The notes under the pieces are model-generated. The model saw nothing but the letters and a program-made list of their open reading frames with translations, searched no databases and was not told the DNA's origin. From positions 434,001 through 498,000 of the forward strand of contig MU008155.1 of assembly GCA_010909165.1 (NCBI GenBank): 64,000 bases of DNA, read 5' to 3'. This DNA comes from Anthoceros angustus (lineage: Eukaryota > Plantae > Anthocerotophyta). A program made the position numbers and the translations under genes. Shown piece after piece: positions 1-64,000 of this stretch (position 1 is the stretch's first letter; every line of letters begins with the position of its first letter).

Positions 1-1144
1 TCACGCCACCGATTTGTTTCATGAAATGAGCGTCATGTGCCTTATTCACTTGACGCTTTGGGTTGCCGGATCATGCCTAAGGACATTGATGCCTGCCTTG
101 CTTCTTTCCACAAATCCACGATATAATGTTTCAGCAAATACCCTGATTATTCCTACGCCTTTCCTTCCCACAACTCTACGGTGATAGGCCACGCTGGTGT
201 GTGCACGTTGAAGAGAAACACGAGACTCTTTGTAGCAAGCAGCCCCCCTACACTCAGGAATTTCGGGCTCCCATATACTGCGCAGTGCTCGAGGATGACG
301 TGAGTAGCCTGCAATGCCTCCTCTTTGGCAAAGAAGCTCACAGCCTTGTCCACGACAAGACATCATGATCTGGTTGTCAAGGAGAAAGCGGCAACCGACA
401 TTGCGACCGCGGCACCCCTCGTCGACTCCTCGCGGGCAATTGTCATTCGGCCCTGCCGATCGCTGCATGCCATCGCCAACATGCCCATGTAGTCCCGCTG
501 CCCGGTCCACACATCTATGCGGAACCGTCTGTGGGCGGTCCATACACAGTATGCACCAGAGTGTCGCATCCCCACTCCACCCAGCAGCCACCCATCGCCC
601 TTTGCAGGTCTGCGCGCATGCTCCTTTTCGCTGTAGGATGCATGGCGATTCAGCGAGCATCGTGTCCTGCCGTCGCATGGTACACGTGGGCGTCGCGATC
701 GAACCCACCACGTACACACAGTGACCATCGTCACCAAGCACGGCATGACTTGCATCCGCCTCACCCACCATTCTTTGCACTCTTACGAGCGGCCAACTCC
801 ATCGCCTTGCATCCCTTCTCCTTCCGTGTTGGACCCGCCCAACCCACCAATCCGCGTGTGCCGAGGCTCCTTGTTCTTCGCAGCCTCCGCAATTCAAATG
901 TGTCCATGTCTGAAATAGATACCCTCGGTGCATGTCGCAACCACCCGTCCACAATGCTGCATTGCCCACCTCTCATGGAGCATCCTCCACTTGGCATGGT
1001 TCCATCCGTGCACGCACCAAAACCACCCCACGAGTCCAAGCCCGCAGCCCTTGTCTCCTATCGCCCTCGAGACATGCGCCACCATGTCCCGGTCCATCCG
1101 CTATGCGAGCGTGCGAATGTCGTCCGGCAAGCGCTCGCGAACAC

Positions 1145-2455
1145 CGGCATGGACGGCGATGATGTCGGCGTCCTCTACCCGGTCGCGCGCTGCGAACGCC
1201 CCTGCCCCGCCATCGTCCGCTCGTGTCCCTCGTTCGTTCATAGCGGATCCGCGCTGCTGTGGCCCCATCCCCACAAAACAACCGCGCATCGAGCCACCGC
1301 CGCCTTCTTCGTTCCATGCTCAATGATGTTCCCCACCCCTCCTTTCCTTAGCCTTTGCCCGCGACCCCAACCCCAACCCCAATTCACGCCCGCTCTCACG
1401 GGTCTTGCATCGACCGACCGCGATTGAAGTTCTAATGTCCCTTCACCCATGTGGTTTCGCCGACTTCGCGCCCTCGGCGTCGTCGGAAGCGGTGGTCTTG
1501 CTCTGCCCGATGACCCGCCATGGCTCCACGATTTCCACAACTCGACCGTCGGGGAGAATGGAGTGTCCTCCAACGGCGGCATGGACGGCGATGATGTCGA
1601 CGTCCTCTACCCCGTCGCCACCGCGAACGCTGCCGCCGCCATCGCCGCCCACGCCCGTGTCCTCGCTCCGCCCAACGGATCCGCGCGCCTGCAGGTGGCC
1701 CCATCCCCACAAAACAACCGCATCGAGCCACCGCCGCCTTCTTCGTTCCATGCTCAATGATGTTCCCCCCCCTCCTTTCCTTAGCCTTTGCCCGCGACCC
1801 CAACCCCAACCCCAATTCACGCCCGCTCTCACGGGTCTTGCATCGACCGGACCGCGATTGAAGTTCTAATGTCCCTTCACCCAGTGGTTTCGCCGACTTC
1901 GCGCCCTCGGCGTCGTCGGAAGCGGTGGTCTTGCTCTGCCCGATGACCCGCCATGGCTCCACGATTTCCACAACTCGACCGTCGGGGAGAATGGAGTGTC
2001 CTCCAACGGCGGCATGGACGGATGATGTCGACGCCTTCCCTCGTTGCCACCGCGAACGCGCGCTCGCCGCCATCGCCGCCCACGCCCGTGTCCTCGCTCG
2101 CTCGCCCAACGGATCCGCCGCTACCGCCTGTGGCCCCATCCCGCAAAAACAACCGCATCGAGCCACCGCCGCCTTCTTCGCTCCATGCTCAATGACCTCC
2201 CCCTCCTTTCCTTAGCCTTTGCGCGACCCCAACCCCAACCCCAACCCCAGCTCACCCGCTCGTGTCTTGCACATGGACCCGACCGCGATTGTTCTAATGT
2301 CCCTTCACCCATGTGGTTTCGCCGACTCCGTCGCGCCCTCCGGCGTCGTCGGAAACGGTGGTCTTGCTCTGCCCGATGACCCGGCCATGGCTCCACGATT
2401 TCCACAACTCGGACTGTCGCAGGAGAATGGAGTGTCCCTCCAACGGCGGCGCGCA
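1145..2455. repeat. ~432-bp tandem repeat, ~3 copies
   Basis: The anchor cggcatggacgg recurs at ~1145, ~1577 and ~2010, with a partial copy near 2450. Units share ccccaaccccaacccca and ctccacgatttccacaactcg and differ by many small indels. Confidence 0.9.
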
Positions 2456-3182
2456 TGGACTCTTCCCCTTCCGCTTGAAATTGAATAAGGCGGGCATCGC
2501 GATTTTTCGGAGGCACCCGCAGAGGCGCGATGTCATTGCTCCTCCTGCCACACTTTAAGATTCCTGCACGCGCCGCCACGTTGTCCTTCTCGACCGCAGC
2601 GGGTGCATTAATTCGCCCCTCCTTTTGTGTGCACAAGCTACCTCCTTCGCCCCACATACTCACAAGCGAACACACCAATGAACACGCAACTTGCACTCAT
2701 CAATAATTACCAATGGGATGGCATTTCGAAACATGTAGTCCACAATCCCAATCGAACATCACACATCACACAACGACTTGGCCACCTCTCTACAACGGCT
2801 CGGCAATCTACGCTAGGCCATGCCATAAACCGTGTTGTGAGAAATGGCGGCCAAGACACCTCGCACATAGTGTCCTCGAGTCATACAATGGAAGGAGCAA
2901 TGTCCCGCACGTCATGGCTGTGGGGAGCGCCTCCGTCATCAATGGTACTTCAAACACCACAATTGGCGCCCCTCACCAAAGAACACGCGTCCGTAATGAA
3001 GGTGTATACCGCCTCGTCGCAAAGACAACCACGACCGTCGCGCGAACATGGTCTCAGCTCGGTGCATGCCTCAAAGGTCGCCCTGCTCGAAGTTATCTGC
3101 TGTACATCCTTGAGCACCGGAGAAAAAGAAACTGACCACCTCCAAAGATAACGTGTTCACAATGGGCATCACCGCCGAAAGG

Positions 3183-3388
3183 CCCAAGCTGCACCACAAG
3201 TCCGAACCCGTCCCCACAAGCCCCCAACATGCAAGCACTTTTAAACAAGACCTCCTCGGTTAGCCTCTCGGACCATGCTCACCTCCATGCCAAGCTGCAC
3301 CACAAGTCCGAACCCGTCCCCACAAGCCCCCAACATGCAAGCACTTTTAAACAAGACCTCCTGCTAGCCTCTCGGACCATGCTCACCT
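3183..3388. repeat. ~105-bp direct duplication
   Basis: ccaagctgcaccacaagtccgaacccgtccccacaagcccccaacatgcaagcacttttaaacaagacctcct...gaccatgctcacctccatg occurs twice in tandem. Confidence 0.9.
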
Positions 3389-3489
3389 CCATGTCGGTCC
3401 CGACGGCGCAAAATGTCGAAAAACTCCGGATCCCCAGTGATGAGGGCAACGGCCTCCTTGATGGCCGCATGCCGGGTCCGCACTTGCCC

Positions 3490-5445
3490 ATGAGGCCTTC
3501 TTCAAGATAGACAACACACCCATCACCTCCGGTAGCACGCTTTCATGTCCGCCTTGAAGGCCTTCCTCAAGAACGATGAGCCGGCGCATCTTGCCACACC
3601 TTGACGCCGTCCATCCGCCGCCAAGGGCGTGTGCAATTGTGGCCACCCATGGGGCATGACACTTGCACGCCGCCAGACACCATGTACACGAGGTAGCCAA
3701 AGAACCGAGCCTCGTGAGTCGAGGCTGCGTGTTAGAATGAAAGGCTGCAGGCTATGATGAACACTCCACACACACGCGACTCACCACACATCGCTCATCC
3801 GAGATGGACTTCCCTTTTGATGTGGTGCGTGTCCCCGAGCCCCGGGTTGTCCTCGCCTCAAACACGCAGTTCATGAACATGGGATTACGCGGTGCCGCCA
3901 TGCCGATGCGCCGCGAGTCGGCCTCACAACCGCCTCCGCCTGCAACTACCCCCATGCCGGGTTGCGATCGGACATGGAACTGGGAACACTTCCCATCACA
4001 ATGTTGCTTGAAGAGGTCGACAGGGCCCGCTGCCACCCCCACCACACCCGCAAAACATCGGAAAGTGGCCATGGCGCCAGAGCGCCGGGCACTTCAATTC
4101 TTGAATGGCAATAGGCGCAGGAGGTCCTACCTTCAGACAATCCGCCTCTTAGCGGCGCCGCCTCTGCGGATGGGCTCCAGAGTGGTATTTGTGAGGGCGA
4201 ACCGGGCGATAGCGGAGTTGGCGGCATCGGGCCTCTTGCGCCACTTCCGTAAACCGCCGACGCCTCCCTCACAAATCGTTACACGCCGCCGTATGACGCT
4301 CTCTTCCATTCCTGGATCGCCGTGCGCAGCAACCTCCTCATCAACAGAGTGGCGGAGGTTGGTTGTGGCCCATGTCTCCGAAGTCCGGGCTCTATGGCCC
4401 CGAGATCGAGGGCCGGGTCTACGCCTTCCAGCTTCAAGAGCCGCGCGGGCGGCGCGATCGATGAAGCCTTCTTCAAGATAGACAACACACCCATCACCTC
4501 CGGTAGCACGCTTTCATGTCCGCCTTGAAGGCCTTCCTCAAGAACGATGAGCCCCGGCGCATCTTGCCACACCTTCACGCCGTCCATCCGGCCGCCAAGG
4601 GCGTGTGCAATTGTGGCCACGTCATGGGGCATGACACTTGCACGGCCGACCATGTACACGAGGTAGCCAAAGAACCGAGCCTCGTGAGTCGAGGCTGCGT
4701 GTTAGAATGAAAGGCTGCAGTTATGATGAACACTCCACACACACGCGACTCACCACACATCGCTCATCCGCGAGATGGACTTCCCTTTTGATGTGGTGCG
4801 TGTCCCCGAGCCCCGGGTTGTCCTCGCCTCAAACACGCAGTTCATGAACATGGGATTACGCTGCCGCCATGCTCGCCGATGCGCGGGCGAGTCGGCCCCT
4901 CGCCAACCGCCTCCGCCTGCAACTACCCCCATGCCGGGTTGCGATCGGACATGGAACCGTGGAGATTCCCCATCACAATGTTGCTTGAAGAGGTCGACAG
5001 GTTCGGCTGGCCGCCACCTCACCACACCAAACATCGTGAAAGTGGCCATGGCGCCAGAGGCGTACACTTCAACCGAATGGCAATAGGCGCAGGAGGTCCT
5101 ACCTTCAAGACAATCCGCCTCTTACAGGCGATCTGCTGTGGATGGGCTCCAGAGTGGTATTTGTGAGGGCGAACCGCGATAGCGGAGTTGGCGGCATCGT
5201 GGGCCTCTTGCGCCACTTCCGTAAACCGCTCGACGTCTCCCTCACAAATCGTTACGCTCGCGCCGCGGGCGCTCTTCCATTCTCGGTGATCGCGGCAGCG
5301 CAGAACCCTCCTCATCAGCAGTGGCGGAGGTTGGTTGTGGCCCATGTCTCCGAAGTCCTCGTGCTCTATGGCCCCGAGATCGAGGGCCGGTCCACGCCTT
5401 CCAGCTTCAAGAGCTCGGCGGTGCGATCGGCCGATGAAGCCTTCT
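3490..5445. repeat. ~1-kb tandem duplication
   Basis: gccttcttcaagatagacaacacacccatcacctccggtagcacg occurs at ~3495 and ~4466, and the translated block MDFPFDVVRVPEPRVVLASNTQFMNMGLR appears at both 3804 and 4775. Confidence 0.9.
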
Positions 5446-8099
5446 CGCCCCGACATCGTAAAGCTCCAACCCCGGACGCCACCACCGCCGCAGAACCCTC
5501 CCGTGTCTATCCGATGTCCCCGCCGCTTCTCCATAATCGAGTGCACCGGTCAACACCGCAGCGGTCCGGATTCCCCATCCTCGCACTCTCGCGCGCGCAG
5601 ATGTCGAAAACATCTTGGCCTCACGCTCGCGCATTCCGCATGGGAGATGGTGGCGGCTTTCTTCGCAGCCTCCGGGAGGACGGAAGCAGATCGCCATGCC
5701 GCAACCACCGCCGTATGTTTCAAGAATCGACGCCGATGGCGGATGGTCGCAGCGCTGCTCCACCGCCGCCGGATGCTCCAGGGCGATCGTCCATCAAGAC
5801 CGAGGGCGCCATGTCCTTTCATCTGCGGAATCGCCAATGACTACGAAGGCCCCACTGCTGCGTAATCGTGTGCTCGAGGCGCGCGACGCCCGAAGCCACT
5901 TGGTCAAGTCGGATCTCGGTCCGGCCGGAGATCGAGTCTGTCCGTCCACCACTTGTGTGCACGTCATCTCTCCGAAATCCGCTTCCCGCGACGCTCCTTC
6001 CTCCTCTTCCAAGACCGCTTTTAGTTGCCATGAACGGGCGCTATCGGGATCCCGGACATACAAAAGCGCACTTGCAAAACGTTAGCGCCTGTGATGCGCG
6101 GCGAAGCAGAGGCGGGTCATCTGTGAGGATCGCACCGGCGAATCGCTGGTTGCACCTTCCGTTGCGCTCGAAGCAACCAGGCCCAAATTGCGGGAAGGCG
6201 GAAGAGGCGCCACCCGTCCACGAGCGGGCACAGCCCCGTCAAACTGAACCGTCATACCTCGCTCCCACGGGCATGGCGGCGTGCGTGCAACTCCACCATG
6301 CGATGCTGCGGCAATCCTCGACAAAGCGCCTCCCCATCCGCCTCGGTCCTAAGTGGATGGCCTCGTAAATGCGATTCGCGAACCGTAATAGAGAGCTTCT
6401 TCATGTGCACCCGCCCGCGACCGCCAGACGCCCGCCTTCGCCGTCTCTGGGAACCATAATCGGGTGATTGCGCGTTGTGTGAGGGGATGTTTCCCATTGC
6501 CGCACGCACTGCTGCGTTCCGGCCGTGAGGGAACGTGCACCCCACCCTCACTCTCCCCGGAAGGTACCGCCCGGCCGCCGCGCCTGATCGTCGCCGATCC
6601 GCAATGCACACTGCCAAGGGTCCGCCGCACGCGTGGTGTCCGCACACACCGGAGGGCCTTGCGGATTGCCTCGCGACCGTGGAATTCTAGCAGCGCAGGA
6701 GGCTTGGAAACGCGATGAGGCCGACCTTGGCGTGGGGATTGGTGGAAGACATTTGCATCCTCGTCGGAGTTCACCCAATCTCCGAGAATGTCGCCACCGC
6801 CATCGTGCATTCACCGGCGACGGCGCTCGGCCTCTCCTCGCTCGCCATGTTTTCACTTGGATTGGTGCGAGTCCACCAAAAAAGATGTGTTTTGGTCACG
6901 GCCTCCGCGATTTCCTAAGGGTGGGAGATGGCGAGGGGCGGCGTGTCCGCGATGGCGAACCACCCCGATGAAGGAAGATACGGAGCGCCCGCCTCCCGCC
7001 TTCACGCCTTCCGCATGACAAGAGCGCAGAGGTTCATTATTTCGTGGAGTCGTGCCCCAAACGCCTCAAACCCCGCTTAGGATTAATAAGAAATGCCCGC
7101 CTTTACCGACGAAACACGACATTCATTACATCGGAAGAGATGGGTACGCGCCGCCGCCTCTCAAAGATGCACCTCGTCGGATGGCCGCATTGTTTAAGGC
7201 GATGGTGGAGATGAGGACATGTTGCTTAAACGCCCTTCTAGAAGACGCGTTGTTTATGTTTGAAGTATTCAGTGCGAGGACCGGACAGAGGCGGACAAGA
7301 ATGCGGCCCGCGACGCTTGGGAAGACGGGTCGCATCTTCAGCAGACAGGGCCATGCTCTGCACCGTGGCGGCGTGAAGTGCGCACCGCTACAAAACATCG
7401 GCGCCGCTCAGGAAGGGGGATTCCGACATGACCAAGGACGGCCGTGTTCGCTCGTAGCAATTTGCGGTTTATGTCAAATCACTTCCTCCATACTACACCA
7501 ACCCAAGCATATATAGTGAATTTGTCCTGCATTTTAACCCGAATGGATGGCTAATAATGATGGATATTGAGTATGAGGTTTTTGTTCACACATGTCTAGT
7601 AGGAGTTTTGGGCCAAACTATAAGGCCCAAAAAGGATGGAACATAATGCATAATGTTCCAATTTTCAAAGGCCAAGGAAGATAGTGGTACATATACAGGA
7701 GGACTTGACAACCTTGGCCTTTGGGATATTTGAAAGGAGGAAACATCATGCATGGTGTGTCCATGCCAAAGGCCAAGGAAGGCAGAGGCATATACTACAA
7801 AGGACATGTCATCCTTGGCATTTGGGATTTGTCACGCAAACATCATGCATGTTGTTTCAACCACCAAAGGCCAAGGAAGTTAGTGCTACATATACTGAGG
7901 GTAGGCTTCTTCCCATATGTGTGTGTCAATAGTTGGATGGCATAGATGGATGTAAAAAGGTAAAACATCTTTAGGGTTTAGCGAAGGGACGTTGGCCTGT
8001 AAGAGCATGTGCACATATGCATCTAATCCTGCATATATAGACATAAATATTAGATATGTCTAGTTCCTTGGACTTTGGCCTATAGTAGGATTGACAGGA

Positions 8100-9290
8100 C
8101 ATGCTAGCGTCCTTGAAAGGTCGGTATATAATATATGGATATATATGTAGGAGAAAGTCGAAAACCGATCATGCTGCTGCACAAGATGTGCTCAGGTTTT
8201 TTCTTCCTCTATCCCTTGCAGAAAGCAAATTTTCCATGCATCATCGATAAAAGTTCCTTGGCATATGCCTAAGGATCTTGTCCAATGGACTTGCTTCTTA
8301 TTTTTGTTTCCCTTTTCTATGTATCGCGAAAGGGTTTTCCTTTATATGCATCAATGAAAAGGGTCCTTGCACTTTGGTACAAGTGATGATAATGTCTTCG
8401 CCTTGGAAAAGAGGTATATTATGTTTTTCTATATATGCGGGAAAAACACCGTACACCGCATGATATGTGAGAAGTTGTGCTCTAGTTTTGCCTTCTTCTA
8501 TCCTTCGTCGATGGAAGTTTCATGCATCATGAACAAAGTTCCTTGGGGCATGGGAATGAACTTTGTCCATGATGCAAAACCGATATTGTTTTTGCCTTTT
8601 CGAAGGGCTTGAGGAAAATGGTCCTTGGCCTTTGGTAGAAGTGAATGGTAATGTCTTCATCTTAGAACTAAGGTATATTATGTATGTCTATATATGCAAG
8701 AATAACACCGTTAACGTGCATGATAGGATAGAAGTTGTGTTGTGGGTTTTTGCCTTTTGTGCTTCGCATTTTTTCCATGCATCCCACAGAGTTCCTTGGC
8801 CTATGGCGAACTGCTTCGTGCATTGAAAAGTTCCTTTCCATATGTTACCTTTTGTATGCTTCGTGCATCTTTCCGACATGTGGGAAAAGGCTCCTTGGCC
8901 TTTGGCACATGTGACAATGAATGTATTCGTCGTTGAACCGAGGTATATCATGTATGTTCATATATGCGGGAATAACAACGTAAACCCGCATGACATGGGC
9001 GAAGTTTTGTTTTGGTTTTGTCCTTGTAATCTTCGCTGTGGCAATTCTTTGAATGCATCCAAAAGTTGTTGGCCCATGGGGATTGATTTTTCCCACGATG
9101 CGAAATTTTCCTTGTGTTTTTCCGTCGTATGCTTGGCCTATGTGTATGCTTGGCCAATGGAATTGTCTCTACATGCATCATCGAAAAGGGTCCTTGGCCT
9201 ATGGTACAAGTCATTGTTCATGACCGGTCTTTGAAATAGTTATATCATACATGGCTATATATGTAGGAATAACGTGGAAAACAACATGGT
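8100..9290. repeat. AT-rich degenerate array of ~260-300 bp units (~5 copies) rich in CCTTGGC
   Basis: A motif of the form ggtatat.atgtatgt..atatatgcggga.taacac.gt recurs at ~8122, 8412, 8671, 8941 and 9238. Each unit has (aa)gttccttggc and aaaagggtccttg variants. Confidence 0.75.
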
Positions 9291-10449
9291 GCTTGCGGGT
9301 TGGCATACGTTTTCCTCCGCATCGCGGCGTAAAACATTGGCCACATGGCGGATGACGCATGATGCATGCCAATACGCTTGTCGGCATGACCGCACTTGGG
9401 TCATCTCAAGGTTGTGGAGTCCGAGGCACAAACGCCAAGGAACGGCAGCGGCAAACTCGCCCCCGCGATCCACAACGGGGTGAACGTTGGGAAGCCCCGA
9501 ACTTGCCGTGATGGGCGAACGAATCGGCCATAACGAGGGAAAGAGCAGCAGAAGCGCCGGAAGAATGGCGAGGGGCGGAGGCAATGGAAGCGCGGACGAT
9601 CGCATAGAACGGGTGGCACCGCGCCACCCCGGTGTTGTAAGGCGATTGGTGGAGGTGATATTGCGTGCGATGGACACCTCCCGCTTTTCCGTACACGGGT
9701 GTAGGGTGAACCGCAGTGACGCAACACCGCAAGTGTGATGGATGGAGAGGAAGGAGCGAGGCTGTGGTGCGCGCCTCTCATGGCGGCGATGGCAATCGCT
9801 TTTCCGCATGCGCACCTCCTTGGAATGGAAGCGAGGAGTTTGCATCGCGAGTGGCTAGTGGAAACGCCAAGAGAGCGGAATGTCAAGGTAAAACATACAG
9901 AATTTTAACGATCACAACACACGGCAGAGCGAAGGACGGTTGTCGCCCAGGCCGGTGATGCCAAGGAGGTGAAGCGGGACAAAGGGAAGCAATCGGAGAC
10001 GGGTGGTGGCCCAAGCGGGATGGCCGGAGCGGAAGGCGGTCGTGGAGGCGGGGTGTCCATGGATGGCGGGCGACGCTGGCACTCGGTATGAGAGAGGCGA
10101 CGGATGAGGAAGGGTCTACGAGGAGCTACGCTTTTGCCGCCGCTGCTATGCATAAGCTATGGCGGTGCCATGCAATTGTGGCATTGGTAGTAATAGTGGC
10201 GTGGCACTGCTACCGTGTTTGCGTGGACCGAGACGGGTGACCCGGAAAAAGTATGTTTATGTAATTGATGAGAGAACCCGAATATTGAGTTTAAAGTGAA
10301 CATTTTGGCGCCCAAGACACGACCGCGAATGTCGTGGGAAGAGGAAAGGAGTTGGCGGTTACGCCTACAAACGAAATGTAGGCCAAAGGGGTTGACTGAA
10401 GGGGCCGGGGACGTCCGTGTCATGGTTGCCAAAGGAGTTCCGCGGTTGA

Positions 10450-13400
10450 ACAGGCGGTGGACAAATGGAGTCCATGACGCAGCAGTGGCGTACACGCCAC
10501 GAGAACTGCAACTCCCATTCCGTGAAGTGCATGCCGCTTTGAGGAGGCGAACATGGGCTCAGCTGCCCCTGCAAAGTGCGCAACGGGAGGCCGTGGCCAC
10601 CGTGAACACCTCAGCCACCGAAGTGCGCCATTTGCAATATTGGGAGCGCATAAGGCGGGAAGGGTGGAGGGAGGAAGGGTGGAGGCGGGAAGGCGCACTG
10701 GGAAGACGGATGGAGGACAAGGCATGGCGGTAGTGGCGGGAGCGGGAGGCGGAGGCGACGCGACGCGGGAGGGTGGAGGAGACACGCCGCCGTGGCGCCG
10801 CGGCGGGCGGGCGACGGGAGGAAGAGCGCCATGGCGGAGGGGTACCGCCGCCATGGCGGCGGGCGGCGGCGCGGGCGGCGGCAGAGGGAGGCGGAGGGAC
10901 ACTGCGCCCCTCCCCCTGGCGGCGGCGAGGCGCCATGGCGGGCGAAGGCGCCATGCCATGCGGCGGTGGCGCTGCAGCGGCGCGGCGGCCCGGCGAGAGG
11001 AGGCGGGAGGGACACCCGTCCCTCCCCAGCGGGCGGCGGCATGGAAGGGGGCGCAAGGGATGCCCTCCGCCTGGGGTGGAGGAGGCGGGAAGGGCGGCGC
11101 ACCGCAGGCGGGTGGAGGCGGGAGGGCACCTGCCTCCCCATGGCGGAGGCGGAGGCGAGGCGGGGAGGAGGCGAAGGAAGGCGGGGAGGAGGAGGGCACG
11201 GTGGCCTCCCGTGGCGGCGGGCGGGGGCGGCGAGGCGGGGGAGGGCACCTGCCGCACAGAGGCAGAAAGAGGGGAGGCGGAGGAGGGCACCTTGCCTCCC
11301 CATGGCGGGCGACGGGAGGAAGGGCGGGCAAGAAGGGGAGGAGGAGGGGGAGGGCACCTGCCTCCCCATGGCGGCCGCCGCCCAAGGCGGGCGCAGCAGG
11401 AGGAGGAGGAGGGCACTGCCTCCCCATGGCGGCGGCATCTCGGCGTCGGCGGAGGAGGCGGCGCACCAGCCGAGGAGGAGCGGGAGGGCACCTTCCCTCC
11501 CCGCCGACGGCATCAGGTGAACGGAGCAATGGAGGAGGAGGAGGGCACCTTCCCCGAGTGATCCCCATCGGCGGGAAGGGCGGCAGCAGTGCGGAAGGGG
11601 AGGGCACGGTGCCCTTCCCCGCCGACGCAGATCGCCACGGTGCAAAGGGAGGACCCTCCCCATGGCGACCGGAACGCCATGGGGGGGGCGGGAGCAGGGG
11701 AGGCACCTTCCTCTCCCATCACGACGGCCTCCATTCGCAGCCGAGGAGGGAGGTTGCCTCCCCGCAGAGGGGGAGGCGGAGGCGAGAGGAGGCGGGAGGG
11801 ACACCCGTCCCTCCCCAGCGGGCGGCGGCATGGAAGGGCGGTGCGGTGGAGGCGGTCCCTCCGCCCTTGGGGTGGAGGCGAAGGAAGGGCGGGCGGGCGG
11901 GTGGAGGGCACCTCCCCATGGCGGCAGCAGCGGGCGGCTGCCGACAGGCGGGAGGAGGAGGAGGCACGTGGCCTCCCGTGGGCATCGCCCGGAGGCGCCG
12001 CAGCGGGCGGCGGGCGGGGGCACCTGCGCGGCAGGCGGCGGGGGCGGCGAGGCGGGGGCACCTTGCCTCTCCCCATGCAGCAGCGTCGCCCGGCAGCAGT
12101 GGCGCGGCAGAGGAGGAGGAGGAGGGCACCTGCCTCCCCATGGCGGCAGCCAGCGAGGCGGCCAGAGGAGGAGGAGGGCACCTGCCTCCCCATGGCGGCA
12201 GCATCTCCGGCGGAGGAGGAGGAGGCGAGCACAAGGGGAGGAGGAGGAGGCACCTTCCCTCCCCATGGCCGCGCCCGGCGGCGGCGGCAGGCGGCGGCGG
12301 GCGGCGGGAGGAGGAGGAGGGCACCTTCCCTCCCCATGGCGGCAGCATCCCCATCGGCGGGAAGGCGCGCGCGGCGGCGGGCGGAAGGGGAGGCACGGTG
12401 CCCTTCCCCGCCAGCATCGCCACAGTGCGAGGAGGAGGCACCTCCCCATGGCGGCAGAACGCCAGCGAGGGGGCGCATCAGCGGGCGGGGCGAGGCACCT
12501 TCCCTCTCTCCCATCACAGCAGCCTCAGGAGGAGGTTGCCTCCCGGCGGTGGCGGTGCGGGCGAGGAGGAAGCCAACCCGCGGTGGAGGACGCCGACGAG
12601 GCCGAGGGGGTGGACAAATGGAGTCCATGACGAGGCGGTGGCGGCACGCGCCACGAGAACTGCAACTCCCATTCCGTGAAGTGCATGCAAGCCCGGTTTG
12701 AGGAGGCGAACATGGGGCGGCCCGGCAGAGGAGGAGCGGGAGGCCGTGGCCGTCACCTCGCGCCGGCAGTGCATTTGCAATATTGGGAGCGTACAAGGCG
12801 GGAAGGCGGGTGGAGGTGAAGGCTCAGCGCGTTGTGGGGAAGACGGATGGAGGACAAGGGCATGGCGGTAGTGGCGGGAGCGGGGAGGCGGAGGCGGCGG
12901 CGCGGGCGGGAGGTGGAGGAGACTGTCCCGTGGCGGCTGGCGATGCGCGGCGGCGAGGAGAGCGCCATGGCGGAGATGCCGCCGCCATGGCGGCGTGGCG
13001 CGGCGGCAGCGAGGAGGCGGGAGGGACACAGTCCTCCCCTTGGCGGCGGCATGGAAGGGGGCGCAAGGGTGGAGGGGCCCCTCCGCCCTTGGGGTGGAGG
13101 AGGCGAAGGAAGGCTGCGGAGGCGGTGGAGGGCACGGTGGCCTCCCGCCACACATCGGCAGCGGCGGGCGGCGGCAGCAGCGGGAGGAGGGGAGGGCACG
13201 GTGGCCTCCCGTGCAAGCATCGCCCGGAGGCGCCGCGAGGCGGCGGAGGAGGGCACTGCAGCGCGGCGGCGGAGGAGGCGGCGGGCGGGGGCACCTTGCC
13301 CTCCCCATGGCGGCGATCGCCGCCGAGACCGAGGCCGAGGGGGTGGAGGAGGAGGGCACCTGCCTCCCCATGGCGGAGGCGCCATGGCGGCGGCAGCAGC

Positions 13401-14480
13401 GGGAGGAGGAGGGCACCTTGCCCCCTCCCCATGGCTCTCAGCCGGGAGGAAGGCGCACCGGCGGGAGGAGGATGCGGAGGCACCTTCCCTCCCCATGGCG
13501 GCAGCGGCGGGCGAGGCAGCGGCGGGAGGAGGAGGAGGGCACCTTCCCTCCCCACAGCGCAGCCCCCCAGCGGGCGGCGGCGGAGGAGGGCACGGTGCCC
13601 TTCCCCGCCAACGCCAGTGAGGCGGCGGGGGCACCTCCCCATGGCGGCGGCGAGGCGGCGGCATGGAAGGGGAGGCGAGGCGAGGGCACCTTCCTCTCCC
13701 ATCACACGGCCTCCGGTTCGCGAGGAGGAGGTTGCCTCCCGGCGGGGCGGTGGCGGAGGCGAGGAGGAAGCCAACGGGTGGAGGGGACGCCGGAGGCGAT
13801 GGCCGCCGGCAGGCCGAGGTGGAGGAGGAGGCGGAGGCGGGCGGCGATGGCGGCCGCCGCCCGAGCCGAGAGGTCGAGCTGCATGGCGGTGGCAGTAATG
13901 TCCGCCGCCATGCCCGAGCCGGAGGTCGCCATGGTGGCGGAGGGGCGATCGCCGCCGAGACCGAGGCCGACGGATGGCCCGCCGATGGCGGAATGAGGCG
14001 GATGCGATGGGGCGACGCCATCCTGCCCGGACAATGAGGCAACCGCTGGGCCGGCGGCGATCGCTGCAGGGGAGTGGGATCGAGCGCCAGCCGCTTGAGG
14101 AAGCCGCCACGGAGGAATAACCGCCCATCGCGGCATCTCGACGCCGAGGAAGCAGCAGATTAGCGGAGGCTCGGGAGGCGGTGGCGGAGGCGGAGGCGGA
14201 GGCGCTGCGCGAGCTCACGCGGAGGCCAGATCCGCACACCGGAGGAGGAGGAGGGGAGCAACGGCACCGAGGCGGCGGAGCGGAGGCGGCTGGGAGAAGG
14301 AGAGTGGCCCGACCCCAACCCGCGGAGGCGAGCACAAGGGGAGGAAGCGCGATTACGAGGAATCGGACGGTCCGGCGGAAGCGCAGCCAAGGCGGGAGGC
14401 GGTGCCTCCGGCCGAATGCCCAACGCGCCTGGAGGCGGCGAGGCGGCGGCGGAGGCGGAGGCGATGGCGGAATGCTCGAC
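10450..14480. repeat. Very GC-rich, G-skewed repeat tract built on the motif GGAGGAGGAGGGCACCT(G/T)CCTCCCCATGGCGGC, with a ~2.15-kb higher-order duplication
   Basis: The motif recurs many times. The block gtggacaaatggagtccatgacg...cgccacgagaactgcaactcccattccgtgaagtgcatgc occurs at ~10457 and ~12610. Confidence 0.85.
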
Positions 14481-15522
14481 GCCGTGGAGGCCATGGAGGG
14501 CACAATTAAGGTTCTCCGCAGATGATCAAGCGCATGGATGACGAGGGAAGTAGGCGCTGCCATCCCTTGTGCTCGAGTTGCATCCAGCGCTTTTGGTTTT
14601 GCATAGGGGCGAGGCATGCGCGAGGAAGGCCGCAGAGGGGAGATAGGGTTTGATGCTACTGCAATTTTGCGATGTGTGCGTGGACATCCTTTTGATGAAT
14701 GGAATGGCACCCTTATCATGTGAGCGGCTCGTTGGAGGGACCGTAAACTTTGTTGGTGAGGTATCGACCGTGAATCGCGACATGTCCTCGAATGCCTTCC
14801 TCGCTGTTTGATCGCCATCATCTGCATTTGACGAAACGCAATGGAGAAGGATGTCCTACTCCCGTAGCGATGGGATCGAGGAGTGGTAGAACAAATTTAA
14901 GCGTGGATTCCCCAAATCCCACCACAGTAGTCTCGCCACATGCACCCGATTTCTTGAGGCAATCAAGGCGGCTTCTATGTTCCAAAGAATATTGAACCCT
15001 CCACACGCCGCCGTGTCCGCGTCTTCGCTGGACAATGGAATCGTGATTTTGTGAGGGAGCCTATCATGCTGGAAACATTGAGAAGGACGATGGTGCTCGC
15101 CACGGTAAGAAGCAAGAGCCTGCTCGAATGAAAACAACATGGTGGTGCCGTGCGCAGACCATCATTGCATTCGCATACCATGGCGCGATCGGTAGGGTTC
15201 GCAACCACACTGGTGTGGTCGGCGCGGGAGGCGTGTTAGGGTTTGCCATCCATGGCGGGCCATGGAAGAAAACTTTATGGCAGAAGGTAGGGTGGAAGGC
15301 TGAAAACAATGTGTCACGGCTCTTTGTTTTGAAAGTTGCAAGGACAAAAACATTTTCAACCCTACACCCTTTTCGAGGAGAGCGTGTGTGTCCCCTTTGG
15401 TGCTTGGCCGCTGTTGGTTAGGGCGCCAAAGCGGCCATGTGACCATGTGCTGTAAAAAAAGATACCGTACTGGAATCAACGGCATATTCCTCAAGATCCC
15501 CACGGTTTGCATGGGTTTCGCG

Positions 15523-15567
15523 AAAAAAAAAATGTCCCATCCCCTCTGTCCCCTTTGGTATGCCATA
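15523..15567 (-). repeat. Terminal inverted repeat (right end of left element)
   Basis: Reverse complement is tatggcataccaaaggggacagaggggatgggacattttttt, versus tatggcataccaaagaggacagaggggacggacatttttttt at 62139. Confidence 0.8.
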
Positions 15568-16009
15568 GTTCCGCGCTAGAATTTAATTTGGAATAACCAG
15601 AGTAAGCTTCGCGCTGAAATTTAAACGGCGAAGCCTTGCGTTAGAATTTGATCTAGAGTAAGCAGAGTATATAAACCCCACATTGGAACTTAATCTAGAG
15701 TAAGCAGAGTAAGCCCTACGGGTTGCGGGCCCAAACGGAAAGACAATATGCATAACCTAGTGGGGGGACCATTCAGAGGTAGCAACGACTACTCCATCTT
15801 TTGTCTCATGACAGCCAAGAGACATTGGACTCATCATGGATCGAGGGCAACGCCTACTCTTCACCCCAAGACCCGGCCGCTTCAAGAAACGATCTTAAAA
15901 GCGACACTTAGGAAAAGCGAGAGGCGCCTGCTTGAAACCCAACGGACTTGCACACACAACTGAAAAGTCCATTTCATCTAGTAACTGAAGCTGTTGTAGC
16001 CGCCCACGT

Positions 16010-16429
16010 TTTGGACTTCGTTGAGATTTCAGCTCTTCTTGCAAACCACGCTTCATACTTGGCTGAGATTGCAACTCTTCTTGCGAACTACGCTACATAC
16101 TTGGCTGAGACTGAAGACGCTTTAGACTTGGTTGATATTGTAGCTCTTCTTGCGAAATGCACTTTCTACTTGGCTAAGAATGAAGACGCTTTAGACTTGG
16201 CTGAGATTGCAGCTCTTCTTGCGCACTGGGCATCATACTTGGCTGAGATCGCAACTCTTCTTGCGCACTACGCTTCAGACGATTCTATGTTTGCAGCTCT
16301 TCTTGCGCACTACGCTTCAGACGATTCTACGTTTGCAGCTATTTTTGCACACTACGCTTCAAACGATTCTATGTTTGCAGCTCTTCTTGTGCATCACACT
16401 ACATACTTGGCTGAGATTGAGAACGATTC

Positions 16430-16430
<1 letters not shown>
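16010..16430 (+). repeat. Degenerate 42-bp-family minisatellite (copy A)
   Basis: Repeated acttggctgagattgcagctcttcttgcg.actacgcttca units; one frame reads LAEIAALLAHYAS. Confidence 0.85.
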
Positions 16431-16486
<56 letters not shown>

Positions 16487-16487
16487 C
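16431..16487 (+). repeat. (AAC)19 microsatellite
   Basis: Perfect aac run of 57 bp. Confidence 0.97.
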
Positions 16488-17794
16488 TTATATTGCGACT
16501 ACAACTTATATTGCGACTATTGGTGGTGGTTCATGCGAAGCGGGTTCTGGTGGTCTTGCAAGTTCGCATAAATGTGCTCCTATTGGGTTAAACAATTTTT
16601 TGGCTGGTGTTGGTTCAAGTAGAGCTGGTTCTGTTGTGCATGCTGGTTTGGATGAAACCGTTGCTCTATTGGCCTTTCAGAAGATTCTGATACCGCCTTA
16701 ATTCATGTCTCTATTGGCTTGGATGCAGTTGATGCTGTTGGTGACAATTCACATGAACGTAGCCGCTTTGGTGTTCTGGCCCATTTTGATCTGAATCTTC
16801 TTGCGAATGGCAAGGTGTTAATACTGCGGCATTAAATTCCGCAAGGGTACCGCCTAATTCTCCCACCGATAACTCTGGTGATATTGTATGTACACCGCGG
16901 TTCGTTTAGAGCAACATCTTGCTGCACCCAAGGATAATTCTGGAGCATGCAGAATTCCATCATATTGCAAAATCCACACTAGTCGACTCCATGACCAGAA
17001 CTGCGCCATGTCCACTTGTGCCACCGTTAGCCCTGGCCAAGCGCGCCTACAAATACTGCCCCATCCCGATCTGTAACAGCCGGTGTCAGTGGAAGAGTCC
17101 AACATCGGTCCCAGAGAGGGATAGATTTTAGTTTCTTTGTTGCATAGGGTTATGAGTTGTTTGCTTCTATTTTGTTTTCAAGAAGTTATGTTCGCCGCCA
17201 TACCAGCGCGCTTTACACACTATTCGGTTTCATCTCTAGGGTCTAGTTTTGTACATAGAGTTTTGAATGTTGAATTAGATACAATGTGTTACTTTAATTT
17301 AGGTTCGATGCATAAGCTTAGACGCTGGCATACCGAAACCTTACCTTGTACTCTTTGGTTATTCCTCAAAATGCAAGTGTACTTTCCCAGAATGGAACCT
17401 TATGGACATTATAATAAAAAACTAAAATGATTTTGAACAGCCACTATGTCATTTCTTGGAGGAAGCTCCAATTTTGCCGGAAGAGGGGTTGTATATTCAA
17501 CCCCTTCATAAATTATGCTGTTGTGCCAAGAATTAATGGAGACTCCAAAGGTGCCTAATTTATTTTAGCTAGCGATTAATTTGTACATCATTATAACAAG
17601 AAGTATCTTACAATGACACTCCTGTTTCCGCTCAAAACCTTTTAAGCAGTGACCACTCCAAATTGTTGGAAAGGTTGACGAGAACTCTTAAAGTCATACA
17701 CCCCTTACAAACAAACGAGCGTATGGAGACACCAATAGTCAAGCCAAAAATCAAAGCTAGCTCTACACTGACAGAAAGACAATCTACACAACCC

Positions 17795-18170
17795 AAAGTG
17801 GGAGACCATGATGATAGCAATGACTACTCCATCTTTTGTCTCATGGTAACCAAGAGATAATGGAATACTCCAAAGCATCAAGGATTGCGGGTGACACCCA
17901 CTCTTCTTGCCTCGAGAGCCGGACCGTTTTTTGAAGAACGGCCTTGAAAGCAGTCACCTAGGAAATCGAAAGAGACCTGTGCTTGAAACCCAACGGACCT
18001 GTACACATCACTCAAAAATTCCTTGCAGCCACTCTAAGTTATGGGGGCTGATGTTCACACGATCCCATAAATCATCCAACGGCCAAGCCAAGAAGGCCTT
18101 ACAATACATGCCTAATAGCGATATCCCTCATAGCTCAAAGTCCATTTCATTTAGAGATTAAAGCTGTTTT
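17795..18170 (+). repeat. Diverged duplicate of 15760-15990 (leader of the 42-bp array module)
   Basis: Shared tagcaa.gactactccatcttttgtctcatg, gcttgaaacccaacggac.tg.acaca and aagtccatttcat.tag. Confidence 0.85.
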
Positions 18171-18184
18171 GGCTGACCACATTT

Positions 18185-20125
18185 CACACTTGGCTGAGAT
18201 TGCAGCTCTTTTTAGGAACTACGCTTCAGACTTGGCTGAGATTGCAGCTCTTTTTAGAAACTACGCTTCAGACTTGGTTGAGATTGCAGCTCTTCTTAGG
18301 AACTACGCTTCAGACTTGGCTGAGATTGCAACTCTTCTTAGGAACTACGCTTCAGACTTGGCTCAGATTGCAGCTCTTCTTACGAACTACGCTTCAGACT
18401 CGGCTCAGATTGCAGCTCTTCTTAGGAACTACGCTTCAAACTTGGCTCAGATTGCAGCTCCTCTTAGGAACTACGCTTCAGACTTGGCTCAGATTGCAGC
18501 TCCTCTTAGAAACTACGCTTCAAACTCGGCTCAGATTTGCAGCTCTTCTTAGGAACTACGCTTCAAACTTGGCTCAGATTGCAGCTCCTCTTAGGAACTA
18601 CGCTTCAGACTTGGCTGAAACTAGTACTGAAGATGCTTCGGACTTGGATGAGACTAGTCAAGACGCCTGACTTGGTTGAGATTGCGGCTCTTCTTGAACT
18701 ACGCTTGGACTTGGATGAGACTAGTCAAGATGCTTGGACTTGAGATTGCAACTCTTCTTAGGAACTACGCTTGGACTTGAGATTGCAACTCTTCTTAGGA
18801 ACTACGCTTGGACTTGGATGAGACTAGTCAAGATGCTTGGACTTGGATGAGACTAGTCAAGATGCTTGGACTTGGATGAGACTAGTCTTGACGCTTGGAC
18901 TTGGATGAGACTAGTCAAGATGCTTGGACTTGAGATTGCAACTCTTCTTAGAACTACGCTTGGACTTGGTTGAGATTGCGGCTCTTCTTAGGAACTACGC
19001 TTGGACTTGGATGAGACTAGTCAAGATGCTTGGACTTGGATGAGACTAGTCAAGATGCTTGGACTTGAGATTGCGGCTCTTCTTGAACTACGCTTGGACT
19101 TGGATGAGACTAGTCAAGACGCCTGACTTGGTTGAGATTGCGCTCTTCTTAGGAACCACGCCTGACTTGGTGAGACTAGTCAAGACACTTGGACTTGGAT
19201 GAGACTAGTCTTGACGCTTGGACTTGGATGAGACTAGTCAAGACGCCTGACTTGGTGAGATTGCAACTCTTCTTAGGAACTACGCTTGGACTTGAGATTG
19301 CGGCTCCTCTTAGAAACCACGCTTGACTACTCATTGCGGCTCTTCTTAGGAACTACGCTTCAAACTTGGCTCGATTGCGGCTCCTCTTAGGAACCACGCC
19401 TGACTTGGCTGGATTGCGACTCCTCTTAGAAACCACGCTCAAACTCGGCTCGGTTTGCTCTTCTTAGGAACTACGCTTCAAACTTGGCTCATTACAGCTC
19501 CTCTTAGGAACTACGCGGACTTGGTGAAACTAGTGCGAAGATGCTTGACTTGGATGAGACTAGATCAAGACGCCTTGACTTGAGACTAGCATCAAGACGC
19601 CTGACTTGGTCGAGACTAGTACCCAAGACGCCAGTGGTTGAGACTAGTAATCAAGACGCCGGACTTTCTTTGAAACTAGTAATCGCCTGGACTTGGTGAA
19701 ACTAGTCTTGAGGCCAAGGACTTGGTGAAACTAATCTTGAAGGCCCCGGACTTGGCTGAAACTAGTCTTGAGGCAGCCGGACTTTGAAACTAATCGAAGA
19801 CGCCCACTTGGTTGAAACTAATCAAGACGCCAGTGGTTGAGACTAGTCAAGACGCCTGACTTGGTGAGACTAATCGAAGATGCTTGGACTTGGTGAGACT
19901 AATCAAGACACTTGGACTTTGAAACTAATCTTGAAGGCGTTTGACCTTATGAAACTAGTACTAAAGACGTTTCAGCCTTGGCTGAGATTATAGCTCTTCT
20001 TAGGAACTACGCCGGACTTTGAAACTAGTCCCAAGACGCCGGACTTGGCTGAAACTAGTCCCAAGACGCCTGACTTGGTGAGACTAGTGCCAAAGACGCT
20101 TTAGACTTGGCTGAGATTGCAGCTG
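18185..20125 (+). repeat. Compound minisatellite: 42-bp unit (gacttggctgagattgcagctcttcttaggaactacgcttca) grading into a ~27-30-bp unit (gacttggatgagactagtcaagatgcttg)
   Basis: Directly visible tandem units. The first ~10 are nearly homogeneous; later ones are degenerate and mixed. Confidence 0.95.
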
Positions 20126-20377
20126 TTAATGGTTCAAGTGGAGTTAGTTCTACTGTGCATTTATTTGTATCTTTTTACATGGATCATTAGAGCTTGAGAG
20201 CGGAGAGCGCTAGCACTTCAGAAGCTAAAGTGTTAGGCGTGAATGTCGAGCTCGGGATGGTTGTAACACGATTGCAAGGAGGAATTTCGAGACTATGCCC
20301 CTCACTGCTGGCTAGTACTATCAAATTTCCTTCTTTGGGAGAACACATAAAACACTTCAAGAATCGCCCTCTTCACG

Positions 20378-20472
20378 CCCTCCCCTCCCCTCTCCTCTCC
20401 TCCCCTCTCCTCTCCTCTCCTCTCCTCTTCTCTCCTCTCCCTGCCCTCTTCTCTCCTCTCCCTGCCCTCTCT
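20378..20472 (+). repeat. (CCTCT)n-like polypyrimidine tract
   Basis: ccctcccctcccctctcctctcctcccctctcctctcctctcc... Confidence 0.9.
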
Positions 20473-21251
20473 GCTTCTTTTCTTGTTTTTGATTGGCACC
20501 AGGGACCTCTTCTCTAGTTACAACAATGAGGTTGCTCTGCTGCAGTTGAGCACAGGCGCACCAAGGGCTAGAGTAAGCCTGTAAGCGATGCGCAACATCC
20601 CCATGTCCCTGCCGCCAAGATGGGGCGGTACATATGCTTGGGGAACGGGAGCATGGGGAAGGGGAGTATGGGGCTCATTCGTTGATTTATTTATATACTT
20701 TTGATTCAGGCACGGTGGAGAGATCATAAACCTGTGCTCATTGGTGGTATAAAGCTCGTAGTGTGGAATTTGGAAAAAAAAAATGTGTGGATGGTTCTCA
20801 TGGTATGGGCTACATGGCAAGGGAGAGGTGTAGAGCGCACCGGAGCGGCGTGTAGGCAACAAGATGTGAGGGCAACGTGTAGGGAAGAGGAGGCCTCCTC
20901 GACTAGTCTATACATATGTGTACATATATATTCTTGCTTGCTTCATGATATTAACTTGGTTTCTTTAGGGCATATATAAAGATAGTCACCCTTTCCGTGG
21001 CCCCATTTTCATGGGTACGTTAGTCATAAAAGATTTCATCTTTTATCCCCCACTTTATAGATACCCTATCCTTTATGTGGCCGCATAAAATGCGCACGGT
21101 AGTCATACCAATAGACGACCCTTGGAAGTTGGAATGCAAAATTGCAAAATACCTCACATTGGGTATATGCTCTTCTACTTCACGATTTTGGATATTCTGA
21201 CCAAAATCTAGATTGACGGTCATTGAAAGCAAGTCACTTCATACTCTCTTG

Positions 21252-21447
21252 CCGAGTGCCTACTGCAGAGCCCTTACACTAAAGCACGATATGTCAATTA
21301 AATACAGCGTTTTCTACGCTCCTCTATGTCAATTGCTGAATGCGCGCATCCCAACTGCCGAGTACCTACTGCAGAGCCCTTGCACTAAAGTACGGTATCG
21401 TCAATTAAATACAGCGTTTTCTACTCTCCTCTATGTCAATGCTGAAT
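21252..21447. repeat. ~105-bp direct duplication
   Basis: gccgagt.cctactgcagagccctt.cactaaag.acg.tat.gtcaattaaatacagcgttttctac.ctcctctatgtcaat occurs twice. Confidence 0.85.
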
Positions 21448-21941
21448 CACTATAGCCTTCCAGGAGGTTATGCAGAGTGATATGAGGTGGCTGGGCACTT
21501 GGATCGTGATAAAAGAACATAGCTCAGGTGTGTCACAGGTGAGCTTGAACGATGAGGCCAAGATTGCAAAACATCACAAATCAACATGCGGATTTCTCCC
21601 ACATCACATCCCACAGACGGAGCCGACTGCCATAGCAGGTGGACGATTCATCAGCAGGGCACTCAGGGTTGCTCAAAATTTACATCTGGTCAGACTTCGA
21701 CTGATACATCTTATTTAGAATTGAGATAGTCCACAGATCCTCGTAGCTGGGAGGGCATCCTGGTTTCCCATTTGCTGTGAGAGACGAGGACGAGAAATCT
21801 GACATATCTATGATCACCTCTCGTCTACCTTCTAACGGTGGACAGACAGTAGGATACCATAAGACCAGATTCTCACGCGGAAGATGCTCGACTACTTCAA
21901 GTGTGCAGAACTCCAGTTCCCACATTCCGCGCTGAGCAGAG

Positions 21942-22951
21942 CTAGGGGTAGGCTTGCGCGACGTGGGTGAGATGCTGGTGCAGCTCGATTGGTGCGGAGA
22001 AGAAGGGGCTGTGATCGGTATCAATGCTGAGAACCTCGGAGGGAGGATTTGACGAGATTAGGGCATCCGCTACCTGGGGGACCACGGCAAGGTCCTGAAC
22101 GAGGCGGATGAATACGCGCGGCACAGACCCGTATCGCTCCGGGGTGTGCTTGATGGCAACTTCTTCAACGGATAAAAACGCGCCAGGCTTGAGCAGGCTC
22201 GTAGCCAGAGCCACAGTCTGTGAAGCATTCCATGACGGAGTCAGAGAGAGCCATGAGCACCATAAGCATTTGGCAGGCGCAAAACAACTTCACCTCTGGT
22301 GGACTCAGTTGGTAGAGCCAACCCCCTGGATTGGCGAAATGTAGTGTTGTGGGAAGGTGGTCGCGTCCTTTGCCGTAGGTAAGATCCAGAGCTCCAGGTT
22401 CAACAGCATCTACGTCTAAGAACTGTGATGCCACAGCACTACGGAGTAAGTTAGATGGGGCCGTGGCAGGCTGGTTCAAGCGAGCCCAGGTCAGAGTGTC
22501 TGATTTGGTTATCTACCTTGGAAACCAATTCCATGTCTTGACTACGGAACATGTATCCGGAGACATAGACAGCGGCGGAAATCTTGTGTGGAAGATGCTC
22601 CAGGATGTAAGTTGCTACCAGTCCGCCGTAGCAGTGAGCAACCAAGATGACCTGTGGTGGGTGAAAAAGGGAAAGAAAGATGAGCCGAAGTGAATTCCAT
22701 GAGTGGTGAAGCATGAGGAGGATGGATTCCATCACCTTCTCCGACTCCGGCAGAGATTCCAGGAACCTGGTAGCATTGCTGGACAGTTGAGCCAGAGTGG
22801 TGATGGATTCAGGGTCGGTAACATCCTTGCCCTGCGCTGGGTTGTCGATGGCAGTCGCCCTGTGGCCGTCCTTCTGCAGCAGAGCGACTATCTTGTACCA
22901 TGTCCAGGCGCCGTGGCCCAGTCCATGGAGTAGAAGGAAATGTTTACCCAT
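21942..22951 (-). CDS. Methylesterase family (MES/SABP2/HNL-like alpha/beta hydrolase), 4 exons; the nucleophile position is Cys
   Basis: MGKHFLLLHGLGHGAWTWYK (HG oxyanion motif), VILVAHCYGG, YGSVPRVFI..QD, DHSPFFSAP. Three GT-AG introns join these blocks in frame. Confidence 0.92.
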
Positions 22952-23188
22952 ACTTGCCGCTGTGTGGGATCTCCTGGAGCTCAGTATGCGGTACTCAGAG
23001 CACTTTGGCGGAGATGGTCCTGTAAACAAGGGCAGCGCAGATAAAATGACCTCGTACTAAAGAGGGCGGAAGTCCTTCGCTTTCTGTTTCCTCCTCCTCA
23101 GGTGCGTCTCGCAATCTGCACCACATAGTATCCGAATATCGACCTGCCTGCCGGGTTTGAGACGGAAGCTGTCGTCTCAGCCACTGGA

Positions 23189-25693
23189 TCATACAGTTGG
23201 CACCAGCATTCTCCCCACCCCCAGGTATTCCGCAGCAAACTCCTGGTCTGACTTGGACAGGACTGTTTGCAGGTCGAAGTCCAACTTGCGCCTCGCAAGC
23301 ACCATAGCTCTCGGTTTGATTCTTTTTTCGAGAGAGAAGCTGAAAAACCTGGGGTAGAAAAATACATCTTCTACAGGTTTGCCCATGGAGTCCACAAGGA
23401 AGTCTAACTTGGGTTTCAAAACAGCCGCAATGGAGTATCCTACAAGTGGAGGAAACCGGTACACCATCTCGGCCACATCTTCCTGGCATAAGCCCCTTTC
23501 CTGAAGGTAGTCCATTCTGCAGGAATGAAACGTCAGTCACACGCATTTCTCGGACTCTGAAGATTTTGCACATATTTCAGTCCAGGCTACAGGCCATTAA
23601 GAAGGACAGGCACATACCGTGGTTTGATTGACATAGTGACACTCATTGACAGCACTTGGGGGTACCACCTTACTACCCTGCCAAGCTGCTCTCTTGGGAC
23701 TCCAAGCTCCAACAGATAATTCAAATTGCGCTGCAGCGTCTTCTCAATGTCTGAAGAGAACACCTCTGGTGTACGAAGGAGAATTTTTTTCACATCGTCG
23801 TCATTTTCCACTCCAGTGTCTCGCAAGAATTGAACAACCTGCTCGGCAGCAGTTCAGGTAGGCCAGTGATGATAAAGCCATGGTCTAAAACAGAGTGACT
23901 TGTGCCAGGACAGAGTCCAGGCGCGGGGCGTCCACTAGCAGAGAATTGAGCAGTCCGAACAACCAAACAAAGACTTGCCTGCTGGAACTCCCGTGGGCCT
24001 CTCAGGAGGAGGTTTGGCGAACTGCCGATTGCTCCTCCCAATCTCCTGCTCTTGGCACCGACCTGATTCATAGCATCAATCATCGGCTGGAAAGTTCGTG
24101 TCGGTGAGCCACCTAAGAGCAGAGGATACTTTGTAATTGCACGGTGCAGCTTGCTCTTGGGTACCTGGATCACAAGCCTGAAGTCAGAGTGGAAGCAGAA
24201 CCCTACAAAGCAACATCTTACACATCGAAAAAGCATGGTTGGCATACCTTCACAGCGTCCAGAAACTCTACAGTCTTGGAAACATTGTCCTCCACACACC
24301 TGCTCAGAAGCCAAGGATATTTTACAATCATGTGGCCTAGATCCCTTGCACGCACACCTACCTGGAGCACCAGGAGACAAACATCAAGGCTAACACTCGA
24401 CACGTTTTCCTAAGGTGTGTGAATCTGCTGGCTTGCGACTTACTGCTCTTAGCTTCTTCATTCGTGGCTTGAGCTCCTCTTCAACATCGTATTGCAGAAA
24501 TGGAGGAAAGCACAAGATGACACGTCCAAAGCTCTGTCTTGGCACACCTACTTCTTCCAAGTAGGAAAGCACAGGCTTCAGCTGCAATTCCAGACTCCGA
24601 AGCAGAATTTGAGGAAAGCCTTCAATAATAAGGGCCACAGCCTTGTCTTTATCACTGAAAGCACGGAGTGCCCCACGCTGAGCTTCCATCTACCAATAGC
24701 TTGAAAACAGGACAAAAACTAGTTAGAAGCCTCAAAGGCTAGCATACATAAGTGTTGCAAACAGCAGAGCGATAACAAGCGGAGCTTGAACCTTTTCAAA
24801 CAGAGAAAGAGTCCTCTGAAGATCATCATCGACATAGAGCGATATTCTCTTCATCATAACTCGAATTTGATCTTCCAGACCGACTTTCCTATCGTCTGCT
24901 GGCGGCACCAGCGCTTCTAAAAACCTCACCTGGAACAGGAGAAGTCAATCAGTTCAGAAACCTAACCACGTCCCGAAGTTGCTGATGCCACAAACAGCAA
25001 GCAGCAAGCAGCAAGACGAGTAGGACACAAGACCACCTTCGCCAACAGCTCTGCCAAGTTCCTTCCAGACAGAAGGTGAGCTATCCTCGGGATCTGAGAA
25101 AGGCGAACACCAACACTCTCCAGGAAAGGGGCCAGCTGCCTTCCAGAGCTCCTGAAAGCAATCTGAAGCAACCGAAATCTGTACACTGCAGGATCGCTAT
25201 CAGAATAACTAGTCGTGGCATCTTCACCTGAACTCAGAATGCCCAGGTCGCTCAACTCCTTGTCGGCATCAATCAGCCTTTGAGCATAGACAGGCGCTTT
25301 GGCAGATACCGAGAGAGCATCCTCTTCGGACAGCCCGCCCTGCATCATGAATTCTGCAACCGCGGCACTAGCCTCGGCCATGGCATCATAACCATCGCTT
25401 TCATGAGATGTGGCCCCAGCAGCATCACCTCCATCATCCTCTTTCATATCGCCCCTCCCTTGTTCAGCATTCTGGGCAAACAGAGGATACAGGACTCTCC
25501 GATTCCACAGCCCAACAAATCCCACACCCCCTGAGCCCCCGGATTCCCATGGCCTAGCAGCATCCTCACCAGGCCTCCACAAAACTGAACACTTCTGCTT
25601 CCTGCCAGACCCGCAGAGGAGTGCCTGCCCACCAGCATGCCAAAGGCAGGTGCGAGGCGGGAACGGTAAGCCCAGCATGGCCGCCACTCGCAT
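23189..25693 (-). CDS. MTERF8: mTERF family protein, plastid-type, most like mTERF8/pTAC15; multi-exon
   Basis: mTERF repeats (FPQILLRSLELQLKPVLSYL, KYPWLLS, FPPLVGYSIAAVLKPKLDFL, YPRFFSFSLEKRIKPR) and a C-terminal SDQEFAAEYLG recalled as similar to pTAC15. Transit-peptide-like N-terminus. Family is secure; the orthology call is from memory. Confidence 0.85.
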
Positions 25694-26029
25694 CGGATTC
25701 CGACCCAGCACACCTGGCTTTACCTAGGAAGAGAGAGCTCGGTGCTGCGTAAAAGCTTATTTTCTATGTCGTTTCTGCGGTCTGGACAGGATGTTGCGAG
25801 AGCTGGACGCGTGGTGCATCCAGCGCATTTGGGTAGCATTGTTGCGAGCATTTCGCAAGCTGGCAACCCAGTTCGAGGGTCGTTGTATTTCCTTCCATCT
25901 CTTGGCTTTGGGGCACTTCCATGCCGGGACACTATGGCCGGGGTTGTGGCTGTGGCTGCTGGATCGAAGACTGCTCTAAGATTGTGCGAACGAGCTCAAT
26001 TCGGGAGGCTGTGAACTCCGGCTTTCAAC

Positions 26030-27790
26030 ATGGATGAGACTCAGGTGCAGTTCCTTTGCCTGCTCTGCGTCTGCACGTACTGCCCTCAAGTGGCCAAGTT
26101 CTCGGCCCATCCCCAGCTCTCCAATGTCAGTACCTGCCCGGTGAGGCCGCCGGCGGTGGAGCCTCCTCCCCTGGCTCTGGATGGGCCCGCCGGGGAAGCT
26201 CAGGAATGGAATGTGGCTTGGTGGGCGATGGTGGCGGTGCTGCTGGCGGTGTTGCTGGCTGTGGGCAGATTCCTGAAGGTCTACTGGTGGGACTTGCTGG
26301 TCCTGAAGGCGGACCTGGAGAGGAAGGGAGTGCTGGGTCCTCCGTTCCGTTTCCTTGCTGGGAATCTCGGGGAGATGAGCGGCATGGCGAGGAAGGCCCA
26401 GGAGATGCCCATGGCAGAGATCAGCCACGACATTGTGCCTCGGGTGTTTCCGTATTACCGGGAATGGGCCAAGCTCTACGGCAAGCCCTTCCTCGTGTTC
26501 GTCGGCCCGCAGCCCACCTTGGTGACCAGTGATCCGATCCTGCTGGATGCCATCTTCAAGACCAAGCCCGGGCAGCTCCACAACGGCTGGCTGCAGAGAG
26601 TGTACGTGAAGATGACCTTGGGGGAGGCGGGGCTGGTACTGGCCGAAGGGGAGAGCTGGAAGTCCTGGACTGACAAGGCCGGGGTGGTGACGGATGCCCT
26701 CAACTCCGACAGAGTGGATGCCATTGTGAAAACCATGGTGAAGGCTGTGAAGACGGAGCTGTTTGAGGACTGGGACAAGGAGTTGAGGCACTCTGGGGAT
26801 CACACTTCCGAGATTGACATCTGCAAGAAGGTGAGCAAGCTCACCACCAAGGCTCTGTCCCACACGGCCTTCAGCAGCAGCCACAGGAAGGAGGGGAAGA
26901 AGGTGTTCAAGAAGCAGATGGAGCTGATGGAGATTCAGACGGAGCTTTCGCAGAGGAGGGTTTGGATTCCGGGATGGCTCCCCTCTCGTAGGCAGCGGAG
27001 GATGCTGAAGCTCAGGCGAAGGATTGAATCCACGCTTCATGAGATCGTGACTGAGCGGGTGGGCTCGATCAGGGCAGGCGGGAAGGCCTTCCCTTCTTAT
27101 GGTAACGATCTTCTGGGGCATATCCTGAGCAACGCCAAGAGTAGGAGGCTGGACTGGGACATCGAGCAGATAGTAGACCACTGCAGGAACTTCTTCTTCG
27201 CAGGCTACGAGACCAGCGCCATCATGCTGTCCTGGACTCTCATGCTGCTGGGGCACTACACGAAATGGCAAGACCGGGCTCGGGCCGAGATCCTCGAGCT
27301 CTGCGGAGACGAGGCCCCCGAGGCCGCCCAGCTGAGCGAGATGAAGGTTCTGGGCATGGTGTTGAAGGAGTCCCTGCGGCTCTACCCTCCCTCCGCCGTC
27401 CTCTCCAGGGAGATCCAAAAGCAGGCCACCCTCAATGGCCTGGAAGTCCCCAAAGGTCTAGCCACCTTCACCCTGGTGCTGCAGCTGCACCGGGAGCCCG
27501 GGATTTGGGGAGACGATGCTCTGGAGTTCAAGCCGGAGCGGTTTGCAGATGGCCTGCCCGACGGCCTCCATCCTCTGGGATACTTGCCCTTCTCGTCTGG
27601 ACGTCTGGTGTCTGTGGGGCAGGCTTATGCTGTTCTGGAGGCTAAGGTCGTGCTCGCCATGTTCCTCCAGAGATACATCTTCCATCTCTCCCCCAAATAC
27701 AAGCATTGTCCCAACACTCTCGCTCTGCGGCCTGAGCATGGAGTTCCCCTCATTGTGAGGAAGCGCCTCCCTGACTATCCAGACCCATAG
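26030..27790 (+). CDS. Cytochrome P450, CYP72 clan (CYP72/709/734-like); heme-ligand Cys replaced by Ser. Start at 26030 or 26228.
   Basis: N-terminal TM helix, GVLGPPFRFLAGN, HDIVPRVFPYY..W..LYG, I-helix FFFAGYETSA, ESLRLYPP (ExxR), FKPERF, heme loop FSSGRLVSVGQ. Uninterrupted ORF. Confidence 0.93.
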   Translation: MDETQVQFLCLLCVCTYCPQVAKFSAHPQLSNVSTCPVRPPAVEPPPLALDGPAGEAQEWNVAWWAMVAVLLAVLLAVGRFLKVYWWDLLVLKADLERKGVLGPPFRFLAGNLGEMSGMARKAQEMPMAEISHDIVPRVFPYYREWAKLYGKPFLVFVGPQPTLVTSDPILLDAIFKTKPGQLHNGWLQRVYVKMTLGEAGLVLAEGESWKSWTDKAGVVTDALNSDRVDAIVKTMVKAVKTELFEDWDKELRHSGDHTSEIDICKKVSKLTTKALSHTAFSSSHRKEGKKVFKKQMELMEIQTELSQRRVWIPGWLPSRRQRRMLKLRRRIESTLHEIVTERVGSIRAGGKAFPSYGNDLLGHILSNAKSRRLDWDIEQIVDHCRNFFFAGYETSAIMLSWTLMLLGHYTKWQDRARAEILELCGDEAPEAAQLSEMKVLGMVLKESLRLYPPSAVLSREIQKQATLNGLEVPKGLATFTLVLQLHREPGIWGDDALEFKPERFADGLPDGLHPLGYLPFSSGRLVSVGQAYAVLEAKVVLAMFLQRYIFHLSPKYKHCPNTLALRPEHGVPLIVRKRLPDYPDP

Positions 27791-28339
27791 CGTTAGTGGA
27801 GCCCCGTAGCCACGCACCCGGGATTGCGACAGTATGGAAGGAACGTCGATCTTGCAGCCAGGAGAAACATCACTCTCTTATTTATGAACATCGGAGTCTC
27901 CTCTTTCAGGACAAGAGAAACATCACTCTCTTATTTATGAGCATCAGAGTCTTCTCTTCCACAACAGTTGGATGTCGATGTGCACTATCAAGCACATGTT
28001 GATTGCCTCAGAATGTGCTTTACTAACAGCTCGTCAGCCACAACGAAGTGATTCATAAGCACGTGCTGAAGGGATTTTGTACATGTTCTAGTAGAGAGCC
28101 GTAGCCACGAAGAAGTGATTCCTACACACATGCTGGTGTGCTCTACATATGCTCTAGTAGGCTTAGAGGCACAGCCACAAGGAAGTATTTCAGACACATG
28201 CTGGTGGGTCTTGCAACGTGGTAGTTCATCACACATATGGTACAAGGTGGCAGTTCCTCACACACATGCTGCATGGTGGTGGTTCATCATGCACATGCTA
28301 CGCTGGTGAGCTCCACATCTCTTCTGGTGAACTCTGCTA

Positions 28340-28420
28340 TGCCGGTGGGCTTTACATCTGTTCTGGTGGGCTTCACGTGTGTTCTGGTGGGCTTCACATC
28401 TGTTCTGGTGGGCTCTACAT
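28340..28420. repeat. 21-bp tandem repeat (~4 copies)
   Basis: ggtgggcttcacatctgttct repeated. Confidence 0.85.
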
Positions 28421-28631
28421 TTCTTCCCTTCAGCGAGCCAATGTTGTAGTGGGCTTCACTTTAGGGCTCAGGGTTTACGCTCTATCTCTTACAAATGACC
28501 TCAGATACGTAGGAGGTGTCATCAATGTATTGAAACTCCAGACTCCAAACCGTGCCGATTGTCTACGCAGTTGGTTTTGGGATCACAAACATGTAGTGTG
28601 CGCAATCTAGACATGAACACTTGCCTTACTT

Positions 28632-28820
28632 GTTGCAGCTTCTGGGCTCCAGGTGATGCAAATGTCTTTGGTCAGCAGTGAGCAGCAAGCTGTTGTCTAT
28701 TGTAGCTTCTGGGCTCCAGGTGATGCAAATGTCTTTGGTCAGCAGTGAGCAGCAAGCTGTTGTCTGTTGCAGCTTCTGGGCTCCAGGTTATGTAGATGGC
28801 TTCGGTCAGCAGCAAGCTGG
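28632..28820. repeat. 67-bp tandem repeat (~2.7 copies)
   Basis: agcttctgggctccaggtgatgcaaatgtctttggtcagcagtgagcagcaagctgttgtct repeated. Confidence 0.9.
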
Positions 28821-29799
28821 TCTAGCACTCCGCCCTTGACCCAGGGCCAGGACCATTTACGTATGAATTCATGGTGGATTGTGCGGTTGTATGCAAGCGA
28901 ACGCTCACGCATGACATCATATTGACATCACTGAATTCACGAGTTCCAACCAACAACCCCTTGTCCTTCCTTTAGTGTCTGGCATTGAAGCAAGCGTGAT
29001 GCCATCCATTTATGCACATCTGCCGCAGGTAGCGGAAGTCTAGACCTAAAGACCGCAGACTGCGGTGATGCCGGTTGCATTCCACTGGTCGACTCACAGG
29101 GGGGAACGTGGCCAGTTCCTCAAGCAAGTGCTCAAGCCAGCATCTTTACATCCGCTGCCTGGAAGGCTGTGCATATGGCCCATTGTGATTTGCGACTCCA
29201 AACCACCACTTGTGACGTTCCCGGGTGGCTCCAGGCTGAGTCCAAAGTCGCCTTCCAGTTATCAACCAAAGGTGTGTAAGAAACCCACGCGGTTACCGGG
29301 ACCGGGACCCACAAACTTTCATGGGTCCGCTTCGGGTTCGGGGTGGACATGGAATCTTGTAAGCCTGTATCTGAATATTTAATGAGGAAAGGGAGCGGAA
29401 GAAATTGTACGAAGTTATATATCAATTACTAAGTACTGAAAATAAGTGTCACATTTTTAGGCTGTCGCATGAAAACCTCACCCTTAGGATGACTTAAATG
29501 TAGTTTCTCCATGAAGGTATGGGGCCTCACAACATATATGAAATTCTTTGTCCCCCAGCAATGATACACCAAAGAGTACAAGGCTTCCTTAACTTGTCCA
29601 CTATTTGAGTAATTGCCGAACTATGCCTTCGAAGCACCAATTTACAGGTTATCCATGCACAAGGGCATCTCCTGTGTAGGCACAAAATTTGTCTACATTG
29701 CCATTTTGTTGATGTCGACAATGAAGCTCATTTCTTTCTTACCTACCCAACCATCCATCCTCTCTGTTAAGACTTCCCTCAACATTTTTACAATAATCT

Positions 29800-29995
29800 A
29801 CCATGGTCACTAGCTCTCCTTCAATTTCCAACCCAAGAGCTGATAACCTACCTTGGCCACAAGCTCTCCATCAATTTGCAGCCCAAGAGGAGATAACCTA
29901 CCATGGCCACAAGCTCTCCATCAATTTGCAGCCCAAGAGGAGATAACCTACCATGGCCACAAGCTCTCCATCAATTTCCAGCCCAAGGGGAGATC
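29800..29995. repeat. 50-bp tandem repeat (~4 copies)
   Basis: acctaccatggccacaagctctccatcaatttgcagcccaagaggagata repeated. Confidence 0.9.
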
Positions 29996-30375
29996 TTCCT
30001 CTACTATGTATACAACATAGTGAATTTACATCGCATAGGTGAAGGTACCCACCTTTCTTAGAGAGTCAAGTCTTGTAAATACCAGTCCCAATTCTTCTCA
30101 ATAACTGATAAAGACTCCTATCCCTGGAACTATGATTGAATAAAATGAATAGTGCATAGTTAACCAACCCAATTCTACTCTTACCCATAGCTCCTCACAT
30201 TCGAAGCTCCACCCACTTTCCCTTCTCATTTGAGCACTCCCTCTTTTCCTCTTTCTACCAGGTTTTCTTATAGTCTTCCCCATTTACGTAGGGTGCTGCT
30301 GGCTTCCCTTGAGTAAGTCCCTTGAGTAAGACTTGGAGCGTATAATAAACCGTTCAATCAATAAATCAATCAATC

Positions 30376-31141
30376 CACCATCGTTGCTACAATCCCCGGA
30401 CTTAGATCCCAATAAGCCATCGTTGCTACCAACCCTTCACCTGGATCTTAATAAGTTGCTGCAATCCCCTGATTTGCATCCCTGTAAGCCACCATTGCTA
30501 CAATCCCCTCACTTGGATCCTAATAAGCCAACTTGGCTACAATCCCCCGACTTGGATCCCAATGAGCCACCATTGCTACAATCCCCTGACTTGCATCCCA
30601 ATGAGCCATCGTTGCTACAAGCCCTTCACCTGGATCCTAATAAGCCACCGTTGCTACAATCCCCCGACTTGCATCCCTGTAAGCTACCATTGCTACAGTC
30701 CCCTCACTTGGATCCTAATAAGCCAACTTTGCTACAATCCCCCGACTTGGATCCCAATGAGCCACCATTGCTACAATCCCCCGACTTGGATCCCAATAAG
30801 CCATCGTTGCTACAAGCCCTTCACCTGGATCCTAATTAGCCGCCGTTGCTACAATCCCCCGACTTGCATCCCAATAAGCCACCGTTGCTACAATCCCCTC
30901 ACCTGGATCCTAATAAACCACCGTTGCTACAATCCCCCGACTTGGATCCCAATGAGCCACCTGGATCCTAATAAACCACCGTTGCTACAATCCCCCGACT
31001 TGGATCCCAATGAGCCACCTGGATCCTAATAAACCACCGTTGCTACAATTCCCCGACTTGGATCCCAATGAGCCACCGTTACTACAATCCACTCACTTGG
31101 ATCCCAACAAGCCACCGTTGCTACAATCCCCGGGCTTGGAT
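30376..31141. repeat. 39-bp minisatellite (~19-20 units) with ~5-unit higher-order period
   Basis: Consensus ccaccgttgctacaatcccccgacttggatcccaat(a/g)ag. The variant cccttcacctggatc recurs at ~30433, 30622 and 30817. Confidence 0.95.
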
Positions 31142-32763
31142 CTCGGTAAGGACGAACCGGGAGAGCACAAGAAACCACACGAGCCAAAAAAAAACTAGCA
31201 AAGCTATGACACCTTGGATTTCACTTTCCACCTTTTGAGAAAATAGTAGTCTAACACTATGGCTGAATAGGTCACATATCACATATATAGGTCCTATACC
31301 TGAAAAAAAAAAATCGTCGCAAGTACATATGTGTCTACGTACATAAGCGAAGGAGAGGCAATAGTGTGTACATCCGTACATGTATGTTGGCATTGCGCCA
31401 GTGCACCATTGTCCCATTGCACGGCAGCATGGGGAATGCGTTGCTCATCCGAAACGCCTCCTCTTCAACGAGACGAAGATGACAAAACCATCACAAACAT
31501 GATGATGGCTGCAGATATCGACGATGTGGGCCCGGCAGCGGCAGCGGCAGCGGCAGCTTGCGGGGAAGAGGCGGGCCGCACTGCCCTGCCCTGCCCTGCC
31601 CTGCCAGCCCCAGCCCCAAGTCGTCGCCTTGCCACTTGCAGCTTGCCGCTTCACGTTTGCAGGCAAAACGGCCACGGCAGCGGGCGACCGGTCCCGCCGA
31701 CGGGTCGCCCGCCGGCGCCCGGTCCCGGCGTGTGGGGCCCCGGCGCGTGCGCGGAAGGTTCGTGCCGTTGACGAGGGCGGTGGCAGTACAGCCCACCACA
31801 ATCCCATCACTGAGATCCGGCGCCCGTTCCGTTTGCCCGTTTGCCCCTTCCTGTGCCCCTTCCGCCCCCTCGGACCCTCCAAACCCCGCTCGTGTTAGAA
31901 AGCCGGCGCCTAATTTGGAGCCCGCGGCGTCACGCAAACTATTTTTAGCCACCTCCTCCGCTGTCACCCCCCATTATTATCACGGTACCCACTTGCCCGC
32001 GCCCACCGGTCGCTGCAGTACGTGCGGACGACCGGTCGGCCCCGGCCTCGGAGCCTTCCCCGTCTCCGCGCCTTGCGCCTTGCGCTTGCAGAGCTGCTGC
32101 CTGCCGTGCTCGCTCCCGCAGCAGCCGAGGCCTGGTGGGAGCGTCTTCCTCGCCTGCCTCGGCGCCGGGGATTCCGCGGTTTTTTGCGCGGTTCGAACGT
32201 GGGAGGCCAATCCGGGGCGCGGGGATCGGAATTCCTGCTGAGGTTGGAGACTCAGAATGGGCTCGGGAAGGCGCATTTCCTGGTGATCGAGGTCGCGGCC
32301 GGCGGGAGGGCGACGGAGCGGGATGCTGGAAGACGGAGGCGTGGCGAGGGGGAATTGTTTTTGTGGGCGGTAGTGGATGTGGTGCGGCGGATGCGTGAAG
32401 GGGATGGGGATGTTTGTATGTGCATGAGGTGATGCCATTGCGAGATGGGCGGTAGGATGGGGAGAGGGAAGGTGGGGCTGGATGGTGGTGCTGTGGGAGC
32501 GCAGATTCGGGCCTTGAGATGTGGGGAGGTGCGGGGAGGAGCGGGAGGCGAGATGGGGAGGTGCCCGCTGTCTGGGGGGGAGGACGGGTCGCTGCCGGGA
32601 CAATGCACGGGTGTTGCTGCCGAATTGTGCAGTGTCGGATGTGCGGGAGATGGTGGTGCGGCGTCCGGGGTTGAGGTGGGGGAAGGGGAGGTGTCGTAGG
32701 TGTGGCTCTGTGGCCATGGTGCGGACATGTTAGGTTTTCCCTGCCCAGCTTCTTCGGTTGTGT

Positions 32764-35700
32764 ATGATGGTTAGAGGGACGTGGCTCTTCCTCCTCTTCT
32801 GCTGCTTCCTCCCGTGCTGCCTCACGGTCGCTCCCGGCCCTGCTCCCGGCCCTGCTCCCGGCCCTGCTCCTGCGCCAGATGGCGATTCCAGTCCTGGGGC
32901 GTCGCTCATCCCGATACTGTCGTATTGCGACGTCGGGGATCAGAATTTTCTGCTGAGGTTAAAGGATGGTTTGGATAACGGGGCTGATGTGCTTGGGGTA
33001 TGGTCGAATGACAGCAGCTGTTGCAGCTGGCCGGGGGTTAAGTGCAGCAAGCGAGCGAGCGGGCTTGGAGGAGGAGAGTTCCAGGCCGCGAGTACTGTGA
33101 ACAAGAATGTGTACAGGGTTGTGTATCTCGATTTGTCAGAATTGGGGCTTAATGGCACCATCGGCGAGCTGGCTTGGAGGAACTTATCCGGCCTGGAAGG
33201 GCTGGATCTGTCGTCCAATTTTCTGTCCGGGTCCCTCCCTGAGGACCTGGGCGTGCTCCCGTCGTTGGGAAAGGTTGACCTCAGTAACAACAGCTTCAGT
33301 TGCTGTGCAGCTGTTTTGGAGCAGTGTTCTAGCCTTGTGGAACTGAACTTGAGTAACAACCGCCTTTCTGGCCCTGTCCCCGTGAACTTCTCCAGCTCGG
33401 GTTTGAAGAGTCTTGATCTCAGTTTCAACAGGTTATCATCCTCACTGCAAGCTCTGGAGAACCTAGGGAGCCTGGAATACCTGAATGTATCGTATAACCA
33501 AATCACGGGACAGCTTCCCCTTCTCCCAAACTGTTCTGCTCTTGCGGACATTGACCTCAGCTCCAATCAGTTCTCAGGTGATTTCAACGCAGATATGTGC
33601 TCTATGAAGGGCAGCCTCCGGTTACTCAATGTTTCCGGCAACAATCTGGGTGGAACCATACCATCCGGCATCTCTCAATGCTCCAGTCTCCAGGTTTTGG
33701 ATCTGGGGTTTAATAACCTCAGCGGCGAAATCCCTGACGCCATTTTCCGTCTGGAGAGCCTTACCATGCTTTCTTTGGGAAGCAATCGTCTAGGGGGAAA
33801 TCTGAGTGCCTCAGTGGCAAACTTGGCCAACCTGACGAATCTGGTTCTTGCCAACAATTATGTATCTGGAGCTATTCCCCCTGAGTTGGGGGCCTTGACA
33901 ATGTTGGAGCGGCTCGACCTGAGTGTTAACAAGTTTATTGGGTCTATTCCCCCCGAGCTCTCGAATTGCACCAATCTTCTTGTCCTCATTCTCAGGCGCA
34001 ATAACTTGACTGGTGATATATCTCTGGACTTTGAGAAGCTGCCTAACATGACAACTGTTGACCTGTCATTCAACGCTCTATCTGGTGTCATCCCTTCAAG
34101 CATTGGCCTGTGTAGTCACTTGGAGTCTCTTGTGCTTGGCACAAACAATCTCACTGGGATGATCCCTCCTGAGCTCGGACGGTTGAAGAACCTAACAACG
34201 TTATCTCTGTCTACTAACAATCTCACAGGGGGCATACCAGCAGAGTTGGATGGATGTTCAGGATTGGTGTCTATGCTGTTGACAAAGAATCCTTGGCTGG
34301 GGGGTGAAATTCCTGCTAACATGTCAGCATTTCCTAACCTGCAGCTTCTGGCTGTAGGGTTTTGTGGTCTCGAGGGGCAAATTCCGGACTGGATTGGTCA
34401 CTGCAGCAAGTTGCAGTTGTTGGACCTGTCGTGGAATCACTTCACGGGCTTTATACCACCGTGGATCAGTGACCTGCAGCATTTGATCTACTTGGAACTT
34501 TCAAACAACACTTTGACAGGGCCTATTCCATATAATCTGTCTACTGCTCCAAGTTTAAGAGGAGAGAACGTAAGTACGACTGGTCTGGTTGAGGTTACCA
34601 CTCTTGTCCTCTTTGTGAAGAAGAACACAAGCAGTGCTGCCTTGCCTCAGAGATACACCAAGTTGAGTTCCTTTCCTCCTTCACTGCTTCTTGCCTACAA
34701 CAAGTTGTATGGTCCGATTCCCGACGCACTGGGCATGTTACGCAGTGTCATGGCTCTTGATCTGAATCACAATAACCTGACTGGCCCTATTCCAGACTCA
34801 TTGTCAAACATGAGTAGCATGTACTCCCTGAACCTTGCGAACAATGACCTGTCTGGCCCTATCCCTTCCTCATTCACAGCGCTGAACTTTCTTGCTTTGT
34901 TCGATGTCTCGAATAACAACCTCTCTGGTCCCATTCCTGGAGGTCCTCAGTTTGATTCCTTCCCGAATACCTCCTTTCTTGGTAACCCTCTTCTTTGTGG
35001 TGGGTCTCTGTCACAGAAATGTGGCTCTCAGCAGGAGGCAGCCTCCAGTCCTCACGGCTTAGATTTGCCTGTGGATGACCAAAGGCTAAGTAAAAGAGCC
35101 ATCTTGGGACTGACGATGGGAGTTGGCGTAGGTCTTGCCGTTCTGTTGGCTTTGCTGACAATGTGCATTCTGTCTCGGCGCCGTGGCAAGTCACCAGCTG
35201 ATGATGAGACTACTGAGTACACAGATGACGGTATTGTTAGTTTCAGTGTCGACCTGTATCTGAATGACCAGTTGTCTAAACTGTCTCCGGCTGACTTGGT
35301 GAAGGCTACGAACAACTTCGACCAATCGAACATCATAGGGTGTGGTGGTTTTGGTTTAGTATTCCGGGCAACATTGTCAGACGGAACTCATGTGGCTATC
35401 AAAAGATTGACTGGTGACACAGGGCAAGCTGAGCGCGAGGTACAAGCAGAGCTACTAACGCTGGGTCAAATTCTGCACAAGAATCTGGTGGCTTTGCAAG
35501 GGTACTGTAGGTTTGGGAACGACCGTCTGCTTATCTACAACTACATGGAGAACGGGAGTCTGGATTTCTGGCTTCATGAAAAGAGTGATGGTGGATTGAA
35601 GCTAGATTGGCCCATGAGACGAAGGATTGCACTGGGTACTGCCAGAGGGCTCGCCTACCTTCATCAAATGTGTGAGCCACACATTGTTCACAGGGACATC

Positions 35701-36195
35701 AAAAGCAGCAACATTCTCCTCAATGAGAATTTTGAGGCCCATCTTGCAGACTTTGGGCTTGCAAGGCACCTGGCCAACACTGATACGCATGTGACTACAG
35801 AGTTGGTGGGCACTCTTGGGTATATCCCTCCAGAATATGGGCAAGCATGGATTGCCACACTGAGGGGCGATGTGTACAGTTTTGGTGTTGTAGTATTAGA
35901 GCTTCTGACTCGCCGACGGCCAGTAGAGGTCTCCCGCAAGAAAGGGGTGGCTGACCTGGTGTCTTGGGTGCAGCAGATGAGGAATGAGGGAACTGCAGAG
36001 GAGACCTTTGATGTTCTATTGAGACATCAAGGTTATGAGAGCGAAATGCTCCAAGTTTTAGACGTAGCCACTATGTGTGTGAATCACATCCCGCAGAAGA
36101 GACCCACAATCCAGCATGTGGTTTTCCTGCTTGAGCAGGTTGGGAAGGAGGTTTCAGAGAAGGAGACTCATGTCGACACTGGGCTGCTTGCTTGA
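32764..36195 (+). CDS. PSKR: LRR receptor-like kinase, phytosulfokine receptor (PSKR/PSY1R, LRR-Xb)-like, intronless
   Basis: Signal peptide, CCSWPGVKC cap, ~20 LRRs, island domain ending LFVKKNTSSAALPQRYTKLSSFPPSL, TM helix, and kinase motifs ATNNFDQSNIIGCGGFGLV, HRDIKSSNILL, DFGLAR, THVTTELVGTLGYIPPEYGQAWIATLRGDVYS. Confidence 0.93.
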   Translation: MMVRGTWLFLLFCCFLPCCLTVAPGPAPGPAPGPAPAPDGDSSPGASLIPILSYCDVGDQNFLLRLKDGLDNGADVLGVWSNDSSCCSWPGVKCSKRASGLGGGEFQAASTVNKNVYRVVYLDLSELGLNGTIGELAWRNLSGLEGLDLSSNFLSGSLPEDLGVLPSLGKVDLSNNSFSCCAAVLEQCSSLVELNLSNNRLSGPVPVNFSSSGLKSLDLSFNRLSSSLQALENLGSLEYLNVSYNQITGQLPLLPNCSALADIDLSSNQFSGDFNADMCSMKGSLRLLNVSGNNLGGTIPSGISQCSSLQVLDLGFNNLSGEIPDAIFRLESLTMLSLGSNRLGGNLSASVANLANLTNLVLANNYVSGAIPPELGALTMLERLDLSVNKFIGSIPPELSNCTNLLVLILRRNNLTGDISLDFEKLPNMTTVDLSFNALSGVIPSSIGLCSHLESLVLGTNNLTGMIPPELGRLKNLTTLSLSTNNLTGGIPAELDGCSGLVSMLLTKNPWLGGEIPANMSAFPNLQLLAVGFCGLEGQIPDWIGHCSKLQLLDLSWNHFTGFIPPWISDLQHLIYLELSNNTLTGPIPYNLSTAPSLRGENVSTTGLVEVTTLVLFVKKNTSSAALPQRYTKLSSFPPSLLLAYNKLYGPIPDALGMLRSVMALDLNHNNLTGPIPDSLSNMSSMYSLNLANNDLSGPIPSSFTALNFLALFDVSNNNLSGPIPGGPQFDSFPNTSFLGNPLLCGGSLSQKCGSQQEAASSPHGLDLPVDDQRLSKRAILGLTMGVGVGLAVLLALLTMCILSRRRGKSPADDETTEYTDDGIVSFSVDLYLNDQLSKLSPADLVKATNNFDQSNIIGCGGFGLVFRATLSDGTHVAIKRLTGDTGQAEREVQAELLTLGQILHKNLVALQGYCRFGNDRLLIYNYMENGSLDFWLHEKSDGGLKLDWPMRRRIALGTARGLAYLHQMCEPHIVHRDIKSSNILLNENFEAHLADFGLARHLANTDTHVTTELVGTLGYIPPEYGQAWIATLRGDVYSFGVVVLELLTRRRPVEVSRKKGVADLVSWVQQMRNEGTAEETFDVLLRHQGYESEMLQVLDVATMCVNHIPQKRPTIQHVVFLLEQVGKEVSEKETHVDTGLLA

Positions 36196-38123
36196 GCAGG
36201 TTGGGATGAACAAACTGTCGAGCTGATTGTACTGTTCCTTGACCTGTGACTCACCTGTTCCTTGAGTGTTTAGACCCAACACCCTAGTGTGGTTTATTAC
36301 AGGGACTGCCTTCTAACATTGGGACAGATTGCACGAGGTTGGAGTACAATATGTGAAGGCTGCTTGAGTCAAATCCTTGGCCGTGATGGCAGCATCTGAC
36401 CTTGGACAGTGGCATGTCTGCCAAAAGTGACACGCCTTGTAAGTGCTGTGGTGGTGCTGAGTAGAGTTCTTCCACCGTATATTAAGAAAGTAGTGGCTGG
36501 CCAATTCTCCCAACAAATTTTGCAGATTGTCCACTGCAAGATGTCTCTCCTTTGCTGGTGCTTGAATTGGACGCCCTGTGAATGTCGACATGTAGCACTG
36601 TCTGTCTTGACATAGTGTATTGTGTTGTATGCTATCCCTGAAGTGGAAGATCCTTCGGTGTCTCATGATTTTGTACTCACCTAATTTGTTGTCGGCACTG
36701 CCGCACTTTTATCAGCTTTCCTAATAGAAGGCCAATAAGCCTTCGCACCTGACTTTTTCGTGACAAGCTATTATCAGTCGATAGTATTCTTGAAAGTCTG
36801 CTCAACACTGAAGGTGGTTTCGCATGTCTTCACACACATGCGAGGTAAGTACACACTCACAGGCTCATACACACAATATGCACTTTTCGGACTGGCTGAT
36901 ATGGCTCTAGGCTCCAACAGCCTATCCTCACAAGCACAGCCTATCCTCTCAAGAGTGTGGCTCCAGTGCTAGGATATCCTCCCTAGACCTCGCCTCACGC
37001 CTTATATAGGGAGGATTGTCTCATTTCCTTGAATAACTGCGCTATGGCAAGCACGAACATGCAGGTGTGCTTCAGGGATCTAAGTAAGAGACGTGCATAC
37101 ACATATACATACACACAAGGGTCAACCTATGGTTAATACAGCAGATGGAAGGCATAGCCGTTCACAGCAACGTAACTTATTTCACAAGTCTACACAGTGA
37201 TGAGTAAGGCGGACAGCAGGCGTTCCCCTGCATCAGCTGCTCCTTGCACATAGAACTAAGCCATCAAGGGTTATGGCGATATCTCTCTGAACGAAGATTC
37301 CTCCACGATTCTCAACACCTTCTCCAGATCGGCGCACAAACCACGGTATGCCCCTCGTTGAGCTGGAGTCCACCTTGGTTCTAGCCACAACCACTCTCTC
37401 TGGCCCAAAAGTCCAAACACCAGCCAATCGCCGTATACATGTTCTTGTAACTGTTGTCCTAGTGCGATTAGCCCCACAATGTTTCCTGGACACCTAGCCA
37501 AAGGACCAGTGGTAAGCTCTCTGAACAGATTCCCATCCTGCTCTAAACGTCTCTCTGCACGCTCAACGGGCTCGCGTTTCCTGCTCGGATGAGGCCGGAG
37601 GCGCGCATGGTTGTTCAGGCACACGAAACCCTTATTTTTTTTGTCACACACTTTATCGATCTACGTAACAGCCTACGAGCTGCTACATGCTCTGATAACA
37701 AAATGTCACGTACTACGTGGAAAGACATCAAAGACGAGGTCCCGGCTATGCCAAGCCTCCTTATGTATATAGGTCCTCCAGATGTCACATACAGTGGCCG
37801 CATGGTGGGACTACCAGTCACACGTGGGGGCAGCGGTACAACGAATTCCGAGGGCTGGAGGATGTGGGTGGGTCTGTTCAGAAGCAGATTAAAGAAACAC
37901 TTATGAGATGGTCCCACACCACTCTTGAAGAGTTGGGCCATAGCAGGATGAGTAATCAATAGAATATGTATAGTTTATTCGTGCACAGGAACTTAGGAGT
38001 CTGCGCACCCGCCAGGAGTTTATTGTGCTTTAGAAGTCGAGCAAGATAGGAAACTATGAAGCCTACTCACTATTGTAATGAATTATCACTCACAGCAACA
38101 AGGTTGTTACCCTTGAGCTCCAA

Positions 38124-38234
38124 CCATTTTCTCGTTTCTATTCAACAGTATGACTTCCATAGGCTAACAAGCAAATCGACCATTTTCTCGTTTCTATTCA
38201 ACAGTATGACTTCCATAGGCTAACAAGCAAATCG
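38124..38234. repeat. 56-bp tandem duplication
   Basis: ccattttctcgtttctattcaacagtatgacttccataggctaacaagcaaatcg occurs twice. Confidence 0.9.
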
Positions 38235-40119
38235 TGGAGTCTGTCCAAGTCTGTAGTTGTTTGTTGTCTCTTCTCTTTGCACAGTTGAGCCTAACACACA
38301 AATTGGGCTTTTCACTGTCAGTGACTCTCAGACTAACGTGCCTTGCCTAATCTAAGTCTTTATTGCACATATGCAAGTGTGAGCCCATTTCTACCCATCT
38401 TCGGTTATCAAGAGTAGTTGCCTGTACACATCTGTTCTCGTAAAAATATATTGCTTGCTAGCTCGACGGGTTATTTTGGCTAACACTCTATATGTATGGG
38501 GATTGCTATTATGACAAGCTTGCTGTTTTCCAAACATCTATGTCTAACATTGTGTATGCAACCCGATAAGTTGGCAATGAGAAGAGGGTACTTATCTCCT
38601 TTGGGCATATCATCATTCACCAAGTCATTGACTTTGGATACTTGCGAGCATATTTAGCACTTAGTTGATTTGGAGTTGGTGTCCAGACCCCTTAACTGGA
38701 ACAAGGTTCTTGAGGGGCATAAAATTGATGTGTTTGGTATTTTTGGGAAAGACTTTAACTTTGACATCCTCCCCAATAAGGCTACTTCATTAGTTTCTAC
38801 TACTCTTAAAGTCTAACCTAGGCTATATATTATTAAATAAATAAATGGAAATAGTTATGGGACTTGACAATGTACAGATAGGTTAGCGCACTGCCCAGAC
38901 ATCAAGCAAAATTTATTCGTTAAGATAACGAGAAATCGTTTAAGTCTCTTGCTTCATGACAGGTGGTAGGCAAACGTATGGTGATTACAGCAATGTAGTC
39001 TTCTCTTCACAGTTTCGGATGGGGATTCTTCAGGTCCTAACCAGCTGGAGTGAGATGAAAGGATGAACACTTCAGGCTTCGCAATGGATGACTAGGGCCA
39101 GTATGTGCTACACGGTGTGAACAGACAACAAGGCGTACGCCAGTGATCAGCTGTTAGCAAGAGTGATTGATGGCCATGACACAACACAAACAATAAGGAA
39201 TGCAATTAGCCTGTAGAACAAAACAGTGACAAGCAACTCAACCAATACAAGGCATAGCTTCGGTTTTTCATGGTCATTACCATCAATATCATTTTCACCG
39301 TTGGCACAAGAAAAAATAGTTGTATTGAGACAAATGTGAAATAGCAAGAGCTTCATTGCTGGTAGGGCCACGTTCGGGCATGGAGGCCAACGCCGATGCA
39401 CTCAGCATGGCATGTCGCGGTGCGTAGGTGGGTAGAACCATGTCTGTCCTAAGGCGGCAAGAAGTGGGAGTAAACCACCTTCTGGCTATGGTGGTTACGA
39501 AGGCGAGTTTGGTTTCTTTGGCTAGCATCTAAGATTCTTTACGTCTAATAGTCAGCTGGTATTTTCTACCAAAAACAATTTATAGGTCTTGCTAATATGA
39601 TGGCTGGGGACTTGAACATGCACAGGACAGGTAGGACGCGAGGAAACTTTTGACAAGTAAATCGTACCAAAACTGCGTTCGGAGCACTTTTTAAAAACAA
39701 ATTCTACTTTTTCATGTGGTGCGATCTCTTCATGAGTGTTTCCAATTGAGCCCCTCGGCCACTTTGGGATAAAGGTTTTTTGCATCCTGAATAGCTCATG
39801 TCGTCAATGACCCTCTTCCATGGAACAAAAAATAATTTTTTAATTAAAATTGAGGAACTTAAAATCCTTAGTATATCTTAGTTTATTAGCTTTCATTTGT
39901 AGCGAACTCCCGTAAATTCTTTATGTATAGAGGCTTAAACATGACGCTTACGAGACACTGACGTACATAGATATGTAGGTAGGTGTAAATTAACCCGAGG
40001 AGTGGACCCCACCACTTTAGGGTTCTGGCCTGGTTTATATTGGGGTACAGAACCCTGAAGGAACCTCTTTGACGGGGTTTGCGTCTCAGCCGTGAAGCTC
40101 ATCTCCGGCCGCCTTCGCA

Positions 40120-41897
40120 ATGGTGTGTTGTGTACCCTATTCGTCCCCGCCGCTGCTGGAATTCCCTCCCTTCTGAATCTGTGTCCTACAACTTTCTATG
40201 CAGGCGTTTGTGAAGGCACACAAAAGCAAGGCTTACTTCAAGAGGTTCCAAGTCAAGTACAAACGCCGCAGAGGTCAGCATCCCAGCTCCCACGATTTTG
40301 CGGCGCGTTGTAGGGATTTGGGTGCATGCAGTTGTTCTTACCTCGCTGTTCCCTGAACTTTTTCTCAGCCGGCAAGACAGATTATCGGGCACGGATTCGT
40401 CTTACCACTCAGGACAAGAACAAATACAACACTCCGAAATACCGCTTCGTCGTTCGATTTGTATCCTGAGAATCTGGAGTTGTCGATTTAGCTGTCTGCA
40501 AGGACTCGCGGTTGTCTAGGTTTAGGTTGCAGATTAGGTTGTGGGGTGTGGGGTGGTCTTGGCTTGTATTTAAGGTTATGGAGGTCTGTACGAGATCCTT
40601 AACTTACTCCGTAGACCAACAAAGACATCGTGGCCCAAATCAGCTATGCCACTCTCGCTGGTGACATTGTCTTGGTTGCTGCCTACTCGCATGAGCTTCC
40701 AAGGTACGGATTGAAGGTTGGCCTCACCAACTATGCTGCAGGTAAAACTCCCTTTCCAGCTCCCCTCACTGCTATATTCTGCTTATTGGAGCTTCCTTGA
40801 GTGTATGGCGATGTGTAGTTGGTACGTATTTTCAATCCTTCTTTCTCTGGTGTAGCGTACTGCACTGGGCTGTTGCTGGCTCGGAGGCTCTTGAAGAAGT
40901 ACGAGCTGGATGAGGAGTATGTTGGCAATGAGAAGGTATGTATCTGGCCTACCTTGTGCTGCTGTCATTGCTTGACCTAGTGGATGAAGTTTGTAATGAC
41001 TTGTCTACTGATGTTCCAGGCCACTGGTGAGGACTACAACGTTGAAGCTGGCGGGGAGAAGAGGCCTTTCCGTGCTCTTCTTGACGTTGGTCTGATTAGG
41101 ACCACAACCGGCAACAGGGTGTTTGGTGCTCTGAAGGTAACTTTTGGTGGCAAATCGATCTCTTGTGCAAAGTTAGCTTCTCAGCGAGGTCTCTGATGGA
41201 GTGCATCTTACATGGGAATGTGGGATTTGTTGGTTTCGTCTCACGGAATATATACTGTCTTACAATCATTGTGTATCTTATGTCAGGGAGCCTTGGACGG
41301 TGGCTTGGACATCCCTCACAGTGAGAAGAGATTTCCTGGGTTCAGCAAGGACGACAAGTCTCTGAATCCGGAGATCCATCGGAAATACATCTTGGGTGGC
41401 CATGTTGCTGAATACATGAAGGTATGCGTTGGTTGGTATTGATTCCCTTGCCAGTGGGTACTGAAGTATGGTCTCCGTGATCCTCAAGCTCGTGTGCTTC
41501 CAGTTGTAAATCTAAATGGTTTCTTGCTGGGGTACGTTACCTTCCAATGCAGCATTTGCAGGAGGAGAAGCCTGAGAAGTATCAGGCTAACTTCAGTCAG
41601 TTCATTAAGGCTGGAGTGGACCCCGATGACCTTGAACAGTTGTACACCAGTGTGCACGCAGCAATCAGGGCCGATCCTTCCATCCAGCTTACCGAGAAGA
41701 AAGTTCCGTCTGTGAAGAGGACGTAAGTGTCTGCCTTCGCTCCCTTTTATCTGATTGTAGATAACCTACTTTACGTGTCTGAAGGATCGGTGGTCTTGGG
41801 GTGCAGCTGGAAAACCAAGAAACTGTCTTACGAGCAGAGGAAGGCAAACCTGATCTCCCGTCTCAACAAGTTGAATGAGGAGGCTGATGACGAATAG
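40120..41897 (+). CDS. RPL5: 60S ribosomal protein L5 (uL18), multi-exon with an ATG-only first coding exon
   Basis: Spliced product M|[53 protein letters not shown]|[54 protein letters not shown]|[28 protein letters not shown]. Confidence 0.97.
40461..40614 (+). other. U12-type (minor spliceosome) GT-AG intron in RPL5
   Basis: The 5' site is GTATCCT and the branch point TCCTTAAC at 40596-40603 lies ~10 nt before the AG. Removal joins VVRF|TNKD in frame. Confidence 0.85.
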
Positions 41898-42091
41898 GTT
41901 TTCCAATTTTGTTATGAGGAACTGTCCTCCCATCTTCGCACTGAGTCGAAGAGTTGATTTTGATATTACTCTCTTGCCTAAATGTGCTACCGAGACCTCT
42001 TTTCGCCAATTACGTGAAGCTCGTTTTTACGACGTTACTACAGCCGCTCTTTACGACCTTATGTCCTTAATCATGTCCTTTAAACGGTGAA

Positions 42092-42116
42092 TTTCCGAAA
42101 GCTTCTGGAGTATTCT
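42092..42116 (+). promoter_or_regulatory. Step-type heat-shock element upstream of the sHSP
   Basis: tTTCc-gaaag-cTTCt-ggagt-aTTCt gives three nTTCn at 10-bp spacing, ~90 bp before the HSP20 ATG. Confidence 0.55.
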
Positions 42117-42204
42117 GGGTCTGTAACGCTCATTCCCGCGACCTCCTTGAGACTACATGAGGTGCATCTTCTGTCATATCGGCAGATACAGTAGCTAGTA
42201 AGCG

Positions 42205-42849
42205 ATGGCGCTGGCGCCGCAGAGCAGCTGGTCGGGTTGCAACAGGACCTTGTTTCCCACTCCGTGTGGATGTCTGGATCAATTTCTGACTCGCTTCTTT
42301 GCCGCATGTCCGCAGGGGTGATGAGCACACAATCGCCAGGACCGACTGGTTGGAGACCGTGGATGCACATGTCTTCAAGGCGGATCTTCCTGGTATGGAA
42401 CCCCTTCGAAAACCCGTTCAAAGGATTGTGCTGCACGTCTTCCGCAAACATCTGCGTTTTCATTGCCACTGTGCAGCAGTACAGTTCGTTAAACCCCTCA
42501 CACTTTGCAGCAGTGCAGTTGGTGCCATTGTGCTGCAATGCAGTTGCTGAATTCTCTGATTCTCCTCTTCCCAGGCCTGAACAAGGAGGATATCACGGTG
42601 CAGTTGGAAGATGATCGCACGCTTAGCATCTACGGAGAGCGCCCGAGGGAAGAGAGCAACGAGAAGGATCATTGGCACTACGTTGAGAGATCCTCCAGCA
42701 GCTTTGAGAGACACTTCCGTCTGCCTCCGGATTCCAATTACAAGTTGGATGACATCAGTGCTCATGTGGAAGACGGTGTTTTGACTGTCACCGTCCCAAA
42801 AGAGAAGAACCCGAGTCCGGCAGCAGTTCGCAAGATTGAGGTTTCCTAG
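42205..42849 (+). CDS. Small heat shock protein (HSP20/alpha-crystallin domain), cytosolic class I-like, 3 exons
   Basis: Spliced product MALAPQSSW|GDEHTIARTDWLETVDAHVFKADLPG|LNKEDITVQLEDDRTLSIYGER..WHYVERSSSSFERHFRLP..EDGVLTVTVPK. Introns 42231-42315 and ~42393-42574. Confidence 0.9.
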
Positions 42850-43631
42850 ACACATCTGGTTGCTGCCTGTAACCGCTCAACTTCAGCATCGAATGAAAGA
42901 AAGCTATCGGTTTCCGGGCCAGTGCTCTTTATGGTGGGAGAGTTTCTGTCAAAGGTCAGCCGCGGCGCAGTCCACAAAGAGCTAGAAATGAGGTTTCCTA
43001 TCAGTGAACCCCCGTTTATAGGGCACGCGCAGCAACCACCGGGCAAGACACTCAGGTAACTGATTTAGGACGCTTTTTATTAAGACCTACAAAGAGCATT
43101 TGCCAAGTAGTTGGCCAAGAACCGATTTGGACACAATGCCTCGACAAAAAGGAGCAAATGAAGAGAGTATGTAATCGTCTATAGGCCGGACAAGTTAGAT
43201 GCCACTAGGCCGGCAAAATTGGAGACCTCACTACAACACCTAGAGAATGCCACCTGCACAAATTCTTTTCAATCAAATTTCGCAGCTGTCACATACATGG
43301 GTCCGCTGTACTATAGGTCAGATGAATAATGTAAACAGTTCCTGTACACTCCACTCCACAGGATCCTCGGCATCCTCATTTGAAGTGAATCCTGCAGAAG
43401 TACCTGAAATGTCGGACTCACTCCAATGGTAGACGCCAGTAGGAAAGTGTGTAGCAAAACAGCACTAACTCATGACACCTCCAAATGCCATGCTTTGCGT
43501 ACTTCACTTTATTCAGCGCTTCTGTCAGGGTAACATCTTGGATACACTTACATCGAAGCAATATAATGCACCCATCGGTAACCTATACGTCGTTAAGCCT
43601 CACTCTTCCCCCTTGAGTGCGGGCAAAGAAG

Positions 43632-44714
43632 TTAGCACTTCCCATCCCTGCAAAGTGTCGCGTCCTTTGGCATTGACATGGTAGGCCTGAAAGCTTGAAA
43701 AGATCTTGGGAGATGATGTCTGACAGGAGTTTCCACGGAAGTATTGATATCTATTTTATCTGTGTGACCATTGCTTGGAGCTAAGTGATCCGAAATAAAC
43801 TGCAATTCCTTGAGCCCTGACATATTGGGAATGGCTGGTGAGGACGCGGCTCGCTCCAAACGCATGGACGAGAAGGTCTTGATATCTTGCAGAAGCTGAG
43901 GTTTGCTTCCACCTTCCACGAGAATCTGAGGCCTGTGCGAGCCGTCCATGAGGAGCTGAGGGCCCTGTGCACCTTCCATGAGAAGCTGAGCCCCCTGGCC
44001 GCCTTCCATGGTCCGCTGAGCAAACTGGCACAACAACACAATTCCACGGTTCCCAAAATCCTGCTTGCCCTGGATGTCAGTGATCCTCACTTCCAGCCCC
44101 TGCACTATCTGCTGCACAGTCTGCATCTCAGCCCCGACGTCCTCCACCTTACATAAAACCTCAGACACCTGGTCCTTGATCACCGACTGCACACTCATGC
44201 TCTCATCCAACCTCTTGGACACGAAATCAAGCCGCGAACTCAGATGCTTCTTGGCAACGGACAGAGCCTCAGAAAACTGCGTTAACTGCTTGCTCACGGA
44301 AGCCACAGCCGAGTTCATCTGGTTCCTGGTCACATACATGATGCTGCTGAATTTGATGCCTTTCCACCACATGTAGCCATATCCCGCAGCTCCGATCACC
44401 GCCACCGGAACAGCTACGGACACAAAACTGGCGCCCGAACTCTGGCCCGGTCCATTTACCACTGTGATAGGTCTGGAAGCAGCCAGCTGCCTGAGTTCCC
44501 TCGTGAGGCGCTCGATCTGCTTGGTGAGAATGGCTGTGCTTTCTCCCCCGCCTTCCGCGGGGCCTTCCTTGTCCTCCTTCACGTACTTCAACAACACCTT
44601 GGACAAGTCGGAGAAGAGATCCCCGATTCTGCCATTCCCTAGAACCACTGACCCCGTCACCCCAGCCCCGATGAGAATCAAAACCTTGCTGGCTCCCAGA
44701 GTAGCAGTCTGCAT
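43632..44714 (-). CDS. DUF1664 family membrane/coiled-coil protein; CDS has no introns
   Basis: KVLILIGAGVTGSVVL..GRI.DL, ASRPITVVNG, GAAGYGYMWWKG..FS.IMYVTRNQM..AV.SV.KQL, KKHLSSRLD, QDFGNRGIVLLCQF. Confidence 0.88.
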   Translation of the reverse strand: MQTATLGASKVLILIGAGVTGSVVLGNGRIGDLFSDLSKVLLKYVKEDKEGPAEGGGESTAILTKQIERLTRELRQLAASRPITVVNGPGQSSGASFVSVAVPVAVIGAAGYGYMWWKGIKFSSIMYVTRNQMNSAVASVSKQLTQFSEALSVAKKHLSSRLDFVSKRLDESMSVQSVIKDQVSEVLCKVEDVGAEMQTVQQIVQGLEVRITDIQGKQDFGNRGIVLLCQFAQRTMEGGQGAQLLMEGAQGPQLLMDGSHRPQILVEGGSKPQLLQDIKTFSSMRLERAASSPAIPNMSGLKELQFISDHLAPSNGHTDKIDINTSVETPVRHHLPRSFQAFRPTMSMPKDATLCRDGKC

Positions 44715-45068
44715 CTTGCGTGCCTGGCCTCCCCTCGCTGCCGATCACCAACACGCTACCTGCTCCCTTGCCCAACCAGCCGCCTCCAGCATCGTGGCTG
44801 GCCGTCACGGAGCCCAGGCGGTCAGGTCAGTACATGAGCGATGCAAGAATCTGCAATCCCTAGACGTCATCTCATTAAGACACAATTCGCAGCAAAATTA
44901 CCTTGCACTTTCCGCTCACTTTCGTATATAGAAACTGCTCCTCCCTTTCGAGCATATGCCGAGAGCAGGCGAAGATACGAGCGCAGGGAAGAGTGATTTG
45001 TGGTAAAGCACTCACTTATGTATGTAGGTAGATACAAGAGAGTTAAAGCCAGTATAGCCCCTTCTATT

Positions 45069-46063
45069 CTTGTATTTTGAATACCATACCCCCAGGGGTG
45101 GTTCAACAGGGTAATGCCGAAATAATTATTTTTTGAAAATAATAAGGTTTAACATAAATATGTATTTTTTAAAAAAATTCAAAATTTATAAAAAATAATT
45201 TTATCAGAATTTAACATTTATTAAAATACATAGGTATCTACACATATAGAACTAATAGATATATATAGACCTCCCCTAAACAGACCCTAATTTTCCACAC
45301 AAACCCTAGTTCGACATTCTCAGTCACTTTAGTCTTACACCTTGAGAGTGCCTCAACGATAAGCCTCGATGCTGCAAGCCAGGTAACCATACTAGGAAGC
45401 GTAGGAGGATTGTATAGAGGTTTTGATCCACCACTTGTCCCAGCAATAGACCCAGTAGCTGCAGCGGCTGCAACCATGCCAACTCCAACAGAGCCTCCAG
45501 CTGCAATAAGTCCTCCCCAACTGGACCACTCTTTCCAACAAGATTCAGCAGATTGTCTTTTGAGCTCCATTTACCATCTAACATTCCTCCAGCGCATCTG
45601 TCGCGGCATCTAGGGAATCACCACTCTGATTGGATGACCTCTCCACAAGAACAACTATCCTGGATGAATCCAACACGAAAAGTGTACCTCCCCCTCCACC
45701 ACCAAGAAGCGAGGAGACAACATGGCCAGGGGCCTCTAAGGCTCATTCCCGATCATCCAACTCCAGACTCCAAAGGACCAGGGTCACCAGCTGTTGCAAT
45801 AGTCTTATACTTCTTCAGCAGAAACCGTAATTGAGTTTCAATGGCAATTTGGATCCAGCTGGCCAACTAGATCCAGTCTGGATCCAGCTGCCTGCAGCAG
45901 CCTCATGAGGTTGTTGCTACCTTTTCCTTGTTTTCGGTAACTTGAACTCGTAAATTTTTACACATTCAGCGTTTCAAGTATAATAATTTCTGGATTTTTA
46001 AAATTTACATTTAAATAATTAACACTGAATCACCCCTCGGGGTACGGTATTCGTAGATACAAG
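45069..46063. mobile_element. ~1-kb non-autonomous TIR element (MITE/Pack-type candidate)
   Basis: 45069-45105 (cttgtattttgaataccatacccccaggggtggttca) is an imperfect inverted copy of 46026-46063. AT-rich subtermini surround a more GC-rich core. Confidence 0.55.
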
Positions 46064-46519
46064 CTGGTCCTCCCATTGTGCATATGCCAAGAACAGGCTA
46101 AGACATGATACGAGAGTAGGGAAGAGTGATAGAGCGATATATGAGTAAAGCACTTGTGTAAGTAGGTAGAATACAATAGAGTCAAAGTTTATATAGCTCT
46201 TTTTATTTTTTTATTTTAAATATTCTTTCTAGAGGTCTTGATTTTTATTCATATAATTATAAATCAATTAAATTATTAAATGTGAAGAGTTCAAATAATA
46301 TATTTATAAATATATAAAAATATATACAAAGTTTCGTGATTAAAAGATCTTAAATGGTGATGCAATGCTAGGCCCTAAAATCACCTACGACATAAAAAAT
46401 GTATGAATCATGTTGCACTACCTCTGTGATTTAGAAATTTTGGCTGCATTCATGTTATTATATATGACCATTAGCACATTTCGGGTGCATTCATGTTATT
46501 ATATATGACCATTGGCACG

Positions 46520-46805
46520 ACAAGCTGATAGTCAAGTGTAGATATGTAATTCCTTCATCTAGGATAAACTATGAGACAACAAATTGGTGGTGAAGTATAG
46601 CTATGTAATTTCCATCTAGGACAAATTATGGGACAACAAGCCGGTGGTGAAGTGTAGATATGTAATTTCTTCATCTAGGACAACATGAGACAACAAGCAG
46701 GTGGTGCAGTGTAGATAAGTAATTTCTTCATCTAGGACAAAATATGGGACAACAAGCTGGTAGTGAAGTGTAGATATATAATTTCTTCATCTAGGACAAA
46801 ATATA
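46520..46805. repeat. ~56-58-bp tandem repeat (~5 copies); further short repeat blocks follow to ~47670
   Basis: gtgtagatatgtaatttcttcatctaggacaaa..atg.gacaacaag..ggtggtgaa repeated. ggatggctaggacc repeats at ~46970-47190 and a ~93-bp duplication at ~47505-47670. Confidence 0.85.
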
Positions 46806-48485
46806 AGAAAGTCAGGTAGACGGCCAAACCAACATGCGATAGATTTATCCATTATTTTATATTCAAATAAGACTCTACCGTTTATTTTTTTTAGTGATAT
46901 TGATCGTGGATTTAATTGAGAGTAGAGCTTTTTTACAACAGGTGGCCCTGTGCAGCTTTTTTGCAACAGAGGATGGTTAGGACCCATGCCGCGCCCAAAG
47001 AGCTTTTTACAATAGGGGATGGCTAGGACCACAGACCAGCAATGATCCATGGCTAGGACCTCATGCTGGGCCTTAGAGTTTTGGGATGGCTAGGACCCCA
47101 TCCCAGCAATGATTTGTGGCTAGGACCCCATGCTTGATTGGAACTCCTCGTCTAGATGTCATTCCAGGGGATGGCTACGACCCCATCCCAGAAGGGATCG
47201 GACTCCATGATGCTTGACCGTGGAGTTCTAATGGACCCACGTCTAGATGTCATTCCTGAAAGGGAGGACAAAATTATACCATCCATGTGTATGTGTATTA
47301 GTATACAAGTCCCTACCCCAACTCTACTTAATTTTTTGTTCATTGTTTAAAGACCTTAAGTATTTAGAGCAAAAGACTTGTACATAGTCTCTAGGTGATT
47401 AGAGTAAAAATTGAATCAAGGTAGTGCAAGACAGTTCAAAAATGCAATAGGTGGTGCTCAAGCTGTATTTTCCCTTTCGGATGGACAATATGTAACAAGA
47501 GATCATCAAATCTTTGGAAGCTCTTTGTGAAAAATCCGATGAGCTAGGCAACAAAGCTTAACTTAGCTCGGTGGTGGATAATCCATGACAAGGGATTGTC
47601 AAATCTTTGGAAACTCTTTGTGAAAAATCCAATGAGCTAGGCAACAAAGCTTAACTTAGCTCGGTGGCACCCTACATCCATACTTTGTTGCATCCTTGAA
47701 GTTAACTTTGTCTCGTCCCTAAGGTTAACCTCCACACTTTGTTGCATCTTCGAAGTTAACTTTATTCCACAAAGAAGTTAACTTTGCTTCCTGCTAGACC
47801 TTGGTGCATGGTGGTGGGATGCTGGTGGGTGCCATGTCGGAGCTGGACAATCAGAACCTTTACAAGTGAGGCATTTAAACGTGAGGCTGGCTAAAAACCG
47901 CTCATTCCCTCTTTTCTTCTTCTTCTCCTTCCATCAGCTAGATGGGACAAAAGGCAAACCAGATCTGCACCCGAGTTGGACCTGCTGTCGTGGCTTCCCA
48001 GTTGGCCGAGTTTGCTTTCTGCTGCCGTGGCCTCCGAGTGGGCCGAGTTGGCCGAGCTGGCCGCGTTGGCCAACTTGGCCAACTCTTGCTTGTCGTCTTG
48101 CTATAGCTTGTGCACTTTTGTTTATGCCCGGGCTTCCGTGGCTGCTGCAATCGTGTGGTTTCCAGGGCCTTCAGACACAGTTCAACACACCAGATGCTTA
48201 GAACACGATGCTTTTCTTCGCATTGAACAGTTTGGATTCAAGCGTTGTTACATTGCATGTAGTGTAGATTAGTCTGACTGACTGTTCTTCGACATCTGCT
48301 TCCGATGAGCTCTGCGTTGTGGAGACCTATCATTTGGAGTGGGTGTCACTCGATGGAACAACACACGAGATCTCCACCCAGTTCCAAGATGTTGACCTGG
48401 CAACATGTACAAGCATGAATAGTTCCTCTCGATTCCCCAGTAACCATTGTAACCATGCCAGGTGATTATAGCACGATAAGGGCGA

Positions 48486-49987
48486 TCAATGCGTTCCTTC
48501 CTTGCTGAGCTTGGAAAGAAGAAAAAGGCAACCAGAGGCCAGAAGTATGGATGCAGCAAAGCATAGAAGATCCAAACCCGAGTTCACAGGAACCTTCTTG
48601 CTCTTCTCGAACATCCCAACCAGCAGAATCATGACAATGACATGTCCCAGTTTTGTCTTCAGCTCATCAAGAGATCGTATCTCCAGCCATTTTGGTCGTT
48701 CCTGCTCGGAGCACTGGAGTTCAGATGCAGTGCAGCAGCCCATGAAAGAAGCACTGGACTTTGCATTTGGGTTGTGAAGACTACTTACCCTCAGTCTGAA
48801 CAAGCCGAACAGATTAGAGCCGCACATGGCTGACCTTCCTTCACAAGCTTCACCCGCTATTTCTAAGCTGCTAATGAAGAGTTCATACAGGCCCATGCCG
48901 AATATGAGCATGACTGTACCCATCAGATACACATCTGCACACAAAACTCTCCATGTGTCAACCGGCAAGTAGATGGGCAGAATGGAAACTGAGTACTTGA
49001 TCTGGGCAACTTGCCTTCCAGAGTCCATTAACTTCAAGAACTAGAGTCCGGCCCAAAGGCGAGCAATGATGAGGGAAGCTTACCAACAGCCTCAACAAGA
49101 AGCAGTATCACTTTCCCAGTCCGAATCCCAGAGAACTGACAGCAGAAGTACTCCCGGAAGGATTCCACAATGAACAACGACCCCTGATCACAACCGTTCC
49201 AAATCGAGATCAGAAAGCTGTAGGACTAACAGTGGGAAAGCTACAAGGGAAGACTATTGCTGACAGATTCTTTTCTGAACCATGTCCAACAGATTCAACA
49301 ACATGGACAAGGCAATAATCACCTTGAAGAAGCATAAGAGAGACCCTGCTAGCGAACCAAACACAGCCATGATGGCGAAGAACCGACAGTTGAATATCAC
49401 CTGCACCAGCGCCAGCACCGGCAACAAGAACAGAGCAGATGAGACTCACAAAGCAGAAAGGAATGCAAGAAAATGAGGGCAGAACAAACCCTCTCAATGA
49501 GCTCCTCCAGGCGGCGAGTTCTCTCCAAGATAGTCTCCTGCCTGGGCTTCTTCCCAGCCTGCTTCACATCATCCTCACCGAGCAAGGATGCAGCCAGGCC
49601 CCGAGGAGAGCCTTCGAGCACGGCCGTGTCGTAGTTGGCCGCTCCATTCTCACCTCTGAGATCCTCCTGAGGAAGCGGAAACACACTTTCATGCTGCGAT
49701 GCCCTCACCGTCCTCCCTCGCCTCACGGCAGCCCTGAGAAGCTTCCTTCTCGAAATGCTTCTCTTCAGCAACGGATGCACTCCAGACCCACAGCTAGACA
49801 AAGCCCCCAAACGAGCCGACAAGGACGCCCCCACATCGCCTATACATCCCAAATCGCCCAACCACAATCCCGACGGCTTCCCAAGTCTGGAGCTGGGCGG
49901 GGACAGGTGGGACAGGGAATGAAGCCTCGCATTCAAGTCGCATCCCTTGCAAGAGGACAAGCCCACATGCATCCCCACACTCCCCAT
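48486..49987 (-). CDS. UPF0114 (YqhA-like) membrane protein, probably plastid-targeted; multi-exon
   Basis: LEELIER|VIFNCRFFAIMAVFGSLAGSLLCFFK..DVYLMGTVMLIFGMGLYELFISSL..GSNLFGLFRL|ERPKWLEIRSLDELKTKLGHVIVMILLVGMFEKSK. Confidence 0.9.
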
Positions 49988-50811
49988 GATCGGAGCAAGC
50001 AGGAGCTCTACCCGAGCAGCCGCAAATTCACCCGCTCACTCTCCCAGGACACTGAATTCAATGGCATCCGCAGCCTGACAACAAACCCACTTCCATCACC
50101 AACACCTCCCGAGCAATGGAAGGAACGCAGCACGCAGACAGCACCGCCCACCAATCCCTCCCGGCAACTAATGATGGTCTGGCTGGCAGGAAAGCACCCA
50201 CAAGCGGCATTCCAAGCGGCGGGGCAGGAAGCATTGAATCACTGCAACGCGAGGAATGCAGCAGGAAGGTGAACGGTTCCAGACAACCCCGACTTTCAAT
50301 GTGCGTTCTACTGTACTTCACTCTGCTCCGCGACTGCACTGCACAGGACTTGGCTGCACTTTAGTGCTTCTGCTTACGGCGCCGCCCACCCTGGACCTTC
50401 CATACAGGAATCGGGCAAAGGGAATTGGGCATCTCCACTTCGGTGGGTCTCTTGCATCGCATCAGCAGTCAATCCTCCATTGGTTACCGGGACAAACGGA
50501 CCCACCATGTGCGCTTCCGGCCCTACCTGGTTGCCATAGTATCGTCCGTATGTATGCACATAGATACATACGCAACCTCTTCCCTGCTTGTTTATCCAGC
50601 CGCCAAACACGAGAGGTCCAGATTTTCCAGCGGCTCAGACTGCCTCGCCGGCTGTCGTGGCCATCGCCCACGAATTTTCCATGCAATTCTCTGCCTCTAG
50701 TGTGTGCAAATCGATTCTGGGGAGAAAGGAATTCTTAGCACGAAGGCCCCTGCTCGCTGCTGGACTGAGCGTTGCAGCAGGAGCAGGAGGCAGGAGGCAG
50801 GAGCAAGAGCA

Positions 50812-52950
50812 ATGCAGACGGGAGCAGTGCTGCACGCTGGGGGCTTGAGGGCGGGGCTGTGTGCCGGGCCTGCCAAGCTCGCCTTCACCAATTTGGCTGC
50901 ATTCTGCTCCAGTGGTGTCACTGCCGCTCCGCTGCTGTGCGGGAGAGGAAGCTGCAACGCCGTTGCAGACAGGGCCCGGGCTGCGGTTCCCCGCTTGGTG
51001 CGCGCCATGGCTTCTGAGGGCAATGGCAGCACTGCTGGTGAGCTTGCACTTGGGGAGGATGGTGCGGGAGGGAAAGAAATGCAGCATGGAATGGCTATTG
51101 TGGGCGAAGGCTTTGTGGGCGATGATGTTGTGGGTGATGGCATGCTTTTGTCTTGGTATGCAGGAAAGGCAGGTACAGCTCCTCGGCTATCTGATGCAGC
51201 TGCACTGATCAACAGCGTGGAGACTTTCATTTTCGACTGTGATGGAGTGATTTGGAAGGGAGACACTCTGATTGATGGTGTTCCTGAGACGCTGGATCTA
51301 TTGCGGTCTCTGGTCAGTGAATGTAGGCCACTGCTTCGATCCTTGAGTGTTATGGGCACGCATTGCAGTACCCATTCCATCGGTCCGAGGGTGCTGGAAT
51401 GGGTGTCCAATTGATACCTGGTTTTTGCAAACAGGGTAAGCGGCTGGTGTTTGTGACCAACAACTCTACCAAATCGAGGAAGCAGTATGGGAAGAAGTTT
51501 GAAACTCTTGGGCTGACTGTGACGGAGGTGACTTGTCTTCTGATGGTCATAAGCTCTTCTGCCCTCAACATGATGCATACTTTTAATACAGGAACACTCT
51601 GACAGGAAGAAATTTTCGCGTCATCGTTTGCGGCGGCTGCTTACTTAAAGTCCATCAGCTTCCCTACCACGAAGAAGGTGCTTGTAGTAGGAAATGCTCA
51701 TCTGAAAGACTGGTTGGAAGGAAGGTCGTGCTGGTCTCGAGTTCTGATTTGGGGCGAGATGCCAACCTATGCAGGTGTACATCGTTGGTGAGGTTGGGAT
51801 TCAGAAAGAGCTGGAGCTCGCAGGCATCAACTACATTGGGGGGCCTGTATGACTTTCTTCATCCCCCTTTCTTGGGTCTCACCACAGATAGGCAGAGGAT
51901 TGACAGGACTACGTCTACCGATGGATCTGATTTTTGCAGGAGGATGGGGAAAAGAAAATAGATCTCGCACCAGGCCAGTTGATGGAGCATGATCATGACG
52001 TAAGTTCGAAATTGTTACTTCCGCTTTCTGCCTAGTTTGCAAGGCATTTTATCTGCCTTCACCGTTGTTGTTCTTTGTTGGCCAATGGTCCACATGTCTT
52101 ACTTGGCTTGTATGGGCAGGTGGGGGCAGTCGTGGTCGGATTCGACAGATATCTCAACTACTATAAGCTGCAGTGAGTTGTATCATTGAACTAGTGGTTT
52201 TATCGTCAATGGCATTGAACAAGTGGTTTTATCTTCAATGGGATTTGTCACCATGTTGTGTATGTAAACTGCCCAGGTATGCGACTCTGTGTATCCGCGA
52301 AAATCCCGGATGTTTGTTTGTGGCCACCAACTGTGATGCAGTGACGCATCTGACCGATGCACAGGAGTGGGCAGGTATGACATGCAGTCGGATGACAGCA
52401 CGGCTTGTTCAGATCCATCCATGTTTTGAAAGTTTTTTTTTGTCCTGTGCATAGGTGGGGGTTCTATGGTTGGAGCCATTAGAGGCTCGACCAAGAAGGA
52501 GCCTCTCGTGGTTGGAAAGCCTTCCACTTTTATGATGGATTACTTGGCTGAAAAGTAAGTGCCTGTGATGTCGTCTTTGGAGACACTTGCAACGTTGTTC
52601 AGCAACGTAGACATGTTAACAAGTTCTGAGCTTAGAAACTTCCTGTGTTTGCAGGTTCCAGATCACTAAATCACAGATTTGCATGGTTGGAGACCGACTG
52701 GATACCGACATTCTGTTCGGGCAGAATGGTGGATGTAAAACACTTCTTGTCTTATCAGGTACTTTCCCGTGGTGTGCGGTAAGATGAGACGTCTTTCAAC
52801 AAGCCTGCCAACTAACTACACGTTGTCTTTTCACACTCAGGAGTAACCTCACTGGCTACCCTTCAAAGCCCAGACAATCAAGTTCAGCCAGATTTTTACA
52901 CAAATCAGATATCGGACCTCCTGGCAGCTAAGCAGCTTGCACCTGTGTAG
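50812..52950 (+). CDS. PGLP1: 2-phosphoglycolate phosphatase, chloroplastic (HAD IIA); multi-exon
   Basis: ETFIFDCDGVIWKGD (HAD motif I), GKRLVFVTNNSTKSRKQYGKKF, ATNCDAVTHLTDAQEWAG, VGKPSTFMMDYL, ICMVGDRLDTDILFGQNGGCKTLLVLSG, QPDFYTNQISDL; transit peptide present. Confidence 0.96.
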
Positions 52951-53089
52951 GAGGTGCATCAACAATCTGTGTCTAAATTTCTTTGGTGGGAACGATTCTC
53001 TTACCCATGTACATCGGCCGCCCGCAATGTAGGATAGCTCACTCACTGCAATGGACGCCAAGAACACAATATGAGCTCCTTGTAACATG

Positions 53090-55200
53090 TTATAATAGCA
53101 CCGGTTCGGACGTTTGAGACTGAGAGCTATCTACGAGATCGCGTAGGGCTTCTTTCAGATCATGAATCCCATCTCCCAGTACTGCACAGGTCGGACAAAC
53201 TGGCATCCCTGGCACTTTCCTCCTCAATTCCTCCAGAACAATCTCTGCACCTTCTTCATCAACCTTGTTTGCTACCACCAAGGACCGCCTACGAGACAAC
53301 CCAGCCTGATAGTGTTCCAACTCATACATGAGCTCCCTAAGCTGCTCCCATGGTGATAAGCCTTTGCTTTCTCGCAAGCCGCCAGCCAAGTCCACTACAT
53401 ATGCCAAAACTTTAGTTCTCTCTATGTGCCTTAGAAAATCATGACCCAGGCCTCTGTTCTGATGAGCACCTTCAATCAAACCAGGAATGTCTGCAACTGT
53501 TAGTGAGAAAAAGTCCTCGAACTCCACTTTCCCTATGTTTGGCCTAAGTGTTGTGAATGCGTAGTGTCCAACTGCCGGTCTTGCCCGTGAGAGTGCCCCT
53601 AATAGGGTACTTTTGCCAGCATTAGGCATTCCAACAAGTCCGACATCTGCCAGACTCTTCAGTTCCAGCAGCAGCACAGCCTCAGATCCTGGATGACCCT
53701 GTTCATGCTCAAGCCTTGGCAAGCCCCCCTTCGTTTTGCCCATGGAGACATTACCCCTCCCACCTCGACCACCAGAAGCAACTATAACACTCTGGCCAGG
53801 TTTTACAAATTCTACCACACAACTACGAATGGGCAGAGGCATGGCTTCTCCATCGTCTGCAGCCTCGGTATCTGGATCTGTGATCTGCTGGCTAGAGGCC
53901 TCTACCTCCTCATTGTCTGGAGACTCAGTATCTGGATCTGAGGGCTGGTCGCTCGAGGCATCCACCTCCTCATTGTCTGCAGCCACAATAACTGGATCCG
54001 TGACCTGATGGCTAGAAGGGTCCACCTTCTTGTCTGGGTGCCCATCATCTGCACAGACTACCGCCTCAGAAGTCAAGCCCCCATCTGAAGGCTGATGGCT
54101 TTCCCTCTTGTCAGAGACCGACTCTTCCGCCAACTCCACACTATCAACTGCCTCGGTATCTGTCTCCTGCAACTCCTGGCTGTGGACAACTGTGCCTCTA
54201 GAGAAATTTCTCTCCAGCGTACTCCATGATGACTCATCAGGAGTGACTGATGGAAGCTCAAATGAGCTCAGAGACCCCTCCAGTAGGTGCATTACAGTCC
54301 CAACAGGAACCTGCACAACCTGTCAAACATGGAAAGCGATACTGTAATTGCAGCTCTGCAAAGAGCAACAACTCCCCAGGCTCAACTCCAGCATTATACC
54401 TTGTCTGCACCTCTACTGCCTGCTCTTCTCTTTGAACTTCCAGCACCACCATTCTTCCCATTCTGCACAGTAAGACAAAGCATACTTAAGCAAGTAACAC
54501 TGGAGCCTCTCATCTCCAACAACTTGCAACAGAGACAGCGCCAGGTTCAAAACCACATACGAGATGGTGTTGCATATTACTGAAGTCCCAGACTACTGCA
54601 GAGCTGACAAGGATCACACTTCCTCCAGTGCCCCCATTACCTCCTGCACCAAACCCAACCTCAGAAATGACATCACGCAGCAGCAAAACGGGAAACGTGC
54701 ATCCACACATCATCAACATCAACAATCATCTTACAAGTTTACAAGTCGCGTTACCGTCAGCAAACCCATGACGGGCAAGGCGACTCTTTCGCATACTGGT
54801 ACACCCAGCTCCTCCCTGACCACCTCGAACATGTAACCGGTGCGTGTCCACCATCTTCCGTTCCTGCTCCCGACCACTTGCCCACATGAATTCCTCAGGA
54901 TCACGACACACTCCAACAACCCAATATCCAAACTCTTTCAGGCAGGCCCCACCTGCAACGGACTCAGCTTCCTCCTGTTGACATCTTTCGACAACAACAC
55001 CCTCACCGATTGTATCCATCGTCTCAATCCACCACTATCACATCTCATCCGCTGCCCCTGCTGCATTGCACCACAAGAGCTAGCTGCATCAGTACAAAAC
55101 CGCTTAATTTCCTACATATCATTCACGATTGAATTAGGCAACCCACCCAAGAATAGAGAGTGGACGAGAATAGCAGGCGAAGGCCGACCCTGGCCGCCAT
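53090..55200 (-). CDS. OBGM: Obg-family GTPase, mitochondrial type (OBGM/MTG2-like); multi-exon
   Basis: Gly-rich Obg fold (VRGGQGGAGC, GGNGGTGGSV, GGRGGRGN), ELKSLADVGLVGMPNAGKSTLL, YAFTTLRPNIG, DIPGLIEGAHQNRGLGHDFLRHIERT, NKVD. Presequence-like MAARVGLRLLFSS. Confidence 0.92.
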
Positions 55201-55408
55201 TCCCACGATACTGAGGAAAGACCACCTACATATTTCAGTTACCGTCCCGCCTTCTCAGTTTGGGTATAGTTTACTAACTCTCCTCTAGCCCTCGCTTTGG
55301 CTACGGTCGGCAGTTTGGGGTTCTGGGTTTTGCGCGATCTTCACTCACGTTGGAGAGAGTCGTATCGGGGGAAGATTCCCAGCAATTTTGAAAGGAAGTT
55401 GAGTCCAG

Positions 55409-57199
55409 ATGGTGTCTAAGCGCAAGCTGCGGGATGAAGCCTTGTCAGAGGGAAATGCTGGGTCGATAGGGAAGTCAAACAAGAAGCCAGCTTCTAGTGG
55501 TAAACGTGACGACTATAGTGAAGAGGAGGACCCAGTAAGTAGCGGCCTAGAAGGAGGGCTAGATGTTGTCCGCAAGTTGGAGTGGGTGGAAGCCGAAGAC
55601 TCTGAGGATGGTGACGACGATAACTTGCCAGATGCTGAAGTTGCTAAGGAGTCAAGGACCGGTGAGGTAGAGGAAGGAAGTGCTGAGCTTGACGAAGGAG
55701 AGTACTCTGGCTCAGAGGAAGATGAGGAGGAAGGCCTGGCCAGTGGTAGTGGTAGTGGTAGTGATAGTGAAAGGGATGATAAGGAGGATGCCGCAGGCGA
55801 GGGAAAGGCTGTGGGAGGGTTTCAAGCCGCCTACAGCCGAGCTTTCAGCAAAATTATGAAGAAGTCAGTTCCTGATTCTTCTCTTGCAAATTCGCTGGTT
55901 TGTCCTCCTTTCCTTCGTTTGATACTTCAGCATTGGTGGTCCGAGTTTTCGTCACATTTGTGGAGGCCGGTGTGGGCATTGAATTAGGTTATGTGCAGGG
56001 CCCTGTATTAGCTGAAAATAAGAAGTTGGTAGCAAAGAAGCTTGAAGAGGCCACCAAGCAAACTACGAATCCAGAGCTCAGCAAGGAAAGGAAAGAGGTG
56101 ATGGACCGTCAGCTTTTCATATTGAAGCCTTCTTGGCATCTTTGCAGCTCTTCCCACTCAATTTCTTGTGACATGTGGACGATTTGTTGCAGAAACGTGA
56201 GCTAGGGCACGTTCGTCCACTTTCCTACACAGACAAACATGAAAAGGCTCTCAGCAAGCTTGCCACCAAAGGAGGTTGGCATCTGCTCTTTCCGTCACAA
56301 TTCAGCTACTGATGTTTGATCTTTGTCGTATTTTCTGACAGTTCTTGTGTGGTTTGTATCATGTGCTGAGCGTCATCAGTTGTAATGCTTTTTAATGCGG
56401 TAAGCGGTCCTTATCTTCGGCCTCCTCCTCGTTACGATATCTTATCCCTTCCTCACTCCCTTGCTTAGGAAGTCGAGACCCTACCCCCGGTGCATGCGTT
56501 CTGTACACCACAAGCGTGCTGATGCAATCGTTTCTGTTGTGTTGCAGATCAGCTCAGCTCAAAAAATACAAACTGGTGTCCCAACTGACTCCTGGAAAGT
56601 TGCGAAAGGTGAACTTGTAGCTCGGATGCTACTGCATGCTTGAATAGAATGTTGCAATATGCTGAACTTGAGTTATACTTGCCTTTGTCTGGCCTCATAA
56701 ACGTTCAATTTCTCATGACTGCAGCGGTGACAAAGCAGAGCAAATCTGCTTTTCTGGCTGAGCTAAAGGGAGTTGCATCCGCAAATGCTGACAAATCTAG
56801 CAAGTCATGGGCTACAGAGCCACAACCGGATTCAGATTCAGATGATGTATGACACACGCCTTGTCGTTGCGCAACCTACCCTACCGGTGTCACATTGTTC
56901 GGGGAGCTGACTGGCCGCTTTGTGTTGGTTTTCCAGGCAAAGGAAGCGGCACCAGGCTGGTCCATCTTAAAAGACAACTTCCTGCGCAGCAAAGCCAAAT
57001 TGAAAGACTGGGATAAGAACGTGGTAAGCTTGTCCTTCAATCCTGCTGTCTAGGCGGGGTGGTGGTTGTGATGGTTCCTTTGCCTGCCCTGGTCTAACGC
57101 TTGAACCCATTTCTGCTTGATGGTCTGAAGGACACACTACCAGCCGAAGATCTGAGGACCTTTGACGACCACAGTGAGGGCGGTAGTGACGACGACTGA
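55409..57199 (+). CDS. RRP15: Rrp15p-family pre-rRNA processing protein; multi-exon, includes a 20-nt microexon (56380-56399)
   Basis: Acidic N-terminus, AFSKIMKK, GPVLAENKKL, GHVRP..EKALSKLATKG|VVMLFNA|ISSAQK, SKSAFLAELK, PGWSILKDNFL..KLKDWDK. Confidence 0.88.
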
Positions 57200-57684
57200 T
57201 TGTCGTGTTGCCATGCTTCTGTTGCTTGGCCCTTGTAAACAAGACACAGCATACGCTGAAGCTGAAATCTCATCATCATACTAAGGAGCGTCTCCTTTCT
57301 GTCGGGCTTCCTTGCCGTAGGCCCGTAAGCCGTTGTGCAGTAAAAAAGTTTAACATCGTGCGATAGCAACTTTGCAGCAGTCTACCTGTTGCTCCGGCCC
57401 TCTCGTTTCGCCTGATGAGAGCCAAGCGTGAGGTGAGGTTTCGGAGCACGCCACGTTGCGAGCTACGTGCCGGACTGGTTGGCTGGATTTGGTTTGAATC
57501 AGGCAACATCGGGGAGGGCAAGGCAAGGAAAGGCACGAGAAAGGGAATCCAAACCACACCAGAGGTGCAACTGTCGGAGCAGGTTGCAAGGTAGATACAA
57601 AGATGTGATACGAAGCTTGCCCATCGATCCAGCGACGATGCAGTGCAAGTGTGCCTGTTAGCGGTGCCGTCTGCCCACCGCAAG

Positions 57685-59251
57685 ATGCTCAATTCCGTGG
57701 GGCAACCCGGGATTGCGCATCTGGTGGATGTGGGCGCGTGTTCGAAGAGTATTGGGAGGGGCTTCAGGCAGCGCTGCCGGCTGCTGTCAGTGAGGTTCGT
57801 GTTCTGGGAAGGAACTTTACCGGTGGGGAAGGAGCTGCGGTGGCGCCTGAATTCTGGGAGCAGGCAGAGCAGCAGCAGCAGGAGCAGGAGCAGCAGTGTG
57901 GTGGTGAGGGCGTTGGAGAGGGACAGGAGCGGGAGGGATGGGGAGAGCGTGGATGGCTGGGACCCGGAGTTCGAAATCGAAGTGCCCTCCGACCAGCGCC
58001 CGGTATGGTGGGTGATGATGCCCATCACCTTGGGATTGCCGTTTTGGGTGATGTGATGTGGGCACGCAGCAGAGACAGCGCGTTCTGAGATGTGAGGATG
58101 GCTGGATGCATGGATGGATGTATTGTGCAGGCGAATGAGCTGGCAGCGTTGAAGGAGTCTGTGCTCTACTCTTGGGCTCAGCTCAGCCCGTTGCATTTCG
58201 CTCTTCGTCTCGGAGGCTTGTGGGTGCTGTTCTTCCTCCTTCTCGGTAGCCCCATCTCTGCTGCCAGTTTTGAGCCTTCCCGAGTAGGCTGCCTCGCCTC
58301 ACCAGCACGTTGGTTGGATTCATTTCTTTGCTCTGGACAAGAATTGGACTGTCGTTAAAGGCAACTGAGTTGTCGGCAACTTTGCAGGAGCCCTTGAAGT
58401 TCGTGCTGGCTGCCGGAGCGGGAGCACTCTTCCCTGTCGCTCTTCTCGTTTTACGAATGTACTTGGTAGCCTCTTCGTTCAGACTTATGATGCCAAACTC
58501 ATATGATGCCAGCGTATGGTACTTCCATGTCTGTGGAACATAAGGTTCACACCTGCCTTTCCCGCACCTTGTCAGGGATGGAGCTATGTTGGCAACAGGT
58601 TGCTGTCTGCAGTGGTCCCGTACGAAGAAACAGGGTGGTACGATGGACAGCTTTGGGTGAAGCCGCCTGAGGTCGTACTCAGTCTCATGCTGTTGATGCA
58701 CAGCAGATAGCAGCAAGGTTTGATATCTTTGCAGTATTCACATCCGTTGTTTCCTCATCCCGTTCTGCTTGCTTCATCCTTGCTCTCAGGTTCTGGCAAG
58801 AGATCGGTTGCTAGGGGCCTACCAGGTCAAGCCTATCATGAACCGGTTGAAGCAAACGCTGATCGGGGCTGCTGCTCTTCTTGCCACAGCTACAGTAGCT
58901 CTTGTCGCCTTGCTCCCTCCACAAGAGGATGCTTCTGTGTTCACCCCCCGACGGGCCAACTCGGAGGCCATGGCTGCGGAGGGAAAACTCGGCTTCAGGT
59001 CTGCTTTCTTCGTCCATCCCTGCCAAGCAATCAGCCTCTCGTTTCATCAAGCTGAGCCGTTCTGATCCATGCCTGCTCCTTCGTACAGGGCGAAAGACCT
59101 TCTGAGTCTCCCAGTGGAGGTGGCCGATGACGATGAACTGGCAGCTGCGGCTGCAGCTGCTGCCAAAGGGCGGCCTGTCTACTGCACCGATCGATTCTAT
59201 AGAGCCCTTGCAGGTGGCCAGTATTGCAAGTGGGAGGATTTGATGAAGTAA
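57685..59251 (+). CDS. CGLD27: Ycf36/CGLD27 (DUF1230) chloroplast membrane protein; multi-exon
   Basis: EIEVPSDQRP|ANELAALKESVLYSWAQL, GWSYVGNRLLSAVVPYEETGWYDGQLWVKPPE|VLARDRLLGAYQVKP, PVYCTDRFYRALAGGQYCKWEDL. Confidence 0.9.
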
Positions 59252-59561
59252 ATTTGTTGTTCCAACTTCTCTCTCAATTAATTCAACATTCAGCACAACC
59301 GTGCTATCTATATGGTGGAAGTGGTTCTAAACGTGAGATGTAGATAGCTGCTTCGTCTGCGGCTGCTATCCGATCCGAGGAATAGCAAATCCCTGAGCAA
59401 CACCCTGCTTGTCTGATCCGTTTTCCGAGGAAGGGCAAAGGAAGCCAGTTTTCCGTGCAAGCAGATGAATCTCCCATGCCTAGAGACGCTGCAACTTTCC
59501 ATGCAAAGAAAAGCTATTTTGCGAGATGAAGATTTCACTGGAGGTGATACAAAACTGTCAT

Positions 59562-60568
59562 CTACAGGGAATTGGCAGGCACAGCTTCCAGCAGCCGCGA
59601 GAAGTAGAATTTGGTAGCGGTCATATCCCTGCGCTTGACGACCCAGCCGGCAGCCTTCAGAGCAGCCTCCACATCCTCCTCCGCATGCAGATAAGCTCTG
59701 GTGGCCTTGGAAGGGCCAGGGAAGAGCTCCCCGATCCGCTTCAGCACGGAGTAGTAGAGCGTCTTGGGAGCAAAGCTGAGCACCAGTCTCTTGTCCGCCA
59801 GGGACGCAAGGTGCGTGATCATCCCGCCGGCCTTGTCCTGCGGGTAATGGATGAGCACATCCAGGCAAGTCACAATGTCGTACTTCCCGGACAGGGATTC
59901 CAGGTCCCGGGCCTCAAACCTAGGCAGCGTGACGTTCTTCCCATCCCTAACCGCGCTCTCCACCGCGTCGGAAGCCCTGGCCCCGGCCTCGGCCACCATA
60001 GCCGACGAAATGTCGCTTGCGCTCACCACGGCCCCCTCCAGCGCCAGGGGGATGGCCAGGCTCCCGGTCCCGCACCCGGCGTCGCACACCGTGGCCCCCT
60101 GCAGCTCCCCGTCCCGGAGCAGCGCCATCACCTTCTCCACCGTCTGCGCGTGGCCCTGCCGGATGTCCAGCTGCACCGAGTTCACGTCGTCCGTTTCTCC
60201 ATAGATCCGCTTCCACCTCTCGAAGCCCTGCGTGTTGAAGTAGTTCCGCACCACGTCCTTCTCGTCTCCCCCGGCCTCGGCCGCCTGCTTCTGCCGCCGC
60301 TTCTCGGGGTCCGCGATCGAGAGCGCCGCTGCCAAAGCGGCTATGGCGCCCCGCCCGCCAGCGCGAACGTCACCCCGGATCCGCCATCTTCCAGCAATGC
60401 CGCCCTCGCGCCGTGCTGCCGCGCCCGGTAGGATTGCGGAGCGGGAGCAGCGCTTGCCGGCAGCCTCGTCCGCCACACCAGGCTCCCGTTCCTGCTCGTC
60501 CCTGCCCTCGGCTCCTCGCTCTTTGCAGCGCAACTGCACAGCAGTGATCCGCTTCCTGCTGCCGCCAT
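59562..60568 (-). CDS. CHLM: Magnesium-protoporphyrin IX O-methyltransferase; apparent 1-nt frameshift near 60350 in the transit/anchor region
   Basis: DPEKRRQKQA, VVRNYFNTQGFERWKRIYG, VQLDIRQGHAQTV, CDAGCGTGSL, CLDVLIHYPQ, SFAPKT..LKRIGELFPGPSKATRAYLH, FYFSRLLEA. Confidence 0.95.
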
Positions 60569-60823
60569 CGCAGCTGCGCCTGCCACTTCCGAGCGCCTCC
60601 AAACCCACGCTAAAACCTCGCCTCGCCCTTTCTGCTGCTTCCATGGCTGCTGCTGCTGCTACTGGCTGGGTCCTTGATCCCGCATTATCCAACTCCCCTG
60701 ACGTGGCGACTCCATGTTGTAAATGTCTTCGTACGCCATTCATGGCCAGACTTTCCTCACGTTTTGTTGGCGCTGTTGGCGCTGTTTTCCTGGTTAAAAA
60801 GTGTTAGCAACCTGCATTTTGAG

Positions 60824-61790
60824 CGTCGATGCCGGGGACCGAACCCGAGGTGCCCGGGTGATAGGCGAGAAACTCGACGTGCCTATCACCCGGGCACTAC
60901 AACAACTACGCCGATGCCGGATCGAACCCAAGTTCTCCTCGACTGATAGGTGGAAACACCAACAACAGAAACTTTATTTATGTCACTAAGGATGGAAGGA
61001 CCATCATGGAATAGAGATAGTACAGCATAAAAAGAGGAGAAACTTTATTTATGTCACTAAGGATGGAAGGATCATCATGGAATAGAGATAGTACAGCATA
61101 AAAAGAGGAGAAAGAATATATACCTATGTCTGAACTAAAGAGACAGATACTGTGTAAGATGGAAAAAGGGAAGGAAAGCTATGAGAGGCAAAAGAGCTGT
61201 AAAGAATCCAATTGGGTGTGTAAGATGGAAAAAGGGAAGGAAAGCTATGAGAGGCAAAAGAGCTGTAAAGAATCCAATTGGGTCTGCCGAAAATCAAGAA
61301 GCTCAAAGAGACACTTGTCACTACACTATAAGAGCCCAAGTTCCTCTGTCGAAAATCAAGAAGCTCAAAGAGACACTTGTCACTAAACTATAAGAACCCA
61401 AGTTCCTCTGCCGAAAAGCAAGAAGCTTAGAGAGATACTTGTCACTAAACTATGAGAACCCAAGTTCCTCGAGTGATAGGTGGGAACACTTATCACTAAA
61501 CTACATCATGCCAGAATCGAACCCGAGTTGCTGAGTGATAGGTGGAAACACTTATCACTAAACTACAGCATGCCAGAATCAAACCCGAGTTACCTAGTGA
61601 TAGGTGGGAACACTTATCACTATACTACAACAACTCCGCAAATGCCGGAGATCGAACCCGAGTTGTCGAGTGATAGGTGGGAATACTTATCACTACACAA
61701 CAACAACTACGTGGATGCCAGGATCGAACCTAAGTTGCCCAAGTGATAGGCGAGAACATTTATCACTACACTCCTACAACAACAACAACT
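60824..61790 (-). pseudogene. Cluster of ~7 head-to-tail tRNA-Asp-derived units (60824-60966 and 61456-61790) plus more degenerate derivatives and duplicated flanks
   Basis: Reverse complement of 61637-61707 is gttgttgttgtgtagtgataagtattcccacctatcactcgacaactcgggttcgatctccggcatttgcg. It aligns along its length with the plant cytosolic tRNA-Asp(GTC) sequence as recalled; the anticodon position reads ATC. Confidence 0.8.
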
Positions 61791-62138
61791 TTATTTATGT
61801 TCGCTAAGGATAGAAGGACCATCATGGGATAGAAATAATATAGTATAAAAGAGGAAAAAACTGAGTATAAATTCATACGTCTAAACTAAAAAGATTATAA
61901 CTGTTTGAAATGAGATAAAGGAAAAAAAAGGGAAAAAAAATGGAGATTGAAAGCTACAAGGAGTCCAACAAAGCCTGTCGACCGTCAAAAAGCTAATAGA
62001 ACTAGAGTCCAAAAAGCCTAGGAATGTGAAAAGAGAAAAATCTGCGCAGGAAAAACTAGCGCACTCGAAAACAAGAGTGTAACGGGCCCAAAAAGAAGAT
62101 TGTAAGGAGCCCGAAAAGAAGAGTGGATCGAGCATAGG

Positions 62139-64000
62139 TATGGCATACCAAAGAGGACAGAGGGGACGGACATTTTTTTTCTTCTGCAAAACTTTTGGTG
62201 TCCGGTTTGGTAACCCGACCGAAATGGGGTAGCCCAAAGGGGACGCACCAAAGCGGCCACTTCGCGGTCACCGGAAGAAAGAAAGGGAACTTTAGGGTTT
62301 TTCCCCGCACTCACTCTGTTTTTTTCTCCCGCACGCATCAAGAAATTTTTTACGCCTGCACTGCGTAGGGAGCGGACGGGTCATAGCCACCCCGCCTGCT
62401 TTAGGGTTCATATCCTAAGAGGGGGAGGGTGGTTTAGGTGGCGAGGAACATCACCTTGGCGGGGTTGCTTTCACCGACTCACGGGCGGGCAGGCGGGCGA
62501 GGCGGCGAGGCAGGCGGGAGGCGGCGAGCAGGCGGGCAGCGAGGCGAGGGCGGGGCAGGCGGGCAGGCGGGCAGGCGGGCAGGCGGCGGGCGGCGAGGCA
62601 GGCGGCGGTGCAGGCGGGCAGGCGGGGCAAGGCGGGCGGTGCGGCGGCGCGGGCGAGCCCGGCCACCAGGCCAGGCGGGCCGCGGCGTGCCGGGCGAGGG
62701 TTTCTGCGCGGACGCGGGCGGGCGGGCGGCTGCAGTGCCACGAGGCGGGCAGTGAGCTGCGGTCGCGGCGGCGAGGCAGGCGGGGCAAGCGAGCGAGGCG
62801 AGGGCGGGGGCAAGCGGGCTGCGGTGGCCGGGCGGGCCGCGGCGGCGGGCCTTGATGCAGGTGAGGGCAGGCGGTGAAGGAAGGAGGCGGGGCAAGCGGG
62901 CGAGGCGGCGGTGCGGGAGCAGGGGCCCAGCAGGGAGGCGGTGCGGCGGCGCGGCAGGCGGTGCGGGCAGGCGGGGCGTGGAGGCGGGCGGGCGGGGCGC
63001 GGCTGCGAGGGGGGGAGGCACCCACGGTAACAGTCCTGCCCATCCCTACACCAAGCACCAACTAACCTCGTCCGCATTTCTTCGTGCCCATGGTGATGCC
63101 GAATTGTTTGATGCTCGTTTTCTTGCAAACGGCTGACACGCAGATGGTTGCCTGGTGCCACTGTAGGTATTGTTCCAGGCTTACTGCGATTGTGGGCGGG
63201 ATGGCAGGCACCGGCCCACCCTCTCCTCCTCACATGCATGCAGCCGCGCCTGCACCATCGTGAGGCGGGCAGCAGGAGGAGGGTTCCACGATCTCCTCCG
63301 AGCTCACCCGATCCTAATATGTGGAGTGAGTTGTTTCTGGTCTTATGACCCCAAGACATCCTGCATGCGAGGGCTTGATGCTGTTGCGACATCACGGAGG
63401 ACCACAACGACCTCATCGCCACATAGAGAACTACCCCTTGGACTTGAAGTTCTTTTCGGTGAGGGCGTGGTCGCGGTATTTGGGTGGACTGGACTTCCTC
63501 TGCGAGTGCCTTCCAGTGGGCGCACTATTTCATGCATACCCATTTTGATGGGTGGCCATTGAGTCCTAACGATCAACATGAGGCCTCGCGGTCCAAGCAC
63601 CAGTCAGAGGACTTCAAGGTGGATGGCCAAGTTTCACTCCGACGGCTTGACTCACGGGCTCCACAGGTGGCCTCGGCCTCGCCCCCTCACGGATTTCATC
63701 TCAACGTCTTCTCTGAATTGGGCCTTGCCGCCAACCATGTCTTGTGGGAGGAGATGAGCGACCTCTACATCATCGAGGGGCGGTGATCATGGGGTTAGGG
63801 CTGGTCATGTGCTTTAGGCACCGTGGGCGAGGGTTTTGATAGGACTTGATGTCACGAGGCCTTTACGGTTTAGATTTGTAGGTGTCTTGGATCCACTTCC
63901 CACAGTTTGACTTGACCGAATTTTGGCGCTTTTCGTCATTCGTTTATTCTCACCACTCGGCGGATATACGTGCCTCGTTTTCAACTTGGCCTCGGTTCAT
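62139..64000. mobile_element. Left end of a second TIR element related to the 1-15567 element
   Basis: TIR at 62139-62180, subterminal ccaaaggggac/ccaaagcggcca motifs shared with ~15390-15437, G-rich (GGCG/GGCA)n tract at 62480-63020, then degenerate protein-like sequence. Confidence 0.55.

Follow-up and report, generated by a model that had tools for sequence, protein, structure and literature searches.

Cytochrome P450s are defined by their axial cysteine. A P450-like gene of the hornwort Anthoceros angustus has a serine codon at that position, and the question raised by this locus is whether the serine is an error, a mark of decay or part of a protein that has been kept for something other than ordinary oxygenation. 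The gene lies within a window (the whole stretch of DNA that was analysed, 64,000 nucleotides of contig MU008155.1) to which all positions below refer. An original prediction, made from the letters of the window, had described an intact CYP72-clan P450 with a non-canonical function, not one undergoing random decay.

An intact single-exon gene of the P450 superfamily

The coding sequence of this serine P450 (Ser-P450) was delimited from the list of open reading frames and the sequence as a single exon at 26030..27790 on the plus strand, encoding 586 amino acids plus a stop codon. The 586 codons are uninterrupted by any internal stop, and the alignments to the closest relative (P0001) and to canonical, Cys-bearing relatives are collinear and without frame breaks. 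In a profile search Ser-P450 matched Pfam PF00067 with an E value of 2e-57 and a score of 195 bits (cut-off 22.8); the match pairs residues 142-561 with profile positions 25-444 of 462. The AF2 model has a P450 fold (pLDDT 87, pTM 0.86), and its top Foldseek matches were CYP3A4, CYP97C1 and CYP4B1, with TM scores of 0.75-0.86 when normalised by target.

As had been predicted, the open frame is accompanied by an intact I-helix motif A-G-Y-E-T-S with its acid-alcohol pair (27200..27217), a K-helix ExxR that reads E-S-L-R (27368..27379, residues E447/R450) and a PERF motif (27533..27544, residues P502-F505), all on the plus strand and with positions read from the sequence. ExxR and PERF are both present also in the orthologue described below, in which the I-helix reads A-A-Y-E-T-F. 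Among the hallmarks of the superfamily, the profile match, the fold, ExxR and PERF are present and the axial Cys motif F-x-x-G-x-R-x-C-x-G is absent. A membrane anchor is predicted at residues 62-79 (26213..26266, plus strand; Kyte-Doolittle maximum 2.8-3.0), inside a long AF2 helix (residues 54-98) and aligned with the anchors of canonical relatives.

Serine at the axial position of the heme loop

The heme-binding loop (F521-G530, 27590..27619, plus strand) was assigned from the sequence, an alignment to P450 BM3 and a column audit, and reads F-S-S-G-R-L-V-S-V-G. Ser528, encoded by TCT at 27611-27613, stands at the axial Cys position and is paired in the HMMER alignment with the axial Cys of BM3 (loop ...RACIGQ), and Leu526 occupies the position of the loop Arg; on these points the earlier reading of the letters was correct. 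Arg525 stands where canonical clan members mostly have Pro (55/74). The AF2 pLDDT was 66 at loop residues 521-530 and 91-98 in the flanks.

The axial column was Cys in 165/167 aligned relatives, so that a Ser at this column is beyond chance, and Ser was seen only in the window protein and P0001. When full-length clan relatives were considered, Cys was found in 73/74; the single non-Cys row of the MAFFT alignment of these relatives (P0144) was truncated or misaligned and does not represent a second case. Rescue of the Cys was ruled out for RNA editing, which would require a C-to-G change to convert TCT to TGT, for selenocysteine, as the codon is not TGA, and for a hidden intron, as the loop is collinear with that of relatives. 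No other conserved Cys or His that might serve as a substitute ligand was found near the loop, C560 being Ser in the orthologue.

A serine-bearing orthologue under purifying selection

The closest relative found (P0001/L001) is about 60% identical to Ser-P450 and carries the same Ser, encoded by TCC, which is synonymous with the TCT of the window gene. Its heme loop reads F-S-A-G-K-V-V-S-V-G, in which the loop Arg is replaced by Val and position 525 is again basic (K, with R in the window protein). The sample that contains it also holds the closest CHLM orthologue of the window genome, and given that pS for the P450 pair (0.554) equals that for the CHLM pair of the same two organisms (0.567), the P450 pair behaves as orthologues. 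The best named matches of CHLM were mosses, lycophytes and Ginkgo, all at a similar distance (77-81%), as would fit a lineage that has no named proteins in the collection searched, for example hornworts. For the P450 pair dN/dS was 0.30 overall, with a bootstrap range of 0.24-0.38. It was 0.08-0.09 over residues 486-586, a region that spans PERF, the heme loop with its Ser, the L-helix and the C-terminal sheet and has the highest identity in the protein (80-85%). The existence of a Ser-bearing orthologue, these dN/dS values and a frame that is intact in two further species support the expectation of a non-canonical function instead of random decay.

The Ser clade is known from two sequenced proteins, the Ser codon having been read in the window species and in P0001 only. 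Within this clade of two members, with codons TCT and TCC, the axial Ser appears conserved, as it is in native Ser-ligated P450s. A word-index protein search with the ORF, and then with a two-sequence profile, recovered P0001 as the only member of the Ser clade, and a HMMER search of 1.84 billion representatives gave no further Ser-bearing relative in the best 150. No similarity beyond the gene was seen between L001 and the window, at a divergence where synteny comparison is uninformative.

Placement in the CYP72 clan

The nearest Cys-bearing relatives, at 36-39% identity, came from Ginkgo, Selaginella, Diphasiastrum, Pteridium and Marchantia paleacea, and the best canonical matches in Selaginella were named cytokinin hydroxylase, CYP709B2 or CYP72A15-like. 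In a tree built by a 'quick' method and containing no supported sister group, Ser-P450 was placed inside a plant group of 55 rows (SH-aLRT 97), with an animal CYP3A and bacterial P450s outside. The stem of the Ser pair, 0.88 changes per site, was the longest inner branch of the tree. The predicted assignment to the CYP72 clan agrees with both the nearest named relatives and the tree, and the sequences support a nesting of the Ser pair within this plant clan on a long stem. By nomenclature custom, members of a CYP family share at least 40% identity; the top identity to any Cys-bearing relative was 39%, under this line, and by the same custom Ser-P450 would form its own CYP family.

Remodelling of the heme anchors, the proximal face and the N-terminus

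The C-helix and C-D segment (26657..26701, plus strand) were audited by column against 74 canonical clan members and found to be remodelled. The C-helix reads W-K-S-W-T (26657-26671), with W210 retained and Arg214 replaced by Thr; a K-A-G insertion of three residues (26675-26683) was present in none of the 74 canonical rows; and the canonical P-A-F motif reads D-A-L (26693-26701). The canonical frequencies in these columns are R 67/74, P 59/74 and F 67/74. The C-helix segment carries a net charge of 0 in Ser-P450 and of -3 in its orthologue, where canonical members average +3.0. The beta 1-4 Arg, Arg460 (27407..27409, plus strand; column 690, R in 65/74 canonical rows), which we take to be a heme-propionate contact as in CYP3A-type P450s (CYP3A4 R375), is retained in the window protein and is Met in L001.

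In each species 3/4 conserved heme residues have been lost, C528 and R526 in both, R214 here and R460 in the orthologue. The prediction of three changes focused on heme contacts held in part: both species share Ser in place of Cys and the absence of the loop Arg, which are ancestral, but Thr for the C-helix Arg is found in this lineage only, and the orthologue shows R460M instead. The remodelling is also wider and includes an insertion of 3-5 residues after the C-helix, the de-basified face, the basic residue 525 and the N-terminal extension. The independent loss of two different anchors looks like relaxed constraint on heme binding and would count against heme retention. Both species keep the residues that pack against the porphyrin or give the loop its shape (F521, G524, G530, A534, A391, T395 and W210), and none of these was swapped for a bulky residue able to fill the heme site.

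The N-terminal extension (residues 1-60, 26030..26209, plus strand) is specific to the clade, being conserved in the orthologue and absent from canonical relatives, whose alignments start at about query residue 60-70. It contains a hydrophobic Cys cluster C-x-x-C-x-C-x-x-C (26057-26083), Cys36 and a putative N-glycosylation sequon NVS (26123-26131; NGT in the orthologue), and the orthologue has kept the start Met, the sequon and each of the five Cys, at 60% identity and a dN/dS of 0.33 over the extension. The AF2 pLDDT was < 50 for residues 1-40. A short glycosylated, Cys-rich, lumen-facing N-terminal domain, as predicted here, would hint at a location or partner unlike that of ordinary microsomal P450s.

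Heme protein, pseudoenzyme or ordinary P450

The explanation that we favour over a heme-free pseudoenzyme, and to which we give about an even chance, is that Ser-P450 still holds heme, ligated by Ser or only weakly, and no longer serves as a reductase-driven monooxygenase. The thiolate ligand would have been lost through the Cys-to-Ser change before the two lineages split, the synonymous divergence between them being saturating, and after the split the gene has been retained under purifying selection. The fold would still be that of a P450 anchored in the membrane, and a porphyrin would most likely remain where the ancestral heme sat, its iron facing Ser528 or water and its propionates less firmly anchored. 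Given that the basic patch that docks NADPH-P450 reductase appears to have been lost from the proximal face, there would be no reductase-driven, oxygen-activating monooxygenase activity, and the Ser-ligated heme would perform chemistry that does not need the thiolate push. Candidate roles are the handling of an already oxidised substrate or of peroxide, in the manner of CYP74 enzymes, which are reductase-independent, or the use of the distal pocket, which is conserved, to bind a ligand or a gas. As points for this explanation we counted the Ser conserved in an orthologous pair, the low dN/dS of the loop, the kept porphyrin-packing residues, the basic residue 525, the positive charge lost from the C-helix segment, the P450 fold of the AF2 model, the probable transcript and the bacterial precedent described below, and as points against it the loss of 3/4 heme residues, the AF2 dip in the loop (66), an expression that depends on a run guessed to be RNA and a Ser clade of two proteins.

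A heme-free pseudoenzyme is a serious if doubtful alternative. Its P450 fold would serve to bind a ligand, to form a scaffold at the membrane or to act allosterically on another enzyme, in the manner of bacterial glycosyltransferase activators of the EryCII/DesVIII type, and Ser528 would be structural only. It would account for the loss of Cys and loop Arg in the ancestor followed by R214T here and R460M in L001, for the stem of 0.88 changes per site, which is expected with a change of function, and for the low AF2 confidence of the loop; a redox partner is unlikely because the proximal face is no longer basic, and heme-free P450 homologues are established in bacteria (bioRxiv 10.1101/2024.12.22.630014). 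However, constraint is strongest at the heme loop and L-helix (dN/dS 0.08), which are not degenerate, the small residues that leave room for porphyrin and the Glu-Thr pair of the I-helix are all kept, and a compensating basic residue adjoins the lost Arg in both species. It would also be odd for an empty heme cavity to be left unfilled over a saturating divergence, and no partner gene was evident beside Ser-P450 among the nine ORFs scanned.

The conservation of the I-helix acid-alcohol pair, ExxR, PERF and the substrate-recognition regions could also be expected of an ordinary oxygenating P450 that works with the usual reductase and in which Ser or a nearby residue is an adequate stand-in for Cys. 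This is improbable given that the reductase-docking charge is gone, that the neighbourhood of the loop offers no conserved Cys or His, and that monooxygenase activity is lost in Cys-to-Ser mutants of P450s.

Still less probable, and hardly to be credited, is a young pseudogene or decaying retrocopy with a frame that is open by luck. The gene is intronless, like a retrocopy, and a GC3 of 0.79 favours long chance ORFs, a 480-aa antisense ORF being found within the same stretch. Against this, the orthologue is intact at a dS of about 1 with start Met and stop position conserved, the bootstrap places dN/dS at 0.38 at most, and in two other organisms (B and C) the orthologous contigs are about 95% identical and without indels inside the coding sequence. 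With 0 stops or frameshifts in two species and no indels in two more, Ser-P450 is, as judged from these comparisons, a selectively maintained gene, and decay is excluded.

A sequencing or assembly error at 27612, the true codon being TGT, has a negligible probability given that X1 and X2, separate sets of contigs from this organism, agree over the Ser codon and that Ser is also present in the orthologue of another species. Over 25914-27503, and again from 27522 to 28400 and beyond, the X1 contigs show 0 differences from the window, the second interval including the codon, and X2, a DNA-like run, covers everything, with one G>A difference that lies elsewhere or is unlisted. X1 coverage was absent over the upstream spacer (25684-25913), and the stretch that it covers (25914..28400, plus strand) is a probable transcript with a leader of about 116 nt and a long trailer. 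Ser-P450 is probably transcribed, the status of X1 as an RNA run being a guess.

Relation to known P450s and significance

Ser-ligated P450s are already described in bacteria, and judging from the clan placement what is new here is a plant variant. The native bacterial proteins belong to ncCYP families G, R and T and include P450-G9 (PDB 9CJG); a native bacterial Ser-ligated P450 binds heme, with a Soret peak at about 403 nm and an Fe(II)-CO peak at about 410 nm, and the reported matches of a RefSeq screen for ncCYPs were all bacterial (Nguy et al. 2024, bioRxiv 10.1101/2024.12.22.630014). Like the ncCYPs, Ser-P450 has a natural P450 fold with a family-conserved Ser at the aligned axial position and the remaining fold intact. 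Unlike these soluble bacterial proteins, it is membrane-anchored and belongs to a land-plant CYP72 clan, which indicates that its Cys-to-Ser change arose independently; it also differs in having the N-terminal extension and in the loss of propionate-binding arginines and of the basic proximal patch. Heme binding, shown for P450-G9, is proposed for Ser-P450.

The engineered P411 enzymes (P450 BM3 C400S and descendants) have the same Cys-to-Ser change at the same loop position according to the BM3 alignment. P411 started from a single substitution that left the fused reductase and every other heme contact untouched, whereas Ser-P450 is changed in the loop Arg, the C-helix or beta 1-4 Arg and the docking charge, and carbene or nitrene chemistry is not inferable from its sequence. 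The P450-derived glycosyltransferase activating factors (PDGAFs) EryCII and DesVIII also have a P450 fold without the axial Cys and a non-oxygenase role, as is proposed for Ser-P450. They are heme-free and lie beside a glycosyltransferase in bacterial clusters, and from work on EryCII their heme region is reportedly degenerate, whereas in Ser-P450 the loop is most conserved and no such neighbour is apparent among the nine ORFs scanned. With canonical plant CYP72-clan P450s (CYP72, CYP709, CYP735 'cytokinin hydroxylase', CYP714/734 and similar) Ser-P450 shares the GNxxE, HDI, ExxR, PERF and C-terminal Y-x-H-x-P motifs, but in all of these the Cys and loop Arg are kept and the C-helix is basic, features that it has lost, and none has its N-terminal domain.

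Oomycete CYP5619D members are reported to be missing the conserved CXG cysteine (Sci Rep 2018, PMC5919972) and are, like Ser-P450, eukaryotic P450-family members without this residue; unlike the plant CYP72-clan protein they are fusions of the peroxidase/dioxygenase-P450 type in which the heme motif has degenerated entirely, and belong to an unrelated non-plant clan. A literature search for plant P450s without the axial Cys found none and returned only the bacterial ncCYP preprint and the oomycete CYP5619D; a further match (PMC12647599) concerned an FAD oxidase and not a P450.

Natural axial-Cys exceptions of the ncCYP kind have been reported from 2024 only and from bacteria only, and a plant Ser-P450 under clear purifying selection would show that eukaryotes too have repurposed the P450 fold. 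We tentatively suggest that this membrane-bound CYP72-clan lineage of hornworts might be the first eukaryotic native Ser-ligated heme P450, with a heme long kept under a Ser alkoxide and reductase-free chemistry beyond that of thiolate P450s. As a 'P411-type' scaffold that evolved in nature and has second-sphere changes of its own, it would allow comparison with the engineered enzymes. If it is heme-free, Ser-P450 would be the eukaryotic counterpart of the bacterial P450-derived helper proteins, and no paper describing a heme-free helper of this type in plants was found. The related Anthoceros agrestis is a transformable model hornwort (PMC8717380), which makes the role of a natural Ser-P450 open to genetics and spectroscopy.

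An intact P450 gene with serine at the axial position

The gene is an uninterrupted open reading frame of 586 codons on the forward strand (26030-27790), and its product (Ser-P450) matched the Pfam P450 profile domain-wide (E = 2e-57), with residues 142-561 aligned to positions 25-444 of the 462-position profile. When aligned to solved structures with HMMER, the query P-F-S-S-G-R-L-V-S-V-G-Q fell on P-F-G-N-G-Q-R-A-C-I-G-Q of BM3, which places Ser528 (codon TCT, 27611-27613) at the axial Cys position. The recomputed coordinates, all on the forward strand, are 27590-27619 for the heme loop F521-G530, 26657-26671 for W-K-S-W-T in the C-helix, 27200-27217 for A-G-Y-E-T-S in the I-helix, 27368-27379 for E-S-L-R and 27533-27544 for P-E-R-F. 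The original prediction of an intact P450 frame with Ser for the axial Cys, Leu for the loop Arg and WKSWT, AGYETS, ExxR and PERF motifs was thus correct in all its parts. A 480-aa antisense frame nested in the coding sequence (25976-27418, reverse strand) most probably reflects the high GC content at third codon positions (GC3 0.79) and is not a gene.

A serine-bearing orthologue under purifying selection

A word-index search returned one close relative, P0001, encoded on a 17.5-kb genomic contig (L001) of run SRR33208241 and 55-62% identical depending on the aligner, together with a canonical P450 (P0002, 36% identical). The P0001 loop reads F-S-A-G-K-V-V-S-V-G, with Ser at the same position and the loop Arg again absent. 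The Ser codon is TCC in P0001 versus TCT in the window, each one step from TGY, a synonymous change through which Ser was retained. The called frame of P0001 begins at a GTG, but its correct start codon is the ATG 15 nt 5' of it (L001:7986), which gives M-E-E-H-D versus M-D-E-T-Q in the window protein and hence a conserved start. Searched exhaustively with HMMER, 1.84 billion representative sequences yielded 37,421 matches. Among the 167 alignable sequences from both searches the axial residue was Cys in 165, and Ser occurred in just two, P0001 and the window protein. When a profile built from this pair was used for another word search, no further members came up, and the Ser clade is thus known from two protein sequences.

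The window also carries CHLM, the Mg-protoporphyrin methyltransferase gene (59562-60743, reverse strand, ORF of 393 aa), which was used as a comparison pair. A moss, a lycophyte and Ginkgo supplied its best named matches, each at about 77-81% identity, and one Logan protein, from the same sample as P0001, was 90% identical. For the CHLM pair pS was 0.567, dS 1.06 and dN/dS 0.18, and for the Ser-P450 pair pS was 0.554, dS 1.01 and dN/dS 0.30 (bootstrap 0.24-0.38), the dN/dS values being approximate given that dS is near saturation and GC3 is unequal between the species (0.79 vs 0.94). Given the equal, near-saturated synonymous distances, the P450 genes behave like an orthologous pair separated at the species split, which the Cys-to-Ser change therefore predates. 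Along the gene dN/dS was 0.24-0.57 over residues 6-485 and fell to 0.08-0.09, with 80-85% identity, over residues 486-586 (PERF, Ser loop, L-helix and C-terminal sheet). Copies about 95% identical were present in two further organisms, B and C, and all indels among those listed lay outside 26030-27790. Decay or neutral drift over such a distance would show as many stops and frameshifts, none of which is seen here; together with the Ser-bearing orthologue and a dN/dS well away from 1, this upholds the suggestion of non-canonical function rather than random decay, and a pseudogene is very improbable.

Support from sequencing contigs

In run X1, from the same organism as the window, contigs on 25914-27503 and 27522-28400 had no differing letters, and those of a second such run, X2, spanned the stretch from end to end with a single G>A and some gaps. 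The two runs agree with the Ser codon, though they may derive from the assembly's own sample and therefore give weak independent support; the comparative evidence is stronger, and a sequencing error at the codon is highly unlikely.

The X1 contigs, tentatively classed as RNA, begin 116 nt 5' of the ATG and traverse the gene, leaving the upstream spacer 25684-25913 uncovered, whereas the DNA-like X2 has no uncovered part. In organism C the gene lies on one 2,429-nt contig, flanked by about 230 nt on the 5' side and by 365 nt or more on the 3' side. These patterns are suggestive of a Ser-P450 transcript. A 249-aa frame lacking a Pfam match (24962-25711, reverse strand), oriented divergently from the Ser-P450 gene, is covered by X1 up to 25683; it may represent exon 1 of a neighbour gene, with the 230-bp spacer serving both genes as a bidirectional promoter. 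Just 3' of the Ser-P450 gene lie three short tandem arrays (28214-28420, 28633-28812 and 29793-29994, with units of 21-29, 67 and 50 bp), the first within the stretch covered by an X1 contig.

Placement among P450s

The nearest Cys-bearing relatives (36-39% identity) were from Ginkgo, Selaginella, Diphasiastrum, Pteridium and Marchantia paleacea, those of Selaginella being named cytokinin hydroxylase, CYP709B2 or CYP72A15-like at NCBI. IQ-TREE (quick search, 60 rows) placed P0001 and the window protein in a fully supported clade whose stem was the longest inner branch (0.88 changes per site); the clade fell within a plant group of 55 rows (SH-aLRT 97) that excludes a reptile CYP3A and the bacterial P450s, and had no supported sister group in this tree. 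The nesting and the nearest relatives support membership of the CYP72 clan. By custom, 40% identity is required for the same P450 family, under which the two proteins would be a family of their own. One Saponaria officinalis entry (P0031, KAK9674534.1) is an annotated 1012-aa protein in which a second P450 domain follows the first; the cause is either fusion of genes or an annotation that merged two adjoining CYP72-clan genes.

A screen of RefSeq reported 880 bacterial P450 homologues that lack the axial Cys, among them three families with Ser; a crystal structure in the same study shows Ser-O-Fe ligation, and the heme-free PDGAF helpers were set apart. The text of that study does not contain the words plant, eukaryote or fungus (Nguy et al., bioRxiv 10.1101/2024.12.22.630014). 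Some members of an oomycete family lack the conserved Cys (PMC5919972), and for plants a 2024 review of P450 motifs assigns the axial-ligand role to Cys and mentions no motif loss outside clans 710, 727, 74 and 51. No description of a plant P450 with axial Ser was found in the literature searched, coverage of which is incomplete, so that this is absence of evidence. Unlike the native Ser-ligated bacterial enzymes, Ser-P450 is eukaryotic and membrane-bound and has its own second-sphere remodelling. It evolved independently of them, as a eukaryotic case of a kind already known in bacteria.

Conserved and altered residues and the state of the heme site

Positions at least 85% conserved among 74 full-length canonical relatives were audited, with structural roles of individual residues assigned from what is established for CYP3A4 and BM3, not from coordinates. 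Kept in both species were G100, G111, W210, A391/E394/T395 of the I-helix, W402, W413-Q414, E447/R450, Y452-P454, H487, W493-G494, F500, P502/R504/F505, P520-F521, G524, G530, A534, K539 and Y557/H559/P561. Both share the loop changes C528S, R526 to L/V and P525 to R/K, an altered P-A-F motif after the C-helix (P222D, F224L), K230 to D/R, A512G, F533Y and F549Y, and an insertion of 3-5 residues directly after the C-helix, seen in 0/74 canonical rows. R214T in the C-helix is confined to the window protein, and R460M and G392A to P0001. By analogy with CYP3A4 R130, R375 and R440, we take R214, R460 and R526 to be propionate anchors. In P450s the reductase docks with its acidic FMN domain on the basic proximal surface; the net charge of the C-helix segment is 0 in the window protein and -3 in the orthologue, compared with a canonical mean of +3.0 (range 0 to +6).

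AlphaFold2 with the 60-row alignment gave a confident P450 fold (pLDDT 87, pTM 0.86), for which the top Foldseek matches were CYP3A4, CYP97C1 and CYP4B1. Residues 1-40 were below pLDDT 50, residues 54-98 formed a single long helix, and pLDDT dropped to 66 exactly at residues 521-530 between flanks of 91-98.

There is about an even chance, in our judgement, that the old site would still hold heme, now ligated by Ser or water. This is favoured by the old heme loop and L-helix being the most constrained part of the protein, by retention of all small residues that leave room for the porphyrin, none swapped for a bulky one, by the kept I-helix Glu-Thr pair, and by the basic residue that both species have gained next to the lost Arg. 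Heme ligation by Ser is proven in the engineered P411. A native precedent is the bacterial P450-G9, with Ser-ligated heme and a 410 nm CO band (bioRxiv 10.1101/2024.12.22.630014), and both favour the same reading. That the protein is heme-free is a more doubtful but serious possibility: each species retains only one of the three canonical propionate-binding arginines, different ones were lost in the two, a signature of relaxed constraint on heme anchoring, and the loop is modelled at low confidence. Heme-bound or heme-free, the protein would not be a reductase-driven monooxygenase, because thiolate and basic docking face are both absent, and an ordinary oxygenase is correspondingly improbable.

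N-terminal extension

An N-terminal extension (residues 1-60) and a predicted membrane anchor (residues 62-79) are encoded at 26030-26266 on the forward strand. Residues 1-60 have no counterpart in canonical CYP72-clan relatives and are 60% identical in the orthologue (dN/dS 0.33), and both species have a short hydrophobic C-x-x-C-x-C-x-x-C cluster, a further Cys and an N-x-S/T glycosylation sequon (NVS in the window protein, NGT in the orthologue). The anchor flanks, acidic before and basic after, predict the usual orientation with a cytosolic P450 domain, so that the extension would face the lumen; we infer a lumenal location, where the conserved sequon and cysteines make sense.

Other features of the window

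An intact single-exon LRR receptor kinase of 1145 aa (32758-36195, forward strand), with a plant LRRNT_2 cap, many LRRs and a kinase domain, lies 5 kb 3' of the Ser-P450 gene, and a DUF1664 protein and an Obg-type GTPase are also encoded. Together with CHLM, these genes mark the DNA as that of a land plant and are compatible with a hornwort. The first 30-odd residues of the CHLM frame have no counterpart in the 356-aa orthologue (L003:1001-2071, L004:44-1114), and the real start may therefore be a later Met. A 1.27-kb contig of SRR33208242 that resembles cDNA carries that orthologue too, and the sister species is therefore likely to have RNA data. The stretch 10400-14830 (70-75% GC, strong GC and AT skew) consists of degenerate 52-73-bp units, repeated in tandem, which share the core GGAGGAGG-GCACCT-CCCTCCCCATGGCGGC, and contains frames of 300-700 aa on both strands, none with a Pfam match.
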